Shown here: piece after piece, positions 1-64,000 of the stretch | Position numbering within the stretch: the first letter of the stretch is position 1 | How the letters are laid out: each line of letters begins with the position of its first letter | Source of the DNA: an uncultured virus (IMG/VR IMGVR_UViG_3300028048_000125) | Lineage: Duplodnaviria > Heunggongvirae > Uroviricota > Caudoviricetes | Virus record (IMG/VR): IMGVR_UViG_3300028048_000125 | Reading direction: 5' to 3' (one strand) | DNA length: 64,000 nucleotides | The notes under the pieces: generated by a model | The model's database searches: none | Told to the model about the DNA's origin: nothing | What the model saw: only the letters and a program-made list of their open reading frames with translations | Position numbers and translations under genes: made by a program

Positions 1-109
1 GCATGCAGAGTTCACACAGCTCAGAAGTCAGGTCAGGCTGCGGTGTGGTGAAATGGTTAGGTGCGGTATCCGGACTTTCACCGGCGAAGTAATTCTTGGG
101 TTCGGGCAT
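1..109 (-). CDS. hypothetical protein, N-terminal part (runs off window)
   Basis: GGAGG RBS then ATG at 109; frame MPEPKNYFAGESPDTAPNHF... is open to the window edge. Confidence 0.55.
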   Translation of the reverse strand, partial: MPEPKNYFAGESPDTAPNHFTTPQPDLTSELCELCM

Positions 110-145
110 AATAGGCCTCCTATTGGTTAAGGTTGTTGACAAACA

Positions 146-177
146 AAAAGAGCAGACCTGCCGAAGCAAGCCTGCTC
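146..177 (-). terminator. intrinsic terminator-like hairpin
   Basis: GAGCAGGCTTGC-TTCG-GCAGGTCTGCTC followed by TTTTT on minus strand. Confidence 0.65.
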
Positions 178-201
178 AGTGAAGGATCGACCCTTCTAAT
201 C

Positions 202-229
202 TATTATGCCATCAAAACACCAGCATATT
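202..229 (-). promoter_or_regulatory. phage promoter-like motif, copy 1
   Basis: AATAT-N6-GTTTTGATGGCATAATA, also at 18455-18482 and 29552-29579. Confidence 0.6.
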
Positions 230-665
230 AGGCGACAATATCCCTGGCCATACGCTGCTCGGTAGGGCAATACGCGCCTTTAAGAAAGACATCCTCAGGG
301 ATAGCAAAGATGTGCTCCTCCAGCGGCTCATCACGGTTGATCTTGCCTTTGGCAAAGTAGCCCTTGCTGTCCTGCCAACGGAGGCGCACCACAATACGCG
401 GATCTTCCATATAGCTCTTGGCGCCACTGATGCGATACACAGTACCCAGCGCGAGTTTGCTGGTCAGGCTGTCGCTTACATACAGCCGCTTGCACTTCTC
501 AAGCGTACCCGCGCTGATCGCCAGATCAATGGGACCTGCACTGTAAAAAAGATCGCTGGAGGCTGCCTTAAGCTTAAGACGCATCCACATCGGCTGATGC
601 CGCTTGTCTGCGAACTTCTTCTGCTCCTGGAAGGACTTTCCGGCTTCGTACCAAATCGATTTCAT
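228..665 (-). CDS. hypothetical protein
   Basis: ORF; start moved to ATG 665 (MKSIWYE) after AAGGAG. Confidence 0.65.
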   Translation of the reverse strand: MKSIWYEAGKSFQEQKKFADKRHQPMWMRLKLKAASSDLFYSAGPIDLAISAGTLEKCKRLYVSDSLTSKLALGTVYRISGAKSYMEDPRIVVRLRWQDSKGYFAKGKINRDEPLEEHIFAIPEDVFLKGAYCPTEQRMARDIVA

Positions 666-666
666 A

Positions 667-1176
667 TTATTCTCCTTTATGGGGTTTGGCTCCATGTTCT
701 TCGAGCCATTCAATTGCTTCTTCAGGGTCGTCCACTTCTTCAAGGAAGTCCTTGAGCTCCTCGATATCGAAATACATGGGCAGCTCGTAGCACATCACCG
801 TGTTTGCATGCTTCTTGACAGCCCAGTCCACAAGCTTCTCTGCAGGGAACGCATACAGTCCGATCGTCTCATAAGGCTTGTCTTCAAAGCTGAACATCTC
901 GTCGTCATCAGGATCGATACCGGATGCGAACATATACATCGGCTTAATCTCAGTAGACTCTTTGAAAGGCGCTGCGCTGTATTCGTAGATCTTGCCCAGT
1001 GTCAGCTTGGACTTGATAGATTTGTCCAGGTGCACCATAACAAGGTTGTCGAAGAGTTCGCCTGCCGCGACATCCAGATCGATTACTCCCATGATGTCAT
1101 CCACCAGTGTGAAACGAATCCGTTCGTCTTTATGCTGCTGGATTTCCTTGTCGAGCTGCCGTTTAAGTTTCTTCAT
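667..1176 (-). CDS. acidic hypothetical protein
   Basis: 169 aa ORF, AGGAGG RBS, tightly packed with neighbours. Confidence 0.7.
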   Translation of the reverse strand: MKKLKRQLDKEIQQHKDERIRFTLVDDIMGVIDLDVAAGELFDNLVMVHLDKSIKSKLTLGKIYEYSAAPFKESTEIKPMYMFASGIDPDDDEMFSFEDKPYETIGLYAFPAEKLVDWAVKKHANTVMCYELPMYFDIEELKDFLEEVDDPEEAIEWLEEHGAKPHKGE

Positions 1177-1187
1177 AGGGGGCCTCC

Positions 1188-1484
1188 TTAGTCAAGATCG
1201 ATGTTAGCAAACACAGACAGAATGACATCCCGCACCAGCTCATTCACTGTCATGGTAGCGGGCATTCCGTTTTGATAGACTGTAATGAAACGTTCATGCG
1301 GGAATTCCTGAGACATGAGCATTGCATCGTTCTCGCCTTCCGAGCGCTGGTAGGCATCCACATAAGGATCGCTTTCGGCTTTCAGCTTCTTGTGAACTTT
1401 GAGGACGATGGTACGGAAGGTAGACGGATCCGCTTCGTACTTCAGGACGGGTGCGTCATCGGGGACGTTTTTGTTTTTAGCCAT
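1188..1484 (-). CDS. hypothetical protein
   Basis: 98 aa ORF with AAGGAG RBS. Confidence 0.65.
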   Translation of the reverse strand: MAKNKNVPDDAPVLKYEADPSTFRTIVLKVHKKLKAESDPYVDAYQRSEGENDAMLMSQEFPHERFITVYQNGMPATMTVNELVRDVILSVFANIDLD

Positions 1485-1545
1485 GGGTTATCTCCTTTGT
1501 TAAGGCTTGGTTGATGCTACAGTAGCACTATAACAAGGAGGCTAT

Positions 1546-1842
1546 ATGAAGAGCACAAAATACGCTATCTCAAGACAGGATGCTGGAGCATTTCACCATT
1601 ACATATCATATATAATAAGCCTATATGGTCTAGATGATGTGTTCTACCCTCTAGATGGAGCAGCAACACTAAAAGCCTGGACTGCGAGAGCTCCCTATGA
1701 GATTTTCCTAGATAGCGAAGATCAATATGGCGCCGTGATAACCGTGAAGCCTGTTATAGAAGAGGATAACGCAACAGCTCAAAGGCATTTTCTAAGAACT
1801 ATACATGCTTTTAACATATGGCCGCAAGTTGTAAAGGAGTGA
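1546..1842 (+). CDS. hypothetical protein (rare plus-strand gene)
   Basis: AAGGAGG RBS, 98 aa, AT-richer than flanks. Confidence 0.6.
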   Translation: MKSTKYAISRQDAGAFHHYISYIISLYGLDDVFYPLDGAATLKAWTARAPYEIFLDSEDQYGAVITVKPVIEEDNATAQRHFLRTIHAFNIWPQVVKE

Positions 1843-2042
1843 TCAAATGGAAATCTTTTATCAAGGTACACCTGACTTCTATCGTGAACTATGGATCCTG
1901 TTTGGCGCAATAGAGGAGGAGGAGGAGAAAAGCTATGATTAAATTCTCGCATCCAGGTAAGATTGTAGATTTGCTGTTTGGAGTAACAAAAAGGCCACTC
2001 AATTGAGTGGCCTTCATTGTAAAAAGAAACTTGTAAGCTGTA

Positions 2043-2750
2043 TCAGATCTTACGTGTAGTCGGTGCTTGAGTAGCTGGTGCATTAGCAATCGCGGTATTC
2101 TGCGGCTGCTGATTCAATGTGCCTCTACGGACGCGGAAGCCATTCACAGCACCCTTATCGTTGAAGCTCACCTGAGTGATATCACCCATCTTAAGGCCTT
2201 TCTTCTGGGCTGCTGCGTTGATGGCATTGATCTGGTCTTGTGTATAGCCAGACAGATTGTTTCGACTGAATGCCTGGTAATTGCGCTGTCTGGCATTGCC
2301 GATCTGGGAAGTAAGCTGCTGATTGGTCATCGCATTGCCATTTGCTGCAAACTGATTCTGCTGACCAAGCTGCTGATTATTACCCGCCATATAGGCAGCC
2401 ATCAGATTCTCGTTACGTTTGGAAGCCGCTGCTTGCTGCTGTGCGATCTGTTCCTGCCTTTGCTGCTCTGCCGCTTGCTGGGCAGCTGCCAGTCTGTAAT
2501 CGAGATGCTTGCCTGCTTCAGCCACTCGGCGATCCCAGTCGGCAGCACCTTGCTGCTGACGTTGAATTGCCTCAGGACCAAGGTCCTCGTTCATCTGCTG
2601 ACGGAACTGATTGACCTGATTGTTCAGACGATCATAGCGATCATTGCCGAAGATGTCGGACACAAAGTTGTCATCGCCTACCAGGTTATTAACCCAGCCC
2701 CAGCCAAGACCGGCGGCTTTCCGCATTCTCTGAAGTTCGATGTAATTCAT
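2043..2750 (-). CDS. Gln/Asn/Ala-rich low-complexity protein
   Basis: 235 aa ORF, overlaps upstream gene stop (ATGA). Confidence 0.7.
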   Translation of the reverse strand: MNYIELQRMRKAAGLGWGWVNNLVGDDNFVSDIFGNDRYDRLNNQVNQFRQQMNEDLGPEAIQRQQQGAADWDRRVAEAGKHLDYRLAAAQQAAEQQRQEQIAQQQAAASKRNENLMAAYMAGNNQQLGQQNQFAANGNAMTNQQLTSQIGNARQRNYQAFSRNNLSGYTQDQINAINAAAQKKGLKMGDITQVSFNDKGAVNGFRVRRGTLNQQPQNTAIANAPATQAPTTRKI

Positions 2751-3487
2751 ACGTAGTATTCCTCATCACAGGGTTTATTGCTATTCCTTGTCTTGATCCA
2801 ATACAGAACCACAGCCAGATACATCAGAATGAACAGTGTAGCTGTACCGCTGGGAAGAGGCGACCCAACAGCTTGCGTATCCACAATTACAGGATCCGCC
2901 ACACCGACCAGCCCGAAGTTGATTTGTGCGCCACCGGGCAGAAACAGCTGGCCGATATCCATATAACTATTCAGAGCATCCGTACGCTGATTAAAGGTGC
3001 TGAGATGGTAGCCTGCTGGCGTATTGGAAGCAACCTCATCTGTGCCGTTACTCAGATAGATCTCTATCTCATCCCCAGATTTGAAGTCGCCAAGGTAATA
3101 CTGATTGCGATAGACGCGGTCCGCTTCTCCACCCTGGGCTTCCTTATACAGATTATATTTATAATAGTCGCCCTGTGAGATGCGACTGTTGTCTGTGAAA
3201 GACCAGGAGTGGACACCTGTGGAATCCTTATAGCCATATTCAGTCAGTCCATACGTGGGACTTGTAAGCAGCTCTGACTGATAAGCAGAAGATGTGTTGT
3301 TAAACAGATCAGTAAGCCACAGCTTAGCATCGGCTTTCAGTTGGATCTTGAAATAAGCGCCAGCAGTGCCTTCATTGTAGGCGTTAGTATAGGGTGTCTC
3401 GTAAACGTCATAAACAGTGGCAGCCGAAGCCGCCACTGTGATGCCTAAAAGAAAGAGTGTAAGTAGTTTTTTCGTATAACTTTTCAT
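2747..3487 (-). CDS. secreted protein with PEP-CTERM-like C-terminal anchor
   Basis: N-terminal signal peptide (MKSYTKKLLTLFLLGITVAASA); C-terminal GSPLPSG, hydrophobic helix and basic tail. Confidence 0.65.
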   Translation of the reverse strand: MKSYTKKLLTLFLLGITVAASAATVYDVYETPYTNAYNEGTAGAYFKIQLKADAKLWLTDLFNNTSSAYQSELLTSPTYGLTEYGYKDSTGVHSWSFTDNSRISQGDYYKYNLYKEAQGGEADRVYRNQYYLGDFKSGDEIEIYLSNGTDEVASNTPAGYHLSTFNQRTDALNSYMDIGQLFLPGGAQINFGLVGVADPVIVDTQAVGSPLPSGTATLFILMYLAVVLYWIKTRNSNKPCDEEYYV

Positions 3488-3595
3488 AGTGTATCCTGAT
3501 ATTAGAAGTTAATTCTGTTAGTTGAATGTACCCGCCGTTTCCGGCGGGTCAGGTAGACGTTCGTAAGTAACAGCGGTGAATGTGTAGTGTCATTG

Positions 3596-6478
3596 TTACT
3601 TGTAAGTGATGTAAGCACCTATCTTGCTTGTAATAACAGCCCCAGTTTCAGAGGTAACAAGTAATGCAGTACCACCACTGGAGACAATGAGATTGCCTGT
3701 TTTGTTGACCGTGGTGTCGGTCGCCGTGCCACCTTTAGAAACATACATGATGCCGCCGGAGTTGACCGTGGTGTCGGTCGCCGTGCCACCGTTAGAAACA
3801 TACATGCTGCCTCCAGAGTTGACCGTTGTACTGTTCGCTGTAGCACCGGAGGAGACATAGAGCCTGCCCCCGGGGCTGACCGTGGTGCTGTCCGCCGTGC
3901 CACCGTTAGAAACATACATGCTGCCGCGAGAGTTGATCGTGGTGTCGCTCACGATGCCACCGCTGAAGACGTTGATCCTGCCGTTTGGGCTGATCGTGGT
4001 GTTGTCCGCCATGCCTCCGCTGGAGACGTAGAGATAGCCAAAATCGTTGACCGTGGTGTTGTCCGCGGTGCCGCCAAAGCAGACATTGAAATAGCCTCCG
4101 GAGTTGACCGTGGTGACGGTCGCCGTGCCGCCCGAACTGACATTCACCCTGCCGCTGATGATCGTGGTGCTGTTCGCCATGCCACCTTTAGAAACATACA
4201 TGATGCCGCCGGAGTTGACCGCGGTGAGGCTCGCAGTACCGCCGTTCATCACGCACATGGTACCCCCAACTGTTTTATCATTCATGATAGTGGCATGAGA
4301 AAGCAACTGATTGGCTGAGCCGAAATAGACACCAGAATACTCACTGGCGAATGTCACATATGCATAAGCCTTGACATCGATATTTCCCTCACATGGTGTC
4401 CAGACAATATTCGTCGCCGTGCCGCCGGAGGAGACCAACATGGAACCGCCGCTGTTGACCGTGGTGTTGTTCGCCACGCCGCCAAAGAAGACATTGAAAT
4501 AGCCTATGGAGTTGACCGTGGTGTCGGTCGCCGTGCCGCCGGAGGAGACGTAGAGATAGCCTGTTTTGTTGACCGTGGTGTTGTCCGCCATGCCTCCGCT
4601 GGAGACGTAGAGATAGCCAAAATCGTTGACCGTGGTGTTGTCCGCGGTGCCGCCGACATACATGCTGCCGCGAGAGTTGATCGCGGTGCTGTTCGCCTTG
4701 CCACCGTCTTCGACATAGAGATAGCCCCCGGGGCTGATCGTGGTGTTGTCCGCGGTGCCGCCGGAGGAGACCCACATGGAACCGCCGCTGTTGACCGTGG
4801 TGCTGTCCGCCGTGCCACCGTTAGAAACATAGAGATAGCCAAAATTGTTGACCGTGGTGTTGTCCGCCATGCCACCGTTAGAAACATAGAGATAGCCAAA
4901 CTTGTTGACCGTGGTGTTGTTCGCCACGCCGCCAAAGAAGACATTGAAATAGCCGCCGGAGGTGACCGTGGTGCTGTTTGCCACGCTTCCGTCATTAAGA
5001 GTTGCCAAGCAATCAGAAACCGAGGCATTATTTATAACACAAGAAGAAAACCTAACTTCTTGAGATAGTAAAACATTAGTGCATGTCAATACACCGCCCT
5101 TAATGACTGCTCTTGCATTAAATGTGAGGTCAGATGCACGAAGCTCACCCAAACAAGTAAGTTCTCCGCCAGCCAAAAGTGTACTGGCTGTACCATTACC
5201 AAAAATAGAAACACCATCAGAAATTGTAGCTGTTACACCGGAGAGTGCAATAGACTGACCACTAGTCGCTGGTGCAAACATAATAACAGATGCATTGTTA
5301 GCAAGTCCATATGGTAGGCTACCTTCTTCTGTACCGGACGTAACAGAAACAACATAAGCTTCTTCAGTATTCTCAACAAGTAAAAAAGCCTTACCATCAC
5401 GGAATTTCACAACACAATCATTAATTGAAGCTGATGTAAACGTTGCGCTCGTTTTTAAGGGAGCGACTGTCTGAACTGTACCAGCAGCACCAACAATAAT
5501 AGTTATAAGCGCATCCTGTCCTGTATAACCAGAAGGACACGTACCAACACTCAACTGATGTGTTCCTGTAGCTAGCAATTTATAGCTGTGATTTGATTCG
5601 ATAGTAACAGCAGGGCTGCTTCCCATATCGATAATAGGAGTCCACGGCTGGACCATATCGGCTTTCACCAAATAGTAGTCAGCAAACGCATCGGGATTGC
5701 TGAGCGATGCAATATAAGCAATGGATTCAGCCGTGCATGCGGTCACTTCATACTGTCTGCAATAGCTCACTGTAACAGCGCCCGTGCCAGACAGTGCAAA
5801 TGATGCCGGACATGTATTGGCGCTCGATGTAAACGTAACAGCCAGCTTTACAGAAACACCAGCTGCAACAGACTTAGCTGTACGGTCGCCTGTATCAAGC
5901 CATTTGCAGTTAGCAGACGGTGTGACAGTGCCAGCTGTAGTCGGCACTATAGTCGCAATAAACAGATAATTCAGATTCTTGGCATACTTAGGAAAAGCTG
6001 CAAAACCAAGCAAGCTGCCCGTGATAGTAAAGCTGCCAAGATAATCACCAGTAACGCCATCCGGTGCACTGGTAACATCAACCGCCTGACCAGTGGTAAG
6101 AGCACCTCTGAGTGCAGCCACATCTACAACCTTGGTAGCAGTGGTGCCATCTATCAACGTTTCAACATCAGTGAGAGGCACAGAGATAGTGCTGGCAGTC
6201 TCTCCTGCGACCAATTCTACGCCGGTACCTGCTTCCAGTGCAGGTTGCTTGCTATCGAGAATAGGCTTCAGTGCATCCGGTGTAACAACACTTCCAGTGG
6301 TGCCGAGCTCTATATCCTCAGTGGTTGCCATAGTAATGGAAAGTGTACTGCCTGCAACCGAAAGGCCATTGGCCACAGCCATATCGACAGCAGCCAGATT
6401 GGTGCGCGGAACAATAAGTTCGTCCTGGAGGTTCTTCAGGACAACGAAGTTGGTATTGCCTTTAAGATCTACGCTCAT
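3596..6478 (-). CDS. AIDA/autotransporter-type beta-helix repeat protein, putative tail fibre or receptor-binding protein
   Basis: 960 aa; about 20 repeats of ~19 aa (TTVNSGGxxxVSSGGTA) in the C-terminal half; no beta-barrel translocator. Confidence 0.75.
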   Translation of the reverse strand: MSVDLKGNTNFVVLKNLQDELIVPRTNLAAVDMAVANGLSVAGSTLSITMATTEDIELGTTGSVVTPDALKPILDSKQPALEAGTGVELVAGETASTISVPLTDVETLIDGTTATKVVDVAALRGALTTGQAVDVTSAPDGVTGDYLGSFTITGSLLGFAAFPKYAKNLNYLFIATIVPTTAGTVTPSANCKWLDTGDRTAKSVAAGVSVKLAVTFTSSANTCPASFALSGTGAVTVSYCRQYEVTACTAESIAYIASLSNPDAFADYYLVKADMVQPWTPIIDMGSSPAVTIESNHSYKLLATGTHQLSVGTCPSGYTGQDALITIIVGAAGTVQTVAPLKTSATFTSASINDCVVKFRDGKAFLLVENTEEAYVVSVTSGTEEGSLPYGLANNASVIMFAPATSGQSIALSGVTATISDGVSIFGNGTASTLLAGGELTCLGELRASDLTFNARAVIKGGVLTCTNVLLSQEVRFSSCVINNASVSDCLATLNDGSVANSTTVTSGGYFNVFFGGVANNTTVNKFGYLYVSNGGMADNTTVNNFGYLYVSNGGTADSTTVNSGGSMWVSSGGTADNTTISPGGYLYVEDGGKANSTAINSRGSMYVGGTADNTTVNDFGYLYVSSGGMADNTTVNKTGYLYVSSGGTATDTTVNSIGYFNVFFGGVANNTTVNSGGSMLVSSGGTATNIVWTPCEGNIDVKAYAYVTFASEYSGVYFGSANQLLSHATIMNDKTVGGTMCVMNGGTASLTAVNSGGIMYVSKGGMANSTTIISGRVNVSSGGTATVTTVNSGGYFNVCFGGTADNTTVNDFGYLYVSSGGMADNTTISPNGRINVFSGGIVSDTTINSRGSMYVSNGGTADSTTVSPGGRLYVSSGATANSTTVNSGGSMYVSNGGTATDTTVNSGGIMYVSKGGTATDTTVNKTGNLIVSSGGTALLVTSETGAVITSKIGAYITYK
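3690..4990. repeat. ~57-bp intragenic tandem repeats encoding beta-helix rungs
   Basis: recurring GTTGACCGTGGTG and GCCACCGTTAGAAACATA blocks; exact 81-bp duplicate at 3995-4075 and 4574-4654. Confidence 0.9.
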
Positions 6479-6576
6479 TGTAAACTCCTGTTATGAGTGT
6501 CGTTTTCTTTAATGTAGACGTAAATACCGTATACCGGCAGTAGATGATCCCGGTCTGATGGCTGTTACAGCAGTTT

Positions 6577-6656
6577 CACATAATACGCTTTATATACTAC
6601 TGGCATGTCTCCCCTTTAAGGGGAGACTGCCTATAAGTATATAAAGCTATTATGTG
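6577..6656. repeat. long imperfect inverted repeat
   Basis: CACATAATA-C-GCTTTATATACT ... GTCTCCCCT-TTA-AGGGGAGAC ... AGTATATAAAGC-TATTATGTG. Confidence 0.8.
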
Positions 6657-6683
6657 CCATCTAAAAAAAGACCGGGGAGTATC

Positions 6684-7049
6684 TCATCCCCGATCCTCTG
6701 CCGCAGGATCCCAGACATCGTTTGCAGAAACCCGATGCTTCTCGCAATGACCGATGTCCATATCCCTGCCTGGCCATACGGCAGAAAACAATATGATGTC
6801 CTCCGATATCTGCTGGATGTTCCAGCCTTCTCTTGGCAGCATGTGCTCTACTGTCCCGAGATGCAGCCATAGCTGAAAGCCGCATGAATGCATATACCAG
6901 CAATCCGCGTGTTCCAGATAGCAACGAGTCAGTACCATACAGTCCTCTGTGCCGTCGTCGCAGGGTGTCCTATGCACTGCAATCAGCCTGGTCCCAAAGA
7001 CAGGATCCCGGTAGTCCACCACCTTTTGTTTGGCTTCTTCATACGTCAT
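6684..7049 (-). CDS. hypothetical protein, tandem family A (divergent member)
   Basis: MTYEEA...DPVFG start; Trp-rich. Confidence 0.6.
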   Translation of the reverse strand: MTYEEAKQKVVDYRDPVFGTRLIAVHRTPCDDGTEDCMVLTRCYLEHADCWYMHSCGFQLWLHLGTVEHMLPREGWNIQQISEDIILFSAVWPGRDMDIGHCEKHRVSANDVWDPAAEDRG

Positions 7050-7174
7050 AGTCAGTTCCTAACAGGAAAGAAAACACCCTTATATGACTATATAAGGGTG
7101 CATATCTCACTTTTGTTAAAGCCCATACAAAATGAAGAAAGTGCACTCATATATTATATGAGTGCAAAATCTTC

Positions 7175-7504
7175 TTAATGCACCGGCCATCCATTCTCCA
7201 TGTACCAGTCGGCCACATTATAGGGCCTATCATTCGTATACCAGGTATCATAGAACCAGCGGTCTGATTCTTTCGCCACTGCGGGAAGATCGTCCATGGA
7301 TATCATCACAGGATCGCCGCAGTCCCATCTCCAGCAACAGATATTCCCGTCTTTATCAACAAACAGGATATATGTGGCCTGATTCACGGATACCTTGTGG
7401 CATGGAACCTCTCCGGCACGAAACCGCGTGATCGGACCGAACGGCGAGAGACACTGCAGCACTGTCTTGATCTTCAGACCGATAATTGCTTCGTTGAATG
7501 TCAT
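7175..7504 (-). CDS. hypothetical protein, tandem family A
   Basis: MTFNEA...SPFG...ATY...DRW..TWY..VADWY...GW. Confidence 0.75.
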   Translation of the reverse strand: MTFNEAIIGLKIKTVLQCLSPFGPITRFRAGEVPCHKVSVNQATYILFVDKDGNICCWRWDCGDPVMISMDDLPAVAKESDRWFYDTWYTNDRPYNVADWYMENGWPVH

Positions 7505-7851
7505 ACAGGCGCCTCCGGTGTTATCCAGCCCTCGGACAAATACCAGTCACCTACTTTGTGTGGATCTTCATACAGATACCAAGTGGCTGTGTACCAGCGA
7601 TCGCTGCATATGGCGGCTTTAGGCAGCTCGTCAATAGGTACCAGAACAAGTACTCCTCCGGTTTTCCATTCCCAGCAGTAAGGCTGTCCGTTACGACCCA
7701 TCATCATTACATATGTGGCTTCTTCCAGCCTAGACAGCTTGCAACAAGGAGCCTCGCTATCAATAGAGGCTTGTTTCGGTTCGTAGAATGGAGACATACT
7801 TGGCTTTACTGTTCGCATAGCCAGCCAGTCAAGAGCATCAGAGAAAGTCAT
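7501..7851 (-). CDS. hypothetical protein, tandem family A
   Basis: MTFSDA...SPF...ATY...DRW..TWY..VGDWY...GW. Confidence 0.75.
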   Translation of the reverse strand: MTFSDALDWLAMRTVKPSMSPFYEPKQASIDSEAPCCKLSRLEEATYVMMMGRNGQPYCWEWKTGGVLVLVPIDELPKAAICSDRWYTATWYLYEDPHKVGDWYLSEGWITPEAPV

Positions 7852-8228
7852 AACGATACCTCCATAGGCCAGCCATTCTCACGATACCAGTTAGATACCT
7901 GCCAGTCCGGCGCAGTTATGATCCAGGAATCCCGTTTCCACGCATTTGGAAGAAAACCGGACTCACTCAGCACAGTGTCTAAATCTTCTACCGATATAAT
8001 ATCGAGCGGCTCTTGACCGAGCGGACTCTTTCGAGACAGTACACATGGCTTTCCTGCGTTATTAATAAATAGGATGTATGGAGCCCATCCATTATGATCC
8101 ATCAGCTTAGCACACGGCACATTGGTAGACGACAACGGCATGCCTTTCCACACGGTAGACGGGAATGGCGACATTGCTGCCTCCACAGTAAGCGCCAAGA
8201 GCCATCTGACACTTTCATCTATGGTCAT
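7848..8228 (-). CDS. hypothetical protein, tandem family A
   Basis: start moved to MTIDES; SPF...VSNWY...GW. Confidence 0.7.
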   Translation of the reverse strand: MTIDESVRWLLALTVEAAMSPFPSTVWKGMPLSSTNVPCAKLMDHNGWAPYILFINNAGKPCVLSRKSPLGQEPLDIISVEDLDTVLSESGFLPNAWKRDSWIITAPDWQVSNWYRENGWPMEVSL

Positions 8229-8610
8229 GCTGCCCCCTTTGCTCCAATATGAAGTTGCTGATCTCCCAGGTAGGACGATCCACATTCCACCAGGTGATAA
8301 GCCAGCCTGCATCTACTGGCAGCTTAAGCTCCTCTTCCTTGACTTGTGTGCATCCGGCCCAGCCATGATCAAGCTTGAAGAACACAGGAGCCATATTCTT
8401 ATCCAGCACGCAGACCACGACAGCATAACCGGCATCGTAGTATTTTGCACAGATCTCTTCCTTGTCTGCATCAGCACGGACATGGTGGATGAGTGTGCCG
8501 AATGGCGATATCATGCCCATCTTCTGCTGAGTAAGCTTAAACAGCATCTCCTGAGTACCTACGGCGGAGTCGGTGTGCGGGCCATCTTCAGAAAAAGCTA
8601 CTACTCTCAT
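8215..8610 (-). CDS. hypothetical protein, tandem family A
   Basis: SPFG ... W..TWW...P.W.I. Confidence 0.65.
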   Translation of the reverse strand: MRVVAFSEDGPHTDSAVGTQEMLFKLTQQKMGMISPFGTLIHHVRADADKEEICAKYYDAGYAVVVCVLDKNMAPVFFKLDHGWAGCTQVKEEELKLPVDAGWLITWWNVDRPTWEISNFILEQRGQHDHR

Positions 8611-8951
8611 GTTGCTGCCTCCGGTTGTTTATAGAGCATGCCTTCATTGTACAGCTGCACGACGACACTGTCTTCTGGCAATATCTTCAGGTACAATGTG
8701 CCGGTCTGCCAGTTGGTGCTAATCTGGTCTGCTGTATTGAATGTGGTTTCCATGATGGAATTTGTTGGCCCGTTATTTATAACTTCGAATATGAGCGGCT
8801 CAAATGCCTTGTTCAATATAATTATCCGATGACTGGCATCTCTGTATGCAACATCCAGCGCATTCAAGATATTATAAGGTTGAGCCTCGAACGGCGCATT
8901 TGCCTTCAATAAATGCTGTTTTATTATGGCGATAGCCTCAGTTAACTTCAT
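8607..8951 (-). CDS. hypothetical protein, tandem family A (divergent member)
   Basis: start moved to MKLTEA after GGAG; APF motif. Confidence 0.6.
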   Translation of the reverse strand: MKLTEAIAIIKQHLLKANAPFEAQPYNILNALDVAYRDASHRIIILNKAFEPLIFEVINNGPTNSIMETTFNTADQISTNWQTGTLYLKILPEDSVVVQLYNEGMLYKQPEAAT

Positions 8952-8999
8952 TTGATCTCCAAAATAGGCACCCCCTGAGGGCACCTATAAGCTAATAGA

Positions 9000-9059
9000 G
9001 CTTATATGCTGTAGGGCTGATCTCTTCTGGCAAGAAGAGATCGCCCAAAGTATATAAGC
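9000..9059. repeat. long imperfect inverted repeat related to 6577-6656
   Basis: GCTTATATGCT ... GATCTCTTCT-GGCA-AGAAGAGATC ... AGTATATAAGC. Confidence 0.75.
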
Positions 9060-9071
9060 GTGGTGTACGAT

Positions 9072-9419
9072 TTAGACAACACGGAATGTCAGCCATAACA
9101 GATGACGGTCTACATATTGCCGGAACACATCGTTGGTTGTATCCGACGCAGGCTGCCAATCTGCTTCCCCTTCCAGGAAAGACCGGTTAACTTTGCCGAT
9201 TGCCTCCGCTACGTTTTGCTGGAGCACGTCGGGGATATCCACATCCGAATGCGGGAACCATCTGTGCACTATCGGATCGTCTTCCTCGTTGATCCAGATA
9301 AGCCAGAACGGCCTTCCTGTTACGGAAGTCATCCTGGCTATGGCACCTGTATAACGGGAGAACGGATCCAACTTTGCCTGTCTGCTGGCTTCACAGAGAT
9401 CCATATAGCCTCCTGTCAT
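9072..9419 (-). CDS. hypothetical protein (family A-like start)
   Basis: ORF; MDLCEA...DPFS. Confidence 0.6.
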   Translation of the reverse strand: MTGGYMDLCEASRQAKLDPFSRYTGAIARMTSVTGRPFWLIWINEEDDPIVHRWFPHSDVDIPDVLQQNVAEAIGKVNRSFLEGEADWQPASDTTNDVFRQYVDRHLLWLTFRVV

Positions 9420-9760
9420 CTGTCCGCTGCTATTGGATGGGTGTCTATACCGTCTGTGAGTCGGTCCATCTGCGCATGGAACTCCGGGAAGATGGATCGG
9501 TGGTCATAGACTTCCCAGTCATCGTTATCGTCATCCGATATGCGTACTAGCTTACAGAGCTTGCTGCCTTCTCTGGGACTCTCATAAGAGATCCATACAG
9601 ACGGATCCTCTGCTAGGCCGAGCAGCGGAACTTCGATTGCCGAATACCAGTCGGCTCCATCTATCCGCATTGCAATCCAGATAGGCGGATAACCGAACAG
9701 GTTACAGCCTTTCTGCTGCTTGAGCTGTTCGGCCCTTGTCAGTGCTTGCTGTAATGTCAT
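9416..9760 (-). CDS. hypothetical protein
   Basis: 114 aa ORF, ATGA coupling. Confidence 0.65.
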   Translation of the reverse strand: MTLQQALTRAEQLKQQKGCNLFGYPPIWIAMRIDGADWYSAIEVPLLGLAEDPSVWISYESPREGSKLCKLVRISDDDNDDWEVYDHRSIFPEFHAQMDRLTDGIDTHPIAADR

Positions 9761-9764
9761 GGCA

Positions 9765-10022
9765 TCAGTCTGCGTCCTTTCTGTACTGGATGGTTAGACT
9801 TAGAAGGTCTGCACAGAGGTCAGCAGCAAGTGTGGATGCATTTTGATGGATGGTTGAGAACTGTTCTGCGATATGTTCGTAGACGGTCTGCTCAGGGCTG
9901 AATGCGGCATCCATTGTCTCCGCGTTTGCTTTGATGAGCTTCATAACCTCTTTGGCTGTTTTCTTGATGTCATCGAAACAGGCTTCCGCATGTTCCAATA
10001 TCTGGATCTGTTGTTTGGTCAT
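9765..10022 (-). CDS. small helical hypothetical protein
   Basis: 85 aa ORF with RBS. Confidence 0.6.
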   Translation of the reverse strand: MTKQQIQILEHAEACFDDIKKTAKEVMKLIKANAETMDAAFSPEQTVYEHIAEQFSTIHQNASTLAADLCADLLSLTIQYRKDAD

Positions 10023-10146
10023 AATTGGTATGTCCTTTCGTTGCAGGCTGTTTAAGGCCTGGTTAAGGGTTAAGATGGGTAATTTAGTGGGGTCACTGCT
10101 AAGGTAGGCTTAAATGCGCTGGAAAGTGCCTTAGCGTTGATTGTTG

Positions 10147-10512
10147 TCAAAAGACTCTGGTAACGCCCTGCCTTATCAGACGCATATCAGTGCTGAGATC
10201 CTCGATTTTGGTTGTAAGCTGTTTCATCAACTCGGCATAATCTGCCAGCTGAAATAACAATGCCGTCTGCAGTGCCAGATGCGCATCCAGCTCGTTATCG
10301 AACAGCTCGTACTCGTGAACCTCACGGGCCCGGGATGCTGTCTTGCCGTTGGTGATGCTCTTTGCCCTATACAGCACAGCATCATGTCCCTGGTATCCAT
10401 CTGAAGCGATCTGGTATTTATGGACGGCTCCGCCTGTTACCACAAGAGCGATGGTGTCCAACTGATATCCCCAGACGATCTGGCCTTTCTGATACAGAGG
10501 TTTACTTTTCAT
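10147..10512 (-). CDS. family B small beta-barrel plus coiled-coil protein
   Basis: KGQIVW ... LFDNELDA, followed by a helix. Confidence 0.65.
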   Translation of the reverse strand: MKSKPLYQKGQIVWGYQLDTIALVVTGGAVHKYQIASDGYQGHDAVLYRAKSITNGKTASRAREVHEYELFDNELDAHLALQTALLFQLADYAELMKQLTTKIEDLSTDMRLIRQGVTRVF

Positions 10513-11476
10513 CGGCAGCTCCTGCAGCTATCAGTGCATTGCCACAGGTGATTCTGTCGGCATCTTCCTCCTTAGAGGGGATTGCCGATATGACATCCCA
10601 GCCAAGCTCCAGCAGCGGATCCTCCAGACGTTTGTAGACATCGTAGCTGTCATAGGTGTTGCCTATATCAAATCCATTGGCAACCGCTGCTTTCGTTTCG
10701 TGCACCGGAGTAAGCTTCACAAGGAACGTCTCCTTATCGAACAGCCTGTCAAGCTTGTTGGCATCCAAGATCGTCTGTGCAGTGACCGCGAAGTTGAGCG
10801 TGTACTTTCTGCGCTTAGGCATCGGAAGTTCATTCAGCAACCTGGCAGCACCTTCAATAGTGAGGCTTAAACCGCCAAACTGCTCTTCGCGCTGCTGATC
10901 ATCCGTAGACTGGATGCTGACTTGCAGGCCTGCGTTGCCGTCGTAGACTTCGTTCTTGATTCTGCACCAGGACAGCAGGAAGTACTGAAGCCATTCATTC
11001 TTACAGGGCAGCATTGTTGCCAGCACAGGATGGATGACATCAGCCTTTACATAGGACAACACCAGATTGCGCAGCACATATTCCGTGAAGAACAGCACCG
11101 ACGCATTCCACGTAGGCTCTCCCATTCTGGCGAAGTGGAGGTTGAACCGCTTGGTGGCTTTAACGTCATGGAACGTATTCAGGACAGTCTCGACTTCATA
11201 GGTTAAGTCATCGACACTGACATTGCCGAAGAAGCCTGCTTTGGGGCAGTCACAGAACGAACATCGCATCGGACATCCGTGCTGTGTGCTGATTAACGTT
11301 ATCCACTTCTGGGACATGTCGACTTCATGGTGCGCGACGCCATTGACTTCCTTGGTCAATCCCAGAAAGTCTGCCTTCACGTTTTCGGCCTGTCCATAAT
11401 CGCCGACGGATACGAATTCAAGCTTCTTGTCGGGATCACAGAAAAGCTTGCCGGTATGTGTGTTAATGATTTGCAT
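10502..11476 (-). CDS. radical SAM enzyme, RlmN/Cfr-like
   Basis: STQHGCPMRCSFC (CxxxCxxC), MGEP motif, C-terminal TCGN cysteine; start moved to MQIIN. Confidence 0.8.
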   Translation of the reverse strand: MQIINTHTGKLFCDPDKKLEFVSVGDYGQAENVKADFLGLTKEVNGVAHHEVDMSQKWITLISTQHGCPMRCSFCDCPKAGFFGNVSVDDLTYEVETVLNTFHDVKATKRFNLHFARMGEPTWNASVLFFTEYVLRNLVLSYVKADVIHPVLATMLPCKNEWLQYFLLSWCRIKNEVYDGNAGLQVSIQSTDDQQREEQFGGLSLTIEGAARLLNELPMPKRRKYTLNFAVTAQTILDANKLDRLFDKETFLVKLTPVHETKAAVANGFDIGNTYDSYDVYKRLEDPLLELGWDVISAIPSKEEDADRITCGNALIAAGAADEK

Positions 11477-11548
11477 TTGATCTCCAATGAAAGAAATCCC
11501 CATTAGCTATATACTAATGGGGACTTGATTGTTTTTGTTGTTTGCGGG

Positions 11549-12067
11549 TCAGTGATAGCGAAGAATTTCGCCGATCGATTTCTCGCGATTGCGGATCATA
11601 AATTCCAGCAACGCACGGGATGCATGAGAAGGCAGCGTGTCTTCTTTTACTGTGAAATGGTACTGCAGTGTTTCCGGCATCTCGCATTGGACATGCTGGT
11701 CGGTCATACAGTTGTAGCACCAGTTCCACAGGGCGGACGAGTACTGTTTATCAGGCTTATCCGAATAACCGTAGACTTCGATTGTCAGAACATCCGGGAA
11801 CATTTCCTTAAGATGCTGGGCCATTTTGGTCAGTGCGGGTATGCTTCTGTTAAAGCCTCCTTTGCGCTCCAGACACTCTTCCGCCGGATAAAGCTCGAAC
11901 ACCATATGGCAGCCATCCTTTCGGGGAGAGCCAAAGGGCTCCTCGGTCACGAAGAGTGTGTCCTGCATCAGATTGGTGACTGCCTTGAAATTCAGCTTCG
12001 CAAGTTTCTGGGTTACATTGTTGGCGTTACGGAATTCTAGCCTGACTTCAAAGAACTGGGTCTTCAT
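11549..12067 (-). CDS. hypothetical protein
   Basis: ORF; start moved to MKTQFF (ATGA overlap). Confidence 0.65.
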   Translation of the reverse strand: MKTQFFEVRLEFRNANNVTQKLAKLNFKAVTNLMQDTLFVTEEPFGSPRKDGCHMVFELYPAEECLERKGGFNRSIPALTKMAQHLKEMFPDVLTIEVYGYSDKPDKQYSSALWNWCYNCMTDQHVQCEMPETLQYHFTVKEDTLPSHASRALLEFMIRNREKSIGEILRYH

Positions 12068-12459
12068 CCGATCGTGTCGTCCTGTTCGATCATCTGGTCC
12101 AGCACTTTGTGCACTGCCTTGATCTTGATCGAGCATTGTGTGCTGCGCTTTTCGGCCTTACGGCACGCTTTTACCGCAATGGTCTTCTCCATTGACAGTC
12201 GAGCGAGTTCTCCGGTAAGGCATGCATAGGGATCTGTGTAGACCTTATCGATGGCCATAACTGTGGACGGCGCATCTTCCGGCAGGATGACATCTTCCAG
12301 ATAGCAGGCCTGATCCTCGGCATACTGTTCAACCGAAGCCATCGGTGTGACAGAGCAAAGGCAAGTCTTCTCGGAAAGGAACTTTACCATTCCCCGGGCC
12401 AGATCATCTGTATCGTTGTCCCAATAATAAACCAGAGTATTGATTTTGATATCGGTCAT
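12064..12459 (-). CDS. family B protein
   Basis: INTLVYY ... VYTDPYAC, then coiled coil. Confidence 0.65.
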   Translation of the reverse strand: MTDIKINTLVYYWDNDTDDLARGMVKFLSEKTCLCSVTPMASVEQYAEDQACYLEDVILPEDAPSTVMAIDKVYTDPYACLTGELARLSMEKTIAVKACRKAEKRSTQCSIKIKAVHKVLDQMIEQDDTIG

Positions 12460-12462
12460 AGG

Positions 12463-13071
12463 TCACCCCTCCAGCCCCAGGTCATCTGTCAGACTTTCGT
12501 TATAGGCGATCTCGGCATCTTTCTCAGAGACGCACCAGACAGCCTGATTGTAGTACGAGCGGCTGACATAGCAGACAGACCAGCCAGGATCATGCGTCTT
12601 GACATCTGCTTTGTTGCGGTAGCGGAAGCGCGGGTTGCCGTCAGGTGTCAGTGAAGCCTTAACCATAACGGGCATGCTGACACCACCTACCGATTTTACA
12701 TTGATCACAGCATAGGCATAGGGAACCCCGTTCTCCAGCAGCGTGAACAGCGGCCTTGGCTCAGTGACCGTATCGATATCGATCACCGGAGCTTCCTGCT
12801 CAACAGGCGGCTGAAACTGTTTCAGCTGCTCCATATAGTCATGCTTGCTGACTTCGATGGATGCCTGCATGCATTCTTCAGGCGTGTCAAACAGCGCTTT
12901 GTTCGGAAGCTTCATGATCATGTCCGTATACGGGACCAGAGGGAATACAGTCGCCACGCCGCAATCGGTGCAGCCTAGAAAGATTGCCTGGGTGATATGG
13001 CCCTTGTCGTTGTAATAGACATGGGTACCTTGCCGATGTGTTGTGGGTTTGTTGTTAATGATTGGGTACAT
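12463..13071 (-). CDS. family B protein with extra C-terminal domain
   Basis: GTHVYY ... LFDTPEEC. Confidence 0.65.
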   Translation of the reverse strand: MYPIINNKPTTHRQGTHVYYNDKGHITQAIFLGCTDCGVATVFPLVPYTDMIMKLPNKALFDTPEECMQASIEVSKHDYMEQLKQFQPPVEQEAPVIDIDTVTEPRPLFTLLENGVPYAYAVINVKSVGGVSMPVMVKASLTPDGNPRFRYRNKADVKTHDPGWSVCYVSRSYYNQAVWCVSEKDAEIAYNESLTDDLGLEG

Positions 13072-13408
13072 CGTAGTCTCCTTTGTGATGTTGTTTTAAC
13101 CAATCCTGCTGTTTCTTTAGCAGGGATTTACGTCCTTTGAGTTCGCGCTCCAGGTCCTCGATCTCCAGTTCGAGCCTGCAGCAGAAGAGTTCGACGGCTT
13201 CCCATTCGGTGGCACGCATGAAGTCGTCATCCACCATAATGGTATAGCCTTTTACCGAGCCGTCCGGGTGCACCTTGTATTCGTATTCCAGTAAAGGATA
13301 ATCATCCTCGTCCATCTCATAGATATCGAGAATGGTTCCGCCTCTGACTTCCTCTTCGTTGAAATCGTAATAATAGATGTGCTGATTGCGTTTGTATTCG
13401 CTTGCCAT
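13055..13408 (-). CDS. family B protein
   Basis: NQHIYYY ... MRATEWEA, then coiled coil. Confidence 0.65.
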   Translation of the reverse strand: MASEYKRNQHIYYYDFNEEEVRGGTILDIYEMDEDDYPLLEYEYKVHPDGSVKGYTIMVDDDFMRATEWEAVELFCCRLELEIEDLERELKGRKSLLKKQQDWLKQHHKGDYDVPNH

Positions 13409-14073
13409 TACTCACCTTGATAGAGTTTGTGTTCGTTGATGTAAGCAGCGACAGACGGAGGTATCTGTGCATCTGCTGGTACATAACCATGTCGCCTGAT
13501 GGACTCTCGAAGCTCTGACGAACTGATGTTGACCATCGGTGCATCGAATATGATACCTGATAGAAGTTTCTGGCAGAGCCATCCCGGCCAATGCCGATTC
13601 AGCTCGGTCAAGTCCACTGTGATGCCTGGACGCAAATAGACAAGGAAATCGTAGTTCCTGACAAGCCTGATGCAATCGGGCCGCCAGGTATGCAATTGGC
13701 ACAGCTCATCTGCGCCAATCACCATCTTGAATTCCTTGTCGAGCCATCTGTGAGACAGCTCGTCCAGCAATGACAGTGTATATGAAATGCCACCAACCTC
13801 TCGTTCAAGCCGGGAGACTGTCATGTCTAACAAGAAGTCACAGGCTTTGTTCCTGCGTTCGTTGACATCCTTGATGGCTGCTTCCACCATCGCACATCTG
13901 TCGACGAAAGAAGCCATAGTACTGGCATTCTTATGAGGAGGATTGAACGACGGCATGAAGATGACATCATCAACCTCCAAACTGTCGAGCAGGTACTCTG
14001 CTAACTGCATATGGCCGTTATGCGGGGGATTAAAAGCACCACCGTAAACGGCGACTGTCTGGCGTCTATTCAT
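13408..14073 (-). CDS. nadD: nicotinate/nicotinamide mononucleotide adenylyltransferase
   Basis: GGAFNPPHNGH (HxGH), PPHK, SYT, IGAD, W, ISSS motifs. Confidence 0.92.
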   Translation of the reverse strand: MNRRQTVAVYGGAFNPPHNGHMQLAEYLLDSLEVDDVIFMPSFNPPHKNASTMASFVDRCAMVEAAIKDVNERRNKACDFLLDMTVSRLEREVGGISYTLSLLDELSHRWLDKEFKMVIGADELCQLHTWRPDCIRLVRNYDFLVYLRPGITVDLTELNRHWPGWLCQKLLSGIIFDAPMVNISSSELRESIRRHGYVPADAQIPPSVAAYINEHKLYQGE

Positions 14074-14085
14074 CTATTTCCTTTC

Positions 14086-14469
14086 TTAGAAGAAAGCATT
14101 GACTGCATGAGTGGCTGAGTTGCTGCCGCCCCTGTGGTCAGATGGTGATGTCGGAAGCGCTGAGAAATAGACCGAGTTGTTAAACCTGATCTTATAGTGG
14201 GTCTTGCCTTTTGTGATGTTGAATCCCAGTGCTTCCAGTTTATTGATTTCGGATTGTCTTGCCGACCATGTCTTAAGGATTGACTGCATCTCCTCTTTGA
14301 TGCGAGTCCTGCTGCCTTCTACATGATTGCAAGCCAGTATCGCTTCACAAAGATCCCGCCTTCTACAGAATGTATTGGGCGGGATATTGTGGAGCTCTTT
14401 TTGAACCAGACCAAGCAGGAAGTCATTCACTTCACCTGGACACAGTTCACGGATGTTTGGATCTTTCAT
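14086..14469 (-). CDS. protein with HicA-like C-terminal motif
   Basis: LEALGF...GKTHYK...PTSPSDHR. Confidence 0.5.
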   Translation of the reverse strand: MKDPNIRELCPGEVNDFLLGLVQKELHNIPPNTFCRRRDLCEAILACNHVEGSRTRIKEEMQSILKTWSARQSEINKLEALGFNITKGKTHYKIRFNNSVYFSALPTSPSDHRGGSNSATHAVNAFF

Positions 14470-14492
14470 TGCTGTTACTAATTGTTAGCTCC

Positions 14493-14861
14493 TTATAGAT
14501 GCCTCCATAGCTTTGGATTTACATGCTCTCCCCGGATTGTCATAAGACCTTCTGCATAATGGATGATCTGGCAGCGTTCCTCTGTCTCTGGATCATACAT
14601 GGCAAGTACGGGATAATCCCATACCAGCCCATCAGCCACGTCTACAGGTATCCATTTGGTCTCTGGAGGCAGGCCTAACCATTTAAGATTCCTGTTGGTC
14701 ATCCGATGAAAGGCTCGACGCAATCTGGTATTCTGGTGTTTGTGCTTCAGCATATCAGGATATCTGTCCGCCTGGACGTTTGGTAATACTGGCCTCTGAT
14801 CCGTTGTAGATGTGTGCGAAACCCCCACGTGATACGATGAGATCATCAACAGTAGAGCCAT
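14493..14861 (-). CDS. hypothetical protein (true start probably downstream)
   Basis: ORF; 5' part overlaps next gene. Confidence 0.5.
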   Translation of the reverse strand: MALLLMISSYHVGVSHTSTTDQRPVLPNVQADRYPDMLKHKHQNTRLRRAFHRMTNRNLKWLGLPPETKWIPVDVADGLVWDYPVLAMYDPETEERCQIIHYAEGLMTIRGEHVNPKLWRHL

Positions 14862-15801
14862 CTACCGCACTAACATGGCCATAGCTGCCAACTTCGCCAT
14901 ACAGAAGATGACCACCGCTGTTCACTATTGCTGACCCACCTGCGGATACCTGCAAGAATTTCGCAATACCGTCGCTTGCAATAGTGGCACGACCATGCTC
15001 TGTGACGGTGCATTTCTGCGCCTCACCGTGTACAATGAAAGTGCCTTGAACTCCCATCTCCCGCACCACACCGCAGACCTCTGCTCTGCCTTGGCATCCG
15101 CCGCCTGACACGAAGCTGCCGTCGCGGACAATCAGAAGACCGCCCTCGTCGACATGCGGCATCTGAGCAGTACCACCTGACGAGATAATCAATGTACCAC
15201 CTAATCCGACTCTCACTCCCTCCACCTGTTGTCCTGCAGAAATAACAGCCGTGGTTCCGCTGGAGATATACGAGCCGTTCTTCAGTGGCTCTTCCGGCGC
15301 ATAATCCACAAGCAGGTTTACCGATTTCAGACCACCGTGCTGTGCAGCATGTAGCCACAAAGACTCCGAGATATCGACATGATTGAATGTGAAGTCTTTT
15401 GCGGTTGTCCTCCATATCAGCTCATAGCCGTGTACACGATAGTTACATACAAACGAATGCCACTCGCGTTCGCTGGTATTCCAAATCTGAATACTCCAAT
15501 GCTTTTCCGGAATTTCGGAAATGATTACATCGAATAACGCCCTGGCAAAATACTCGCGTGGGATCTGTCGCAGGCGTCCCTCACAGACATATACACACGG
15601 CGTGTCATTATAATTCAAAGTTAATTCCGGATCCAGCAGATGCTTAACCAGATCCCTGTGCAGCACATTGTAGTAGTGCGCCTGGGATCCAGAAAGGGAC
15701 AGCGATAAGCGAAACCGCCACTCATCGCGAATCTCATCTGTATGATTATAGATCTCAGCGCGATCAGCCTGTGTTAGTGGTGTTGCTGTGAAGTAAAACA
15801 T
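14755..15801 (-). CDS. protein with degenerate AIDA-type repeats at the C-terminus
   Basis: ISSGGTA / VSAGGSA / VNSGG rungs; start moved to MFYFT. Confidence 0.65.
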   Translation of the reverse strand: MFYFTATPLTQADRAEIYNHTDEIRDEWRFRLSLSLSGSQAHYYNVLHRDLVKHLLDPELTLNYNDTPCVYVCEGRLRQIPREYFARALFDVIISEIPEKHWSIQIWNTSEREWHSFVCNYRVHGYELIWRTTAKDFTFNHVDISESLWLHAAQHGGLKSVNLLVDYAPEEPLKNGSYISSGTTAVISAGQQVEGVRVGLGGTLIISSGGTAQMPHVDEGGLLIVRDGSFVSGGGCQGRAEVCGVVREMGVQGTFIVHGEAQKCTVTEHGRATIASDGIAKFLQVSAGGSAIVNSGGHLLYGEVGSYGHVSAVDGSTVDDLIVSRGGFAHIYNGSEASITKRPGGQIS

Positions 15802-15802
15802 G

Positions 15803-16279
15803 TCATTTCTCCTTTGTGTAGAACTCAAGCCATTTATCGGCAACCTCATGTACGCCTAGATATGGGCTGTCATCCTGTGTATAATAGAACAACGCTGCTA
15901 CTAAATTCAACAGCATATGCTCACGATATGAAAGTTCGCTTTCCGGAGACTCCAACGCCTGGTTCACGCGGGTGATAACATCCGTGTAGTCATTCGGATC
16001 AATCGTGTCCTGCAGCTCGGCCAATTCAGCCTCCGGAATGCGTTTATCCAAGGCTTTGATATGGCGCAAATGCGCAAGCAAATCACGTTTTGAGATCAAT
16101 GGCTCAGCGAGTTTGATGATTTGCTTAGCTATACGCTGCAAAGTAGGAAGATCTTCATCGAAAGCATAACGAAGATCTGCGTCAGTAAGCTTCACTGTAT
16201 ATCGAACAGTGATGTTAAGTAAGTCAGCCATTAATTTGTTTGCTCCTTGTACAACTGCAGGATGAAGTCGTTGATCCAT
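15803..16279 (-). CDS. helical hypothetical protein
   Basis: ORF packed between neighbours. Confidence 0.6.
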   Translation of the reverse strand: MDQRLHPAVVQGANKLMADLLNITVRYTVKLTDADLRYAFDEDLPTLQRIAKQIIKLAEPLISKRDLLAHLRHIKALDKRIPEAELAELQDTIDPNDYTDVITRVNQALESPESELSYREHMLLNLVAALFYYTQDDSPYLGVHEVADKWLEFYTKEK

Positions 16280-17286
16280 CCCCAGTCTGGTTGTTTTGGT
16301 AAGGTTGTTGTTTTAAGGTTGTTTTCCACGATCTCTATATTGACCTTGATCAGATCGATAATATCATCATAGGTCATATCGGTGGTTTTGAATTTGACTT
16401 CACGTACCGTCTGCAAGATGCTTCCTGTTAGCGGGAATGTGATGGTGCCGGTACGTAACAGCTCCTGCGCCTGGTATGCCACACGCAGTGCGTGCGACAA
16501 CGCCTTATAATCGGCGCCATTGTCGACAGCCGCATTAAAGGCACGCTGACCGTAGGAAGCCAAACACTTACGGATCGAGTCTTTTGTGGTGTTGATATTG
16601 GCGTTCTGAGGAAACAGACGTCCTGACACCATGATATATCGCTCCTTGTTATCACACAGGAGAAGATACGCATGATCTCCCAGCCGCTTATCTGTGATCT
16701 TGAAGCGCCGTCCCACATGTACGTTGTTTTTGAAGTAATCCTCTGCGTCTCCTAACGGCGCAGCGGAATCGTGGTCCATTACGCCACAGAGCACCAGCCA
16801 CTCGCCGAGCGTTGTGGAAGATGGGCTCTCACAAGTATCAATCAGCTCCATGAATGATTCGTAATTCTGGATGCGATCACCCTTGATGCTGTACTTCAGT
16901 GCCTGGGACTTACAATAGCCCAAGTACTTCGTAATGTTGCAGGTGATGATCTTATCCTTATTAGCGATCAGCTCTTCATACACAGGAGATGTTGCTAAAG
17001 AGGCGGACTTGTTCGTATAGCTGAAGAACATGTCCAAGCAATTGGTCTCTCCCTGGGTCAAGAGCTTCAGGAAGTAATGGAGGCTGAGATACTGCTCGTC
17101 AACCTGCTCATCGGTGTCCTTTTCCGGCTTGAATACATAGTGCTGCGGCCATGTCCCTAAAAGCAAATCGTGCTTACTGGGAATGAAGACACCCCTGATG
17201 TCCGTATCAGAGGCAGGGCTGTCTGTTCCGTATAACTTGCTTCCATAGAGGGTGGCAAAGACAAGCGATTCATTCAGTATATGCAT
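16231..17286 (-). CDS. DNA polymerase beta-superfamily nucleotidyltransferase (phage type)
   Basis: YGSKLYGT...SDTDIRG (GS...DxD); YKALSHALR helix. Confidence 0.82.
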   Translation of the reverse strand: MHILNESLVFATLYGSKLYGTDSPASDTDIRGVFIPSKHDLLLGTWPQHYVFKPEKDTDEQVDEQYLSLHYFLKLLTQGETNCLDMFFSYTNKSASLATSPVYEELIANKDKIITCNITKYLGYCKSQALKYSIKGDRIQNYESFMELIDTCESPSSTTLGEWLVLCGVMDHDSAAPLGDAEDYFKNNVHVGRRFKITDKRLGDHAYLLLCDNKERYIMVSGRLFPQNANINTTKDSIRKCLASYGQRAFNAAVDNGADYKALSHALRVAYQAQELLRTGTITFPLTGSILQTVREVKFKTTDMTYDDIIDLIKVNIEIVENNLKTTTLPKQPDWGWINDFILQLYKEQTN

Positions 17287-17485
17287 CTTGCTGAACCTCC
17301 TCGGTTGCGGGTTGCTGGGACTCCTCTTGGTGGTTGGCTATCCTGGCGAGAGTCATCCCAATCCAGATTAAAACAATAATCAGGATCGGAACCAGGCAGC
17401 CGGTTAGACAACAGCTGCTGCAGGCGCAGCTAGCTTTTGTCGCGTTTTCTGCGGCGTCGTTGTCACATTCGACATCAATGCTCAT
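17270..17485 (-). CDS. small membrane protein, Cys-rich
   Basis: single hydrophobic helix. Confidence 0.6.
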   Translation of the reverse strand: MSIDVECDNDAAENATKASCACSSCCLTGCLVPILIIVLIWIGMTLARIANHQEESQQPATEEVQQDAYTE

Positions 17486-17563
17486 TGTCGGTCTCCTTGT
17501 TAATAGGTAAAAAGAATGCCACGACCGATATGATCGTGGCAGGTTTTCGGTTTTGTCATCCGG

Positions 17564-17833
17564 TCAGGACGACTTTGCTTGCAGCTCTTTCAGCTGCCGG
17601 CGGAGTCGAGACCCTTCACGGCGTATGTAGGCCGTGATGGCATCCTCAGGCGCGGGATACAGATCGATACTGTTCTCGCGATTTATGTAAGCATCCATAC
17701 CGCCCGTTGGAAGCCAGGCGACTACGATATCCGTCGGTCCATGCGTCTCAAGAACGACTCCTTCCAGGAGCATCGCCTTTGGCGCAAACTCGTCGATCTT
17801 GCAGACCGACGTTTTAATTTTCGGCAGATCCAT
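17564..17833 (-). CDS. family B-like protein
   Basis: LYPAPEDA, then coiled coil. Confidence 0.55.
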   Translation of the reverse strand: MDLPKIKTSVCKIDEFAPKAMLLEGVVLETHGPTDIVVAWLPTGGMDAYINRENSIDLYPAPEDAITAYIRREGSRLRRQLKELQAKSS

Positions 17834-18454
17834 ATTCAGTCCTTTCTATCGATAGAGCGCTTGGCGAAGCTTGCCTTTAGCGGCTTCGAGCTCCGCCTGC
17901 TCTTCTTCGGTGCTGGACTTGTCGAGCTTAGGGTATTGACCCGTAAGCATATCCAGCACATTCTGAATTTTTTGTAGGACGTAGTGCACCTCCAATGTAG
18001 AGAGCTCTACATGGAGAACATCCAATCTAATGCCTCTCGGTGCCATGGTGTCACTCCATGAATATGATCCAGGTGATGACACAATAGATCACAATAGATG
18101 TGACAGCCCGCATGACATCCAGGACCCGAAGGTCTTTGTGATACCATGCCATAACCGCGAGCCAGCATGTCCCCAGCATGCACACCAGGGACAGAACGAC
18201 AAAACTAATTTGTTCGTAGAGGGGCATGTGCATCACCCCAGTATGAACGATAACAGTACGCCGGTCATGAGACCAACGTACCACACATTTATGAAGGCGA
18301 TCGCTCGCACTACTGATTTCATGCTTTCATCGCGGTGGACAGCCGCGATGAGCGACGTGCACAGCACCGTTACCAGTGTCATGCAAATTAAAGAAGTGAT
18401 AACCATGGTTTTCTCCTTTCTGTGTGAATGGTTATAGTGGTTACTCCACCATAG

Positions 18455-18482
18455 TATTATGCCACCAAAACGCGCGCATATT
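18455..18482 (-). promoter_or_regulatory. phage promoter-like motif, copy 2
   Basis: AATAT-N6-GTTTTGGTGGCATAATA just downstream of a terminator hairpin. Confidence 0.6.
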
Positions 18483-18540
18483 CAGGCATAAAGAAAGCCC
18501 TCCAGGCATTGCTGCCAAGAGGGCCAACCCAAGGAGACTT

Positions 18541-19035
18541 TCAATCTTTATTTATTCGTATGTCCGCCAACCAGTCTTTGCCAGATTTATAACACTCAAT
18601 TCTACTGATTACTGTAACCGTGATCGGATCTATCCGCACTCTGCCGAGGCCTGCTATATAAATGGAGCCCCCACTCTTCAACAGCTGCTGCCCCTTATAA
18701 GGCATTATGAGTCGTCCGTGGTTCATGTCTTTAAGCAGCCTCATATAGTCTGCATCATGCTGGTTATCGACCCAGGCATGCCCCATCTCACTTAGCAGAC
18801 AAGAGATAAATATCTTAGGAATCGGATGTGTAAATGAAACACCGCAACAATCTGCCAGCGCCTGTTTCAGAGGCAACTTCTTCCCTCTCGTAGTGTCCAG
18901 GTTATAAACGCCATCAATCAAGCACTCTGTAAACCACTCACGAATGGCATCGCTGATCCGGACAAACTGGGAAAGCTTTTCAGCCTGCCGGGGATTAGGA
19001 GCCATCTTGGTTATAATTACTTTATATTGCTGCAT
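18541..19035 (-). CDS. truncated TnpB-like protein (WED/REC only, no RuvC)
   Basis: N-terminal KMAPNPRQAEKL and C-terminal IYIAGLGRVRI...KDWLADI align by eye to the N-terminal half of the 62454-63572 TnpB. Confidence 0.6.
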   Translation of the reverse strand: MQQYKVIITKMAPNPRQAEKLSQFVRISDAIREWFTECLIDGVYNLDTTRGKKLPLKQALADCCGVSFTHPIPKIFISCLLSEMGHAWVDNQHDADYMRLLKDMNHGRLIMPYKGQQLLKSGGSIYIAGLGRVRIDPITVTVISRIECYKSGKDWLADIRINKD

Positions 19036-19037
19036 GG

Positions 19038-19421
19038 TTATGCTTCCACTGGCTGATACATACGAAGCAACCCTAGACCAAGGCCCTTCGGAAACTTCTC
19101 ATGGAAGCTTCTGGCTTTCTCAGTGATCCAAGCATCAGATAATACCACAATACGATCTATTTTGCCATCAGGGCGCCTCGCAAACTCAGACGCCTCGGAA
19201 GAGTAGATAATGCGCATAAACATCCTGCCATGATTGCCATAAACTAAAGTGAACGGCTGCATCGACTGCACTGCGGTCTGCTTTGAAGACTGGGTTCCTC
19301 TGGCAAGTGCAGGCAAATCCCGAGTCTCCAGATCTTCTAAGTCATCAAGGTCTGCATCCGAACATAGGACGTATGTATCATAGTCACCTCCTATGTAAAA
19401 AACAGATCCGTGTTCTACCAT
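19038..19421 (-). CDS. hypothetical protein
   Basis: 127 aa ORF. Confidence 0.6.
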   Translation of the reverse strand: MVEHGSVFYIGGDYDTYVLCSDADLDDLEDLETRDLPALARGTQSSKQTAVQSMQPFTLVYGNHGRMFMRIIYSSEASEFARRPDGKIDRIVVLSDAWITEKARSFHEKFPKGLGLGLLRMYQPVEA

Positions 19422-19645
19422 GCAGGTTCTTCCGTATCCCAGGTTTTAAGCTGGATCTCATCGGCCGCCGTTACAGTGAACACCTTATCCGTATAATGGA
19501 TCAAGTCCTGTGTGCGCAGTGTCTGTGCAGTAATCAGTATCACGATGGAAAAGATAGGATCGAACATGATAAAAATATCTCCATATTGTCATTCTTCTAT
19601 TATCACTCTATGATGCCATCAATTAAGTGCATAATAAAGCAGCGG

Positions 19646-20206
19646 TTATTCCCAGTCGTCTTCGTCCATGTCGCGGAACATGTCATCAACATCATACAGG
19701 ATGTCCGGCGTTCTGGGACCAGGAAGGATCGAGGATGCAAGGAATGCGTACTTGTTACCCTTCTTATGCATCATACAGCCGATAGCTATCATTGGTATGT
19801 CATGCTCACCGCAGTAAGCAGCCAGCTTGCTTACAAGTTTGCTGTAGCCATCCATCACTTCCGGTTCACATTCAAAATACTCACTGATACGGGCGCCATT
19901 ATTGCCGATGAAGGTATGAGTTTTCTTATCGTAGTCGCACTCGGTGCACTGGCTAATTGGTCGACCGCTCTCCAGCGCCTCCTTCCGCTCCTTGACCTGT
20001 TTCTTAAAAAGAGCCTTTTCAGCAGCAGCTGGCGTCGTATAAAGATTTGGGCGGTCGTAGTAGCGAAGCTTAGTATCAAGATCCAGTTCATAAGGCAGCC
20101 AATCGTCGTCTTCCTTAATGGCTTTGATCTTGGACATGATGATCTCGTTATGTGCGTTAATGGCGAACACAGTGTCGCCGACTTTAAGCTTTTTATATCT
20201 TGCCAT
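19646..20206 (-). CDS. family B protein with extra domain
   Basis: LKVGDTVF ... LYTTPAAA. Confidence 0.7.
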   Translation of the reverse strand: MARYKKLKVGDTVFAINAHNEIIMSKIKAIKEDDDWLPYELDLDTKLRYYDRPNLYTTPAAAEKALFKKQVKERKEALESGRPISQCTECDYDKKTHTFIGNNGARISEYFECEPEVMDGYSKLVSKLAAYCGEHDIPMIAIGCMMHKKGNKYAFLASSILPGPRTPDILYDVDDMFRDMDEDDWE

Positions 20207-20303
20207 CAGTAACTCCTAACAGTTATTATAAGACTACTGTAGCCTAAAAATAAAGCCCGCTTATTAGGCGGGCTTTGTGTGTTCGAATAGTAGCCGGTTG
20301 TGT

Positions 20304-21284
20304 TTATGGCAACACCTTCTTAGCTTTGGCCTCTTCTGGAGTTGCCCAACGCCAATGTAACACAGGACGACCGTTGCGATTGGTGACTGTGTTTTTCCCG
20401 GTTGAGAAGCGCTTACAGCTTGCCACTATATTACAGCGCAACACTCCGGCCTGTCTTGCTGCCTCATGCACAGCCTCATAAAATACAGGTGGATCAGTTA
20501 GACAAATAACAGCTTTATTTAAATGTGCCTGTTGATCCTTTTTCAGATCGCTAAAGGCCCTAGATTTGAAGAAGCCAAAAGTTACGGGATTATGAAAATT
20601 CTCGCTACTAGAAGCCCATCTTAAATTCTCGGGTCTATTATCTAACTTATTACCGTTGATATGATCCACTGTTGCTTTATTCTCCGGATTCGGAATAAAC
20701 GCCTCTGCTACCACTCTATGCACAGTTAACCATTTACGTGGATTTTTATATCGTAGGCCTAAATATAAATACCCATATCTATCAAGCTTTGGTACAAGTA
20801 ATCTTCCGTTGTGCCTGTTACGGATATCTCCTTTATTGCTAACCTCATAATGTTCTTCATAGCCAACGACAGGCTTCCACTCAATTAGTGGATCTAAAAT
20901 CTGAGGAACAGCCTTCAAATTCCAGACACAATTATTTAATGGGTCACCATCTCGATGCACAAGAATCTCGTTCGATTGCAGAGGAGCAACAAATGTGTTA
21001 TACACCAAATAATCAACACGCACAGTATCGCGCTTATAACCCTCATACTTTGGTCGAATCAATATCACCACAGCAAACCCTCTAGATATGGTTTGTTTGA
21101 TGATATGCTCAGGCCGTCTAGCTCCTCCCGCCGTCCTTACCCTCCCCAGACTGGATATTAAATAGTGATCAGTATAATCCGCTACTGGACGCCACTCTTC
21201 CTCTACAGCAAAGAGATCGGTTTCTTCGTTACACGCTACAGTATTTGTAGCCTCTGTGGACAATACGTCTACATGCTCGTTCAT
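20304..21284 (-). CDS. free-standing HNH homing endonuclease (tandem NUMOD4-HNH units)
   Basis: WRPV..Y...Y.ISSLGRV and WKPVVGYEEHYEVSNKG; VHRVVAEAF...VDHINGNKLDNRPENL. Confidence 0.9.
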   Translation of the reverse strand: MNEHVDVLSTEATNTVACNEETDLFAVEEEWRPVADYTDHYLISSLGRVRTAGGARRPEHIIKQTISRGFAVVILIRPKYEGYKRDTVRVDYLVYNTFVAPLQSNEILVHRDGDPLNNCVWNLKAVPQILDPLIEWKPVVGYEEHYEVSNKGDIRNRHNGRLLVPKLDRYGYLYLGLRYKNPRKWLTVHRVVAEAFIPNPENKATVDHINGNKLDNRPENLRWASSSENFHNPVTFGFFKSRAFSDLKKDQQAHLNKAVICLTDPPVFYEAVHEAARQAGVLRCNIVASCKRFSTGKNTVTNRNGRPVLHWRWATPEEAKAKKVLP

Positions 21285-21372
21285 ACTATGATTCCTTTCA
21301 ATAGTATAGTGTGAATGTTATGACTCACTGTGACTGGACATTGCAGTGAGTCTTTCTTTTTATACTGTAGCG

Positions 21373-22272
21373 TCAAGCATTAAGCCATTCAAACCACACA
21401 TCTTTAAACATGTGTTTGATTTCATCTGCCCTACGAACAAGGTCCGGTATTTGCTTTACCTCATCCAAACTTCCGGTTATCTTCAAAGGATTCCAATAAT
21501 TAAAGTATTTAAAACCAAGGCCATTGCACAGCTTTCTTGTGAAGAGTTTATTTCCGAGCGTAATATATGGAAGAATAATCTCCTTCGCTGTACAAATAAG
21601 ACCTAGATCATTATACCGCTCTACAGTTATCTTATCATCGTCAATGTCATCCCCGCAGCCCATCAAGAGCACCGACATTTGACAGAACGGAATTCTATAG
21701 TGTTCTTTGATAGAACAGACTGCAGATAGGACCGACGAAACATCGATAAGCCCAGCATCCACCAAACAGCTACTTCCATAGGGTCGACCAGAGAAATAAG
21801 TTGGAGCAGCACTTGTATAGCCTGCAACATCCTTCAGAGGCACAGAGTCATAATCATGTACCAGATTTGTAAAAATAAGTAAGCGGTCTTCTGTGATATC
21901 AAGAGCAGGCACACATAATTTTAACTGCGGGTAGACATTCTTGATGTCACCTATAGTCATGTCCCCGATCATCTCGTCCAGCACTCGATCCATAGATGCA
22001 TTATCATACGTGGGACAAGCCAGTGGATTTACCCTCGCCTGCCAGCGCTTCTTAAAGCAATCTTTAGCGCGTTGTTGAAACACAGTATCTATTTCGCCGA
22101 AAGATCTACCTGTTGCATATGCGCATGCAAGCATGCCGCCCGCTGAGCACCCTGATACGACATCAATTCCTTCAAGATTCTGATAACCCGTAGGTAACGT
22201 TCCGAGAAAATGCGCCTCACTCGCCGCAAAAATTCCACCGCCTTCTAATACAAGTACCCGTAGTGTCTTCAT
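21373..22272 (-). CDS. patatin-like phospholipase
   Basis: LEGGG, GCSAG (GxSxG), SAAPTYF, DAG. Confidence 0.88.
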   Translation of the reverse strand: MKTLRVLVLEGGGIFAASEAHFLGTLPTGYQNLEGIDVVSGCSAGGMLACAYATGRSFGEIDTVFQQRAKDCFKKRWQARVNPLACPTYDNASMDRVLDEMIGDMTIGDIKNVYPQLKLCVPALDITEDRLLIFTNLVHDYDSVPLKDVAGYTSAAPTYFSGRPYGSSCLVDAGLIDVSSVLSAVCSIKEHYRIPFCQMSVLLMGCGDDIDDDKITVERYNDLGLICTAKEIILPYITLGNKLFTRKLCNGLGFKYFNYWNPLKITGSLDEVKQIPDLVRRADEIKHMFKDVWFEWLNA

Positions 22273-22604
22273 AGTAGACTCCTTTTTAAGTAGTTACTTA
22301 CTATGAGACACAACGGGTCAATCCTCCTACAACTCTATTTCCTTGTTTGCTGTAGCTCGAAGGTCTTTCTCCTTCTGGTACTCTTTCTCATACTTGCGAC
22401 AGAGTCCGTCCATCCAAGCGGGGACAGTATACTCTTCGTATGGCAGCTCATGCTTGCACGTACCATCAACTTCCGGTTTGAAAGCTGACATGCTAACGAG
22501 AGCGTGCTGACCATCCAGCCGCTTGATCGAACGACCACAGGTATCAGCCTTCTGACACTGACGGTTCATGCAGAAAGTCTTGTCGAATCCTGGCATAAGA
22601 CCTC

Positions 22605-22955
22605 CTAAATGCACCCACCACAACAGCCGGGCTCTACGTTGTCATTGAACAGATCGATCAGCTGCGGCAGCAATTCCTTGATGTCGACCGGGAACTTCGG
22701 CTCATCAAGCATCCGAATCTCCAAGAGCCACGGAGCACCCACACTCCCCATGTTTCCCTTGTCGTCTCCCCAGATGTGACCTCCGGACATCCAGAACTCT
22801 GGATAATTTGGTACACCGTCATCGGAGGTCTTGCCTTTCTCGCCCAGGCAGTAGTTGCCAAATGAGACAAGCTTACCATCGATGCGCACGAACAGCCGAC
22901 CTGAACAAAGGTTCGGATATCGTCCGGTGTACTCCACAAACTCCAACTTGCTCAT
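22605..22955 (-). CDS. hypothetical phage protein
   Basis: YPNLCSG ... C-terminal CCGGCI. Confidence 0.65.
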   Translation of the reverse strand: MSKLEFVEYTGRYPNLCSGRLFVRIDGKLVSFGNYCLGEKGKTSDDGVPNYPEFWMSGGHIWGDDKGNMGSVGAPWLLEIRMLDEPKFPVDIKELLPQLIDLFNDNVEPGCCGGCI

Positions 22956-23097
22956 TCTGTCATCTGCCTTTCTGCGTTCTCGACACTAATGTCCTGTATC
23001 TGATTGGACTGCTTCAGATTCTCTTTCACTGCAGTGAATCCGAGACATCCGACAGCTGCAAGTAGCAGCACGAAGATAAGGAATGTCAAACGTTCGC

Positions 23098-23538
23098 TCA
23101 TGGCAGCCTTTCCCCGGTTAGGGTTACGCATAAGGAGTCAATTGAATTCAAGACATACGTGAAGACCAGGCTTGCATCCTGCTGGCTATGCCCCTTGTCC
23201 CGTAAGATAGCACGAATGATATCCCATTTACGGAAAGCAATAGGCGCCTTCTGGCTATCCGGCTTCTCCAGCTGATTAAAGATGGCTCTTGCAGCTTCAT
23301 AGTTACCAATGTCCTTTTCCCAGAGAATGTCATACAGCTCTTGCCAATCCTTCAGATAGTTGACAGCTTTCTGCAGATCCTCTACCGTCTTCTCGGGCGC
23401 CTTGGTTCCTGCGCGCCACACATACTTGATCACATTGCCAGGATCAAACCCCAGCATTCGAGCAATCGCCCGACACTGTGTGGGCTTAGTTGTGAACAGA
23501 TCCGCATAATGCGGAGGTTTGTTGACCATGTCTTCCAT
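23098..23538 (-). CDS. DUF3310-like phage protein
   Basis: VNKPPHY ... GNVIKYVWRAG ... EDLQKA; start moved to MEDMV. Confidence 0.75.
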   Translation of the reverse strand: MEDMVNKPPHYADLFTTKPTQCRAIARMLGFDPGNVIKYVWRAGTKAPEKTVEDLQKAVNYLKDWQELYDILWEKDIGNYEAARAIFNQLEKPDSQKAPIAFRKWDIIRAILRDKGHSQQDASLVFTYVLNSIDSLCVTLTGERLP

Positions 23539-23811
23539 CTGTTTCTCCTTAGTAGCGTGGTGACCATGCGTCGCAGGTATCGCAGATGTCGTAGATCTCG
23601 TCCTGCTTCTCATCGCAGTAGGCCTGCAAGCCTGTGGTTCCATAGTGCGTGCAGCTTCTGCAAGTGTGCCTCTGATGTACGGCTACCGGTTCGTCCCAAT
23701 AGCCATCATCATAGGCTTCCTCGTTTGCGGCGTCTTCCAGATCAGGGTCGTAGTCGTCCTGCAAGTTGGCGTCTTTGCTTAGATCGTCGAACATGTCCTC
23801 GATCTCGTCTG

Positions 23812-24189
23812 TCATTTTGGTTCTCCTTCTGGTGTTGATTTGGTGATTTTGATTGTATTGCATAACGCGCATTTATACAAAAGGCGCCCTGTCGGCTCGT
23901 TAACAAAGTCGGTCTCTGCCTCGACGAAAAACCACTGATGATCACAGTCCTCGTGAAGCTCTTCTTTAATATTGTCAGCCATATCCTCCAGTAGTTCTTC
24001 CAACGATTCAGGTGCATCTTCCATGCTTGCTGAAGCGAGTTGTTTCCACTCTCCTATCTCGATGGATAATATCCTATCATCATCGAAGTAGTAGAGCTCA
24101 ATACCTAGCTCTTTTATTGTTTGCGCCAGCGTACGCAATGCATTTACAGCATAGCGCTTCGCCTCTATGCTGTCATTAAACTGTGTCAT
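23812..24189 (-). CDS. hypothetical protein with C-terminal Zn ribbon
   Basis: CDH...CALC. Confidence 0.6.
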   Translation of the reverse strand: MTQFNDSIEAKRYAVNALRTLAQTIKELGIELYYFDDDRILSIEIGEWKQLASASMEDAPESLEELLEDMADNIKEELHEDCDHQWFFVEAETDFVNEPTGRLLYKCALCNTIKITKSTPEGEPK

Positions 24190-26456
24190 CTGCTGTCTCC
24201 TTCTGGTGTTAGGTTGTACGGATAGTCCTTGTTACCCAGTGCTATCCATTCGTTACGGATTGTGATAATTGATTTGAGCGGTAACAACTCATTTGGTATC
24301 GACTGAATATAGCGGATGATTGATTGTGCTTTGTCATCCCACTTATCCCAGTTGATCTCGATGTCCGGATGCTCCTGCAGGGCTTCCTTGATGTTGCGCA
24401 GCCTGCGCCATATCGTGTAATATGCTGTCTTAAGCTTCAGCATGTAGCCAGCAGCATCCTGTAAGACCCATCCCTCGACAGGATGTGTGATCATAGCAGG
24501 ACCTTTAAGATCGATCCACTTGCTATCGAGCACAGGTTCCAGCTCTTCCCAGTTGTCAAACTGTCGGTCGAACACAACAGGATGACACTCATTCAGCTGA
24601 TCCCACACGAAGTCGTTGTACTCATCATTGCTGATGGTCTCGAATCTGACTTTATTATATACAGCGTTCAGTAGATAGGCTCGGTCATAGTAACCATCAA
24701 CTGTAAACTCAGATATAATATGCGGATCATCTTCGCTGCAGATCTCCCACAGCAAGGTTACATCCTTTTCGCGCATGAACGCTTCGATCGCTTCAGCATC
24801 TTCGGAGCAAGTCTTGAAGTATTGCTGAAGAACACGCTTGCCTATTGAGACATGCTGGCCCTCTGTAGTGGACTTCGACGCATAGAAGATGCTCTTGGTA
24901 TATGGATTCCAGCTGGTCAGCATAAGAAAGCCATTATACTTCCGTTTAGCGACAACCGGGAACTGCAGATGCTCCTTAAGCCATTCCTTGCTGTTGAACA
25001 GGCCGTCATGCTCGTTTGCATGGAAGAACTTGTCGAAACCTCGCGCCAGGATCTTCCAATGGATGGTATCCACAAATAGTCCACGAGCAATCTTATTCAG
25101 ATCATCCCAGGCCATGCTGTAGAAGACATCTCTTGTGAAGTTAAAGGATGACACGCCATTAGGGAGCTGCTTCTCTGCAACACCTTTAGCGTCCCTGAGA
25201 TTCGATACCAGTAACTCTGCCACTTCCTGGGGCGTAGCTGTAGCTTTCCCCTCCAGGATATCAACGCGTCTGCGTAGTGACATACCTTCTCTGTGCACCG
25301 GATTGTCAAAAGACAGGTAATATGTGTCATGGGCATCCACGCCATAGACACGCAGAGGTTCGCCGAATTCGACAGCCGAGCACAGGTTGATGCTTGTCTC
25401 TGTCTCATCAATGGCGTACTGATACCAGTTACGGTGACCATGGACTTGGATAAGATCGGGACCGTAGCACTTCTCGCACCAGGCCCTGTCGACGTCTTCT
25501 TCGTAGGCACCACCACGAGTGAACATCTTGGTCGGTACATACAGCAGATGATCTGGCATATAGCCGATACCTGCATGTGTGACCAGATAGCGCTTACCAT
25601 GGAAAGTGAAATAGAAGAACTGTCCCCAACGGGAAGCCCACTCACGCAGATGCTTCTTGTTGATGGTCTCAATCTGCGGCATCGTGTTCAGCAGGAACTC
25701 TTTGGACTTGATCTCATCGACTCTGTCATTGGCCCATAATGTTTCCCAAATATGGTTTCCTTCCAGGAACACGACATTCATCTTGTGACGTTGTTCAATG
25801 AGCAGCTCCAATGTTTCTTTGTTCTGGACGCCGCGATCGACATAGTCGCCAACAAAGATGATAAGATCCTTTTCCTGGAATCCGCCTGTATAATCATAGA
25901 ACGCCTTAAGCGGTTCGTAGCATCCGTGGACATCCCCGCATATGAACACCCGCTCATAGCAGTTAGCATCCATCGGTGCAATATCACCGTTGGCGATCTC
26001 TTCAGTCACAGGCTTCACACGATTTGGCAGATCATTGTTACCGAGCCTCCAATTAGATACTAAGATCACATGTTCAGGCACTCTGTTAAGTGGTGGTCGC
26101 TTTGCATTGCGTTCCAGACACTCCTCCAGAGTCGCTTCCATCTGCTTAACATACACACGATACCGATACTGCTCAGCCATCTTCAACCAACGCGCCGGAT
26201 GAATATTCTGCGCATCGAGGACGATAAACTGTCCATTCTTCATGCGCAATTCCACTATCTGCTCAATGAACTCCCAGACAGCAGTCTCATTACGTTGGCT
26301 GATATGTTCCTCGCCAGTCAATGCATCGATCTCTGGTGAAGAAAACATGAGCCGTACCTGATCCGAAGAAACAGTGTACGGCTCTAAACGATGCTGCGCC
26401 ACCCATGTACTTTTTCCGGAGCCTGGAGCTCCTCTTAGTAAAATCAAGTCACGCAT
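24186..26456 (-). CDS. polynucleotide kinase / metallophosphoesterase / RNA ligase fusion
   Basis: GAPGSGKS; GDVHG, GDYVDRG, GNH; KYNG, EGWV, KLK ligase motifs. Confidence 0.88.
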   Translation of the reverse strand: MRDLILLRGAPGSGKSTWVAQHRLEPYTVSSDQVRLMFSSPEIDALTGEEHISQRNETAVWEFIEQIVELRMKNGQFIVLDAQNIHPARWLKMAEQYRYRVYVKQMEATLEECLERNAKRPPLNRVPEHVILVSNWRLGNNDLPNRVKPVTEEIANGDIAPMDANCYERVFICGDVHGCYEPLKAFYDYTGGFQEKDLIIFVGDYVDRGVQNKETLELLIEQRHKMNVVFLEGNHIWETLWANDRVDEIKSKEFLLNTMPQIETINKKHLREWASRWGQFFYFTFHGKRYLVTHAGIGYMPDHLLYVPTKMFTRGGAYEEDVDRAWCEKCYGPDLIQVHGHRNWYQYAIDETETSINLCSAVEFGEPLRVYGVDAHDTYYLSFDNPVHREGMSLRRRVDILEGKATATPQEVAELLVSNLRDAKGVAEKQLPNGVSSFNFTRDVFYSMAWDDLNKIARGLFVDTIHWKILARGFDKFFHANEHDGLFNSKEWLKEHLQFPVVAKRKYNGFLMLTSWNPYTKSIFYASKSTTEGQHVSIGKRVLQQYFKTCSEDAEAIEAFMREKDVTLLWEICSEDDPHIISEFTVDGYYDRAYLLNAVYNKVRFETISNDEYNDFVWDQLNECHPVVFDRQFDNWEELEPVLDSKWIDLKGPAMITHPVEGWVLQDAAGYMLKLKTAYYTIWRRLRNIKEALQEHPDIEINWDKWDDKAQSIIRYIQSIPNELLPLKSIITIRNEWIALGNKDYPYNLTPEGDSR

Positions 26457-26722
26457 GTGGCTCCTTACGATATAATGAATGTTATGAGTTTAAATGCACC
26501 ATATCCTATGCCACTTATTGCAGCAATCCCTATGATGCAGATCACTAAACAACTATCTGCAGAACACAGACAACCTCCTCCGTATTCAGGCATATCACGG
26601 CTCCTTCTTGGTTTTTAGTGGTTTGAACTCTCGGCATACATGATCGCGAGAGTGTGCATCCCGTTTGTGTTTCTTACAGAAATGCAGCGGACTATAATGA
26701 CGGCACTTATTACAGCGGTCGC

Positions 26723-26995
26723 TCATGACGTAACTCCTGGCTCAATTACGTATTGCCCTGCGTACCTGAGATGATATCTCTGTACGAATGAACATCCGCA
26801 GCTCCGGCAGCTACAACTCACATAGAATCCATCTATGTTTCTGCCCTGCGGAGAATAGAACGGATGCATCAGAACGACATCACCAAGTCCGGCATTCTCA
26901 TCGTCATGTCGTTCCTCTTCGATGTCGTCTGATCCACACTCAGGGCAATGCCCCTGCATGTTATTGAAGTCTTCAAGGGTCATGCCGACCTCCAC
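26723..26995 (-). CDS. small Zn-ribbon protein
   Basis: CPECGS ... CRSCG. Confidence 0.65.
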   Translation of the reverse strand: MEVGMTLEDFNNMQGHCPECGSDDIEEERHDDENAGLGDVVLMHPFYSPQGRNIDGFYVSCSCRSCGCSFVQRYHLRYAGQYVIEPGVTS

Positions 26996-27016
26996 TTCTC
27001 AGATATGATGCGATCA

Positions 27017-27232
27017 TCATTCATCGATACCCTCGTCGACATCGTGCCAAAGACCCTCTTCGTCATAGACGCCAATGAAAGACATAATATAGCCTTCCTT
27101 GTAGTCTTTGCCGCAATCTCTGCAATGAGCTGCATATGTAACGGTGTCATCAGAGTCATCGATTGAATCGAACGCGAGATTAAAGCTGCCGCAATAAGGA
27201 CACTTTCCGGGTTCGTTGAATTTAATTTTCAT
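27017..27232 (-). CDS. small Zn-ribbon protein, tandem paralog
   Basis: CPYCGS ... CRDCG. Confidence 0.65.
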   Translation of the reverse strand: MKIKFNEPGKCPYCGSFNLAFDSIDDSDDTVTYAAHCRDCGKDYKEGYIMSFIGVYDEEGLWHDVDEGIDE

Positions 27233-27473
27233 GTTCCGCCATTTCTGCAGCCTTTGCAGCTGCTGCTCTTAAGCGTTGAGGATTCATGATGCGATTGCCT
27301 GTACCTACAGGGATCTCAATAACGGGCTCGTGGTCCACCACTTTGATAGTCATGCGATGACCGTCGAAGATGATAGACTCAATACCAGAAACCGCCATAG
27401 CATCCGCTATCTGCTCGAAGCCTTGGGCAGCGAACAGAAGAGCGCCTTTGCGAGGACGTTTAAACGTACTCAT
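27222..27473 (-). CDS. hypothetical protein
   Basis: 83 aa ORF with AGGAG RBS. Confidence 0.6.
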   Translation of the reverse strand: MSTFKRPRKGALLFAAQGFEQIADAMAVSGIESIIFDGHRMTIKVVDHEPVIEIPVGTGNRIMNPQRLRAAAAKAAEMAEHEN

Positions 27474-27510
27474 CGATCAGTTCTCCTGTTGGTAGTAGAT
27501 GTAAAATTCA

Positions 27511-28629
27511 TTAGTACTCCTTCTGTTGTTGTAGGTATTCGAGGAACTTGGGCCTGATCATCTTGGCGGCTTCGCTCTTTGCCTGCTTCAGCACCTTCAT
27601 AAAGTTGAAGTCATCAACACTGAACTCTGCCTCAAGGCATTTGATCTCGCCCCCGTGGTCCTTATTGAAGTCCTTGTCCGCATCATCCAGGAAGGCTTTC
27701 AGCAGCGTGCCAAAGTCCTTCTGGGTAATGTGACTGGTGTCCATCTTCGACAAGACAGACATCATGCGAGATTCGGTGACATACTCCATGTAGATGCCAA
27801 ACCACTTTAGATCAAGCTCTGTCATGGGAGACGGAGGATTTTTTACCTTGTTGGTCTTAGTTCCTCTCTCAAGGAAGATCTGGTTCTTGTTCTTGCAGAT
27901 CACACGTTCACCATTGGGGAACCGAAGTTCTCTGCCGGGCTTGATGACAACTCCTTCGACAATATTGTGCTCAAGCTTTGGCAGCCCAAACATCAGATGA
28001 CCAAGCTCATCCTCGAAATCATTGGGGTAGGAGATGGTTTCGTCAAAGGATCCACGAAACATGATCAATTGGCTGTACAGCCCGACTTTTGCACATATGA
28101 ACTGCACCTCATCGGGTGTCAGATAATACGAAGTCGGTGTTGGTGTGCAGATGGTGACGCGGATGTCAAACACAACCCAGCGGTTATCCGGACAGTAGTT
28201 GACGCGGCCTTGGAGTTTCTGCGCACCCTTGACAGGTTCCACGTCAGGATGCCTGTACACTCCTCCAATGAGTTCTCCAAAGCACTGGAACACAACAGGA
28301 TACACATTTGTGCCTACCAGCACCATATCCTTAGTTCCCCGGTTCATTTCCTTGCACCAGAACTCCTTAGCGGCCATGACCTTCTCATCCAGATGGTACT
28401 GGGCAACTACCGAGCGATAGTTATTGAAAGAGTCATATCTGTCAAGCTCTTTATTGCGGGAGCCATAGTGTATCTGGTTTTGCTCATCGACAAAGATCTG
28501 CAGGCTGGTGCCGTCCATCTTCAAGGCAGCACACCACTCTGCACATTCTTTATCGAAGCCATTGTCACGCACAGCCTGTATCCAGGAAGGCGAGATATTT
28601 TCAATTTCCGTATAGCGACGGTAGTCCAT
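27511..28629 (-). CDS. RNA ligase 2 (Rnl2 family)
   Basis: KMDG, FGELIGG, FDI, EGVVIKP, CKNKN motifs; start moved to MDYRR. Confidence 0.88.
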   Translation of the reverse strand: MDYRRYTEIENISPSWIQAVRDNGFDKECAEWCAALKMDGTSLQIFVDEQNQIHYGSRNKELDRYDSFNNYRSVVAQYHLDEKVMAAKEFWCKEMNRGTKDMVLVGTNVYPVVFQCFGELIGGVYRHPDVEPVKGAQKLQGRVNYCPDNRWVVFDIRVTICTPTPTSYYLTPDEVQFICAKVGLYSQLIMFRGSFDETISYPNDFEDELGHLMFGLPKLEHNIVEGVVIKPGRELRFPNGERVICKNKNQIFLERGTKTNKVKNPPSPMTELDLKWFGIYMEYVTESRMMSVLSKMDTSHITQKDFGTLLKAFLDDADKDFNKDHGGEIKCLEAEFSVDDFNFMKVLKQAKSEAAKMIRPKFLEYLQQQKEY

Positions 28630-28989
28630 AGGTTCTCCTAGTTTGCGAATAGTTGTAATGTTAATGCAATGATCAACGCCAGCAGCCCGCCGACAAAACC
28701 AGCCCATAGCGGCATATACTTGATGCTCGGACGGTCGAGCTCTCTATCGAGGTCTGCTTGCAGCTCTTGTTTGAAACGTTCGATGTCTTCTTCTGTTTGC
28801 TCTCGAATATCCTTAAAGTATTCCTCCACCCAGTCGAGCGGTGGATTCGGTGCCTCATAGACTTTCTCCTTGTTTTCTTCCATCAGTGTTTTAAGTTCCA
28901 TTGTTGTTCTCCTTAATAGTAAAAAGGAAGGACGCCTCAGTGATTGAAGCGTCCTGTTATTGGTTTGACAGCCTTGCGGCTGTCTGGGG

Positions 28990-29463
28990 TTAGTTGTTTT
29001 CTTCCGGATCGTCGAAGATCTGGTGGAAGAGCTCGGTCGCAGAGAGTTCGCGGTCACAGGGCTTAATACCCATGGTCCGCAAAAACTCATTTCGTCGCGC
29101 TAGATATTTCTTGCGTAGCATAGACCCACAGCGCAAATAGCGTGTATGCAATGCTCGAATCGCACACCAGCGCGTTTTCGGCACTTTTGTCGTGGCCCAC
29201 GCCATGCACATGGCGTGGTATTTCCCTTTTTCTGCATCAGTATAGCTTTCTGACGCATATATGGGTTTGCGGATCAGCTTACCCAATCTGGCTAGCCGCT
29301 CAGCCACGTCGGTGTCCTTACGGACAAGATCTTTTACTGCCAGCATAAACTGAATCTGACAGTATTGAATTCGTTGTTCGTCTGACATAGTGTCCCAGTG
29401 GACACCAACGATTTTCTCCCGCATGTTGGGGATATACGGGTACCTTGGAATCTTGTGTTCCAT
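28990..29463 (-). CDS. basic hypothetical protein
   Basis: 157 aa ORF downstream of promoter motif copy 3. Confidence 0.6.
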   Translation of the reverse strand: MEHKIPRYPYIPNMREKIVGVHWDTMSDEQRIQYCQIQFMLAVKDLVRKDTDVAERLARLGKLIRKPIYASESYTDAEKGKYHAMCMAWATTKVPKTRWCAIRALHTRYLRCGSMLRKKYLARRNEFLRTMGIKPCDRELSATELFHQIFDDPEENN

Positions 29464-29551
29464 AATTAATACCTGGGCTGTTGGGTTAAGAACTAGACCT
29501 ATACGCTGCTTGCCCGCGGCATTGTATAGATGGAGAGTAGGCCCTCCATCT

Positions 29552-29579
29552 TATTATGCCATCAAAACGCAGGTATATT
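29552..29579 (-). promoter_or_regulatory. phage promoter-like motif, copy 3
   Basis: AATAT-N6-GTTTTGATGGCATAATA just downstream of the terminator at about 29594-29621. Confidence 0.6.
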
Positions 29580-29643
29580 CAGTCGCGTAACTAAAATAAA
29601 AGCCGCATTGCTGCGGCTTTAAATGATAGCTAAATAGCAGTTA

Positions 29644-30957
29644 TTAGTCTGCCCTCATTGCCACAAAGCTAGGAGCACGCAGCGCTTTCGATTTCAGCTG
29701 TTCCTGGCTGGTTACTCTGGCCTCTCGGCCTATATAATTCTGCGGGTTCTCCAACATATCTTTAAGCAACTTATGGTCAAGGCCAGTACCTACCTTGCCA
29801 GCTATACGATCTTCTCCTGGATAGCTATAGTAGAAGCCTCCTGCTCTGGGTGCTCCCTGTGTATCTGCTGGGAAGATGTCGCGAATGATCACATCATAGT
29901 CATCACGCTTCTTACTCTTGTAGGTTCTGCCATCAGGGAAGCTTAGAACGACACCTTCACGTGTCAATGGATACTTACCTGCAACAATCTTAGCGACAAG
30001 ACGCTTGGCCGCTTCACCTGTTACAGGGGGCATAGTATGTATGGACGGATTATTAAGCTTGGCGACAAGATCATCCGCGCCGATATACCAGTCGTCCTGA
30101 CCATTCTTATTCTCTGCAAGCGCTGCTATCAGAAGGCGTGTGCCTTTCTTCTGTTTGGTATCAATTGCATTAACAAGATTACTATGCAACAGACCGGACA
30201 ACGCATTCGGATGAATAGGCTTGCCGTGGGCATCAACTCCATAAAGCTCTCCTCTGATAAGCCTATCTTGTAGAGCTTTAGGAACTTTGGCATTACGAAT
30301 TTCTGGTCCCAGATAATTGGTATACTCTGGGCGCATACCGTTAGCACCGACGCGGGTGCCGAAGGCCCTGATGCCATTTTTGCCAAGATATGCCAAAACG
30401 CTCGCGCCATCAATCTTAGCACGCACCCTTGCTCCCTGATCAACAAGCTTGGCTACGTCCTCTATTGGGACCATTGGGAAATGACCCTTCTTATAAGTCT
30501 TGACAACAGTTGGCTGATCCTTGCTGCGTATCACACAAAGGTAGTTTCCATTTTTGGTACGCCGCATAGAGTATACAGGACTGTCCTGACTTGTACCACG
30601 TGTCCACACGATGTGATCAGGTGTATTCTTGAGTAGTACCATAGGCGAGCGCTCGATTAATGAAACATCACCAGCACCATATTCCCCTTCCGGGATCTGT
30701 CCTTCGAAGTCACCCCAAGACCACTGATGCAACGGCTGCCTTATCATGAGGCGTTTATCACCGATCTCTTCCGGCAAAAACTTTGGTGTCGCAAATGAAT
30801 AAAGACCCTTCGTGGGATCTCCCCATCTCGTGTCTTCATGCAAACCAGCCTTCCTGGCTGCATGTCTTTGCCGTATAAGCGTCAAGACAGCATCAGTAGG
30901 CAAAGTCGCCATGTTGCCGAAGTCTTTTCTGTTTCTTATCCCAGGTGCTGAAGCCAT
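29644..30957 (-). CDS. LigD-type 3'-phosphoesterase fused to an ATP-dependent DNA ligase
   Basis: QRHAARKAGLHEDTR, FATPK, FEGQIPEGEYGAG (PE domain); KIDG, GEL, EGVV, KSK, GKVGTG, LRAP. Confidence 0.82.
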   Translation of the reverse strand: MASAPGIRNRKDFGNMATLPTDAVLTLIRQRHAARKAGLHEDTRWGDPTKGLYSFATPKFLPEEIGDKRLMIRQPLHQWSWGDFEGQIPEGEYGAGDVSLIERSPMVLLKNTPDHIVWTRGTSQDSPVYSMRRTKNGNYLCVIRSKDQPTVVKTYKKGHFPMVPIEDVAKLVDQGARVRAKIDGASVLAYLGKNGIRAFGTRVGANGMRPEYTNYLGPEIRNAKVPKALQDRLIRGELYGVDAHGKPIHPNALSGLLHSNLVNAIDTKQKKGTRLLIAALAENKNGQDDWYIGADDLVAKLNNPSIHTMPPVTGEAAKRLVAKIVAGKYPLTREGVVLSFPDGRTYKSKKRDDYDVIIRDIFPADTQGAPRAGGFYYSYPGEDRIAGKVGTGLDHKLLKDMLENPQNYIGREARVTSQEQLKSKALRAPSFVAMRAD

Positions 30958-31027
30958 TGTTCTATCCTTATATCATACACAAGAACAGACGTAAAGAAAA
31001 AATTTTAAAATTTCTTTGATTCTAGCC

Positions 31028-31055
31028 TTGCATTTTTCGTTTTCTATGCTATATT
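31028..31055 (+). promoter_or_regulatory. host sigma70-type promoter of the sigma factor gene
   Basis: TTGCAT-16nt-TATATT with extended TGn, preceded by an A/T tract. Confidence 0.55.
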
Positions 31056-31084
31056 ACTGTTATCCACTAACACAAGGAGGCAGT

Positions 31085-31921
31085 ATGCAGCAGACTAAAC
31101 TCGACAACATCGACCGTTTCATGAAGGACATCGAACAGTATCCGCGCTTGACTGTAGCTCAAGAAGTCGAGCTGCACCGCATTATGCACGGAGATGATCA
31201 GGATGCTGCAGCAGCTGCACGCGAGAAGCTGATTGTAAGCAATCTCAGATTAGTCGTCTCAATCTGCCACTCGTATACTAAATATAAAATAGGCCTAGCT
31301 GATCTGGTTCAGATTGGAGCACAGGGGCTTATTACAGCCGTTGATAAATACGATCCTACACGTTGCGAAAATCTCGCTGCCGTGGGCGGCTGGTGGATAC
31401 GTCAGCACCTGCGGCGTGCACTGACCTCGCATTCTAGAACTGTCCGCATCCCCGGTGGTATGGCACAGCTGGCTGCCAAAGTCGCGAAAACACGCAATGC
31501 TTTTGAAGCAGCCCATGGACGCAAACCCACCGATGAAGAGCTCGCAGAAGCAACCGGTATCAGTCTGACACGGCTGGAGGGTGCACGCACTGCAGACATC
31601 TCGCTTGTATCTACCAATGAAAAGCTGGATGCAGACAGTGAAGTCACCTTTGAAGAGATGCTGTCAGAGGAGGATGACAGCGAGCAGAAGCGTATGGCTG
31701 CGAAAGGATCGGCGATCGAGCATATCCTAAGCAGCATGGATAACTTATCTGACATGGACCGCTTCCTTATAAAGTCTACTTATGGTATAGGATGTGAGCC
31801 GGTTTCTATGGATGTGCTGACGACTGAAACCGGCTGGTGTAAGCAGCGTATCCATGGCAGACTCTGTCAGATCTATAAAAAGATCCGCGAACATGTAGGC
31901 GATCAGGTGCTTGAATACTAA
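31085..31921 (+). CDS. sigma70-family RNA polymerase sigma factor
   Basis: LIVSNLRLVVSI, DLVQIG..GLITAVDKYDP, WWIRQ, RTVRIP, PTDEELA; AAGGAGG RBS. Confidence 0.92.
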   Translation: MQQTKLDNIDRFMKDIEQYPRLTVAQEVELHRIMHGDDQDAAAAAREKLIVSNLRLVVSICHSYTKYKIGLADLVQIGAQGLITAVDKYDPTRCENLAAVGGWWIRQHLRRALTSHSRTVRIPGGMAQLAAKVAKTRNAFEAAHGRKPTDEELAEATGISLTRLEGARTADISLVSTNEKLDADSEVTFEEMLSEEDDSEQKRMAAKGSAIEHILSSMDNLSDMDRFLIKSTYGIGCEPVSMDVLTTETGWCKQRIHGRLCQIYKKIREHVGDQVLEY

Positions 31922-31953
31922 AAAGAAAGCCCCGGTAATCCGGGGCTTTTTAT
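31921..31953. terminator. bidirectional intrinsic terminator
   Basis: AAAGCCCCGG-TAAT-CCGGGGCTTT flanked by A and T tracts between convergent genes. Confidence 0.8.
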
Positions 31954-32112
31954 TAGCTCGTTGCGATTATCAGCAGTGTCGTCAGCATACACGCACCAAT
32001 CAACACCAGAAGGATCACTGCTGCGGCCTGCAGGAATGTCCGTAGCAATGATTCCTCTGTGTATTCTTCGGTAAGTAATGCCTGCTGCGCTTTTGCAAAT
32101 CTGCCTTTGCTG

Positions 32113-33075
32113 TCACGTACTGTGTGTCTCATTTGCTGCCTCCTCTATGAGCCGATCGATTTCAGCTATTATAGTAGCCGACAGCCTCCAGCCTGTACAT
32201 AACAGCAATGCATCATCGTGCGTTTGCGCCGGATACGTCTTCAGCGCTTCCTCTCTGGCTTTATTCTCGATAGCCACAAGTCTGGCATCATTATTGTTCC
32301 ATAAGTCCCTGATAGGCTTACTTAACAAGAATGTGCAAGGCATGGCTGTCTCTGAGATACTGGACAGATATAGAAGATGCCGGAGGTTGAATGGAGATGC
32401 TTGCTGTATAACATACTGCGATACCCATGCGCGTACCACGTAGTCGAACGCCATCCCAAGCTCCATATCGGAAGCTCGTCTAAACTTCAACCAATCGGAC
32501 GGCACCGGGCAACGGCTCTCCGTTATGCAACCATAGCGTCTATCTTGCCAACGGCGTTCATAGAACTTCCCAGCTGCATAAGACTGACGCTTGATCACAT
32601 CGTACAGCATGCGTATATCAGTGGTCACGTCGATGGCCATCCAGCGAAACTGCAGCCTTCTGGTAGATGGTTGCATGCCAACCAACGATATGCCAATAGA
32701 ACTTCTTGGATAGCTGAATGAATGCATGCCCTTTCTGACAGCATTCTCCAGAACCTCGCAGAGCTTTCTGGCACACTCTTCCTGCCAAACCCTGTCCGAG
32801 ACTTCAAAAGCATATTTGCCACCATCTCTGGCATAAGCAACCAGAAGATACGCTAGCTGTCTACGTTTTATATCGTCGATCGAATCGCTCATGATAGGTA
32901 GGCCTAGCATCAGCTTGGCGGTATGGCCTGCTGACGGATACAGATCTGGCTGTTTAAGAAACCACCTTCTTGGTTTCTTTGGCATCCATCTCGGAAGATA
33001 CGTATAGAACGTTCTGGTCTCTGGCTTGTAGTTCTGCATCCGTGGATCCACGGCACAGGAACCTGCATCAGACAT
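32113..33075 (-). CDS. hypothetical protein
   Basis: 320 aa ORF. Confidence 0.7.
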   Translation of the reverse strand: MSDAGSCAVDPRMQNYKPETRTFYTYLPRWMPKKPRRWFLKQPDLYPSAGHTAKLMLGLPIMSDSIDDIKRRQLAYLLVAYARDGGKYAFEVSDRVWQEECARKLCEVLENAVRKGMHSFSYPRSSIGISLVGMQPSTRRLQFRWMAIDVTTDIRMLYDVIKRQSYAAGKFYERRWQDRRYGCITESRCPVPSDWLKFRRASDMELGMAFDYVVRAWVSQYVIQQASPFNLRHLLYLSSISETAMPCTFLLSKPIRDLWNNNDARLVAIENKAREEALKTYPAQTHDDALLLCTGWRLSATIIAEIDRLIEEAANETHST

Positions 33076-33880
33076 GGAGCGCCTCTTCCCAAAGCTTTAT
33101 GGTCTCTGTCATGCCCAGCTCCAATGCCTTCGCCTTGGCAAGCTCGAACATCGGTATCAGCAGTTCAGGGCTCATCGAAGAACCTTTGATCGACAGATTC
33201 GCGGGATTCGTCGTTTCCTTGGCCTGTGTGTTAGCCTCCTTAAGCGTGGCCCATTTGTGCATTTTGATTTCCCTTCTGCACTCCCTGGCTACCTCCGTTA
33301 CCTCCTTTGATGTCATAAGCGGTATCTCGATCACATCCGGGATCTCCCCAGTAAGTTTCAGGCTTTCCAGTTTATTATACAACTGCCTGAAAGATATAGA
33401 CGTCTGCCGCCTCAACGTTTTGGAATACAACGTAATAGTGGAGCCACGCAGCAAACACTCGGAAGCACAGCCCCAGAGCTGTTTATCTGCCATATTTACA
33501 TAAAGATTTACTGCTACAAGATCCCCGGCAGCCATCTGACGCGTCACTTTAAGTCGGCGCCATTTATGTTCACCACAGACTGCTTTTGTATTGAAATCAG
33601 CTTTCCGCAAGAAGGTACGTGTAGCCCATGCATTTTCACTTGTCGAGCGCTCAAGTATAGCACTACCTCCATGCAGTTTCATCAGATATGTAAACGGATG
33701 ATTGGGTGGGATGTCATACTTTTCACGCATCTGCAACAAGATCGTATGCAGTTCCTCAACTGTTTTATCCTCCATTGCCCCATAGGCCTTAAGCTCCCCC
33801 TGGGCTTCCAGGGGGAGACTGGCAATGATTGCCTCTTCGGAGAACGGATCAACAGCTTTGTTCTCCAGCTCTTCCATCAT
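33068..33880 (-). CDS. hypothetical protein
   Basis: 270 aa ORF, coupled. Confidence 0.7.
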   Translation of the reverse strand: MMEELENKAVDPFSEEAIIASLPLEAQGELKAYGAMEDKTVEELHTILLQMREKYDIPPNHPFTYLMKLHGGSAILERSTSENAWATRTFLRKADFNTKAVCGEHKWRRLKVTRQMAAGDLVAVNLYVNMADKQLWGCASECLLRGSTITLYSKTLRRQTSISFRQLYNKLESLKLTGEIPDVIEIPLMTSKEVTEVARECRREIKMHKWATLKEANTQAKETTNPANLSIKGSSMSPELLIPMFELAKAKALELGMTETIKLWEEALHV

Positions 33881-34464
33881 GCACCGGCCTTTCTGGCAAT
33901 GTCACGCAGTGTAGCGCTGGAACGAAGCAGCTTGAACAGCGTGGTCGGAGTGATGTAGCAGCGGTGATGCACGTGGATTGTACCATCGGGCAGAATGTCG
34001 AAGTTGCTCTTCTGGTGGTCCTGCAGATACTTGAGCTGCTGCAGAATAGTGCGCTTGCGACCATACTCATCCCACACCTGGTAGATGTGTTTCTCCTGCA
34101 CATAGCGGAGCTTGATGACCTTCACCTTACCGGTGATGTCGGCGACAGGAATGCCCTTTGCATACATGCGTTCCTGGTCCTCCACAGAGACGCCACGACG
34201 CTCCAACGCCAGGGGAATAGTGGGACGACTGTAGTCGAGGAAGCACTTGGCGACTGCGTCGCTGCCGATTTTGTACAGCAAACGCCACTGCGTCGGTGTC
34301 CAGTTCTTGAATTCATCCAACTCCCAGAAAGCTTTACGAGCTGCGGTATCCCAGGTATTGGCGGCTTCTGCGTAGATGCAGGCGGCTCTGTAGCGCGATT
34401 CGATACTTGTGCGCCACGCCACAGTGAACCGTTTAATCACTGCACTAATCGTTTTTGTGCTCAT
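33877..34464 (-). CDS. basic hypothetical protein
   Basis: 195 aa ORF, AAAGGA RBS. Confidence 0.7.
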   Translation of the reverse strand: MSTKTISAVIKRFTVAWRTSIESRYRAACIYAEAANTWDTAARKAFWELDEFKNWTPTQWRLLYKIGSDAVAKCFLDYSRPTIPLALERRGVSVEDQERMYAKGIPVADITGKVKVIKLRYVQEKHIYQVWDEYGRKRTILQQLKYLQDHQKSNFDILPDGTIHVHHRCYITPTTLFKLLRSSATLRDIARKAGA

Positions 34465-34503
34465 TTGTTTTGTCCTTTCGGATCAATTGGTTGATTGTTA
34501 AGA

Positions 34504-34740
34504 TCACTTGCGGAACTTTGTGTACTCTTTGTCGATCTCGTTCTTGATATCGCTGTTCAGTGCCGGAAGCACAAAGATAGCGATCAGAACAAGAACAACA
34601 GTTGCTGGCAAACCTATGGTGGCTGCCAGCACGATGGCAAATATCAGCATTACTGCCCTTACGACAGACTCTCTGCTGAGCATTGCCAGGCGTCTGACGT
34701 ACACGGTCAGACATGCCTCGATCCATTGCAGGAATCGCAT
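34504..34740 (-). CDS. small membrane protein
   Basis: long hydrophobic stretch, about two TM segments. Confidence 0.6.
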   Translation of the reverse strand: MRFLQWIEACLTVYVRRLAMLSRESVVRAVMLIFAIVLAATIGLPATVVLVLIAIFVLPALNSDIKNEIDKEYTKFRK

Positions 34741-35685
34741 TTAGACCTCCTTCGTTACTTTGGTTACGACAGCAAACGGGCAGCACTGTATGCCATTACC
34801 CAGGTAAATCGAATTCAAAGAATGCGTGAACCTGAGCTGATGCAACTGCTCTGGTGTTACTGTTTCACCAAGCGCTGCTGAAATCCTGTTGGCTGTCTGG
34901 GTGTTCTTTGTATAGTTGCTGGCACCTCCTTCCTGAATGACACCCATATACTGAACCTTAACGAGGGTATTCCACTTATGCAGTACTCTGCCTGAGATGT
35001 TAACTACAGGATATTCAGGAATGAGGCCGCTTTCTACGGCCTCCGACAGTTTCAGCTGATGCCCGGGCGCATGGATAAGCTGATAGACAACCTTTCCTGA
35101 AGCCCTGGCTACTTTTACACCGTCTGGGAGCCAACTGCACTTTTGCAGCTCCTCGAAGTTCATGTCATCCTGGACGCCTTTAGGAACCTTGGACCAGTTG
35201 ATATGAGCCAGAGGCCATTTCAGGTCTTGATAATACTTGTAGACCCAATCAGCAATCGTGCGCTGCATCTCCTGAGTAAACTTATTGCGAGGGAACTTGT
35301 GGTCCTTTCCCTGCATATCCTGAAGAATACCGTTGCCGCCCCTTGCTGTTGCAGGCGGGATGCGCAGCACCTTCACCGTGAAGGTTTTCGAGCCTTCCAT
35401 AAGGCGCTTATCAACATTCAGCCTTGCGCGGAAGGTGCGCTTAACAGCTCCTTCGTTTGTAAGCACAGTAAGCAGAAGCTTGTTCCGCACAGGATCGAAG
35501 ACATCTGCAATGATGCGTGCATCTGACGGAAGCTCCGGACACACGCCACTCTCCAGAGAGTGGCCTCCCTGACATTTTGGGCGCTCATCAAGCAGCTCAC
35601 CGTGCACCGATACAAGCGCCGGAAAGTCCTCAATAACAGACAATGACTGCTCGGTTGCGTGGGCACTAAGTGTTGCAAAATTCAT
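34741..35685 (-). CDS. hypothetical protein
   Basis: 314 aa ORF, GGAGG RBS. Confidence 0.7.
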   Translation of the reverse strand: MNFATLSAHATEQSLSVIEDFPALVSVHGELLDERPKCQGGHSLESGVCPELPSDARIIADVFDPVRNKLLLTVLTNEGAVKRTFRARLNVDKRLMEGSKTFTVKVLRIPPATARGGNGILQDMQGKDHKFPRNKFTQEMQRTIADWVYKYYQDLKWPLAHINWSKVPKGVQDDMNFEELQKCSWLPDGVKVARASGKVVYQLIHAPGHQLKLSEAVESGLIPEYPVVNISGRVLHKWNTLVKVQYMGVIQEGGASNYTKNTQTANRISAALGETVTPEQLHQLRFTHSLNSIYLGNGIQCCPFAVVTKVTKEV

Positions 35686-35758
35686 TTCTTACCTCCTGGG
35701 CCCACTGCCCCTGCACAGAGCAGAAAGCCCATAACGAAAAACATCACCCAAAAGGCTG

Positions 35759-36220
35759 TCATGCGAAACCTCCGGTGGATCCAAATCCATCGACTCCCCT
35801 GTCAGTGGCATCCAGTTCCTCCAGACTGTTCACGCGTTCAAGTTCAACCTTCGGCTGCACCAGCAGCACAAGCTGCGCGATACGATCACCTTTGTTGATG
35901 GTAAACGGCAGCTTATTTGCGGAAATCAGTACACCGACTTCTCCTCGATAATTGCTGTCCAGCACACCTGCATGAATATCCGTGTTAAACAACAGGGATA
36001 ACCCACTACGGGGCTTAAGAATGCCGACACAACCTCTCGGAATCGCGACATGAAGACCAGTCTTTATCAGATGCCAGTCACCGTCGACGATTACCACAGA
36101 CTCTGCGGATTTGATATCGAATCCGGCATCATCCGCATGCTTTTTATAGAGCTGATCAAGCTCAGGGTCGTTGACGAAATACTTCATCCCTCTCCTCATG
36201 GATTTCCAGCAGTAGATCAT
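35759..36220 (-). CDS. dut: trimeric dUTPase
   Basis: AGFD, PRSG, GVLDSNYRGE, GDRIAQL, RG..GFGSTG motifs. Confidence 0.95.
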   Translation of the reverse strand: MIYCWKSMRRGMKYFVNDPELDQLYKKHADDAGFDIKSAESVVIVDGDWHLIKTGLHVAIPRGCVGILKPRSGLSLLFNTDIHAGVLDSNYRGEVGVLISANKLPFTINKGDRIAQLVLLVQPKVELERVNSLEELDATDRGVDGFGSTGGFA

Positions 36221-36401
36221 TCATATCCACTGCCGGCTCCTGCTGGTGATGCTCGATCAGACGAATGGACTCATCTGCAATGTCACCAATCTGCATAAGC
36301 CCATCATACAGATCGCTGCATTCATCGGCAATGGACATAACCTTGCGGAACCTTTGCAGCAGGATCTCGATAAGTGCTTTATCGTTGTTCATAATGTCTC
36401 C

Positions 36402-36815
36402 TCAGAAAGGGCTGATTGCCCCCTTTAGTTCCCCGATGCGACGCTCCAGGACATCTACAAGTTCCTCAACATCGTCTTCACACTCGATGCAAATCAAGAT
36501 AGCCCGGATGATAGAGATTCGATCCCGATTATACATGCTGAGATCTGCCTCGGTGCTATAGAGCGCTTCTCCAAGAAATCTGCGTGTACATCTGAGCTCG
36601 GTCTTATCGTCCCAACCTTCCAGGCATACACCCTGCTCTGCAAGATCCTGCGCACGTACGGCCATCTGCTGCAGCTCTACCAAGCGTCTGTTAGGATCTC
36701 CAGACAGCATATAGGCATCATGCAACAGCTCCTTAGCTGTATCATCGTCGGTGAGCGCCAGCAAGTCTTCAAGCTCGATGTGATGCGTTATCGTGAAACT
36801 TAGTTGCTCTGACAT
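36402..36815 (-). CDS. hypothetical protein
   Basis: 137 aa ORF with RBS. Confidence 0.65.
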   Translation of the reverse strand: MSEQLSFTITHHIELEDLLALTDDDTAKELLHDAYMLSGDPNRRLVELQQMAVRAQDLAEQGVCLEGWDDKTELRCTRRFLGEALYSTEADLSMYNRDRISIIRAILICIECEDDVEELVDVLERRIGELKGAISPF

Positions 36816-36824
36816 AACACCTCC

Positions 36825-37286
36825 TTACATCGGGCTCTGGGACAGCGCATCTCTGGTTGTGTCAAGCCACTTGTTCAGTGTTGCCTCAAAGGAGCCGATA
36901 TCGTTGCACCTGATATCTGCTGTCAATGAAACCAGCAACTCAATCTGCAGCGTCTCCAGCAGCGACATACACTGTGCATGCGCCTGTATCGCTGTCAGCT
37001 TTTCATAAAGCTCATCCAGCTCAGCACTATCGTCCGGGAAATCAAATTCCGCGTCCTCTGACACGTAAGAGTCGTCTTCCGCGTGCCGGTGGTACAGTTT
37101 GTCAATTCTCTCAAGCCGTTTAAGCTGAATTGATGTGGGTGCCGGTTCCAATTCCCATATCATCCGATAGAGATCCAGCACCCATCCGGACAGATCGAAA
37201 GCCATGCACTGGAAGTCATCTTCCCAGTTCAGTGTTGTTGTGTAGTGAATCAAATATTCACGGTTTTGTATTGTGGGTCTGCTCAT
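36825..37286 (-). CDS. hypothetical protein
   Basis: ATG overlaps the nadA exon 2 stop (ATGA). Confidence 0.7.
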   Translation of the reverse strand: MSRPTIQNREYLIHYTTTLNWEDDFQCMAFDLSGWVLDLYRMIWELEPAPTSIQLKRLERIDKLYHRHAEDDSYVSEDAEFDFPDDSAELDELYEKLTAIQAHAQCMSLLETLQIELLVSLTADIRCNDIGSFEATLNKWLDTTRDALSQSPM

Positions 37287-37414
37287 TCACTAAGCTCCAA
37301 CATTCTCTGGATCGGACGGCGTGCCTCTACAATCGTATTGGCATCCAGTTTGATCTCCGAGTCATCCGGATACTTCAATGCAAGCAGCACATCGCCCAGC
37401 AGGATCTTCTTCAT
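37283..37414 (-). CDS. nadA: quinolinate synthase, exon 2
   Basis: translates MKKILLGDVLLALKYPDDSEIKLDANTIVEARRPIQRMLELSE*, a typical NadA C-terminus continuing CPN|MKK. Confidence 0.88.
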   Translation of the reverse strand: MKKILLGDVLLALKYPDDSEIKLDANTIVEARRPIQRMLELSE

Positions 37415-37507
37415 CTGGCATGAAACTTTCGTTCCTCGCTACTTCAACCAACCTCGTCGACTATCCGGCGGAGCCGGAGTCGTGGACTCGGTTGTCCGTA
37501 GCATACT

Positions 37508-38665
37508 TCAGCCCTGCCCGGGCTGGGAGATATAGTTAGCCAAATTCCTAGCCGCATTGAGGTCTCGATCGAGTTCGAGCCCACAATGCGGACAGACATA
37601 AGTTCGTTGAGTTAGGGGCATCGGGTGACGATGCCCGCAAGATGAACAAAGCTGGGAAGAAGCATAATACCAAGGTGCCTTCTTGAGGTGTTGAGCCTTG
37701 TACTCAAGTTGTCTAAGAACTTCTCCCATACATGCCCTGGAGGCCGCTCTACGAGCGCCTCTTCCGGGCATCTTACGTATCATCTTCCGCACATCCAACG
37801 ATTCAATCACTACAGTCCCGTGGTTATTGGTGACCTCATGAGTGAACTTATGCATGGCATCTTTACGTTTGTTATTGATGCGCTTTTGCAAAGCGCGAAA
37901 CTTTTTCTGAGTCTTTTTGTAACTATTGGAAACTGGATTATTAGCGTTCACGAGGCGAGAGCGATCCATCTTTGCTTGGTAATGTCTGAGCTTGGCTTCT
38001 TCCCTGGAAGCATCTGGCAGGTGCAGCTCTGTGCCATCACTGCACACTGCTGATGTTTTAATGCCGACATCAACACCGCATACTGAATATGGACTCTGAC
38101 AGGTGTGTGGATTGCTGTCTAGTTCAAAAGCAATCGTAACATACCAGTCATCACCTTCCCTGGTAACTGTGTATGATGTTATCTTAGCCTCAAAGCGCGG
38201 CTGTTCAGCCAATGCAATCAACTCATTTCCACAAAGCGCTTTAAGCTTGGGGCATTTGAAGAAAGCTTTAGGACCCCGGTAGACGATAGCACCGTTATAG
38301 TTACCGGCTTGTATCCAGAAAGCTGCTCTATATGCCGATTTCTTTTTGTGGTTTGGTTTACATGCTTTATGTTTAGCAGCTTGTTGGACACCATGCCACA
38401 TGTTAGACACCGCATGTTGTAATGAACATGTTGGTGCATCGTATAACCAGGCATTCACAGGAACTTGCTTATATCGCGTTAATTCCGCAGATAGCTCTTG
38501 TAAACCAAACCAAGGTCTTTTATTATCCTTGGCTTCAACATACCACGCACAGCAGATATCCAGCATATGATTATACACAGCTCGAACATGCCCAAAAAAT
38601 AATGTTAGTACTGGGATTTGGGATCTTGTTGGATATGCTCTTATTCGCTGTCGTACTCTAAACAT
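37508..38665 (-). CDS. tnpB: TnpB RNA-guided endonuclease
   Basis: RAYPT N-terminus; RuvC GVDVG, VIESL, DRDLNAARN; CSSCG/CPHCG zinc finger; start moved to MFRV. Confidence 0.92.
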   Translation of the reverse strand: MFRVRQRIRAYPTRSQIPVLTLFFGHVRAVYNHMLDICCAWYVEAKDNKRPWFGLQELSAELTRYKQVPVNAWLYDAPTCSLQHAVSNMWHGVQQAAKHKACKPNHKKKSAYRAAFWIQAGNYNGAIVYRGPKAFFKCPKLKALCGNELIALAEQPRFEAKITSYTVTREGDDWYVTIAFELDSNPHTCQSPYSVCGVDVGIKTSAVCSDGTELHLPDASREEAKLRHYQAKMDRSRLVNANNPVSNSYKKTQKKFRALQKRINNKRKDAMHKFTHEVTNNHGTVVIESLDVRKMIRKMPGRGARRAASRACMGEVLRQLEYKAQHLKKAPWYYASSQLCSSCGHRHPMPLTQRTYVCPHCGLELDRDLNAARNLANYISQPGQG

Positions 38666-38759
38666 TTGTATGCTGCTATGCAAGTGCTTAATGTGCTTCC
38701 AATAGTTGCTACTATTACAGTAGCACAAACGTAAATAACTATATCTCCATGGAACGAGA

Positions 38760-39065
38760 GATCCACGGTTCTGTTCACCAAGCCTCGCTGGGGCTCAGCA
38801 GGTTTCTTGGCGTTACCCAAGACCACTCACATGCTTTCGCATGTAGCACTGACTATATCATTCACCAATTCCTTGGTGAGAGTACTTCCCCTTTCCAAAC
38901 GCTTGATCGGGTACTCCCTTATGGGATAGTCGATGAACCTTCTTTGCAGCGGGTTTCTCTCGCTGCAAAGCTCGGCTGCTGATTGGCATGCACCTTATGG
39001 TGTTTAGCTTTCCAGCAATTCACTTTCTTATTCGATAACGATTACTCGTTAAAGGAACCTAGAAG
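38760..39065 (-). ncRNA. group I intron ribozyme core, copy 1
   Basis: P AATTGCTGGAAA, Q AATCAGCAGC, R GTTCATCGACTA, S GATATAGTC; GTAA and GAAA tetraloops. Confidence 0.88.
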
Positions 39066-39884
39066 ATTCGGACACACAGGTTCCGGGTCCAGTGTGTAGA
39101 AGATCTTATCAGGATTCTCCCGCTGCATGCGATGGATGATGCCAGATTCTGTACCAATAATGAACTCGTGATGAGCCGATTCCCGTACGAATTTCAGCAT
39201 TCCTCCCGTGGACAGCGCATAGTCTGCCAGTTCAACAACAGCAGGGCTGCATTCCGGGTGGACGAGCACGAGCGCATTCGGATGTGCGATCTTCGCATCA
39301 TTGATATGTTGCGGGAAGATCTTGTTGTGTGTCGGGCAGCATCCAGGCCACAGCTCCAGCTTCGATCCAATGTGCTTATTCAAGTTGGCACCCAGATTTT
39401 GATCAGGGACGAACAACGCAAACTTGTACTGCGGACGATTCCGAATGATAGCCTCCGCGTTGCCGCTGGTAACACAGAGGTCGACCAGTGTCTTGGTTTC
39501 TGCGGTCGTGTTCACATACGCGACAATCGGCATGTCCGGATGACGGAGCTTATAGGCTATAAGATCTTCTTTGGAGACCATATCAGCCATCGGGCAACCT
39601 GCATCCTGATTCGGCAGCAGCACCTGCGCCAGCGGATTCAGGATCTTTGCAGTCTCAGCCATAAAGCGCACACCGCAGAAGACGATCACAGGCGCGCTGC
39701 TTTCTGCGGCTTTACGGGAGAGCTCCAGCGAGTCTCCCACAAAGTCAGCGATATCCTGAATTTCCGGACGTGTGTAGTTGTGGGCGAGTATGATTGCGTC
39801 TCGCTCTTTCTTGAGTTTAGCGATCTCCTCCAGACAAAAGTCTTTATTGTCTGTAGAGATACTTTCGATTGTTGACCTGTTCAT
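39066..39884 (-). CDS. nadA: quinolinate synthase, exon 1
   Basis: ILAHNY, GDSLELS, FCGVRFMAETAK, AGCPMAD, YVNT, PDQNLG, GCCPTH, HPEC, STGGM, GTE, VCPN; spliced product 316 aa. Confidence 0.95.
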
Positions 39885-39950
39885 CCTGCTCTCCTTAAAG
39901 CATCGATCTGGTCTTATATCCCTGGTGTCCACTCTTGATGTTTTCGAGTT

Positions 39951-40292
39951 TCACTTGGTACCTCCTTGTGCTCTATGAGCGGTGTCAAAGCGTAAGCCAC
40001 CAGCATTGTGGTCGTCAATGTAAACATTGGCGAACACTTTGCGGGGATTGTTATGGAAAGCTTCACAAAGTTCAGGCAGATTGTCATTAGCAGCATCCGG
40101 AGGGATACCGAGCTTTGTTAGAAAGGCAAGCGCTTCATCAAGCAGCTTCCCCTCCCTCATGGTGTAGAGGATCCATTTGTCTCCATTTGCTTTCAGATCT
40201 CTGATGAACTGCTCAGCTTCTGGGTTAATGGCACCTATGCCAGGGAACTTGTTCTCCACAATGGTGCCGTCGAAGTCGATTGCGTATATCAC
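39951..40292 (-). CDS. small HAD-superfamily hydrolase
   Basis: IDFDGT, YT.R, YIDD. Confidence 0.8.
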   Translation of the reverse strand: MIYAIDFDGTIVENKFPGIGAINPEAEQFIRDLKANGDKWILYTMREGKLLDEALAFLTKLGIPPDAANDNLPELCEAFHNNPRKVFANVYIDDHNAGGLRFDTAHRAQGGTK

Positions 40293-40753
40293 TTCTCTGG
40301 CCTCTGTATTCTGTTTACCTCGCTGTTGATCATTGCTGGATCACACGAATATAATCCCTCTCTGCAAATTTGAGTATCTGGATAGCACATGTAATCTTTA
40401 AACTCTGTACAGAACTGCGTTTCATGCATAAGGTGGGAACATGTTGTGCAACAAGCCGCTACATTAATGCCGTTAACCATATGCTGTGTTTTCTTCTCAA
40501 GATCCTCCTTGAGCTTTTCTACATTAGCCTGAAGCGCTTTTATAGCTGCTTCTGCTGTAGAGTACAAATTGTCAGGATATCCTGACCAGTTAGACGATGC
40601 TGTGTCTCCATACTCTCCTACATAATATCTAGCTGCTTGTAAAGACCAGGTAGCTTTTGCAAGCACATGATATCTTATAAGACGAAATGGACCATTGTCT
40701 ATACAATCGTAACCATAGTAGTCTTTACCTACTTCGATCTGTTCGATATTCAT
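40289..40753 (-). CDS. family B protein with Cys-rich tail
   Basis: IEVGKDYY ... LYSTAEAA. Confidence 0.65.
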   Translation of the reverse strand: MNIEQIEVGKDYYGYDCIDNGPFRLIRYHVLAKATWSLQAARYYVGEYGDTASSNWSGYPDNLYSTAEAAIKALQANVEKLKEDLEKKTQHMVNGINVAACCTTCSHLMHETQFCTEFKDYMCYPDTQICREGLYSCDPAMINSEVNRIQRPEK

Positions 40754-40889
40754 TTGTTCTCCTCTTGTTCAAGAACCAGGATTTTCTGCAGGAACTACAG
40801 GCAGCTGTTCTAACTCATACGTAGATTCGATATGATGCTTGGATGGCCGCCATGTGAGCAGTTTGGTTAGTCCGAACATAAAGCTCCTG

Positions 40890-41339
40890 TTAGTATTCTT
40901 CCAACAACTTCAGGAAGGTGTATGACTTGACCTTACCCAGTAGAATGCCCAGGAACACATAGAGGATGTGCGCTCTGCGTCCTGTACAGTCATCTGCTGG
41001 ATCCCCGTCGATGAAAAATGATTTGATGGTGTGTCTCAGGATCAACAGCTGATCACGAAGATCACTCTGGCCGATGGGAGATATATACGGCTCGACCTTG
41101 CCGATGTAGCTGTCTTTGAGTGATTCCACAGCTGCTTTGAACTTGTCGTTGTCACCGTCGTTTGGCAGGTGGAAGATATTGTTCACGAAAGCAGCATATT
41201 TGATACCTGCGGCCTCGTTAACGAGATCGAGCACCTCATTGCTGAGAAGATATTGTTTCCCTGCTCTGATAGTGCGAACCATTACCATATCGGATGGTAC
41301 TTCAACTGTGTTTGGCATTTGTTGTCTCCTTTGATTCAA
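40890..41339 (-). CDS. hypothetical protein
   Basis: 149 aa ORF. Confidence 0.6.
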   Translation of the reverse strand: MNQRRQQMPNTVEVPSDMVMVRTIRAGKQYLLSNEVLDLVNEAAGIKYAAFVNNIFHLPNDGDNDKFKAAVESLKDSYIGKVEPYISPIGQSDLRDQLLILRHTIKSFFIDGDPADDCTGRRAHILYVFLGILLGKVKSYTFLKLLEEY

Positions 41340-41709
41340 GCTCCAGAATTCGCTTCATGATATTTGCACGAATCCTGTCTAATGATTCCAGTGTGCTCTG
41401 CTGTCTGGTGTGTTCAGAACCCCAAAGTTCCAGCTGTTTGCGCAGTGCATCCAGCTCGTTGTCATAGAGCCTGTTCTCAGCGATGTCATAGTCACAGCCT
41501 CCAGATGGATCTTCGTCATAATCGACTTCTGGATCATCATACTCTACTGTGTAGTAAATAAGGCTGTGATCATGGCTCCAGATCACTATCTTCCAGCCAC
41601 AGACATAAGCTCGCTTGAACACACTCTCATGATCACGAACATACCAGACATAATCGCCTGGTTTATATTTAGGAGTTGGGATTTGTATCTTATGTACATC
41701 TACTGACAT
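41302..41709 (-). CDS. family B protein
   Basis: KYKPGDYVW ... LYDNELDA, then coiled coil. Confidence 0.7.
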   Translation of the reverse strand: MSVDVHKIQIPTPKYKPGDYVWYVRDHESVFKRAYVCGWKIVIWSHDHSLIYYTVEYDDPEVDYDEDPSGGCDYDIAENRLYDNELDALRKQLELWGSEHTRQQSTLESLDRIRANIMKRILELESKETTNAKHS

Positions 41710-42546
41710 TGTCAGCCTCCGTAGTTATGACTTAGCCATCGGAACCGTTTCTGAGCCTTTAGATGAGTGAAGTTTGTCCCACTCTGATAGCGTGTACATC
41801 TCGATTTCAAGAGGCTTACCGCCGCAGTTAAAAACTGCTAATTTTTTACCTTCTGGCGTGTTCTTTATGCGGAGTTTAACGCAATCATAGGAGCACGGTT
41901 TACGATTGCCATATGGGCAGAATACGATTTCCATATTCTTATCTGTATCTTCGAACTGATATCCGATTTGTATAAGTGCCATTTTTAGTCTCCTTGTTTT
42001 GGATTGTTAGTTTTCGATTACATGCCAATTGAGCTCATCCAGCGGATGCTCTTTCATGGCATACGTATACCATGCATACCATTCGCACTCGGTTTTACCA
42101 TTTGGTAGTTTTCGCGCTATATCAACCCCACCGTGTGGATCAATATAAACAGTGGAATCACCATAGTCAGCACAAATAGTAGCCCTGTAGCTAATGCCTG
42201 GTCTAAGGTCATTCGGACGCCTCGCTTTCTTTTGTGTTGAAAAGCACAGCGTATAGATTGATCTTTCCGTATTTGAACTCACTACATGTACAGTGAGAGC
42301 TTTTATGCGGCCAGACCCATCCAAAATTTTCGATATACGCATGTTTGAGACATTGTTCTTTCTTATGAACGTACCACAAGCAGTCCTTGCAATAGCGATT
42401 CTTTATCGCTCTGCGATATGAAAAGAAGTCAATCACGAGAATATTGAGTAATCCCCCAATGGTGCCGATAATCGAGCAGATTATAGGTATGAGTATTTTC
42501 ATTCGGACACCTCTTTGGTCATATTGTCGTTATTCCTTTCTCCGGC

Positions 42547-42951
42547 CTAGCAGAAATAGAATACAGCTGGATCCCTCATGTCCTGATCGAGTTGTTTTCT
42601 ATCTTCGTTGCACTTTTTGAGTTGTTCATTGAGCCAGTCGAGGGTATCCTTGTGCTTCTGGGTCTCTTGCTGCCACTCGGAAACATCAACCTCCTGCTGC
42701 TTAATAGCGGCCTCCAGTGCCTCCTTCCTGGTAGCAAAGAATTCCGAGCCATCGAAGGTATGCTGCTGAAGCACGCCATCCTCCTCGATGTTGACGGTAT
42801 AGCTGATATACCCGTCAGCCTCGTTCAGTTCTCTTCTGATCTCGAGTCCGATGATCTCTACCTCGGCCAAATACCGGCACCAGTAGGCCCAAACCCATAC
42901 TTTGTCACCGATGGTATAACCATCATAGGTTATAGTCTGTGTTTGTTTCAT
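42547..42951 (-). CDS. family B protein
   Basis: YTIGDKVW ... FFATRKEA, then coiled coil. Confidence 0.7.
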   Translation of the reverse strand: MKQTQTITYDGYTIGDKVWVWAYWCRYLAEVEIIGLEIRRELNEADGYISYTVNIEEDGVLQQHTFDGSEFFATRKEALEAAIKQQEVDVSEWQQETQKHKDTLDWLNEQLKKCNEDRKQLDQDMRDPAVFYFC

Positions 42952-42985
42952 TTGCGTTTCTCCTTATTCGGATTGTTACCACTGG

Positions 42986-43318
42986 TTACAGCGTCTTATC
43001 CGCCGGAACATGCAACTCGCCCATAACACCATGCTCTCCGATTATCCTGTTATCAAGGAAGTCATCAATGTTGTGCAGAAGCGTAGCCACAGTACCGCGC
43101 ATATACCTGAGACCAGTTTTGAGATCGGTGAAAAGATTGCTGCAACTTACAGTCAGAAGCTGCTTGCTCCAGATAGTTCCGTCTGGGCACAGCTGCGTCA
43201 CGACAGCAAAACGATCACCAGGCTTGTAGCGCACAACCTCCACGCGCTCAAAATCCAGCATGAAATCGCTTTCCGAGATTGTTGCCAACCAATATTGTGT
43301 ACCTTGTTTGATGTTCAT
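42986..43318 (-). CDS. family B protein
   Basis: IKQGTQYW ... LFTDLKTG. Confidence 0.65.
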   Translation of the reverse strand: MNIKQGTQYWLATISESDFMLDFERVEVVRYKPGDRFAVVTQLCPDGTIWSKQLLTVSCSNLFTDLKTGLRYMRGTVATLLHNIDDFLDNRIIGEHGVMGELHVPADKTL

Positions 43319-43585
43319 TTGTTTTCTCCTTTGTGTTAAGTTTTACCAGCCAGCATCGAATGGGCCGGGTTTTGTCCATTTCCGTCCCTCACTTTCCGTA
43401 ATAGATACCACCAGTGCTTGTATTTGCAATATTTCACAGAACAGAATTCCGGATTGTCCATAAACCATTCTGGTTTGGGCTGAACAACTCCACAAGTTCT
43501 GTCCTCTGTGCAGCAAAAGCAAACACGTCCAGCGGCTTCCATTAAAGCGGAATACAATTCTTTAGTCTCGTCTGTCATTTGTTCC

Positions 43586-43966
43586 TCAATCATCCTTAAC
43601 GGAGCGACCGAGAAGTATAGCTTTGATCTTTCCAGCCAAAGACTGTCGGGTCTCTCTTGAACCTTTGTTATAACTGTCCAAAACTTGGATCTTCGCCATA
43701 TAATCTGCAGTGATGTCACTCTTTATGGTGCTTATCAGATCCTTTGGTGTAGAATGCAGATCTTCAAGCCTAACCATATCACAATAATGCTGGCTCTCAT
43801 CATGATGCTTCCACACGCGAGTACCATACTCTGGTGATATATTATAAACAAGACACCAACCATCTTCAACTAATGGCCATCGACCATCCTCTACACAAAC
43901 TACAGCCTGGCATAGGGTGCTACCATCCATATAATATACGATGTCACCGGGTTTGAATTTGCTCAT
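43586..43966 (-). CDS. family B protein
   Basis: KFKPGDIVY ... LHSTPKDL. Confidence 0.7.
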   Translation of the reverse strand: MSKFKPGDIVYYMDGSTLCQAVVCVEDGRWPLVEDGWCLVYNISPEYGTRVWKHHDESQHYCDMVRLEDLHSTPKDLISTIKSDITADYMAKIQVLDSYNKGSRETRQSLAGKIKAILLGRSVKDD

Positions 43967-44289
43967 CCCTCGTCCTCCTCATCTGTATTATCAAGAATAT
44001 CCTCCTTAAGATATTGCAAAGCCTTTTCCAAAGCTTCTTCCTTGGTGTGTCCCATCATGCACTCCTCGCGCCAATTGCAATACGGGGAATCCAGGGAGGT
44101 TCTTAGCACCCAGTGAGATGCGGTACACTGTTCCGGAGTGGTTGTACGAGTCGTCTGCCAGCAGTCAGCAACGAGGCGCTCCAACCAGTAATGAGGACCA
44201 TCATCCCAGGCGAGCGCCCAGACAGTATCCCCATGCTTGAAGTCACCGTGTTCCGGGACCTCTTTAAGCACTTCCCATAAAGGTTTCAT
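43963..44289 (-). CDS. family B protein
   Basis: FKHGDTVW ... MGHTKEEA. Confidence 0.7.
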   Translation of the reverse strand: MKPLWEVLKEVPEHGDFKHGDTVWALAWDDGPHYWLERLVADCWQTTRTTTPEQCTASHWVLRTSLDSPYCNWREECMMGHTKEEALEKALQYLKEDILDNTDEEDEG

Positions 44290-44655
44290 CTTTAGTTCTC
44301 CTTAGTTATGGGTAATTATCGTGATAATATTGTTTAGCTGCACCAAGTGTTTTGAACACCTTATTTGGATGAAGCCAGAAACTGTCCCTGCGGAGATAAG
44401 CAGAGTCACGTTTAATCCATTCGTGATAATAGCTGTCAGCACTGTCCCAATACTTTGTGTAGATAGGATATAATTGCGTTACCTTCACGAGCGGTTTACC
44501 ACGGTACTCACATTCTTCCCAGCTATTAGCTGTAAACACTCGATTAAACATTACAACATAAACGTGTTGAATACTCATGTTTTCTCCAACTAAACGAAAA
44601 AGCCCCGCCAAGCAGAAGCCTGACGGGGCACGAATATTTTCAGAACAATTGAGAA

Positions 44656-45162
44656 CTACTGCATCAGAAGAACGGGTTCACCGTCTCCTGTTTGCTTCAT
44701 ATCGGTAATCCTCTGGTTGGAACTGCCACGGAAAGGCAGATCAGGATCACGCAGCGCCTGCACGAACCTACCGTCCACAAGGACATCGACATTAGCCAGT
44801 ATATTTTTCACATAAGGCGTTTGCATAGCTCTCAGCTGTTCCAGCGTATAACCACTGTACAACCAAATATCTTTTGTTGGTTGTTCGCTACGTATACGAT
44901 GCACAAGGGACCATATGTACTCTTGATGAGACGGATCCATAGGTTCACCGCCCAGGAATGTCAACCCTCTTACATATGGCGCTTTCAGATACTCCATTAT
45001 GGCATCCTCCACTTCTTTCGTATAGGGTTTGCCAAAGTCCTCGTTCCATGCCCTGCTGTTAAAGCATCCAGGGCATTTGTGAGAACAACCGGAGACGAAT
45101 AGGGATACTCGGACCCCGAATCCGTTAATCATATCAGCCTTATATATCGTTACGTAGTTCAT
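44656..45162 (-). CDS. nrdG: anaerobic RNR activating enzyme
   Basis: NGFGVRVSLFVSGCSHKCPGCFN, LGGEP, VDGRF, FRGSSNQR. Confidence 0.95.
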   Translation of the reverse strand: MNYVTIYKADMINGFGVRVSLFVSGCSHKCPGCFNSRAWNEDFGKPYTKEVEDAIMEYLKAPYVRGLTFLGGEPMDPSHQEYIWSLVHRIRSEQPTKDIWLYSGYTLEQLRAMQTPYVKNILANVDVLVDGRFVQALRDPDLPFRGSSNQRITDMKQTGDGEPVLLMQ

Positions 45163-45168
45163 GTTGTG

Positions 45169-48100
45169 TTACCCTATGTGCTTAATTCGATGGTGGACTT
45201 CGTCCTGCTTGCCAAGATTGAAGTGCCTGTAATCCGTACTGCAGTAGCCCGTTATGCGGCGTAGCCTTCTGACATCCGTGCTGCCGCATTTAGGGCATCT
45301 ATCCGGGATATCTCCCAGATAGCCGCAGCCTTGGCATTGATCGTTCGGAAGGTTGGCGCCGATATATGGAATATCATGTTCCATAGCATAGCGGATCAGT
45401 TCTTCCAAACCCTCAAGGTTATTCTTGACATTACCATCTAATTCAACCCAGGTTACACAACCGGCCGTGGTGTAGCCGGTCAGCTGAGCTTCAAGGTCGA
45501 CCTTCTCAAAGGCGTTCATCTTGCGCCAGACAGGCACATGGAAGCTGTTTGTGAAGAACTCCTTGTCGCTGACGTTAGGTATCACGCCATAATGCTCTCT
45601 GAACTTCTTAAGAGCCGTGTAGCAGAGCATCTCGCTTGGAGAAGCGTAGACCCCAAAATTCATCTTGTACTTGGAGCGCAACTCGTTGATCTTATCCTTG
45701 TACAGTTGCTCAATGCGCTTGGCCAACTCCATACCCTCTGGCGTGGTTTGGTCTGCTCCGATGAGGAGCTGCAATGCTTCTGCAAGCCCAAGTTGCCCGA
45801 TTGCAAACGTTCCATGTTTGAGAGCGCTTTCGATGCCTTCTTCCGGTATATAGCCCACCATCGTGCGGTTGGTGTACATAAAGGGGGCCGCAGAAGGTGG
45901 CTGAGCCTTGATGATCTCGAAACGCTCGATCAGAGACTCTGCTGCATCTTGGATCTTGATTTCCAGCAGCTGCATGAAGGCCTCAACGTCACGATTTGCA
46001 AGCATCGCCAGCTCCGGCAAGATGATCGTTACAGGAGCGATGTTACCACGACCGTACTTCTGTGCACCAGAGAGGACGTCTACATCGGTATCGCCTTTCT
46101 GAATTACATCAGCGATAGCCTTTCTGTAGCTGTCTTCTGCATTCAGATCAAAGCCGTTTACAGTACGACAGTTGTGAGAATAAATGCCGTTCACTGTAAA
46201 GTGCTCAGACTCCGTTGTAACGTCATAGCTATAATCGACCTTGTCGTATGGTGTTATCTGCGTTACGTTGCAAATATCAGAATCTATAGCACCCCAACTT
46301 ACGAATTTGTGATCTTCATGAAGGTGGGCACGTTTCTTTCCTGATACCAGATACGAAAACAGCTCGTAGGATGCAGGAAACTCTACACGCCAACGAATCT
46401 TGGACGGGTCTGCTGCATTATATCTGTTACGATACATAACAGCATTCAAACCAATATCCTTAGCGAGCAACATCTGCCCCATAGCCAGCTCTCTGTTTGT
46501 CGATCCTATCTGCACTCGGATAGTGTTACCAGAGTCATTGATATAACCATCGGCATCTATCATACCTGCCATAAACGACAGCTTGTGGTGTCGCGCTGCA
46601 TTAAAGATAAAGTTCGGTATCTTGCGCTCAATCTTGGTATTGCCTTCAAACGCATTCATATAATCGCGGCAAAGTTGGCTTGACCGCTTTACATAAAGCT
46701 CAGCATAATCACCCTTGATGCCTCGATGTTGTTCACGTCTGGTACAGTTATAACCAAGATCGTTGAAACCTTTTTCTGCCTCGTCGAGCAAGTCTTTTTC
46801 ATCAAGCCCTAAAGCAAGATTCAAAGAACCCGCTAGACTGGCATCACAAAGCACAAGACCTTCAAGCCACATCTCTCTGTCGAACTTAGGCTCTTCCGCC
46901 TGACTGTTATTATTCACATCTCTGTGGATAGTATCACCAACCAGAAGGTCTCTCGCAAACACCACACCCCTATCAACGACCTCAAACGGATGGTCTGATG
47001 TCACATCCAGCGTTCTGCCACCGGAAAAGTCAACGGTCATCCACTGAGCCGACAAATTTTTGATAATGCGATGCTGCTTGACATACCTCTGTGCGACACA
47101 GTCGTAGATACTGACATCTGGTGTGTTGATGTACAGATCTCTGCCATTAGGCTGTACCTTGATGTCATAGATACCTGCTAGTCTATTCCAGGCGCGCTGG
47201 AACGTTTCAACAAAACGATGCTCACCAATCTTGTAATCGATGATTGACTCTCCTGAAACGCAGCCCATGCAAGTCATTGATTCATAGTCTCTTTCGACAT
47301 TATCTACCTCAAGACTGCCATCAACGACTTTAAGCATAAGCTTATTAGCCACCTCAGGCTTCTCGGTCAATCTTGCAATAAGGGCAGCCCGCTGCTCCTC
47401 GGTCAGTTCTCCTATAACGCGACGTTTAGCTTCTCTATCGGATGCTAACCACGCCTGCTGATTCGACCAGTCACCATTGAGGAACATCGGATACAGCCGC
47501 TTTGCCGTGCACTTCAGGGCAAGCTGGAACAGATCGTAATTAGGGTCCTTCGGATACAGGTTAACGCCCTTCTTGCACACGAAGATCGTGATAGGGAAGA
47601 TAGCTGTTGTATGCAGCTTTCCTATACCATCCAGGCAACACAGAAGCATCTGCTCAGTGATCAACCTACCTTCCGGCTCTGTGCAAAGTCCTGCATCCGT
47701 TGACGAGAATGGAAGTTGCGAACCCGATCGAGCAAGGATTGACACCAGGTTATGGAACAGTCCTTCCATTGCCTGATGAGCTTCTTTCCTGGTATCCTGA
47801 ATTGCACATACTTTGCGGGTTGCATCAAGCTTTGTGCTGGCGAACTTGAAGTCATCGTCAGTGAGTCCTGTCAGCCCCATGTACCATGCCACAAATGCGT
47901 TCTCTATGCTTTCTAGTGCATCGTCATCCAGCGCGTACCAGGAAGCCTTTGTCGGATATTTCCAAAGCAGCGCCTTCAGCTCTTCACTTGGCTGTTCTTC
48001 TGTCAGTTCACGATCAAACATGTAATCCTCGAACACACGCTTCAAATAATGTGCTTTAAAGGATTTCCTGACATACGGGACCATAGCAAAGTCGATGACA

Positions 48101-48759
48101 GCTGCGCAGCCGCCGAACATCTGCGTCGACTGAGACTGCAGATAAACGACCAGCTGCTGAAGCGCAGAGCTGATGTAATTCGGGGAACGCAAATCACCCT
48201 GTCTCAGCACGACGCCATCCGCCAAAAGTTTCGGAAGAGGGAGCTGCAGGCAATTATGCTCACCGGTCGCCCAATGCTCCATATCATGTTGATATACAAT
48301 ATTTTGCAGATGATCATTGCGTGTTTTGTCAGACATCTTAAAGTTCAGCGCCACATCCTTTAATACAAGAATAGTCGCTTCTCCTATACGTCCTCCAAAG
48401 CTGTTCTCATCGACATTGGCGTTTTGATTCTGGACATGCTTTGCTGACAGCTTATCCAAGATACCATTATACAGCTCGATGTTGCTGCTGCGTGCCATCG
48501 CATGCCTTTCCCTATAACGGATGAAGGCGGTAGCGACTTTCAGTAGGCCTCTCTTCATCAAAGCCTCCTGCACCAGGTCCAGTACGCTTTCCTGGTCTAT
48601 TTCAGGCACATCGCCTATAGCCTGCACCACATCCTCCGTCACACTCAGAGCGATTGTGTCGCTGGACATATCGCAGGCTTCCAGTGCCTTTTTGATGGCT
48701 ATCGTTATCTTATTACGATCGAAATCGACAACGCTTCCATCACGTTTAATTACGTTCAT
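45169..48759 (-). CDS. nrdD: class III anaerobic ribonucleotide reductase with ATP cone and intein
   Basis: VIKRDG ATP cone, NQNAN, HD...NC, MG|CRT, TNSFH, Zn ribbon, RITGY glycyl radical motif. Confidence 0.95.
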   Translation of the reverse strand: MNVIKRDGSVVDFDRNKITIAIKKALEACDMSSDTIALSVTEDVVQAIGDVPEIDQESVLDLVQEALMKRGLLKVATAFIRYRERHAMARSSNIELYNGILDKLSAKHVQNQNANVDENSFGGRIGEATILVLKDVALNFKMSDKTRNDHLQNIVYQHDMEHWATGEHNCLQLPLPKLLADGVVLRQGDLRSPNYISSALQQLVVYLQSQSTQMFGGCAAVIDFAMVPYVRKSFKAHYLKRVFEDYMFDRELTEEQPSEELKALLWKYPTKASWYALDDDALESIENAFVAWYMGLTGLTDDDFKFASTKLDATRKVCAIQDTRKEAHQAMEGLFHNLVSILARSGSQLPFSSTDAGLCTEPEGRLITEQMLLCCLDGIGKLHTTAIFPITIFVCKKGVNLYPKDPNYDLFQLALKCTAKRLYPMFLNGDWSNQQAWLASDREAKRRVIGELTEEQRAALIARLTEKPEVANKLMLKVVDGSLEVDNVERDYESMTCMGCVSGESIIDYKIGEHRFVETFQRAWNRLAGIYDIKVQPNGRDLYINTPDVSIYDCVAQRYVKQHRIIKNLSAQWMTVDFSGGRTLDVTSDHPFEVVDRGVVFARDLLVGDTIHRDVNNNSQAEEPKFDREMWLEGLVLCDASLAGSLNLALGLDEKDLLDEAEKGFNDLGYNCTRREQHRGIKGDYAELYVKRSSQLCRDYMNAFEGNTKIERKIPNFIFNAARHHKLSFMAGMIDADGYINDSGNTIRVQIGSTNRELAMGQMLLAKDIGLNAVMYRNRYNAADPSKIRWRVEFPASYELFSYLVSGKKRAHLHEDHKFVSWGAIDSDICNVTQITPYDKVDYSYDVTTESEHFTVNGIYSHNCRTVNGFDLNAEDSYRKAIADVIQKGDTDVDVLSGAQKYGRGNIAPVTIILPELAMLANRDVEAFMQLLEIKIQDAAESLIERFEIIKAQPPSAAPFMYTNRTMVGYIPEEGIESALKHGTFAIGQLGLAEALQLLIGADQTTPEGMELAKRIEQLYKDKINELRSKYKMNFGVYASPSEMLCYTALKKFREHYGVIPNVSDKEFFTNSFHVPVWRKMNAFEKVDLEAQLTGYTTAGCVTWVELDGNVKNNLEGLEELIRYAMEHDIPYIGANLPNDQCQGCGYLGDIPDRCPKCGSTDVRRLRRITGYCSTDYRHFNLGKQDEVHHRIKHIG
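46171..47262 (-). mobile_element. intein (364 aa) with LAGLIDADG endonuclease
   Basis: starts CVSGES, block B TSDHPF, LEGLVLCDA and FMAGMIDADG, ends YSHN followed by Cys. Confidence 0.93.
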
Positions 48760-49336
48760 TGGTACTCCTAAACAGTTTCTTATAGACCTTCTCGTCTGTG
48801 GGGCTTAAAGATAACACCTCCACACACAAAGGCACCCGATCCACAACAGGCGCGTCTGTCTGGTGCTCCTGCAAGAATCGGGTACCCCGGAAAAAGGCCT
48901 CGTCAAACTGTGGACAAAACCGGTGTAGCTGCTGCAATAGGTTTTCGACCTCAGTCATGGTTGCATCCAGATGCCAGAAGGGTGCAAAGAAAGGATCATC
49001 ACAGTTTACGAATTTGCTTTGTCTCGCAGTCTCTTGTGCCATCCTAAAGTTGTCTAACATCAGGGCAGCCGAATTTACCCAGAGGGCAAATCTTACCATC
49101 TGTTCCGGGTCTTTTGCGATCCTTGCAATACGGGCAGGCAATGCATATTTCAGCTCATTCAGACATATGGACTGAAGCAATTCCGAGCGCCTGCTAGTAA
49201 CAAGAATCGAGTGCCCATCCCATATCGCCGCTGCATCTGATGGTCTTAGTTGGAAAGTCCGGATCATGTCTTGTTTGGACTGACACATTGCGCGCATCAG
49301 ACTGCAGCAGCTACCTGGTAACCATATCTTTTGCAT
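48746..49336 (-). CDS. hypothetical protein
   Basis: 196 aa ORF. Confidence 0.6.
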   Translation of the reverse strand: MQKIWLPGSCCSLMRAMCQSKQDMIRTFQLRPSDAAAIWDGHSILVTSRRSELLQSICLNELKYALPARIARIAKDPEQMVRFALWVNSAALMLDNFRMAQETARQSKFVNCDDPFFAPFWHLDATMTEVENLLQQLHRFCPQFDEAFFRGTRFLQEHQTDAPVVDRVPLCVEVLSLSPTDEKVYKKLFRSTNERN

Positions 49337-49589
49337 AACAAGAAAAGGGCGCCGTTACCGACGCCCTGAATCCTATACCGGGTTTATGTTTTAGGTTACT
49401 TGAGTTTGGCTTCCAGGGCGCCTATCTCCTCTTCCATCTGTTCGATGGTGTTCTGGAGCATAGCACAGGTGGCCTCCAAGTTTTTGACGGCATTTTCGAG
49501 CCTGAGCACCCGGTCCTTCAGCATTGCTGTATTGTGGCTGGAACCACTGGACTCACGAGTGAAACCGTAATCAGCATCCATCGGCATAA

Positions 49590-50606
49590 TCAATCTCCTT
49601 TGTTGTGTTGAATGAGCCGCTGCATTTCTTCAAGCTGCTTGTCGAAATCACAAAGCTCAAATGTGCTGTCGAGTCTGCAATCTCTAATGTAGCGCTGCAC
49701 CGGATAAGATGCTTTCAGAAGCTCCCAGATCTTGCATGCCAGCAGTCTGGCTTGAGGATGTGCACCCTTTGGCAGCCGAAGATTCAACAGATACATCCAA
49801 TTCAGAAGAGAACCTGACATTACAACCGTTGTCGCTGTACTGAGCGGCAGCACATTCCTGGCAGCTTCCGGAGCAATTTTGTGCTCGATAAGGAGCCGAT
49901 ACGCTGCTATGGATGCTGCACAAGTGTTGTACCATGTCTGGTGTTCAGCAGATGCCGGGTCGTATGCAAACGCAAACGGCTCCGGGAGGATGACCGCGAA
50001 GGGATGTCTTGAGAAATTGACATACCTTGTAGATTGCTGATTGACAGAGGGCTCCGGCACATATTCAACTGAGTAACTTGTATAGCCGTTCTCATATCCG
50101 CTGTCATCATACGACATGGTGCGATGACGGAAGAACTCAGTAGCAACACCTCTGTCAGTGATCATTTCGATGACTGCATGGTCTGGTGCTAGCTGCACGG
50201 CATCCGTCTCATAGAGATCTAGCGATGGATCATACGCTGACATGTACATATAAACATCTCTCAGATTACCTGCCACATACTCGCCTCGATCATCCTTGCC
50301 TCGATAGAAGCCCCCACGTGTCAGGCTCCTGTTCGACCAAGGATAATCTCCGGACGACGCGGCATGATAAAGACCATGAACATAACATCTCATAGCGTTG
50401 TCTGGGATCTCGTTTATATAAATATGTATATACGCATGTTCCAGCGGTGTGTAATGCCCTCTGTTTGTCAACGCTTTGACAAAGGGTTTGGCCGATCCTT
50501 CCATGATCTTATCCGTACTCGCATAGCAAACACGAGCAGCATACTCGATCAACTCCAGCGGCCTGCGCCCTGTTATCAGTTTCGCTTCTTGCTGTATTAC
50601 TTCCAT
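49590..50606 (-). CDS. thyX: flavin-dependent thymidylate synthase
   Basis: AARVCY, GHYTPLEH, RHR...QQSTRY, PEAARNVLP, LRL...AHPQ; start moved to MEVIQ. Confidence 0.88.
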   Translation of the reverse strand: MEVIQQEAKLITGRRPLELIEYAARVCYASTDKIMEGSAKPFVKALTNRGHYTPLEHAYIHIYINEIPDNAMRCYVHGLYHAASSGDYPWSNRSLTRGGFYRGKDDRGEYVAGNLRDVYMYMSAYDPSLDLYETDAVQLAPDHAVIEMITDRGVATEFFRHRTMSYDDSGYENGYTSYSVEYVPEPSVNQQSTRYVNFSRHPFAVILPEPFAFAYDPASAEHQTWYNTCAASIAAYRLLIEHKIAPEAARNVLPLSTATTVVMSGSLLNWMYLLNLRLPKGAHPQARLLACKIWELLKASYPVQRYIRDCRLDSTFELCDFDKQLEEMQRLIQHNKGD

Positions 50607-50702
50607 AGGCTCACCGTGTGAAGATGGCAATGATACCTGCCACAAAGCTCCAAACGACAAGCCCCACGAAGATACCAGCAAATGCGCCAAGAATAGTCAG
50701 CA

Positions 50703-51683
50703 TTATTCCAACCCTTTCTCGCACTGCTCCAGCAATGGCGCCAGTGCGTCCTGTTTATGTTTGTCCAGCAACAGCTGCTTTGTGGGATTATCAACCTGAA
50801 TATCTGTATAGGAAGCCAGCGACGGAACACAGCTGAGAATCATATAGCGCTTATCCAGCTTCAGCATAGAACCATTATAAATTGGCACGGATGCATCTCT
50901 GCTATACATATCCATATAGTTGTCCGTATCAGGTGACAAGACTCGGAACAATGTGGACTCCGGCAACGGATTAGTAGCTTGTACATAATCCGCAAGAATT
51001 GACAGCTCTTTTTGCATCAGAAGCTCTGCGTCCGCGAGACCATCAGGCGCCCCGACACAATAGTGCGTATAGCCGTTGACATTGCCGACAATCCGCTGAT
51101 AGAAAGAAAACGGATAAAGTTCCAGAAGACTCCTGGAAAACCAGACTGCCATATCCCTCTGATAGGCTGCCTCGATCTTTCTGTTGATATCCAAAGTATG
51201 GCATAGCAACAGTCCGTTTTGTGCTACTTTGCTTTTCGGGAACTGGACAGTACGTATAAGCTCCTGAGGGACCATTGTCTGGAAACCCCGCAGCCTGAGC
51301 TGATAATCCATAATTTCCGCAGTGCGTGCAGCATATTTCAAATATGTCTGCAGAAGCATAGAGGGCGTAACAGCCTCAGACATGGCTCCGGCCCTCATAG
51401 GCACCAGCAGATCCAGACTCAGCGGGATCTCCTCATCCGACAGCGCAGGCTCCGTCACTGCATGGAGCGCCCAGATCCTGACATCATACATTATGATGCG
51501 CTCCAGCAGATAAGACAGAGTCTCCTGAGTGCCACCAGAGAACTGTAGGCCTTCGGACGCCGCCCAATGCAGACCGTCATCCCGATGGACAAACAGAATC
51601 CATTTATGTGTTTTACATAACAGTGCACCAAACAGATTTGCAATCATCTGTCGGCGCGCCTGTTCCTCTTGTGCTGCGGTCAT
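50703..51683 (-). CDS. hypothetical protein
   Basis: 326 aa ORF. Confidence 0.7.
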   Translation of the reverse strand: MTAAQEEQARRQMIANLFGALLCKTHKWILFVHRDDGLHWAASEGLQFSGGTQETLSYLLERIIMYDVRIWALHAVTEPALSDEEIPLSLDLLVPMRAGAMSEAVTPSMLLQTYLKYAARTAEIMDYQLRLRGFQTMVPQELIRTVQFPKSKVAQNGLLLCHTLDINRKIEAAYQRDMAVWFSRSLLELYPFSFYQRIVGNVNGYTHYCVGAPDGLADAELLMQKELSILADYVQATNPLPESTLFRVLSPDTDNYMDMYSRDASVPIYNGSMLKLDKRYMILSCVPSLASYTDIQVDNPTKQLLLDKHKQDALAPLLEQCEKGLE

Positions 51684-51838
51684 TTCGTGGCCAGTTCCTT
51701 AAGCGTTGCTGGCTCGGAGTCGTCCGATGCCTGCTTGATCTGGGCGTGTTCTGCACAAACCGGAGGATAGGTGTCCGGTAAGGCATCTGCACTGCAATAG
51801 GTGCAGGGAATGTGTTCGGAAGAGTTTTTGTCCATGTG

Positions 51839-52387
51839 TCATACTCCATCTGGAATTTGAATAAGGATAAGATTCGTGATGCCAGCTTTATCAGTGGCCT
51901 GGAATCCTGTGTACATGTACCGGCGATCCGGTACCGAACTGATACGCAGCACCTGTGTAGGTTTACCATCAGGGCCTAGACTGGCCTGCTGCGGGATGAA
52001 AGATCGAGGTGTCAGACCCAACAGCGCACATCCAACGCCTGGGCATACCTGTGCATACTGCGACGGGATTCCGCCGAAGCCTTCCACTGTAATAGTGGCA
52101 TCGACAAATCCAGCCGGTTCGGCAACAGCCGCCGCTTTCTTGCGCGTCTTCTTTGCCTTAGTTGACACCTGTTGGGCTGCCCGCATGGCTTCAAGCTCTG
52201 CCATCTGGGAATCGGCCTGTTCGAGTCTCGCATCAAGGTCTTCGCCTTCTCTGGCGCCAGAATCGGTAGCGTGCCTGGCCATCAGCGTGCCATCAGCCAG
52301 CTTCAGCAATCCGGACTCAGTCATGACACCAGGCGAGCGTGGCTCTATCTTTGTCTTTAGAGCCTTTGATTGTTCTGTAAGTGCCAT
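51839..52387 (-). CDS. hypothetical protein
   Basis: 182 aa ORF, GAGG RBS. Confidence 0.65.
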   Translation of the reverse strand: MALTEQSKALKTKIEPRSPGVMTESGLLKLADGTLMARHATDSGAREGEDLDARLEQADSQMAELEAMRAAQQVSTKAKKTRKKAAAVAEPAGFVDATITVEGFGGIPSQYAQVCPGVGCALLGLTPRSFIPQQASLGPDGKPTQVLRISSVPDRRYMYTGFQATDKAGITNLILIQIPDGV

Positions 52388-52396
52388 TGTATTACC

Positions 52397-53536
52397 TCAC
52401 AACAGTCTCACGGTTGTATATGGCGTCACGCTCAGTTCCAAAGCATGCGCCTCATGTGCCCCTAGTCGAGCTTGGGACAGCACAGCAGTAGCACCTTCTC
52501 CAAGATGCAGATTTCCTTGCCATGCAGAATTACTCTTAGCACGACCATTCAGTATCAGAGTACTGCCGCTGTCGAGCGAAATGTTTCCGGTTAGCACACG
52601 AAGACCATAAGTACTTTCATCAATATACTCCTTGGCTTCGATGAACTGATCGATACCGACAACAACGTCGTCACCAATCTCCACCTTATTCTGTGTGGCT
52701 GCATACTCGGTGTTATGGCACTGCATGGAAGCCATAATCGTAACCCGGCTGCCGATATTCGTCTCGTCTATGAGCTCCAGCTGTGGAATTAGTGCTGTCA
52801 AAACACTATCCGAATTCAAGAAGCCCCGTGCTGCAGGATGTCCGTCTGGTACCTTTGTGACATCGACAAGCTCTCCGAGGCAGGTCTGCAACAGATTGCT
52901 GTAGCCACCTATCAGCACATCGTCTCCGGCATCGATCGTAATATCACTGAGCAGTATCCTGGAGCGAATGATGACAGTTCTGTTACCGAATCTGAATAGA
53001 GGAGTGCTGGTATTCGTCTCGTCAGCTGTCAGACATCGAAATCTGCAGCGTGGCCTGCAGATACTGATTTGGACATTTGTCAGCAGCGAGTTATTCCCGA
53101 TCACCACCTCTGGCGTTGTATGCTGGTATGCGAAGTCATTCTCAAGCTGCGAGCCATAGATGCAGCTGTCATGCCCCAGGGTAGTCTGCATGTCCACCTG
53201 TGACCATGAGACCACGGAATTCTTGCCTATGTGGATAATGCGAGGGAGCGCACCTTGTATAGGCTTTCCAAACATACAATTCACGGCCACCGCACCTGGT
53301 TCCATGATAACTGTGGTCTCCGGTGCGACCATGCAGCCAAGCATCTTGCAGTCACCCTTCATGACCACCTCGCCAAAGACAAAACTGTCTTTAACCATAG
53401 TGCGATCGGTAACACTGCCGTGTATGCTGCTGTATGGATAAGCACAAGACTCGTAATCATGCACAGCTGCCTCATAGATAGCCTTGATATAAGCTGCTAC
53501 TGGCTGCTTTATGTGTTGTTGAATATAGTCTCTCAT
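52397..53536 (-). CDS. beta-solenoid (hexapeptide-repeat-like) protein
   Basis: repeated IGxNS / IGDDV / LGEGA turns. Confidence 0.55.
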   Translation of the reverse strand: MRDYIQQHIKQPVAAYIKAIYEAAVHDYESCAYPYSSIHGSVTDRTMVKDSFVFGEVVMKGDCKMLGCMVAPETTVIMEPGAVAVNCMFGKPIQGALPRIIHIGKNSVVSWSQVDMQTTLGHDSCIYGSQLENDFAYQHTTPEVVIGNNSLLTNVQISICRPRCRFRCLTADETNTSTPLFRFGNRTVIIRSRILLSDITIDAGDDVLIGGYSNLLQTCLGELVDVTKVPDGHPAARGFLNSDSVLTALIPQLELIDETNIGSRVTIMASMQCHNTEYAATQNKVEIGDDVVVGIDQFIEAKEYIDESTYGLRVLTGNISLDSGSTLILNGRAKSNSAWQGNLHLGEGATAVLSQARLGAHEAHALELSVTPYTTVRLL

Positions 53537-53580
53537 TGCGATTAAAAAAGCCGCCAGGGTTGGCTGGCGGCATGGTGCTG

Positions 53581-54756
53581 TCAGCTGAGCGCGTCCCTGA
53601 CAGCTGCAAGTTTCTTTGCATAGTTTTTGATGCCTGCTGCATACAGGTTTGCCATCCTGCGGGAAATGACGATTCCAAGATCACGGCATTTACGGATCTC
53701 TTCATCAATGTCTTCCTGCGACATGTTGTCTGCAACAGGGCAGCCAAGATACGCAAGCACATCTTCGAGCGCCTTGACATTGGCGGGAGTAGCCGCTGCA
53801 GGTGCTTTACGAACACGTGTATGCTTCGGTCTCTCTGCTTCGGGCGGATTCTGGTCCTTGCCTTCTTCGACCTCGCTGATTGCTTCAACTACCGTCTCAG
53901 CAACCTGAACCGCGGTATCCACAGCCTGCTCAGCAATCGCCTCAGCCTGTTCAGGCTGAACATCTTCAACCTGCGGCTCAGGCTGCGGGGCAGAAACTGC
54001 TGCAACAGGTTCCGTCGGCGCTTGCGCTGCCTTTGCTGCTTTAGTGGGGTTTGCGAGTCCTCTCATTGTCTTATCGACCACCTTTATGAGCCTTGAATAA
54101 GCTTTTTGCTCGTTATTCCAACCATCCAGTCGGTACTGCTCGTTGTTAATATAGAGCTGCTCATTGATAAGCTCATCCTGTTTGATCCTGGACATCGTAA
54201 CCAATAACCAGGACGTAGCGCTGCCCAGGAGTAACGCCAAGTCCGGTGTAGCCTTTAAGCGAACAAGCTGTGCATTCAACTCTTTCAGAGTTACTGCACC
54301 CTGTACTCGCCATCTGACCTCATTGGGAAGATAGAACAAGACTTTCCTCACCCATTGAAAATAGGTGGAATCGCCCCACGATAATCCTCCCTTGTAGTAA
54401 GCTGCTGTTCCGCGTCTCTCAAAGACGGCCAATTCTTGATTCGCCTTGCAAGGACCGTCGTTCAGGAAACAGGCCTCCAGCAGCGAATTGCTCTCCAGTG
54501 GAATTGCATCTGGATAGAACATATTCTCTGCTAAAACCTTTTCCGGGTCTTCAATTGACTTAAGCGGTAGGTCGGCTACCGTATAATGCTTATCAAGTTC
54601 CAGCTTCTCAGCCGGGGCATAGTCATAATAAACGCTTTTCGGGCACGCACAGATCTCCACGCGAGAGTCGATCATATGCGTTTGGAAGCGGCAGGCAGAT
54701 GGCTTTGGACAAGCTTTCGCCTCATCCTCCCAGATAGCCCTCAGCAGTTGTTTCAT
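53581..54756 (-). CDS. hypothetical protein with Ala/Glu/Pro-rich linker
   Basis: 391 aa ORF. Confidence 0.7.
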   Translation of the reverse strand: MKQLLRAIWEDEAKACPKPSACRFQTHMIDSRVEICACPKSVYYDYAPAEKLELDKHYTVADLPLKSIEDPEKVLAENMFYPDAIPLESNSLLEACFLNDGPCKANQELAVFERRGTAAYYKGGLSWGDSTYFQWVRKVLFYLPNEVRWRVQGAVTLKELNAQLVRLKATPDLALLLGSATSWLLVTMSRIKQDELINEQLYINNEQYRLDGWNNEQKAYSRLIKVVDKTMRGLANPTKAAKAAQAPTEPVAAVSAPQPEPQVEDVQPEQAEAIAEQAVDTAVQVAETVVEAISEVEEGKDQNPPEAERPKHTRVRKAPAAATPANVKALEDVLAYLGCPVADNMSQEDIDEEIRKCRDLGIVISRRMANLYAAGIKNYAKKLAAVRDALS

Positions 54757-55258
54757 CTAACGTCGCTCCTTTTAGCATCTTGTTCACATGCAGTTCCAGC
54801 ACCCGGTCATAGATCGCATCAATCATACTTGAGATGTTTCGGATCTTAACATAGGTCTGGTCGTGCAGGTAAGATGCTGGTGTAAATTGACCAGTCAGAG
54901 GGCGAGTGTCGCACAGGTCGTCCACATCTACGTGGACATAGAGCCTGTTGCACTTTACTGTGAATAGAACACCTGGAAACTCTGCTTCCAGTGTTGCAAC
55001 GTATTCTTTCAGTTGTGATTGGAACAGCCTAAAGATAAGTTCGAAATCCAGCACAGCCTTTCCTTTGATATTAAAGGCTATCTGCTGGCGGCCTGACAAC
55101 TGTTCCATCCATGTTGGCGGACCACAGTCAATCCGCTTCTCCGGATCAGGATTGTCCGGATCCTTTATTGGAAATATTGCGCGGAACAAAGTAGTCACAC
55201 TTTCTGTGGCTGTTTTCGGGTCTACACCAGTACGGGTACGGACACTGATACACGCCAA
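54722..55258 (-). CDS. hypothetical protein
   Basis: ORF; start uncertain. Confidence 0.5.
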   Translation of the reverse strand: MACISVRTRTGVDPKTATESVTTLFRAIFPIKDPDNPDPEKRIDCGPPTWMEQLSGRQQIAFNIKGKAVLDFELIFRLFQSQLKEYVATLEAEFPGVLFTVKCNRLYVHVDVDDLCDTRPLTGQFTPASYLHDQTYVKIRNISSMIDAIYDRVLELHVNKMLKGATLDETTAEGYLGG

Positions 55259-55523
55259 AAGACGTCCTACGTCCGTGTTTACATTGAGCGCATGGTGCCC
55301 ATTCAGCCAGTTTATTATGAAAGAATTCCGCTACCTGCTTAATCTGTTCCGTTGTCATATCAGAAATATGAATTTCAGGCACAGAAAGGCTGGTAGCTAT
55401 CATCTGATATATGTCATCTCTCGTATATGGGAGTATGACCCAGAAGTAGTCTACCAGCTCGTGCAGTTTAGCGCGTTCGATCAGCAGCGCTTCCGTGGTG
55501 TGGAAACGAGTGCTCTCACTCAC
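55146..55523 (-). CDS. hypothetical protein with Cys-rich tail
   Basis: 125 aa ORF, coupled to the RusA-like gene. Confidence 0.55.
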   Translation of the reverse strand: MSESTRFHTTEALLIERAKLHELVDYFWVILPYTRDDIYQMIATSLSVPEIHISDMTTEQIKQVAEFFHNKLAEWAPCAQCKHGRRTSFGVYQCPYPYWCRPENSHRKCDYFVPRNISNKGSGQS

Positions 55524-55986
55524 CTGCTGTTTTGCCGTCTATGAGCATGACATCCGGAGTCTCTTTGAACTCTAACTCTATATGGTCCTCAAGAGCATAC
55601 TGTTTCGTAACCTCTCCATTGATAAGCCATATCTGAGCATCGTCCTCGAAGACGAGACCTTTGCACACGTCTATAACGCCCTTATTCAGATTGTCGGTAA
55701 TATCTGCAGGGGCGAGATATGGTATCACGCCACCATTTTGCACATATTCGACGACTTTCTTCTTGGCATATTTCGGCAAACGATAGTAGTATCGCATTGC
55801 CACTACCTGAATTGGCAGTTTAGACGGTGGCTGCCCCGCACATGCTTTCTCGATATAGGGTCGTATTTCGGCCTTCCACTTGCGGACTTTAGGGTCCACG
55901 TATACAAACCTCCCTGTATGTCGAGCGGATTGTACAGCTTTAGGTCTTACGGGAATCGAGATGTGCCATGTGCGGGGTTCAGTCAT
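55516..55986 (-). CDS. RusA-like Holliday junction resolvase
   Basis: PKA..SAR, DITDNLNKGVID, FEDDAQI. Confidence 0.8.
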   Translation of the reverse strand: MTEPRTWHISIPVRPKAVQSARHTGRFVYVDPKVRKWKAEIRPYIEKACAGQPPSKLPIQVVAMRYYYRLPKYAKKKVVEYVQNGGVIPYLAPADITDNLNKGVIDVCKGLVFEDDAQIWLINGEVTKQYALEDHIELEFKETPDVMLIDGKTAGE

Positions 55987-56008
55987 AGGATGTCAGCTCC
56001 TCAGTTGA

Positions 56009-56602
56009 TTAGCAGGTGTGACCCTTGGTGCTGGCCTGACGGGTGTTCAGCTTGATCACGGTGTCAGCCTGCAGCTTGGTGCTGCGGCGGGATTCCTCGG
56101 ATTCGAGATACTGTCCGAGGTATTTGACCGTGGCTTCACGCATCTGCTGATCGTTGTAGCCGGAGCGCTGCTTGACAGCCTGGGTGTTGAGGGCATCCCA
56201 GACGGAGGTGGTACCGGGAGTGATGTTGAGCGGGACATTGATGATGCCACCCTGGATCTCAACGATCACACGGCCAGTCGCGCCGTTGGCATTGGCTGCC
56301 TGCGGAGCTTCGCTCTGGTCAACGCCGAGCTCTTCCGCGACTTCTTCTTCATCCAGATCGTCGAACTCGCAATCGAATTCGATTTCATCGCCATCCTTGG
56401 CGTCGGCATCCATGAGGGCCTCGAAGAGGCGGTCGCCGGCCTCGACACTGGCACCGGCGATGGAGACAACGTCGTCTTCGGTGACGCCGAGAGCGTCGAC
56501 CTCGTCGCTGTTGATGATTTCGGAGAACTTGGTACCGGCGGCAACGCGGACGGTTTTGGTGTTGGAAACGGAGTCGATGAGGGTGATGCTGATGTTGGAC
56601 AT
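56009..56602 (-). CDS. tandem ubiquitin-like (beta-grasp) protein ending in TKG-HTC
   Basis: two beta-grasp-like units separated by an acidic linker; position in E1/E2/JAB operon; start moved to MSNIS. Confidence 0.65.
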   Translation of the reverse strand: MSNISITLIDSVSNTKTVRVAAGTKFSEIINSDEVDALGVTEDDVVSIAGASVEAGDRLFEALMDADAKDGDEIEFDCEFDDLDEEEVAEELGVDQSEAPQAANANGATGRVIVEIQGGIINVPLNITPGTTSVWDALNTQAVKQRSGYNDQQMREATVKYLGQYLESEESRRSTKLQADTVIKLNTRQASTKGHTC

Positions 56603-56650
56603 AGTGTGGATCCTTTGTGTTTGTTGTTTTTGAAACATGGGTTTGCCTGA

Positions 56651-57025
56651 TCAGGCGTTGATGATTGCTCTCTCGAAATCCTTGAGAGCAGCGAGGATGT
56701 TGCGCTTCATTTCTTCGGCGCGGTCGGAGCAGCACTCAGGGCTGCACCCATTACTTACTGTAGCACGCTGTTTGATGTCACGCGAAACGCGCATCTGGAC
56801 ATCATTCGTGTCGAAGATGACGATGTCATTGTCACGCAACAGCGCGTTACGAAGATGGCCAATGTAGCTGTGACCATTGCGGATAATGCGAATACGCGCA
56901 TCTTCCACATCATAGCCACCAGTTTCAAGGGCCCGCTTCAGCTTGTCAACAGTGGTGTTACCGTTGATGGCAAGCTTGTTGGTTCTGACAGACTTTACGA
57001 GGAAAGTCACTGTCTTTTCGCTCAT
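56651..57025 (-). CDS. ubiquitin-like domain protein
   Basis: TVTFLV...TTVDKLK...RIIRNG...LLRDNDIVIF beta-grasp pattern. Confidence 0.6.
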   Translation of the reverse strand: MSEKTVTFLVKSVRTNKLAINGNTTVDKLKRALETGGYDVEDARIRIIRNGHSYIGHLRNALLRDNDIVIFDTNDVQMRVSRDIKQRATVSNGCSPECCSDRAEEMKRNILAALKDFERAIINA

Positions 57026-57933
57026 TAATTACCTCCTTGGGGTGTTGTGAGCATGTGGGTTAACGGTACTGACTTGAACGTGTTCTCGTCCAGTACCACT
57101 TCGTTGTAACGACACGTCTGCCCCTTGCGAGTGGGGAAATCGCTCAGAGTTCCATGCGTTACCCAATGTACGAACATTTCCATCATCTTAATAGCGACAG
57201 CACAATTGGTGAGCGCGACCTGGTCGTGCTTCGGTGCAACAATTGTACAAGCGATCTCATCGGGTCGCTTGTCACGATCAGGACGGATGTTGTCAAACAG
57301 CTCCGGGAGATTCGGATCCAAAGCTCTACCCTCCATCCTTTCGTAAATGCTGACCTCACCAGTTGTCTTTTCGTTTCCGCCATTGATAACCAAAATGTTA
57401 TTGAAGGCCTCGGCGTACATCGAGATCTCATAACGGGTTTTTGCGTTATCAACGCAGATGAAGATAACAGGAATGTCCATTACATACATACGATTGCCAA
57501 TCAGCCGATCGGAAAGACAGAGATCATCGAACGTTTTTGTATTCTCTGCGTTTTCTTCCGGATTCTTAACCGGTATAATGTTCCCGATATTCTGCGGCGT
57601 AAGATAACAATTGTAGCCGTCCAGTTTAATGTTCCGCAGGAAAGTCTTGCGGATCATCTTCTCCTGCAGGTCGAGCATACGCTGCATCATCTTATTGCCA
57701 GCCCCTGCACCCTGTCGGATCGCATTGTGGGGATCAAACGTATCCCCATCGATCAGGGTGATGCTGTCAACAATAGATGGCAGTGCGCATTTGCCTGCAT
57801 TAGTCATGAATGGCGAAATGTCGATACTGTTCTGCTCAAGGAAGTCTAGGCACATACTTGCACAGCACTCTGACAAGAGCTGTGTCACGTAGCCGCCTAT
57901 CCCTCCGCAGCCTACAACGTAAAGCCTCAGCAC
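57025..57933 (-). CDS. ThiF/E1-family activating enzyme
   Basis: VVGCGGIGG, IDGD.FDPHNAIRQ, CVDN.KTR, NGGN, candidate catalytic Cys in EIACT. Confidence 0.88.
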   Translation of the reverse strand: MLRLYVVGCGGIGGYVTQLLSECCASMCLDFLEQNSIDISPFMTNAGKCALPSIVDSITLIDGDTFDPHNAIRQGAGAGNKMMQRMLDLQEKMIRKTFLRNIKLDGYNCYLTPQNIGNIIPVKNPEENAENTKTFDDLCLSDRLIGNRMYVMDIPVIFICVDNAKTRYEISMYAEAFNNILVINGGNEKTTGEVSIYERMEGRALDPNLPELFDNIRPDRDKRPDEIACTIVAPKHDQVALTNCAVAIKMMEMFVHWVTHGTLSDFPTRKGQTCRYNEVVLDENTFKSVPLTHMLTTPQGGN

Positions 57934-59300
57934 TCCTCATCCTCCTCGTCTTTCGGATTAGCATGCTCTGCCTGTGCTGCCAGGATGGTCTCATATGCCT
58001 GCTTCAGCGTGGTCAGCCATGTGTTCACGGTATCATCGGACACACACGGCGTATCGGAATACGCGGACGCCGCTTTCTGAAGCAGATAGCACAGAGACTC
58101 GACATTGATATCATTGCCAAGTGCATTTCGCTTATCTACGATATTGAAGTCCGGTCGCAAGTCCATCAGCCCTTCGAAGATCTGTCTGGCTTCTTCGTCC
58201 TCCAGATCCTTCAGTACCGTTTCACCGGTCATCATATCTTCGATCGAGATAAGAACATCCGTCTTGTCGAGACTATCGACAATCATAATACCTGTGGTCA
58301 TCTCCAGAGGTCCTCGAACGGCCGGATCTGTGAAGACATCAACCAACATGGCAGCTGTATCACTGTCGTTGAGAGCATCGAGTATGGCATTCTTGAGCTC
58401 TTTGGTTGAGTCCACGGTAATCTCTGAGGCTGTAGTACCTGTGATATCATCTGCATAATCTGACTCCCATGCACCACTTGACCAGCCGCCGTACCATCTG
58501 CTGCCGTACCAGTCAGCACCATACCAGTTGCTTCCTCTATAGGTGTTGTACCAGCTGGAATAACCGTAATCAGGATCGTAGGTGTAACCTGCATAGTTGT
58601 CTGCTGGCTTGTAATGACCCGCAGGCAGGGTACGTTGTGAGACAACGGCGCCATTGTTGCCGTAGACTTTGACTGTCGCGGTTGGCTTGCGATAGGATTG
58701 GCGCTTAATTGTTTCAACCCACTCCTGCACAGGCTCATACACCTGTGTGAAGTCGACATCCTCCAGAACATCTTCGATGTCCTGATCTTCCTGCTGGCTC
58801 GGGAAGAAGACGGTGCACTTGATCTGAGATACCAGACCGTTGCGCAGGCCAAACACGATGTGCAGGCCATGTTTAAACTGCTGATCGTTCAGGTCTGTGC
58901 CGCTCCAGAACGCACCCATCTCAGGATGCGTATGGATGCTGCCAAGAAGGGCATACCCTTCCGGCATATCTTTTCCATCATCGTAGAAAGACACAGAGGC
59001 ACCGCTGCCATTCTGTTCCGGTACTTTGACAGCCCACTTCTTTTCTTCTGTGCTGTAATAGAGACTGTAGGCGGTCTCCATCTTGGGGAATTCGTGGATT
59101 GTCCCCAACACCTGCTTGAGAAGGTCTGCCTGCATCTTGGCGCCTATCCAGCGAGGACCATGGAACTTGTCTGTATCCAGTTCTTTACTAGCATAGGTTT
59201 GCAGATCTTCAAGGTTCTTTGGCTTAACCCAGCCATCGAGACACTCACTAATCAGTCGTACACGCACACCGTCGTTACCGACTACATAATCTTTACTCAC
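57927..59300 (-). CDS. JAB/MPN (JAMM) metalloprotease with long acidic C-terminus
   Basis: E...GSIHTHPEMGAFWSGTD (HxH-x7-SxxD). Confidence 0.85.
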   Translation of the reverse strand: MSKDYVVGNDGVRVRLISECLDGWVKPKNLEDLQTYASKELDTDKFHGPRWIGAKMQADLLKQVLGTIHEFPKMETAYSLYYSTEEKKWAVKVPEQNGSGASVSFYDDGKDMPEGYALLGSIHTHPEMGAFWSGTDLNDQQFKHGLHIVFGLRNGLVSQIKCTVFFPSQQEDQDIEDVLEDVDFTQVYEPVQEWVETIKRQSYRKPTATVKVYGNNGAVVSQRTLPAGHYKPADNYAGYTYDPDYGYSSWYNTYRGSNWYGADWYGSRWYGGWSSGAWESDYADDITGTTASEITVDSTKELKNAILDALNDSDTAAMLVDVFTDPAVRGPLEMTTGIMIVDSLDKTDVLISIEDMMTGETVLKDLEDEEARQIFEGLMDLRPDFNIVDKRNALGNDINVESLCYLLQKAASAYSDTPCVSDDTVNTWLTTLKQAYETILAAQAEHANPKDEEDEEC

Positions 59301-59487
59301 AGCGGTTCTCCCGTTTCAGTGCACTTGCAATGCATGCCTGAACATCACGCGACAATGTGAAGTTCCTGGTCACGTCCAGTGCGCTCTCGAAACATTTCTC
59401 AAAATTGTGTTCTGTCAGCATAGGAAGCTTCGTAACCTGTGGAAGCACCTTCTGCGGACGTTTGCGTTGTTTGATCGATTTAATCAT
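59293..59487 (-). CDS. small basic protein inside the Ubl operon
   Basis: 64 aa ORF overlapping both neighbours. Confidence 0.5.
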   Translation of the reverse strand: MIKSIKQRKRPQKVLPQVTKLPMLTEHNFEKCFESALDVTRNFTLSRDVQACIASALKRENRCE

Positions 59488-60421
59488 TCATATCCATCCC
59501 AAGGAATCTATCCGCCGGCATGATCTCTGTGAACTTGAAAGCTTTCATGGATTCCAGATCAGAGAAGACTCTGGCAAGCCTAATCATATGAAGGATGCTG
59601 CTTCCGTTATGCGAATACCGGCTAAGCAACGCCTCATATTCGTCAACTTTCGGCAAATCTTTGTATGCACGCTCGGCTGAAAGCTTATCTCTGTCGTCCA
59701 GCAGATCATAATTGAACTGCGAGTTGAAGAAGCGTTGATAAGTCAGCTCGATTGCCACAGCTTCCGTTACTTTGACTCCTGGTGGTACGTCATAACTTGT
59801 ATCGCCCCAACAGATATTACCGCTGTCAAAGATATTCGGGAAAGGCAGATGACATACCTTGGTCTTCTCAAGGTCGTTCATATGTTCAGGTACTGCCACC
59901 ATCATTACCTGATCAGGTACATTGGCAGCTGTAAGCTGAACCCTGAGCCACATGCGAGGATGATAAATATGCAACCTCTGATCAACACCCTGGAGATCCA
60001 TCTCGAACTGGGTAGGTGGGATCTCCACAGTGATATCTTTGGCTCCGGCATCCAGTACACACCACCGAATGAGTGGATACTTCAGATTCGGTGTAATGGC
60101 GATCTTCTGACCTTGCAGCAGTCTCTCGGCAAACGCATCAAAGAAGACATCTTGAATGTCTTTGATGTGATAGCGTGCAACGTTATCACCCAGAATGCGC
60201 AACACCTGCTCTTTGGTTGAGTCTTTAATGACCGTGATATGTTCTTTGTCTCCCTTCAGCGTTGGTACCACTCGCGTGATAAATTCATCCACTGTCATCT
60301 CTTCCAGAGAATCAAAGTGAACGGCCGTAACGACGCCTCCATGCTGATGGAACAGATCGGACTGTCTATCTACAAGGTGCATAAGACCTGTAGGAAACGT
60401 GCTGTCAATGTCACCGATCAT
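59480..60421 (-). CDS. prokaryotic E2 (UBC-like) protein
   Basis: LPFPNIFDSGNICWG with active-site-like Cys; FFNSQFN. Confidence 0.75.
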   Translation of the reverse strand: MIGDIDSTFPTGLMHLVDRQSDLFHQHGGVVTAVHFDSLEEMTVDEFITRVVPTLKGDKEHITVIKDSTKEQVLRILGDNVARYHIKDIQDVFFDAFAERLLQGQKIAITPNLKYPLIRWCVLDAGAKDITVEIPPTQFEMDLQGVDQRLHIYHPRMWLRVQLTAANVPDQVMMVAVPEHMNDLEKTKVCHLPFPNIFDSGNICWGDTSYDVPPGVKVTEAVAIELTYQRFFNSQFNYDLLDDRDKLSAERAYKDLPKVDEYEALLSRYSHNGSSILHMIRLARVFSDLESMKAFKFTEIMPADRFLGMDMND

Positions 60422-62369
60422 TTAGTAGTTCCTTAAATTGTTGTTCGTTTATGATTTTGATCCCTAGCCTTTCGGCTTTGGAACGCTTGGACCCGCCACC
60501 CTCGCCAGCCAGCAAATAAGAAGTTGAAGATGAAACCGATGACACAAACTTGCCACCGTGATCTTCTATCAGCTTCTTAATCTGATCCCTGCTCTGCGAA
60601 AGTGTCCCAGTAATGCAAAATGACAGACCTGTGAGTTTTTCGCTGACAAGCTCAGTCTTCACCTGCTCCATACAAAGACCCAGCAATGACAGATCATTGA
60701 TTAGGGTTGCTTTATGTGGACTGTGAATACTGATAAAGATGGAACGAGCTGTGATCTCGGCAAAGCCTTCAATCTCTGCAATCTCAGGAATAGAAGCTTT
60801 TAGCAACGGAAGCATAGACCCGAAATGCTTTGCTACGATCCTTGCATTGGTTGTACCTATGCCATCGATACCTATTGCGCACAGAACACGGTCGAAAGGC
60901 TTCTGCTTCGACTTTTCGATCTCAGCGAGCACAGAGTCTGCTTTCAGATCTTTGCTAATACCAGGAAGCTGGAGATCTTCCTTTGTTAGCTTGTACAGAT
61001 CCGCCGGGGAATGCAGCTTACCCTTCACGATAAGCGCATGGATCATGGCGTCAGCCATGCCCCGTATGTCCATACACTGCCTGCTTACGAAATAGCAGAT
61101 CTCTGCCTGCAGCTTCGCAACACAGTCGTCATTAGGACACAGCAATGCGGCCCCATCACGAACAAGCGCAGCTCCACACTCTGGACAAAGCCCCGGTATT
61201 GGAACCTCGGCACCACCCATTGACTCAACGACATGGTCGAGTTGAGGGATAATCTCTGCTGCCTTATAGACAGCCACCATATCGCCGAGCTTAAGATCCA
61301 TCTCTTTGATGTAGTCGATGTTATGCAGACTGGCATGGGTCACAGTCGATCCGCACAGACCAACCGGATCCAAGACAGCCACAGGTGTCAGTGTGCCTTT
61401 ACGTCCGACTTGCCAAACGACATCCTTCAGCTCTGTAACAGCTTCTACCGGTGTAAATTTGAAGGCAATGGACCATTTAGGATCATGTACACCCTCACCC
61501 AGCTCCAGCCGTTTGGCTCTGTCGTCTGTCTTGATAACAGCCCCATCAATTGCATACGGGATGTTTGCTTCATCAGACTTCAGGGACATGATCACATAAT
61601 ATGCGAACTCACCCGGATCGGCCATACGATTGGACACAAAGTTCATCTGTGGCGTCAGGAACCCATTCTCCTGCAGTATGTTGAGCATATTGCACTCTGT
61701 ACCTGTGTTCAGCCCTGGAATATCATACGCATAGAATGTGAGCCGTCTGCAGCGCGTGACTCTGGGATCTTTGTTTCTAACGCCGCCTGCTGCGGCGTTA
61801 CGCGGATTGGCGAACAGTGGTGCTCCTGTAACCTGGCGTTCGAGATTCAGCGTCTCGAACTCATGCTTATGGATAACCACCTCGCCACGAACGATCAGTT
61901 TTTCCTCTTTGATTTTCACCGGGATGGACTTGATCATCAACGCATTCTGCGTAACATCTTCGCCAACATCCCCATTGCCACGAGTCGCTGCCCGAACCAG
62001 CATATGGTTCTCATAGAACAGGACCAATGTTAAGCCGTCCAGTTTAGGCTGTACGACATAACCTTCACCAGCTAACGCCAGCGTCCGGTCCACGAAACGA
62101 TGAACCTCGTCAGCCGTAAACGCATTTGCCAGTGACAGCATCCGTTGCGGAAATGGAACCTTGTCAAAGCTGCTTACCGGATGACCTCCTACACGAGAAG
62201 TCGGGCTGCTCGGCAGCTTGATCGATGGATCCGCTTCTTCCATCTCTTTGAGCCTCCGCACAATTGCATCATAGTCTGCATCGGACATGATGGGTGCGTC
62301 GAGCTCATGATAGGCCCTCTCGGCTTCGAGTGCCTTACTTAGCAGTGCCTTGTAGCTGTCTTGCTGCAT
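60411..62369 (-). CDS. ligA: NAD-dependent DNA ligase
   Basis: SDADYD, MLSL, KLDG, TRGNG..GEDVT, RGE, ANPRNAAAG, DG.VIK, HhH, Zn finger, BRCT. Confidence 0.96.
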   Translation of the reverse strand: MQQDSYKALLSKALEAERAYHELDAPIMSDADYDAIVRRLKEMEEADPSIKLPSSPTSRVGGHPVSSFDKVPFPQRMLSLANAFTADEVHRFVDRTLALAGEGYVVQPKLDGLTLVLFYENHMLVRAATRGNGDVGEDVTQNALMIKSIPVKIKEEKLIVRGEVVIHKHEFETLNLERQVTGAPLFANPRNAAAGGVRNKDPRVTRCRRLTFYAYDIPGLNTGTECNMLNILQENGFLTPQMNFVSNRMADPGEFAYYVIMSLKSDEANIPYAIDGAVIKTDDRAKRLELGEGVHDPKWSIAFKFTPVEAVTELKDVVWQVGRKGTLTPVAVLDPVGLCGSTVTHASLHNIDYIKEMDLKLGDMVAVYKAAEIIPQLDHVVESMGGAEVPIPGLCPECGAALVRDGAALLCPNDDCVAKLQAEICYFVSRQCMDIRGMADAMIHALIVKGKLHSPADLYKLTKEDLQLPGISKDLKADSVLAEIEKSKQKPFDRVLCAIGIDGIGTTNARIVAKHFGSMLPLLKASIPEIAEIEGFAEITARSIFISIHSPHKATLINDLSLLGLCMEQVKTELVSEKLTGLSFCITGTLSQSRDQIKKLIEDHGGKFVSSVSSSTSYLLAGEGGGSKRSKAERLGIKIINEQQFKELLNDR

Positions 62370-62400
62370 CGAAATGAATCTCCAGCGGTTTGAAATACTT
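62335..62400 (-). CDS. putative exon 2 of an unidentified gene split by intron 2
   Basis: KYFKPLEIHFDAARQLQGTAK* continues the only open frame (GNDPVIQD) at the window end. Confidence 0.55.
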   Translation of the reverse strand, partial: KYFKPLEIHFDAARQLQGTAK

Positions 62401-62453
62401 CTGTCATGATTATATACCAGGCGCTGCCTGGAGCCAATCTTCCTGCTTCAACT

Positions 62454-63572
62454 TCAGCGAGTACTCGCTGAATCCACAGGCACTTCGGGCCTGACCGGCC
62501 CTGCATTCTTCAAATTGATTGCGGCATTGAGATCGCGGTCGATGACCGCTCCACAATGCTCGCATTTATACACACGTTCACTTAAATCGATATGTGGTTT
62601 CACAGCACCACAGGAAGAGCACCTTTTGGTTGATGGGAAGAACCTATCAACCTTATGGTATTCAAGTGCCTTGTATTTGAGCTGCTGTAGGATCATTCCC
62701 ATCATTGAGGCATTAAAGGATCGTCGTAATGACTTGAATTGCGCTTTATCCTTCATTTCCTGTATGTGCAGATCCTCTGTTACAACAATCCCGTGGCTTT
62801 TGGTGATCGCTGTGGTGAACTTATGTGTCACATCCTTACGGATGTTATTAATCTTGTTTTGAATACGCTGTTTCTTGAGAAGAGCTTTGGCTCTGTTGTT
62901 GGAGCCTCTTTTCTTCCTATTGATAGCTTGTTGAGCCTTCTTGAGCTTGGCATCAAGCTTTTTGAGGCTTTCAGGAGCATCGCAAATGGTGCCATCAGAT
63001 GCAACCGCCACATGTTTCAATCCGACATCTATGCCAACTGCAGAGTTCAGATTATTTGTCTGCGGCAGCGGATCTGGAAGCTCATATTGTATGGAGACAT
63101 GCCACTGACCAGCATAATGACTGACAGTGTAACTTGTTATCTTGCCTTCAAATCTAGGGCGTTCAGCAAGTCTCACTCTGCCTATATTTGGAAGGGATAT
63201 TCTGTCTCCATATATTCTAGCTTTGTCATTAGCAACTGTAAAGCTATCCTTTCTACCTTTCTTGTGGAATGTAGGATACTTTCCAGTGCCTCTCCAAAGA
63301 TTTTGAAATGCTTCGCCAAGATTCTTTATGGCGTTCTGTTGTGGACTACATGCTATTTCATGCGCCCACTCTGGCTTTGCTGCTGTCCATATATTGGATA
63401 ATATACTAAAGGATGGTTTCTGCTTAGAGTGATCTTCCATCCAATCAGAATACATGGACTTCCACTTATCCAGTGCCCAGTTATACACGTATCGTGCGGT
63501 GCCTGCTGTCTTTTTCAGCATCACCTCTTGCTCCTTTGTAGGATACATGCGTATTAGATGGGCTCTATGCAT
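62454..63572 (-). CDS. tnpB: TnpB RNA-guided endonuclease
   Basis: RMYPT; GIDVG, VTEDL, DRDLNAAIN; CSSCG/CEHCG. Confidence 0.94.
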   Translation of the reverse strand: MHRAHLIRMYPTKEQEVMLKKTAGTARYVYNWALDKWKSMYSDWMEDHSKQKPSFSILSNIWTAAKPEWAHEIACSPQQNAIKNLGEAFQNLWRGTGKYPTFHKKGRKDSFTVANDKARIYGDRISLPNIGRVRLAERPRFEGKITSYTVSHYAGQWHVSIQYELPDPLPQTNNLNSAVGIDVGLKHVAVASDGTICDAPESLKKLDAKLKKAQQAINRKKRGSNNRAKALLKKQRIQNKINNIRKDVTHKFTTAITKSHGIVVTEDLHIQEMKDKAQFKSLRRSFNASMMGMILQQLKYKALEYHKVDRFFPSTKRCSSCGAVKPHIDLSERVYKCEHCGAVIDRDLNAAINLKNAGPVRPEVPVDSASTR

Positions 63573-63669
63573 TTCTTTTATACCTTTGGTAGAATTTCGG
63601 ACTATATTGTCCTTATTTACTATAGCATCATCGTCAAAACAAGATTTGAAGAATGACTTAGATTGGTTG

Positions 63670-63975
63670 TATAACCATGGTTCTGTTCAACAGGTATCGC
63701 TACTACCTGCCAGGTTTCCAGTTGTCAAGCTGGACCACTCCCATGCTTTCGCATGGGCACTGACTATATCATTTACCTATTCCTAGGTAAGAGCACTTCC
63801 CCTTTCCAATAGCTTGATCGGGTACTCCTGTTAAGGATAGTCGATGAACCTTCTTTGCGGCGGGTTTCTCTCGCTGCAAAGCTCGGCTTAGGATTAGCAT
63901 GCACTGCTGTGTTTAGCCTTCCCTAAATTAACTTTCTTGTTCGATAAGGATTACTCCTTAAAGGGACTCTTACGA
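63670..63975 (-). ncRNA. group I intron ribozyme core, copy 2
   Basis: P AATTTAGGGAAG, Q AATCCTAAGC, R GTTCATCGACTA, S GATATAGTC. Confidence 0.88.
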
Positions 63976-64000
63976 ATCCTGAATCACGGGGTCATTCCCA

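Follow-up and report, generated by a model that had tools for sequence, protein, structure and literature searches.

A TnpB-encoding, TnpA-less IStron interrupting nadA in an uncultured cattle-gut phage

The nadA element among described IStrons

The closest described relatives of the element reported here are the group A IStrons (CdISt1 and the CdiIStrons of C. difficile), in which a 5' group I ribozyme is followed by tnpB and by a right end bearing the omegaRNA, the final U of the 5' exon is paired to a G, the 3' terminus is CAG, the splice sites are the ends of the element, and the intron is of subgroup IA2. Their insertion sites lie downstream of TTGAT, ATTAT or TTTAT, as given by Tourasse et al. 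2014 (PMC4227781). Group B (IS607-type) IStrons follow a GG, terminate in CGG and show G-C pairing at the 5' splice site, according to a 2026 review (PMC13565253). Group B IStrons are also on record from C. botulinum phages, namely CbISt3 and CbISt4 of phages c-st and D-1873, and the same group includes an ORF-B-only member, CsISt1 (PMC4227781). A preprint on IStron function by Zedaveinyte et al. (10.1101/2023.11.20.567912) describes IStron omegaRNAs as three stem-loops upstream of the element boundary. For the C. botulinum CboIStron, a group B element, TnpB homing has been shown experimentally: TnpB and its omegaRNA jointly cleave the empty site, and splicing competes with guide formation. 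Because ORF-B-only copies (PMC4227781) and TnpA-less copies (10.1101/2023.11.20.567912) are treated as IStron members in these texts, a missing tnpA is no bar to membership, and the review already says that TnpA-less IStrons could spread via intron homing (PMC13565253).

The element considered here is a 1651-nt insert that splits nadA on the minus strand (39065..37415) of an uncultured cattle-gut phage, within the 64-kb stretch of DNA that was analysed (hereafter the window). By its sequence we classify it as an IStron, given its 5' ribozyme, the tnpB that it carries 3' of that ribozyme, and the exact regeneration of the gene upon its removal. It has the same order of parts as group A, the same pairing of the exon-final U to G, the same CAG terminus and the same coincidence of splice sites and element ends, and it shares the lack of a full-length TnpA with all 8 C. 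difficile copies (10.1101/2023.11.20.567912). In contrast to group A, it resides in a bovine-gut phage instead of a Firmicute chromosome, and it contains no tnpA fragment of any kind. Its 5' flank, CGAAT, is not a group A motif, nor are the GCTAT, TCGAT and AGGAT of its relatives, the final AT alone being shared. The terminus CCAG, and the ACAG of a second IStron in the window, each match the group A terminus TCAG in three of four letters. None of the group B features is present: exon 1 closes with AAT, the terminus of the insert is CAG and the 5' splice site has a U.G pair.

A further comparison is with phage group I introns that carry protein homing endonucleases, such as T4 td with I-TevI. 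Like these, the nadA element is a putatively self-splicing intron in a gene of nucleotide or cofactor metabolism, and it is likewise predicted to spread through cutting of intron-less alleles during mixed infection. Unlike I-TevI, its nuclease would be RNA-guided and would take its specificity from the flanking exon, not from a protein-DNA interface. Its gene is placed on the 3' side of the catalytic core, and about 1.4 kb separates that core from the 3' splice site. The initial annotation overstated the novelty of this arrangement: phage, ORF-B-only and TnpA-less IStrons, as well as homing by TnpB, are already in print (PMC4227781, 10.1101/2023.11.20.567912 and PMC13565253). The nadA element is a well-formed further example of a known IStron type and no new system. 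Literature searches returned nothing joining IStron with rumen, and nothing joining quinolinate synthase, bacteriophage and auxiliary metabolic.

The split nadA gene and the boundaries of the insert

Exon 1 of nadA (39066..39884, minus strand) comprises 273 codons with the C-terminal end ...EPVCPN. It matches positions 1-256 of the Pfam NadA profile (E 4e-103), NCBIfam NF006878 (353.8 bits; cut-off 294) and NadA in the PDB (E 4e-68). Exon 2 (37283..37414, minus strand) contributes 43 codons (MKKIL...RMLELSE, 37414..37286) followed by a stop, and matches Pfam NadA positions 257-295 with 19.2 bits, which taken alone is under the 27-bit cut-off. Pfam coverage is contiguous across both exons, without gap and without overlap, and computed removal of the insert gives an open NadA frame of 316 aa. 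The cysteine of VCPN, which we take to be a cluster ligand, aligns with the last of three conserved cysteines in solved NadA structures (query 271 with 1wzu chain 256). Two intron-less NadA homologues of 317 aa each, P0121 at 92% identity and P0122 at 87%, are continuous through VCPN/MKKIL, and the exon 2 protein is 100% identical to the C-terminus of P0121. The profile coverage and the computed join thus agree with the initial annotation, which had placed the break after VCPN at the third Cys motif and the missing C-terminus in frame 1651 nt downstream; the two homologues just named are intron-less counterparts of the kind it proposed to look for in related phages.

The whole IStron (37415..39065, minus strand) begins CTTCTAGG... 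and finishes ...CATGCCAG. Its group I ribozyme core (38828..39075, minus strand), which spans P1 to P9, was recognized by RF00028, the one general group I model in Rfam, over the full model (1-253) with 66.1 bits against a gathering score of 50 (E 1.5e-14). P1 (39055..39069, minus strand) consists of GAAT/CT, the loop TCT and AGGTTC, where the slash marks the 5' splice site with its U.G pair; the last nucleotide of exon 1 is T and that of the intron is G. Both the group I junction rules (exon-final U, U.G in P1, intron-final G) and the ribozyme core that had been noted from the sequence are hence confirmed, the latter by a covariance model. A site-matched P1 with a U.G pair, refitted to different exons, was found in 4 of 4 elements when pairs were counted by script. 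By eye, no convincing P10 helix joining exon 2 to the internal guide was seen. Rfam searches of the whole window, at E up to 0.05, returned only the two group I introns, and no tRNAs were found in the window.

The boundaries of the nadA IStron are exact. Its 3' end, ...CATGCCAG, is common to relatives at four other sites, and the five elements (the nadA element and those at loci L036, L037, L038 and L039) are conserved to ...TTTCATGCCAG and unrelated directly beyond it, conservation halting exactly at 37415/37414. Removal of the element also restores frames in phase 0 at L037 (284 aa) and at L038 (618 aa, DNA-polymerase-like).

A joined form of the gene is present in an RNA library. In run X3, a 402-nt contig consists of 39439..39066 followed by 16 letters that match the start of exon 2 exactly. 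This exon-exon joint is a single assembled contig with a depth of 3.2, found as a loose end only and not listed as a formal joint. It derives from a variant strain, with 8 differences in 374 nt and a divergent 12-nt end. Given this variant origin, the existence of intron-less alleles and the possible presence of DNA in RNA libraries, it may stem from a strain without the intron and not from spliced RNA. In the DNA runs X2 and X5, the 5' junction is bridged solely in the unspliced form. The X3 pieces of the intron over 37968..38758 show 0 differences, against 3-8 differing sites in the exon contigs on either side. Of the 10 differences listed for exon 1 in the X3 contigs, 9 are silent if each is considered by itself; two fall in codon 171, which reads H to Y. 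This pattern points to purifying selection.

TnpB, the 3' scaffold and the relatives of the element

The tnpB gene (37508..38665, minus strand; ATG at 38665, stop at 37510..37508) encodes 385 aa, and homologues of 386-388 aa that align from this ATG support the start codon. The protein scored 207.5 bits with NCBIfam guided_TnpB (cut-off 100), and higher with IS200_TnpB (191 bits) than with IS607_TnpB (164 bits), both under their own cut-offs; it contains three Pfam domains, OrfB_IS605, Cas12f1-like_TNB and HTH_OrfB_IS605. It matches ISDra2 TnpB (8h1j; E 7e-34), with D199, E288 and D368 aligned to the catalytic positions. In an alignment of 19 homologues at 59-100% identity, D199 and D368 are present in 19 of 19 and E288 in 17, the other two having D, and the four cysteines of the CxxC...CxxC zinc finger occur in all 19. 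Judged from these alignments, the active-site triad and the zinc finger are intact, and the earlier reading that TnpB retains all three RuvC acidic residues holds. The same is true of the reported lack of a transposase in the insert: the distance from the ribozyme match to the tnpB ATG is 162 nt, tnpA is absent from the element even as a fragment, and no match to transposase families was found in 83 of the 93 window open reading frames of at least 70 aa. The 162-nt segment (38666..38827, minus strand), made up of peripheral hairpins and the tnpB leader, has no room for tnpA; it is collinear with the corresponding segments of L037 and L038 and 90-92% identical to them.

The right end of the element (37415..37546, minus strand) forms an omegaRNA-like scaffold of three stem-loops and a closing long-range helix, overlapping the last 9 tnpB codons. 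Across the five elements, this scaffold, a conserved block of 131 nt, has a mean identity of 93%, compared with 77% for the adjacent coding DNA and 24% for the flanks. Its predicted fold has 36 pairs (z = -4.19), 2 of them compensatory; because both compensatory pairs come from the same two sequences, L036 and L038, they may reflect one lineage. The scaffold had no match in Rfam, and a covariance model built from it (R1) matched only its five training sequences; elsewhere in the window it gave nothing, neither an orphan copy nor a match at the second IStron. The name omegaRNA is used for it on position and architecture only. By analogy with the IS605/IStron model, nucleotides 1-20 of exon 2 (37395..37414, minus strand) are the predicted guide-encoding segment and target half-site, and CGAAT at the end of exon 1 (39066..39070, minus strand), which is also the 5' strand of P1, is the predicted TAM position. 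Taking GAAT for the TAM is guesswork, as the three 5' flanks of the TnpB clade (CGAAT, GCTAT and TCGAT) agree only in the final AT.

The second IStron of the phage (62401..63975, minus strand) has a ribozyme at 63985..63740 (RF00028, 61.9 bits) with the P1 GGAT/TC and GAGTCC, a tnpB at 63572..62454 with TnpB Pfam domains, and the end ...CATGACAG; its 3' boundary is a probable one, placed solely by the likeness of this terminal octamer to that of the nadA IStron. The two IStrons are 97% identical in the P5/P6 segment, and their TnpBs are 34% identical. The same scaffold and nuclease sit in at least five unrelated phage genes, and the P1 guide is refitted in all three copies with a recovered 5' end.

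Searches of public collections found few other relatives. Among GenBank phages, the DNA search gave no close relative, only three records in each of which 87 nt matched the ribozyme at 77%, and the protein searches gave NadA at no more than 48% identity and TnpB at no more than 31%, which makes the TnpB distant from named ones. In IMG/VR, NadA was at most 49% identical across 34 loci, no relative of the nadA-element TnpB was found, and a 24-nt ribozyme word had 0 matches. A 23-nt scaffold word matched one IMG/VR locus, L041, whose contig, like that of L037, is 52,027 nt long, with overlapping coordinates. The sole IMG/VR relative of the second IStron's TnpB was L040 (29%). GTDB genomes contained no relative by either the TnpB profile or the scaffold word.

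Proposed homing and competing explanations

Our assessment is that the insert is probably a TnpA-less, IS200/IS605-like (group A) IStron that splices itself out of nadA and whose TnpB homes by means of an RNA guide. The 5' end of about 240-400 nt would fold into the group I ribozyme, its internal guide pairing with the last four bases of exon 1 and placing the U.G pair at the cut site, and self-splicing would excise all 1651 nt to give a 316-aa quinolinate synthase. In the unspliced transcript, the 3' end of about 130 nt together with the first 16-20 nt or so of exon 2 would constitute the omegaRNA of TnpB. TnpB would then cut element-free nadA alleles, where the TAM at the end of exon 1 directly adjoins the guide match at the start of exon 2, and during mixed infection, repair by recombination with a genome that has the intron would install the element at the cut site, a process that amounts to intron homing. 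The element's own copy would be spared, given that ...GCCAG precedes the guide match there instead of the end of exon 1. The initial annotation had likewise proposed that TnpB acts as an RNA-guided homing endonuclease, with intron-less nadA of co-infecting phages as its target. Such predicted homing fits the anatomy and the published IStron and IS605 biology, because the nuclease appears intact, the scaffold ends at the exon 2 boundary and intron-less alleles occur naturally.

Homing does not account for a family at five or more unrelated sites, and this spread, which homing alone could not produce, favors the view that the element is a non-autonomous transposon with IS200/IS605 DNA mobility through TnpA supplied in trans by another phage element, a co-infecting phage or the host. 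TnpB would then merely restore the element after its excision, and phage-to-phage homing would be incidental. Such a status is consistent with the terms non-autonomous or immobile applied to all 8 C. difficile IStrons, which have no full-length TnpA (10.1101/2023.11.20.567912), and with an imperfect palindrome at the right end (CGACTCCGGC...GCCGGATAGTCG) of the kind bound by TnpA; moreover, the window covers 64 kb of a 76-kb contig. But the null transposase search over those 83 window frames and the 162-nt gap before tnpB speak against it, the 5' flanks do not have the fixed tetra- or pentanucleotide that a Y1 transposase requires, and the first ~13 nt (P1) vary per element, so there is no conserved left end at the cleavage site. 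We consider in-trans transposition possible but doubtful. The non-uniform flanks and the refitted P1 hint that the elements relocate by some means besides Y1 transposition, perhaps through recombination that swaps the ~13-nt P1 segment together with the flanking guide. More speculatively, and with little confidence, the rumen-phage elements as a group could be self-sufficient RNA-guided homing introns without a transposase, in which TnpB replaces the protein homing endonuclease and modules are exchanged between co-resident elements.

Two further explanations dispense with homing at this locus. The element could be a stranded relic that is competent for splicing and inherited vertically, its TnpB being nuclease-inactive or kept for an RNA role such as tuning splicing via the 3' end. 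TnpB and omegaRNA binding antagonize splicing in the C. botulinum IStron (10.1101/2023.11.20.567912), and the low identity to GenBank phage TnpBs means that activity is not transferable from a close relative. We nevertheless find the relic rather unlikely, in view of the triad and zinc finger conserved among the 19 homologues, the presence/absence polymorphism between close nadA alleles, the near-identical 3' ends in different genes, and the invariance of the X3 intron pieces against the differing exon contigs around them. Alternatively, nadA could be broken, with inefficient splicing at this site leaving the phage with a truncated NadA that ends in ...VCPNLLGSFNE. Near-identical C. difficile IStron copies vary widely in splicing efficiency (10.1101/2023.11.20.567912), and the sole evidence for the joint, the X3 contig, is ambiguous. 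Against this stand the complete protein identity of exon 2 with the end of intron-less P0121, the purifying selection suggested by the exon 1 differences and a P1 matched to the nadA exon, so that we regard a broken nadA as very improbable.

Overall, the nadA element leaves the understanding of how IStrons work unchanged. It is a clean natural TnpB-only IStron from an uncultured cattle-gut phage, and it indicates that a group A-like IStron, with U.G at its splice site, exists beyond Firmicute chromosomes, with flanks unlike the published target motifs, which bears on how IStrons choose new sites. Public data hold every piece for probing RNA-guided intron homing from phage to phage, namely an occupied site, two empty sites (87-92% protein identity), a sharply bounded, conserved scaffold and an RNA-library contig that may be the spliced product.

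Structure of the nadA element

On the minus strand, which carries nadA, the element and all other genes treated here, nadA begins at 39884; its frame parts from the NadA profile at 39066, just past ...EPVCPN, and its final 43 codons are found at 37414..37286. Taking out the intervening 1651 nt (39065..37415) gives, as a computed join, an open 316-aa frame, and the Pfam NadA profile continues across the exons with neither gap nor overlap (1-256 in exon 1, 39066..39884; 257-295 in exon 2, 37283..37414). Exon 1 on its own passes the NCBIfam NadA equivalog. The Cys of VCPN, which we take to be a ligand of the NadA cluster, aligns to the last conserved Cys in solved NadA structures, thus placing the insertion point two codons past the third cluster-Cys motif. 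The split at this motif and the in-frame 316-aa product are therefore as the initial annotation had described them.

The group I core that it had claimed is borne out by covariance-model search, with the whole RF00028 model of Rfam matching at 39075..38828 (-) with 66.1 bits. The junctions obey group I rules: P1 is GAAT/CT paired with AGGTTC (slash, splice site), with a U.G pair at the splice site. In the other elements P1 reads GCTAT/GT with ACGTAGC, CGAT/TT with AAGTCG and, in a second IStron of the window, GGAT/TC with GAGTCC; its sequence is unlike in each element, yet it pairs to its own exon in all four, with the U.G position identical. RF00028 is also matched in two loci with related TnpB elements, L037 (65.9 bits) and L038 (61 bits).

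The tnpB gene (38665..37508, -; 385 aa; guided_TnpB, 207.5 bits) retains all three RuvC acidic residues, with D199, E288 and D368 on the catalytic positions of ISDra2 TnpB (E 7e-34). Among 19 clade members, the first and third positions are D in all, the second is E in 17 and D in the other two, and the four zinc-finger Cys are kept throughout. Between ribozyme match and tnpB lie 162 nt of hairpins and leader, which is too short to leave room for tnpA, and a scan covering 83 of the window's 93 ORFs found no TnpA, in agreement with the reported lack of a transposase. The final 131 nt (37546..37415, -) form a 3' scaffold that overlaps the last nine tnpB codons; its predicted fold (z = -4.19) has three stem-loops, with a long-range helix closing the whole.

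Metagenome contigs, the largest of ~200 kb, encode ~25 TnpBs that belong closely to this clade (59-78% identity). At the DNA level, we compared the nadA element with four distinct relatives (L036 to L039); a further copy, L035 (1.2 kb), does not differ from the window. The five distinct elements are alike up to ...TTTCATGCCAG and dissimilar from the very next base. Mean identity is 93% for the scaffold, against 77% for the adjoining upstream coding DNA and 24% for the flank. Two scaffold pairs have changed on both sides yet still pair, both in the same two sequences. L037 and L038 are sufficiently long for the 5' half to be visible; both have the same tnpA-less order as the nadA element, and removing the element from either locus leaves the frame open over the joint in phase 0 (284 aa in L037; a 618-aa polymerase-like protein in L038). 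The L037 contig appears to be a viral record in IMG/VR (a record with overlapping coordinates). Overall, we are highly confident that the nadA insert is a true IStron and that its ends are placed correctly, and the observation of a TnpA-less IStron splitting nadA is confirmed.

It is a further example of an already described type. IStrons in the C. botulinum phages c-st and D-1873, as well as ORF-B-only copies, are listed by Tourasse et al. (2014, PMC4227781), and all eight C. difficile IStrons are reported to lack full-length TnpA in the preprint by Zedaveinyte et al. (10.1101/2023.11.20.567912). Group A IStrons end in TCAG and insert after TTGAT, ATTAT or TTTAT (PMC4227781). The nadA element has the splice-site chemistry of this group and a CAG end (CCAG), but fails the target motif. 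Its lineage did not turn up in the searched literature on IStrons and TnpB introns; the tree in Fig. 1D of the preprint may already include TnpB-only phage clades.

Empty sites and contigs across the junctions

Intron-less nadA in relatives, which the initial annotation had proposed looking for, was found by an exon 1 search: two NadA homologues of 317 aa each, P0121 (92% identical) and P0122 (87%), are uninterrupted across ...EPVCPNMK(K/R)ILLGD..., and exon 2 is identical to the last 43 residues of P0121. Each is called as one gene on its contig, so that this phage nadA also occurs in alleles that lack the intron.

Contigs of two RNA-library runs (X3, X6) and two DNA runs (X2, X5) were mapped to 36400..40800. 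The 5' junction is spanned unspliced in X2 and X5, and the 3' junction is spanned unspliced by contigs of X3 and X6. In X3, a contig of 402 nt at depth 3.2 runs from 39439 to 39066, and the 16 letters after this match the first 16 nt of exon 2 exactly, an exon 2 side so short that the joint was not formally called. This contig is from a variant strain. The predicted junction is thus present in the RNA-library data, but an intron-less strain could explain it: the joint is not proof of splicing, because the strain is variant, alleles without the intron are known and DNA may be carried over into RNA libraries. We consider that the nadA element probably splices.

The X3 differences from the window form a mosaic. 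The element contigs (37968..38758) have none, whereas each contig of exon 1 or of the gene downstream has 3-8 differences; for exon 1, 10 differences are listed, nine of them synonymous taken singly and two lying in codon 171 (H to Y), and seven differences are crowded into 39366..39399. This pattern would fit a recent spread of the element, albeit in small numbers. Among the X5 contigs are some from additional relatives of the ribozyme, with loose ends at 38911 and 38944.

The second IStron and the phage

A second TnpA-less IStron lies at 62401-63975 (-), with RF00028 at 63985..63740 (61.9 bits), a TnpB of 372 aa (63572..62454) and the predicted end ...CATGACAG. It is directly upstream of the NAD-dependent DNA ligase ORF (62369..60411, -), and just 25 nt of its 5' exon are within the window. 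Comparing the ribozyme regions (38666-39065 and 63573-63975) with each other and with L037/L038, the P5/P6 segment is 97% alike between the window's two elements and 53-57% alike to L037/L038, whereas in the P9 periphery the second IStron is 88-95% and the nadA element ~64% alike to L037/L038. Their TnpBs are only 34% identical. The ribozymes are mosaic, which suggests that IStron lineages, also those residing in one phage, have exchanged sequence by recombination or gene conversion.

The window (source contig, 76,092 nt) reads as part of a large bovine-gut phage; the runs that cover it well are bovine gut metagenomes, and its ORFs encode NrdD with an intein, NrdG, ThyX, dUTPase, RNA ligases, a sigma factor and a free-standing HNH endonuclease with NUMOD4 motifs (20304-21284, -). 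The NrdD (anaerobic ribonucleotide reductase) ORF (45169-48759, -; 1196 aa) carries a further selfish element, an intein with a LAGLIDADG homing endonuclease, and is followed by NrdG (44656..45162, -). The ThyX ORF (49590-50690, -; 366 aa) has its Thy1 domain in two stretches, solely from residue ~173 onward, suggesting that the N-terminal part is extended or carries an insertion. NAD-related genes comprise nadA, the DNA ligase gene and a cytidylyltransferase-like gene (13408-14073, -), possibly coding for a nucleotide adenylyltransferase. The named cellular NadA nearest to the phage protein (67-70% identical) are from Victivallales, Lentisphaeria and Kiritimatiellia MAGs, a weak hint from likeness to a host outside Firmicutes, where IStrons are best known. 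Adjoining the ligase, three neighbouring ORFs (57025-60421, -) with matches to ThiF (E1-like), a prokaryotic JAB domain (23.4 bits, under the Pfam 25-bit cut-off) and prokaryotic E2 family D are a phage-encoded ubiquitin-like conjugation set. Profile matches also identify an RNA-repair set, namely an RlaP-type nucleotidyltransferase (16231-17286, -), a Pnkp-like kinase-phosphatase-RNA ligase 1 fusion (756 aa; 24186-26456, -) and an Rnl2-type RNA ligase (27511-28707, -).

Proposed TnpB-guided homing and spread

Published IStrons are spliced at the very ends of the element; their omegaRNA spans the 3' end of tnpB and extends into flanking sequence, and their TAM is immediately next to the left end. 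For a C. botulinum element, TnpB homing and a conflict between splicing and guide have been demonstrated (10.1101/2023.11.20.567912). The nadA element shares this layout. Under the IStron model, the exon 1 end would be the TAM, and the guide would comprise the first ~16-20 nt of exon 2. TAM and guide match would meet solely in the element-free allele, whereas in the occupied allele ...GCCAG precedes the guide match. During mixed infection, TnpB would thus cleave nadA that lacks the element, which would then be copied into the cut gene by repair. The structural part of the initial annotation (IStron in nadA, boundaries) stands, while its homing by TnpB is carried over from the published model and its TAM is not readable from the flanks, because AT alone is common to the three flanks of this TnpB clade and P1 needs AT too. 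We put the chance that TnpB-guided homing operates at even or slightly better.

Homing cannot have moved the family to the five unrelated genes that it occupies, and the obvious rival, a transposase supplied in trans, would account for this. But the flanks are non-uniform, a conserved left terminus is lacking (no two copies share their initial ~13 nt), and the scanned 83 of 93 window ORFs include no TnpA. According to a 2026 review (PMC13565253), intron homing could spread IStrons that lack TnpA but have an active TnpB. The main value of the nadA element is as a natural system with known sites of both kinds, occupied and empty.

Follow-up and report, generated by a model that had tools for sequence, protein, structure and literature searches.

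The DNA analysed here, a window of 64,000 nt, comes from a large cattle-gut phage, and its gene context is that of a phage, with NrdD carrying an intein, NrdG, ThyX, a dUTPase, RNA ligases, an HNH endonuclease and a sigma factor. It holds two related introns, each with a tnpB gene: copy 1 in nadA, and copy 2 in a reverse transcriptase (RT) gene at the window's end. Copy 2 is a mobile composite element of the IStron kind, carrying TnpB only and resembling the IS200/IS605 type. Its parts follow in the order ribozyme, tnpB, scaffold, and all 1,575 nt are missing from the metagenome contig L051. The features are as follows.

63976..64000, minus strand: last 25 nt of exon 1 of the RT gene (...GNDPVIQD), by identity to L051; the rest of exon 1 lies past the window end
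62401..63975, minus strand: copy 2, the whole intron or IStron-like element, 1,575 nt, absent at exactly these bases from L051
63650..63985, minus strand: group I ribozyme of copy 2, from Rfam RF00028 and covariation
62454..63572, minus strand: tnpB2, 372 aa, intact, from Pfam, NCBIfam and ISDra2 structure matches
62401..62501, minus strand: omega-RNA-like scaffold of copy 2, from the MFE z-score, model R1 and covariation
62381..62400, minus strand: predicted guide and target, the first ~20 nt of exon 2, after the IS200/IS605 TnpB mechanism
62335..62400, minus strand: exon 2 of the RT gene (KYFKPLEIHFDAARQLQGTAK and stop), from the L051 reading frame
37415..39065, minus strand: copy 1, intron in nadA, 1,651 nt, from Rfam RF00028 and NadA profile coverage
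37508..38665, minus strand: tnpB1, 385 aa, intact, from domain, alignment and NCBIfam matches
37415..37524, minus strand: omega-RNA-like scaffold of copy 1, from an R1 match (29.9 bits, E 7e-05)

Over 6.9 kb, L051 and the window share 99.78% identity, but the element is missing from L051, exactly at CAGGAT/AAGTAT (the slash marks the junction): L051 6695-6719 equals window 64000..63976 (100% identical), L051 6720-13589 corresponds to window 62400..55531, and every one of the 15 mismatches lies more than 2.6 kb away from the junction. Because the element is lacking precisely at this point, the boundaries of copy 2 are fixed and its host gene is identified. The boundaries in the initial annotation stand apart from a small correction, the intron-less allele placing the intron at 63975..62401 and the last base of exon 1 at 63976. 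The host gene, rightly expected to lie mostly outside the window (just 25 nt of exon 1 are within it), is a 335-aa retron-like RT that is full in L051 (5778-6785; PF00078, E 3.5e-18); its best named relatives are retron RTs, all under their curated cut-offs. Extended through L051, the gene ending ...GNDPVIQD/KYFKPLEIHF reads uninterrupted across the junction, rather than being complete ahead of the proposed exon 2. The intron lies 21 codons ahead of the stop, and exon 2 overlaps the start of an NAD-dependent DNA ligase gene (62369..60411). In the DNA runs X3 and X5, contigs break off at L051 6719/6720, with the two ends of the intron as their loose ends, and intron-bearing junctions are present in both runs (2/2). 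In RNA library X6, the exons are joined in a 312-nt contig (273 + 39 nt); this weakly hints at splicing, but the contig could also come from an intron-less phage like L051 or from carried-over DNA. The RNA library X2, from the same sample, contains both unspliced junctions.

Both copies match the full RF00028 model (1-253) above its gathering score of 50, copy 2 at 63740-63985 (61.9 bits, E 2.8e-13) and copy 1 at 38828-39075 (66.1 bits, E 1.5e-14), and at the level of sequence both stretches are confirmed as minus-strand group I introns. The ribozyme has no blastn match in a collection of 50,697 phage records. In copy 2 it comprises P1 (including the last exon bases), P2, P4-P6, P7, P8 and P9, together with two further hairpins (P9.1/P9.2-like) and the conserved UGAACAGAACCAUGG; extra hairpins are present between P7 and P8. 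The homology of about 300 nt noted initially spans P1/P2 to about 63660 in copy 2 and 38750 in copy 1, with coordinates right to within a few bases. Mean column identity is 84% over the 5' parts, and the ribozyme cores are 86% identical.

The splice sites of copy 2 are CAGGAU/UCGUAAG (5') and UCAUGACAG/AAGUAU (3'), and those of copy 1 are CCGAAU/CUUCUAG (5') and UCAUGCCAG/AUGAAG (3'). As proposed at the outset, P1 is re-tuned to each exon, GGAU/UC pairing with GAGUCC in copy 2 and GAAU/C with GGUUC in copy 1, with a U·G wobble at the 5' splice site in both. Both introns end in CAG, G being the terminal base, and the shared 3' motifs GTTGAAG(C/T)AG and TCATG(A/C)CAG are found in both. In copy 1, nadA exon 1 (39932..39066) covers positions 1-257 of the 295 in the Pfam NadA profile, and exon 2 (37414..37286) covers 257-295.

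The compensatory changes listed in the initial annotation are borne out: a C-G versus G-C swap in P2, three swapped pairs in P4, TCCC with GGGA versus TCCT with AGGA, and TCACCA with TGGTGA versus TTACCT with AGGTAA. An alignment of 11 sequences by MAFFT gave a consensus structure in which 80 pairs are occupied in both copies; 60 are identical and 20 differ, and 17 of the 20 stay paired (14 changed on both sides and three on one side), the remaining three being unpaired in one copy. Across the 11 relatives, with the structure derived from the same alignment on which it was scored, 96.2% of cells are paired, versus 75.3% in shuffles and 31-43% with slid partners, and 53 of 86 pairs change on both sides; none of 500 shuffles reaches the observed values. 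That copy 2 is a non-splicing insertion, its intron likeness vestigial and the RT truncated 21 codons early, is highly improbable: although such a truncation would cost the RT no more than 21 C-terminal residues, the hit to the full ribozyme model exceeds the Rfam gathering score, P1 is re-tuned to the RT exon with its U·G wobble, the helices are kept by compensatory changes, the RNA-library contig joins the exons exactly, and the sister copy splits nadA at profile position 257 of 295, including the conserved C-terminal segment.

The nucleases are intact and clearly divergent, as first noted, with about 35-36% identity between the two. tnpB2 carries the Pfam domains HTH_OrfB_IS605, OrfB_IS605 and Cas12f1-like_TNB, and the NCBIfam guided_TnpB model scores 267.7 bits for TnpB2 and 207.7 bits for TnpB1 (cut-off 100). 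Residues 2-358 of TnpB2 match the ISDra2 TnpB structures 8bf8, 8exa and 8h1j (E 2e-48). The zinc-finger cysteines, which form two CxxC motifs in TnpB2, and the RuvC D/E/D residues, which we take to be catalytic from alignment to ISDra2-like chains, are kept in all eight aligned TnpBs (8/8), the proteins of the element set being 34-62% identical to one another.

The scaffold of copy 2 overlaps the end of tnpB2 and terminates at the 3' splice site; it consists of hairpin 1 (GGUCA loop), a nested stem, a 3' hairpin and AUCAUGACAG. Its MFE z-score is -3.41, and eight elements fold alike (z -3.4 to -5.3). A scaffold model, R1, built from two elements finds the other six, each match ending at the predicted 3' end; in copy 1, the match spans the full model and ends at the splice site, with the same fold architecture (z -3.63). 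Run on 444 kb, R1 returns all eight tnpB-bearing elements and one weak unexplained match (L029, E 0.39), nothing else; it also matches the tnpB 3' end at 41 of 80 other phage tnpB loci. No matching Rfam family was found for the scaffold. In an alignment fitted to the R1 structure, and thus favouring it, pairing holds in 95.1% of cells, and 23 of the 24 pairs show changes on both sides. The catalytic residues that all eight TnpBs keep despite their divergence, and the covarying scaffold, show that nuclease and RNA alike are under selection. Throughout the set examined, the end of the scaffold coincides exactly with the splice site, which would place the guide in exon 2; intact TnpB and the conserved omega-RNA scaffold together suggest that the element is RNA-guided.

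The ribozyme could instead be the mobile agent, with TnpB a passenger or serving another role; spread would then proceed by reverse splicing into RNA and cDNA recombination, or by plain recombination between phages, and the presence/absence polymorphism would reflect intron loss via the phage's own reverse transcriptase. Such a reading would suit the 44 of 50 viral loci with the ribozyme 19-mer core that have no tnpB within 4 kb, the existence of ORF-less relatives (L013, L018 and L047, ending ~25 nt past the conserved GAACAGAACC motif), insertion sites alike in the 4-5 nt matched by the P1 guide (an expectation under reverse splicing), and the RT encoded by the phage. We nevertheless consider it decidedly unlikely, in view of the catalytic residues kept in 8/8 TnpBs across 34-62% identity and of a scaffold that covaries and, in the set examined, always ends exactly at the splice site.

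The proposal that the family has spread to several genes is supported by a third copy, in the related phage L041, which lies in another gene (248 aa) whose reading frame is restored across the junction. Phage contigs of ~190 kb hold further copies, of which one lies in a homologous RT gene but at another position. Altogether, the copies occupy unrelated genes: nadA and RT in the window, the 248-aa gene in L041 and other genes in G001 and G004. In one complete 192-kb genome, which has no transposase, six tnpB genes each follow closely downstream of a group I ribozyme, and there are six group I introns in addition. Four related phage records (two of them 97-100% complete) contain 15 tnpB matches over the cut-off, 12 of which sit 1.03-1.09 kb downstream of a same-strand group I match. 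The initial annotation had these sites ending in GRAT, which is too narrow: among 10 flanks of tnpB-bearing elements, most placed by eye from P1 pairing and reading frame, four are GRAT, two YTAT/GTAT and four GTT. The flanks CAGGAT, CCGAAT, TGCTAT, AGGTAT and, in a sister clade, GTT have only the final T in common, with a final AT in 6/10. All eight elements end in TCATG(A/C)CAG, that is, in ACAG or CCAG.

The suggestion that cargo has been exchanged is supported by discordant similarities, the ribozyme cores being 86% and the TnpBs about 35-36% identical. The nearest relative of TnpB2 is in L005 (52%) and that of TnpB1 in L041 (62%). Because ribozyme and TnpB similarities disagree, as judged from identity matrices and a neighbour-joining sketch, the modules appear to have recombined.

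No tnpA (ORF A) or remnant of it, one of the IStron criteria taken from Tourasse et al. 2014, was found in the elements, in the window ORFs scanned or in the four related records. For Y1_Tnp there was no match in the window (78 of 79 ORFs of at least 80 aa scanned), and neither Y1_Tnp nor a resolvase was found in the four related phage records, of which the two that are 97-100% complete carry six and four tnpB copies. These searches bear on the view that copy 2 is a canonical IStron moving only as a DNA transposon, with Y1 TnpA supplied in trans by a host IS200/IS605 or a co-resident element. TnpB would then merely restore excised copies, and the L051 allele would be an excision product or a never-hit site. 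Copies in unrelated genes (nadA, RT and the 248-aa gene of L041), the right-end-like terminus TCATG(A/C)CAG common to all elements, and the fact that precise excision would yield exactly the L051 junction are all compatible with that view, and the IStrons of Clostridioides difficile likewise are without full-length TnpA and are described as non-autonomous (PMC10690162). It is unlikely all the same: neither tnpA type was found in the phage sequences searched (the window and the four related records), and the flanks, with the matching P1 guide, vary by site (GGAT, GAAT, CTAT, GTAT, GTT), in contrast to the fixed pentanucleotide given for group A IStrons (PMC4227781).

Group A (IS200/IS605-type) IStrons, such as CdISt1 of Clostridioides difficile (Tourasse et al. 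2014, PMC4227781; review PMC13565253), share much with the elements described here: a 5' group I ribozyme with the IS module fused to its 3' end, a 5' exon ending in U with a U·G wobble in P1, an end in CAG, copies in unrelated protein genes and TnpB-only variants. ORF-B-only IStrons appear in Table 1 of the Tourasse et al. 2014 survey (PMC4227781), and TnpB here scores best against the IS200/IS605 model. By contrast, group A IStrons are described as inserting after TTGAT, ATTAT or TTTAT, whereas here the flanks are GGAT, GAAT, CTAT, GTAT or GTT and the P1 guide changes along with them; the reported group A terminus is TCAG versus (A/C)CAG here, only CAG being common. Their hosts are Firmicutes or Fusobacteria chromosomes rather than large uncultured gut phages. 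Group B (IS607-type) IStrons are listed from Clostridium botulinum and its phages c-st and D-1873 (CbISt3/4; PMC4227781), and a C. botulinum IStron has been reconstituted by Zedaveinyte et al. (PMC10690162). These, too, are phage-borne, with one transcript serving as intron and TnpB guide RNA; in group B, and by analogy here, splicing and guide formation are mutually exclusive because the guide scaffold abuts the 3' splice site. However, group B elements reportedly have GG as their upstream flank, terminate in CGG, have G as the last base before the 5' splice site and either possess a serine TnpA or descend from elements with one. Those studied here have U before that splice site and CAG at their end, and no serine recombinase lies nearby. 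Within the IStrons, a kind of element already known, the family forms a new lineage.

Phages also carry classical mobile group I introns with protein homing endonucleases, as in T4 td/I-TevI and the Twort introns, to which PMC13565253 and PMC4227781 refer. They are self-splicing and, like the present elements, lie in conserved phage genes, encode a nuclease and vary in presence/absence between close relatives, mixed infection being the expected homing arena. There, however, protein-DNA contacts set the target, whereas here TnpB and a guide RNA would do so through 16-20 nt of exon 2 and a short TAM, so that a new insertion would re-programme the nuclease automatically. The ISDra2 TnpB-omega-RNA, reportedly described by Karvelis et al. 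in 2021, resembles the present system in having a structured RNA that extends over the 3' end of the ORF as far as the right end of the element. ISDra2 is, by contrast, a plain IS with tnpA and no ribozyme, whereas the elements here carry a ribozyme and no tnpA was found. Its TAM, given as TTGAT (PMC4227781, PMC10690162), differs from the flanks here. In IS200/IS605 TnpB systems, the guide is given by the sequence next to the right end, and the TAM lies beside the left end (PMC10690162).

Copy 2 is probably an IStron-kind element spreading by TnpB-driven homing, with splicing preserving the host gene. The anatomy, the homology to the nadA intron with its compensatory changes and the precise presence/absence polymorphism between phages 99.8% identical are shown directly, whereas RNA-guided homing itself, and with it guide use, cutting and copying-in, is what we infer from the element. 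The 5' ribozyme would remove the whole element from the RT mRNA, keeping the host gene working; tnpB follows it, and the predicted 3' scaffold closes on the terminal G of the intron. Unspliced transcripts would continue from the scaffold into exon 2, whose first ~16-20 nt may thereby serve as guide. Taking the exon 1 end (..GGAT) as its predicted TAM, loaded TnpB would cut intron-less phage genomes where exon 1 meets exon 2, and in mixed infection, repair from an intron-bearing genome would copy the element in; this would be homing with an RNA-guided nuclease in place of a protein homing endonuclease. The P1 guide at each site matches that site's exon end, and recombination between copies appears to have reshuffled ribozyme, peripheral hairpins, tnpB and scaffold. 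Because a near-identical phage lacks copy 2 exactly at the predicted splice site, the element appears to be still moving between phage genomes. The polymorphism could also be intron loss rather than gain, either because a cDNA made from spliced mRNA recombined with the genome, the phage encoding an RT, or because a host TnpA excised the element.

Homing accounts only for spread at the same site, not for arrival in nadA, the RT gene and others. Also, the exon ends are not one conserved motif, unlike what a shared TAM would lead one to expect, but the TnpBs are only 34-62% identical. A further step, possible though doubtful, would make these phage introns autonomous, homing under RNA guidance without recourse to any transposase. 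Rare ectopic insertion beside a short permissive motif (..AT or ..GTT), by reverse splicing and the phage's own RT or by illegitimate recombination, would at once aim the nuclease at the new empty site, since the sequence directly after the element's last base would act as the guide; all that would then remain to be re-tuned is the P1 guide of 4-6 nt. If true, this would explain how the 192-kb genome, with no tnpA, acquired its six tnpB introns and a further six group I introns, and why the modules (ribozyme, nuclease, scaffold) are shuffled.

Known carriers of IStrons are clostridia, bacilli, fusobacteria and two Clostridium botulinum phages. Intron homing as the way in which TnpB-only IStrons spread has been put forward as an idea in the literature (review PMC13565253). 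The kind of element is already described; the value of the present case lies in a test system and population evidence rather than in a new principle. The family is abundant in large gut phages without a transposase, and it recombines in modules. L051 and the window form a natural 'before and after' pair, two phage genomes 99.8% identical that differ by the element at single-base precision, and the empty site itself therefore displays the predicted TAM and guide. The pair thereby offers a concrete substrate for testing RNA-guided homing, together with compact TnpB/omega-RNA pairs with known natural targets.

Near-identical phages either carry copy 2, the TnpB-bearing intron at 63975..62401 (minus strand), or lack it precisely. 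The intron-less allele is carried by L051, a metagenome contig found with a 22-nt exon 2 pattern, in which positions 6720–13589 correspond to window 62400..55531 at 99.78% identity, with none of the 15 mismatches within 2.6 kb of the junction, and positions 6695–6719 correspond to window 64000..63976 at 100% identity. What L051 is missing between these two matches is exactly window 63975..62401 (1575 nt). The junction CAGGAT|AAGTAT predicted in the initial annotation is read as such in L051, and the host gene does continue across it, as an uninterrupted 335-aa open reading frame (ORF) ending ...GNDPVIQDKYFKPLEIHFDAARQLQGTAK. This gene encodes a reverse transcriptase (RT; PF00078, E 3.5e-18 for the L051 ORF); the named relatives that match it best are retron RTs, each scoring under its curated cut-off (best match the NCBIfam retron St85 RT, 118 bits, below the cut-off of 235; PADLOC RT_III-A, E 1.4e-33). 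Copy 2 lies 21 codons ahead of the stop codon; the RT gene is directly upstream of an NAD-dependent DNA ligase gene, the start of which exon 2 overlaps. The host gene and the two tnpB genes are as follows.

L051 5778–6785, plus strand (window 62335–62400 and 63976–64000, minus strand): retron-like RT gene, host of copy 2
63572..62454, minus strand: tnpB2, 372 aa, intact, after the copy 2 ribozyme
38665..37508, minus strand: tnpB1, 385 aa, intact, after the copy 1 ribozyme

Copy 1, in nadA, is placed by its host protein: exon 1 covers positions 1–257 of 295 in the Pfam NadA profile and the 42-aa exon 2 covers 257–295, so that splicing would give a seamless NadA. A search of viral contigs for an intron-less nadA allele with the exon 2 pattern gave no match, nor did the exact window-end pattern in viral contigs or a megablast of window 62300–64000 against phage records. 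No ligase relatives were found in viral contigs, and synteny via the ligase is uninformative because the best ligase identity in the phage collection is 41%.

The stretch was found in cattle-gut metagenomes of 17 studies, and contigs of four runs were mapped onto L051, where coverage gaps of RNA contigs carry no weight. Contigs from two DNA runs (X3, X5) and one RNA library (X2) break at L051 6719/6720, their loose ends being the two ends of the intron. A 312-nt contig (6447–6758) from a second RNA library of the X2 sample (X6) spans the junction without the intron. This is a weak hint of splicing, as an intron-less strain or carried-over DNA would look alike.

Both introns begin with a group I ribozyme. 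Rfam finds two matches in the 64-kb window, both to RF00028 and above the gathering score of 50: window 63740–63985 (minus strand; 61.9 bits, E 2.8e-13) and 38828–39075 (minus strand; 66.1 bits, E 1.5e-14). The 5′ parts of the two copies, from P1/P2 to ~63660 and ~38750, share 84% mean column identity, and all four examples of covariation given in the initial annotation proved real. Aligning 11 sequences with MAFFT gives a consensus structure in which 80 pairs have letters in both copies; of these, 60 are identical, 14 have changed on both sides and are still standard pairs, three have changed on one side and are still paired, and three are unpaired in one copy. P1 is re-tuned to each exon as proposed (GGAU|UC with GAGUCC in copy 2, GAAU|C with GGUUC in copy 1), with a U·G wobble at the splice site in both. 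Across the 11 ribozymes, 96.2% of cells are paired, versus 75.3% in shuffled alignments and 31–43% when the 3′ partners are slid, and 53 of 86 pairs show both-side changes; none of 500 shuffles reaches any of these measures, which are somewhat favoured by the consensus structure having been derived from the alignment tested.

Three ORF-less relatives (L013, L018 and L047) end ~25 nt past a conserved UGAACAGAACC motif, the point at which the larger elements have tnpB and its RNA inserted. The motif lies 3′ of P9.2 (window 63660–63680 and 38750–38770; A4 columns 412–426), and may form a helix with GGUUC of J6/7, as proposed by RNAalifold on three sequences; both partners are invariant. L018 and L047 (~3860–4900) each carry two group I ribozymes on one strand, separated by ~370 nt, the second having the same P2 and J2/3 sequence and a different, much longer P5 region; each pair may represent tandem introns of a single gene.

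Both TnpB proteins match the Pfam families HTH_OrfB_IS605, OrfB_IS605 and Cas12f1-like_TNB and exceed the cut-off of NCBIfam guided_TnpB, and TnpB2 matches ISDra2 TnpB structures at E 2e-48. The two are, as initially noted, clearly divergent (about 35–36% identity), and the RuvC D, E and D residues and both CxxC motifs are kept in all eight TnpBs compared. Selection has thus acted on both the RNA structure and the catalytic residues of the nuclease.

The third module is a structured RNA at the 3′ end. The shared GUUGAAG(C/U)AG and the terminus UCAUG(A/C)CAG are present in both copies, as first described, and the last ~100 nt fold alone into one architecture in all eight tnpB-bearing elements (z −3.4 to −5.3): a 5–6-bp hairpin with a GGUCA-type loop, a 5-bp stem around a long hairpin, a 3′ hairpin and a single-stranded AUCAUG(A/C)CAG tail. 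As MAFFT misaligned the two TnpB lineages in this region, the analysis relied on folds of individual sequences and on a covariance model trained on copy 2 and L005, a related element. Searched against 444 kb of loci and the window, the model finds the other six elements, each over its full length and with its end at the 3′ splice site predicted for it, the sole additional match being weak (L029, E 0.39); in the alignment fitted to the model, 95.1% of cells are paired and both-side changes occur at 23 of 24 pairs. The model also matches 41 of 80 further phage tnpB loci, in every case at the 3′ end of tnpB and on its strand; what it describes is therefore the omega-RNA (TnpB guide RNA) scaffold belonging to this TnpB clade and no part of the ribozyme. 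Searches of Rfam with both 3′ regions, at E values as high as 10, returned only noise, and there is no Rfam family for the scaffold. In the same collection, the tnpB genes of four loci (L071, L072, L077 and L078, ~3400–3490) lack the modelled scaffold and are followed by Rfam ‘Transposase-2 RNA’ (RF03015, 60–85 bits), a different omega-RNA type. The copy 2 element is a discrete unit of ribozyme, tnpB and guide scaffold.

The initial annotation had proposed spread to at least two genes, at sites ending in GRAT. The first part is borne out: besides nadA and the RT gene, a related phage contig syntenic with L051 (L041) carries a third copy in a homologue of a 248-aa gene that is unbroken in L051, and joining its exons restores the reading frame. 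The site motif held for four of the ten mapped 5′ flanks of tnpB-bearing elements and not for the other six. In all of them the exon ends in bases that pair with a P1 guide of GGNYC form. Of these flanks, only that of copy 2 is proven by an empty site and that of copy 1 is based on profile continuity; those of L041, L014, L015, L020a and L020b were placed by reading frame and P1 pairing by eye, and those of L067, L068 and L112 by P1 pairing by eye alone. L005 and L060, whose 5′ splice sites were not placeable, were left out.

Four-base 5′ flanks of tnpB-bearing elements
GGAT: copy 2, L067
GAAT: copy 1, L068
CTAT: L041
GTAT: L014
AGTT: L015
CGTT: L020a
CGTT: L020b
GGTT: L112

A sister tnpB intron (L020:3900–5451, in the 192,052-bp phage genome G001) lies in a homologous RT gene near its 5′ end (~...IPKKDGS|LRYLLIPND...); with copy 2 near the stop codon, the same gene family has thus been invaded at two positions. 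A 19-mer of the ribozyme core occurs at 50 loci in viral contigs, six of which have a TnpB within 4 kb (five distinct regions, six elements), and in 185,579 species genomes on five short MAG scaffolds, one with a tnpB at 46% identity; these scaffolds gave no host clue. Distant-mode blastn of the ribozyme against 50,697 phage records gave no match, and tblastn of TnpB2 found 423 of these records, all at no more than ~36% identity. None of eight sampled from the 423 has a group I intron at Rfam gathering within 1.5-kb flanks, so phage tnpB genes are in general not intronic. In four related phage records, two of them 100% and 97% complete (192 and 190 kb), 12 of 15 tnpB matches over cut-off sit 1.03–1.09 kb downstream of a same-strand group I match. 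G001, which has direct terminal repeats and is 100% complete, has 12 group I matches (E <= 1e-3), and all six of its tnpB genes lie ~1.03–1.06 kb downstream of a ribozyme match. Such counts of intron-linked tnpB genes are lower bounds, since Rfam gathering misses family members (L005, L015, L020, L060 and L061), some of which can be aligned by hand.

The window has 79 ORFs of 80 aa or more; 78 were scanned, and none has a Y1 transposase domain. No Y1_Tnp or resolvase was found in the four related records, and no Y1 or serine transposase in G001. Without a transposase of the phage's own, the family may reach new genes by means of a host tnpA supplied in trans, by reverse splicing and subsequent cDNA recombination, or by illegitimate recombination.

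The modules differ in their closest relatives, as judged from identity matrices and a Biopython neighbour-joining sketch only. The ribozyme cores of copies 1 and 2 are mutually nearest (86%), L041 being 76–77% identical to both, whereas in the P9.1–P9.2 hairpins copy 2 and L041 share 91% and copy 1 shares 64–66% with either. TnpB1 is 62% identical to the L041 TnpB, and the last 157 nt of L041 and copy 1 are 93.6% identical; the nearest relative of TnpB2 is that of L005, at 52%. Likewise, L014 and L020 have ribozymes 85–89% alike and TnpBs 34% identical. This discordance supports either the exchange of nuclease cargo suggested earlier or within-genome homogenisation of the ribozymes.

In architecture the element is an IStron. 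An IStron survey (PMC4227781) counts 294 full-length elements, including two from C. botulinum phages, and gives group A IStrons a fixed flank of TTGAT, ATTAT or TTTAT; an IStron has been reconstituted biochemically (PMC10690162). Like group A IStrons, the copies described here splice after U, end in CAG and carry an IS200/IS605-type TnpB; unlike them, the family lacks a TTGAT-type flank and the TCAG terminus, and no tnpA was found in it. No description of this TnpB-intron family was found in the literature searched, which lay outside subscription journals and bioRxiv supplements. By analogy with published IS200/IS605 and IStron TnpB, as outlined in PMC10690162, the unspliced transcript would give rise to an omega-RNA guided by the first 16–20 nt of exon 2, and TnpB would cut an intron-less genome beside the end of exon 1, which would serve as the TAM (the short flank motif needed for cutting); the element would then be copied in by recombination with an intron-bearing genome. 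Splicing would take the element out of the mRNA and destroy the guide, so that the two fates of the transcript would compete; in the C. botulinum IStron, TnpB is reported to repress splicing.

The window is that of a large phage, with genes for NrdD with an intein, NrdG, ThyX, dUTPase, two RNA ligases, a polynucleotide kinase-phosphatase-ligase fusion, an HNH endonuclease, a sigma factor and the NAD-dependent DNA ligase. The intein in NrdD, the anaerobic ribonucleotide reductase (45169–48759, minus strand; 1196 aa), has a LAGLIDADG domain (Pfam Intein_splicing and LAGLIDADG_3) and is another selfish element within the window; a free-standing HNH_3 and NUMOD4 endonuclease gene (20304–21284, minus strand; 326 aa) belongs to a type characteristic of phage homing endonucleases. 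Just downstream of the ligase, neighbouring genes with weak ThiF (E1-like) and Prok-E2_D (E2-like) matches (57025–60421, minus strand) may be a phage ubiquitin-like conjugation module; the ThiF match has E 2e-07 and 30.8 bits against a cut-off of 28.1, with no single stretch passing alone. A cluster of RNA-repair and NAD genes (13408–14073, 16231–17286, 24186–26456, 27511–28707 and 29644–30957, minus strand) comprises a cytidylyltransferase-like (NMNAT-type) protein, RlaP, a kinase-phosphatase-Rnl1 fusion, Rnl2 and a LigD-type phosphoesterase; these genes and nadA suggest that the phage counters host attack on tRNA or NAD.

The value of this case lies in a natural empty site and two diverged copies in one genome, and in the evidence it offers for module exchange and for proliferation in transposase-free genomes.
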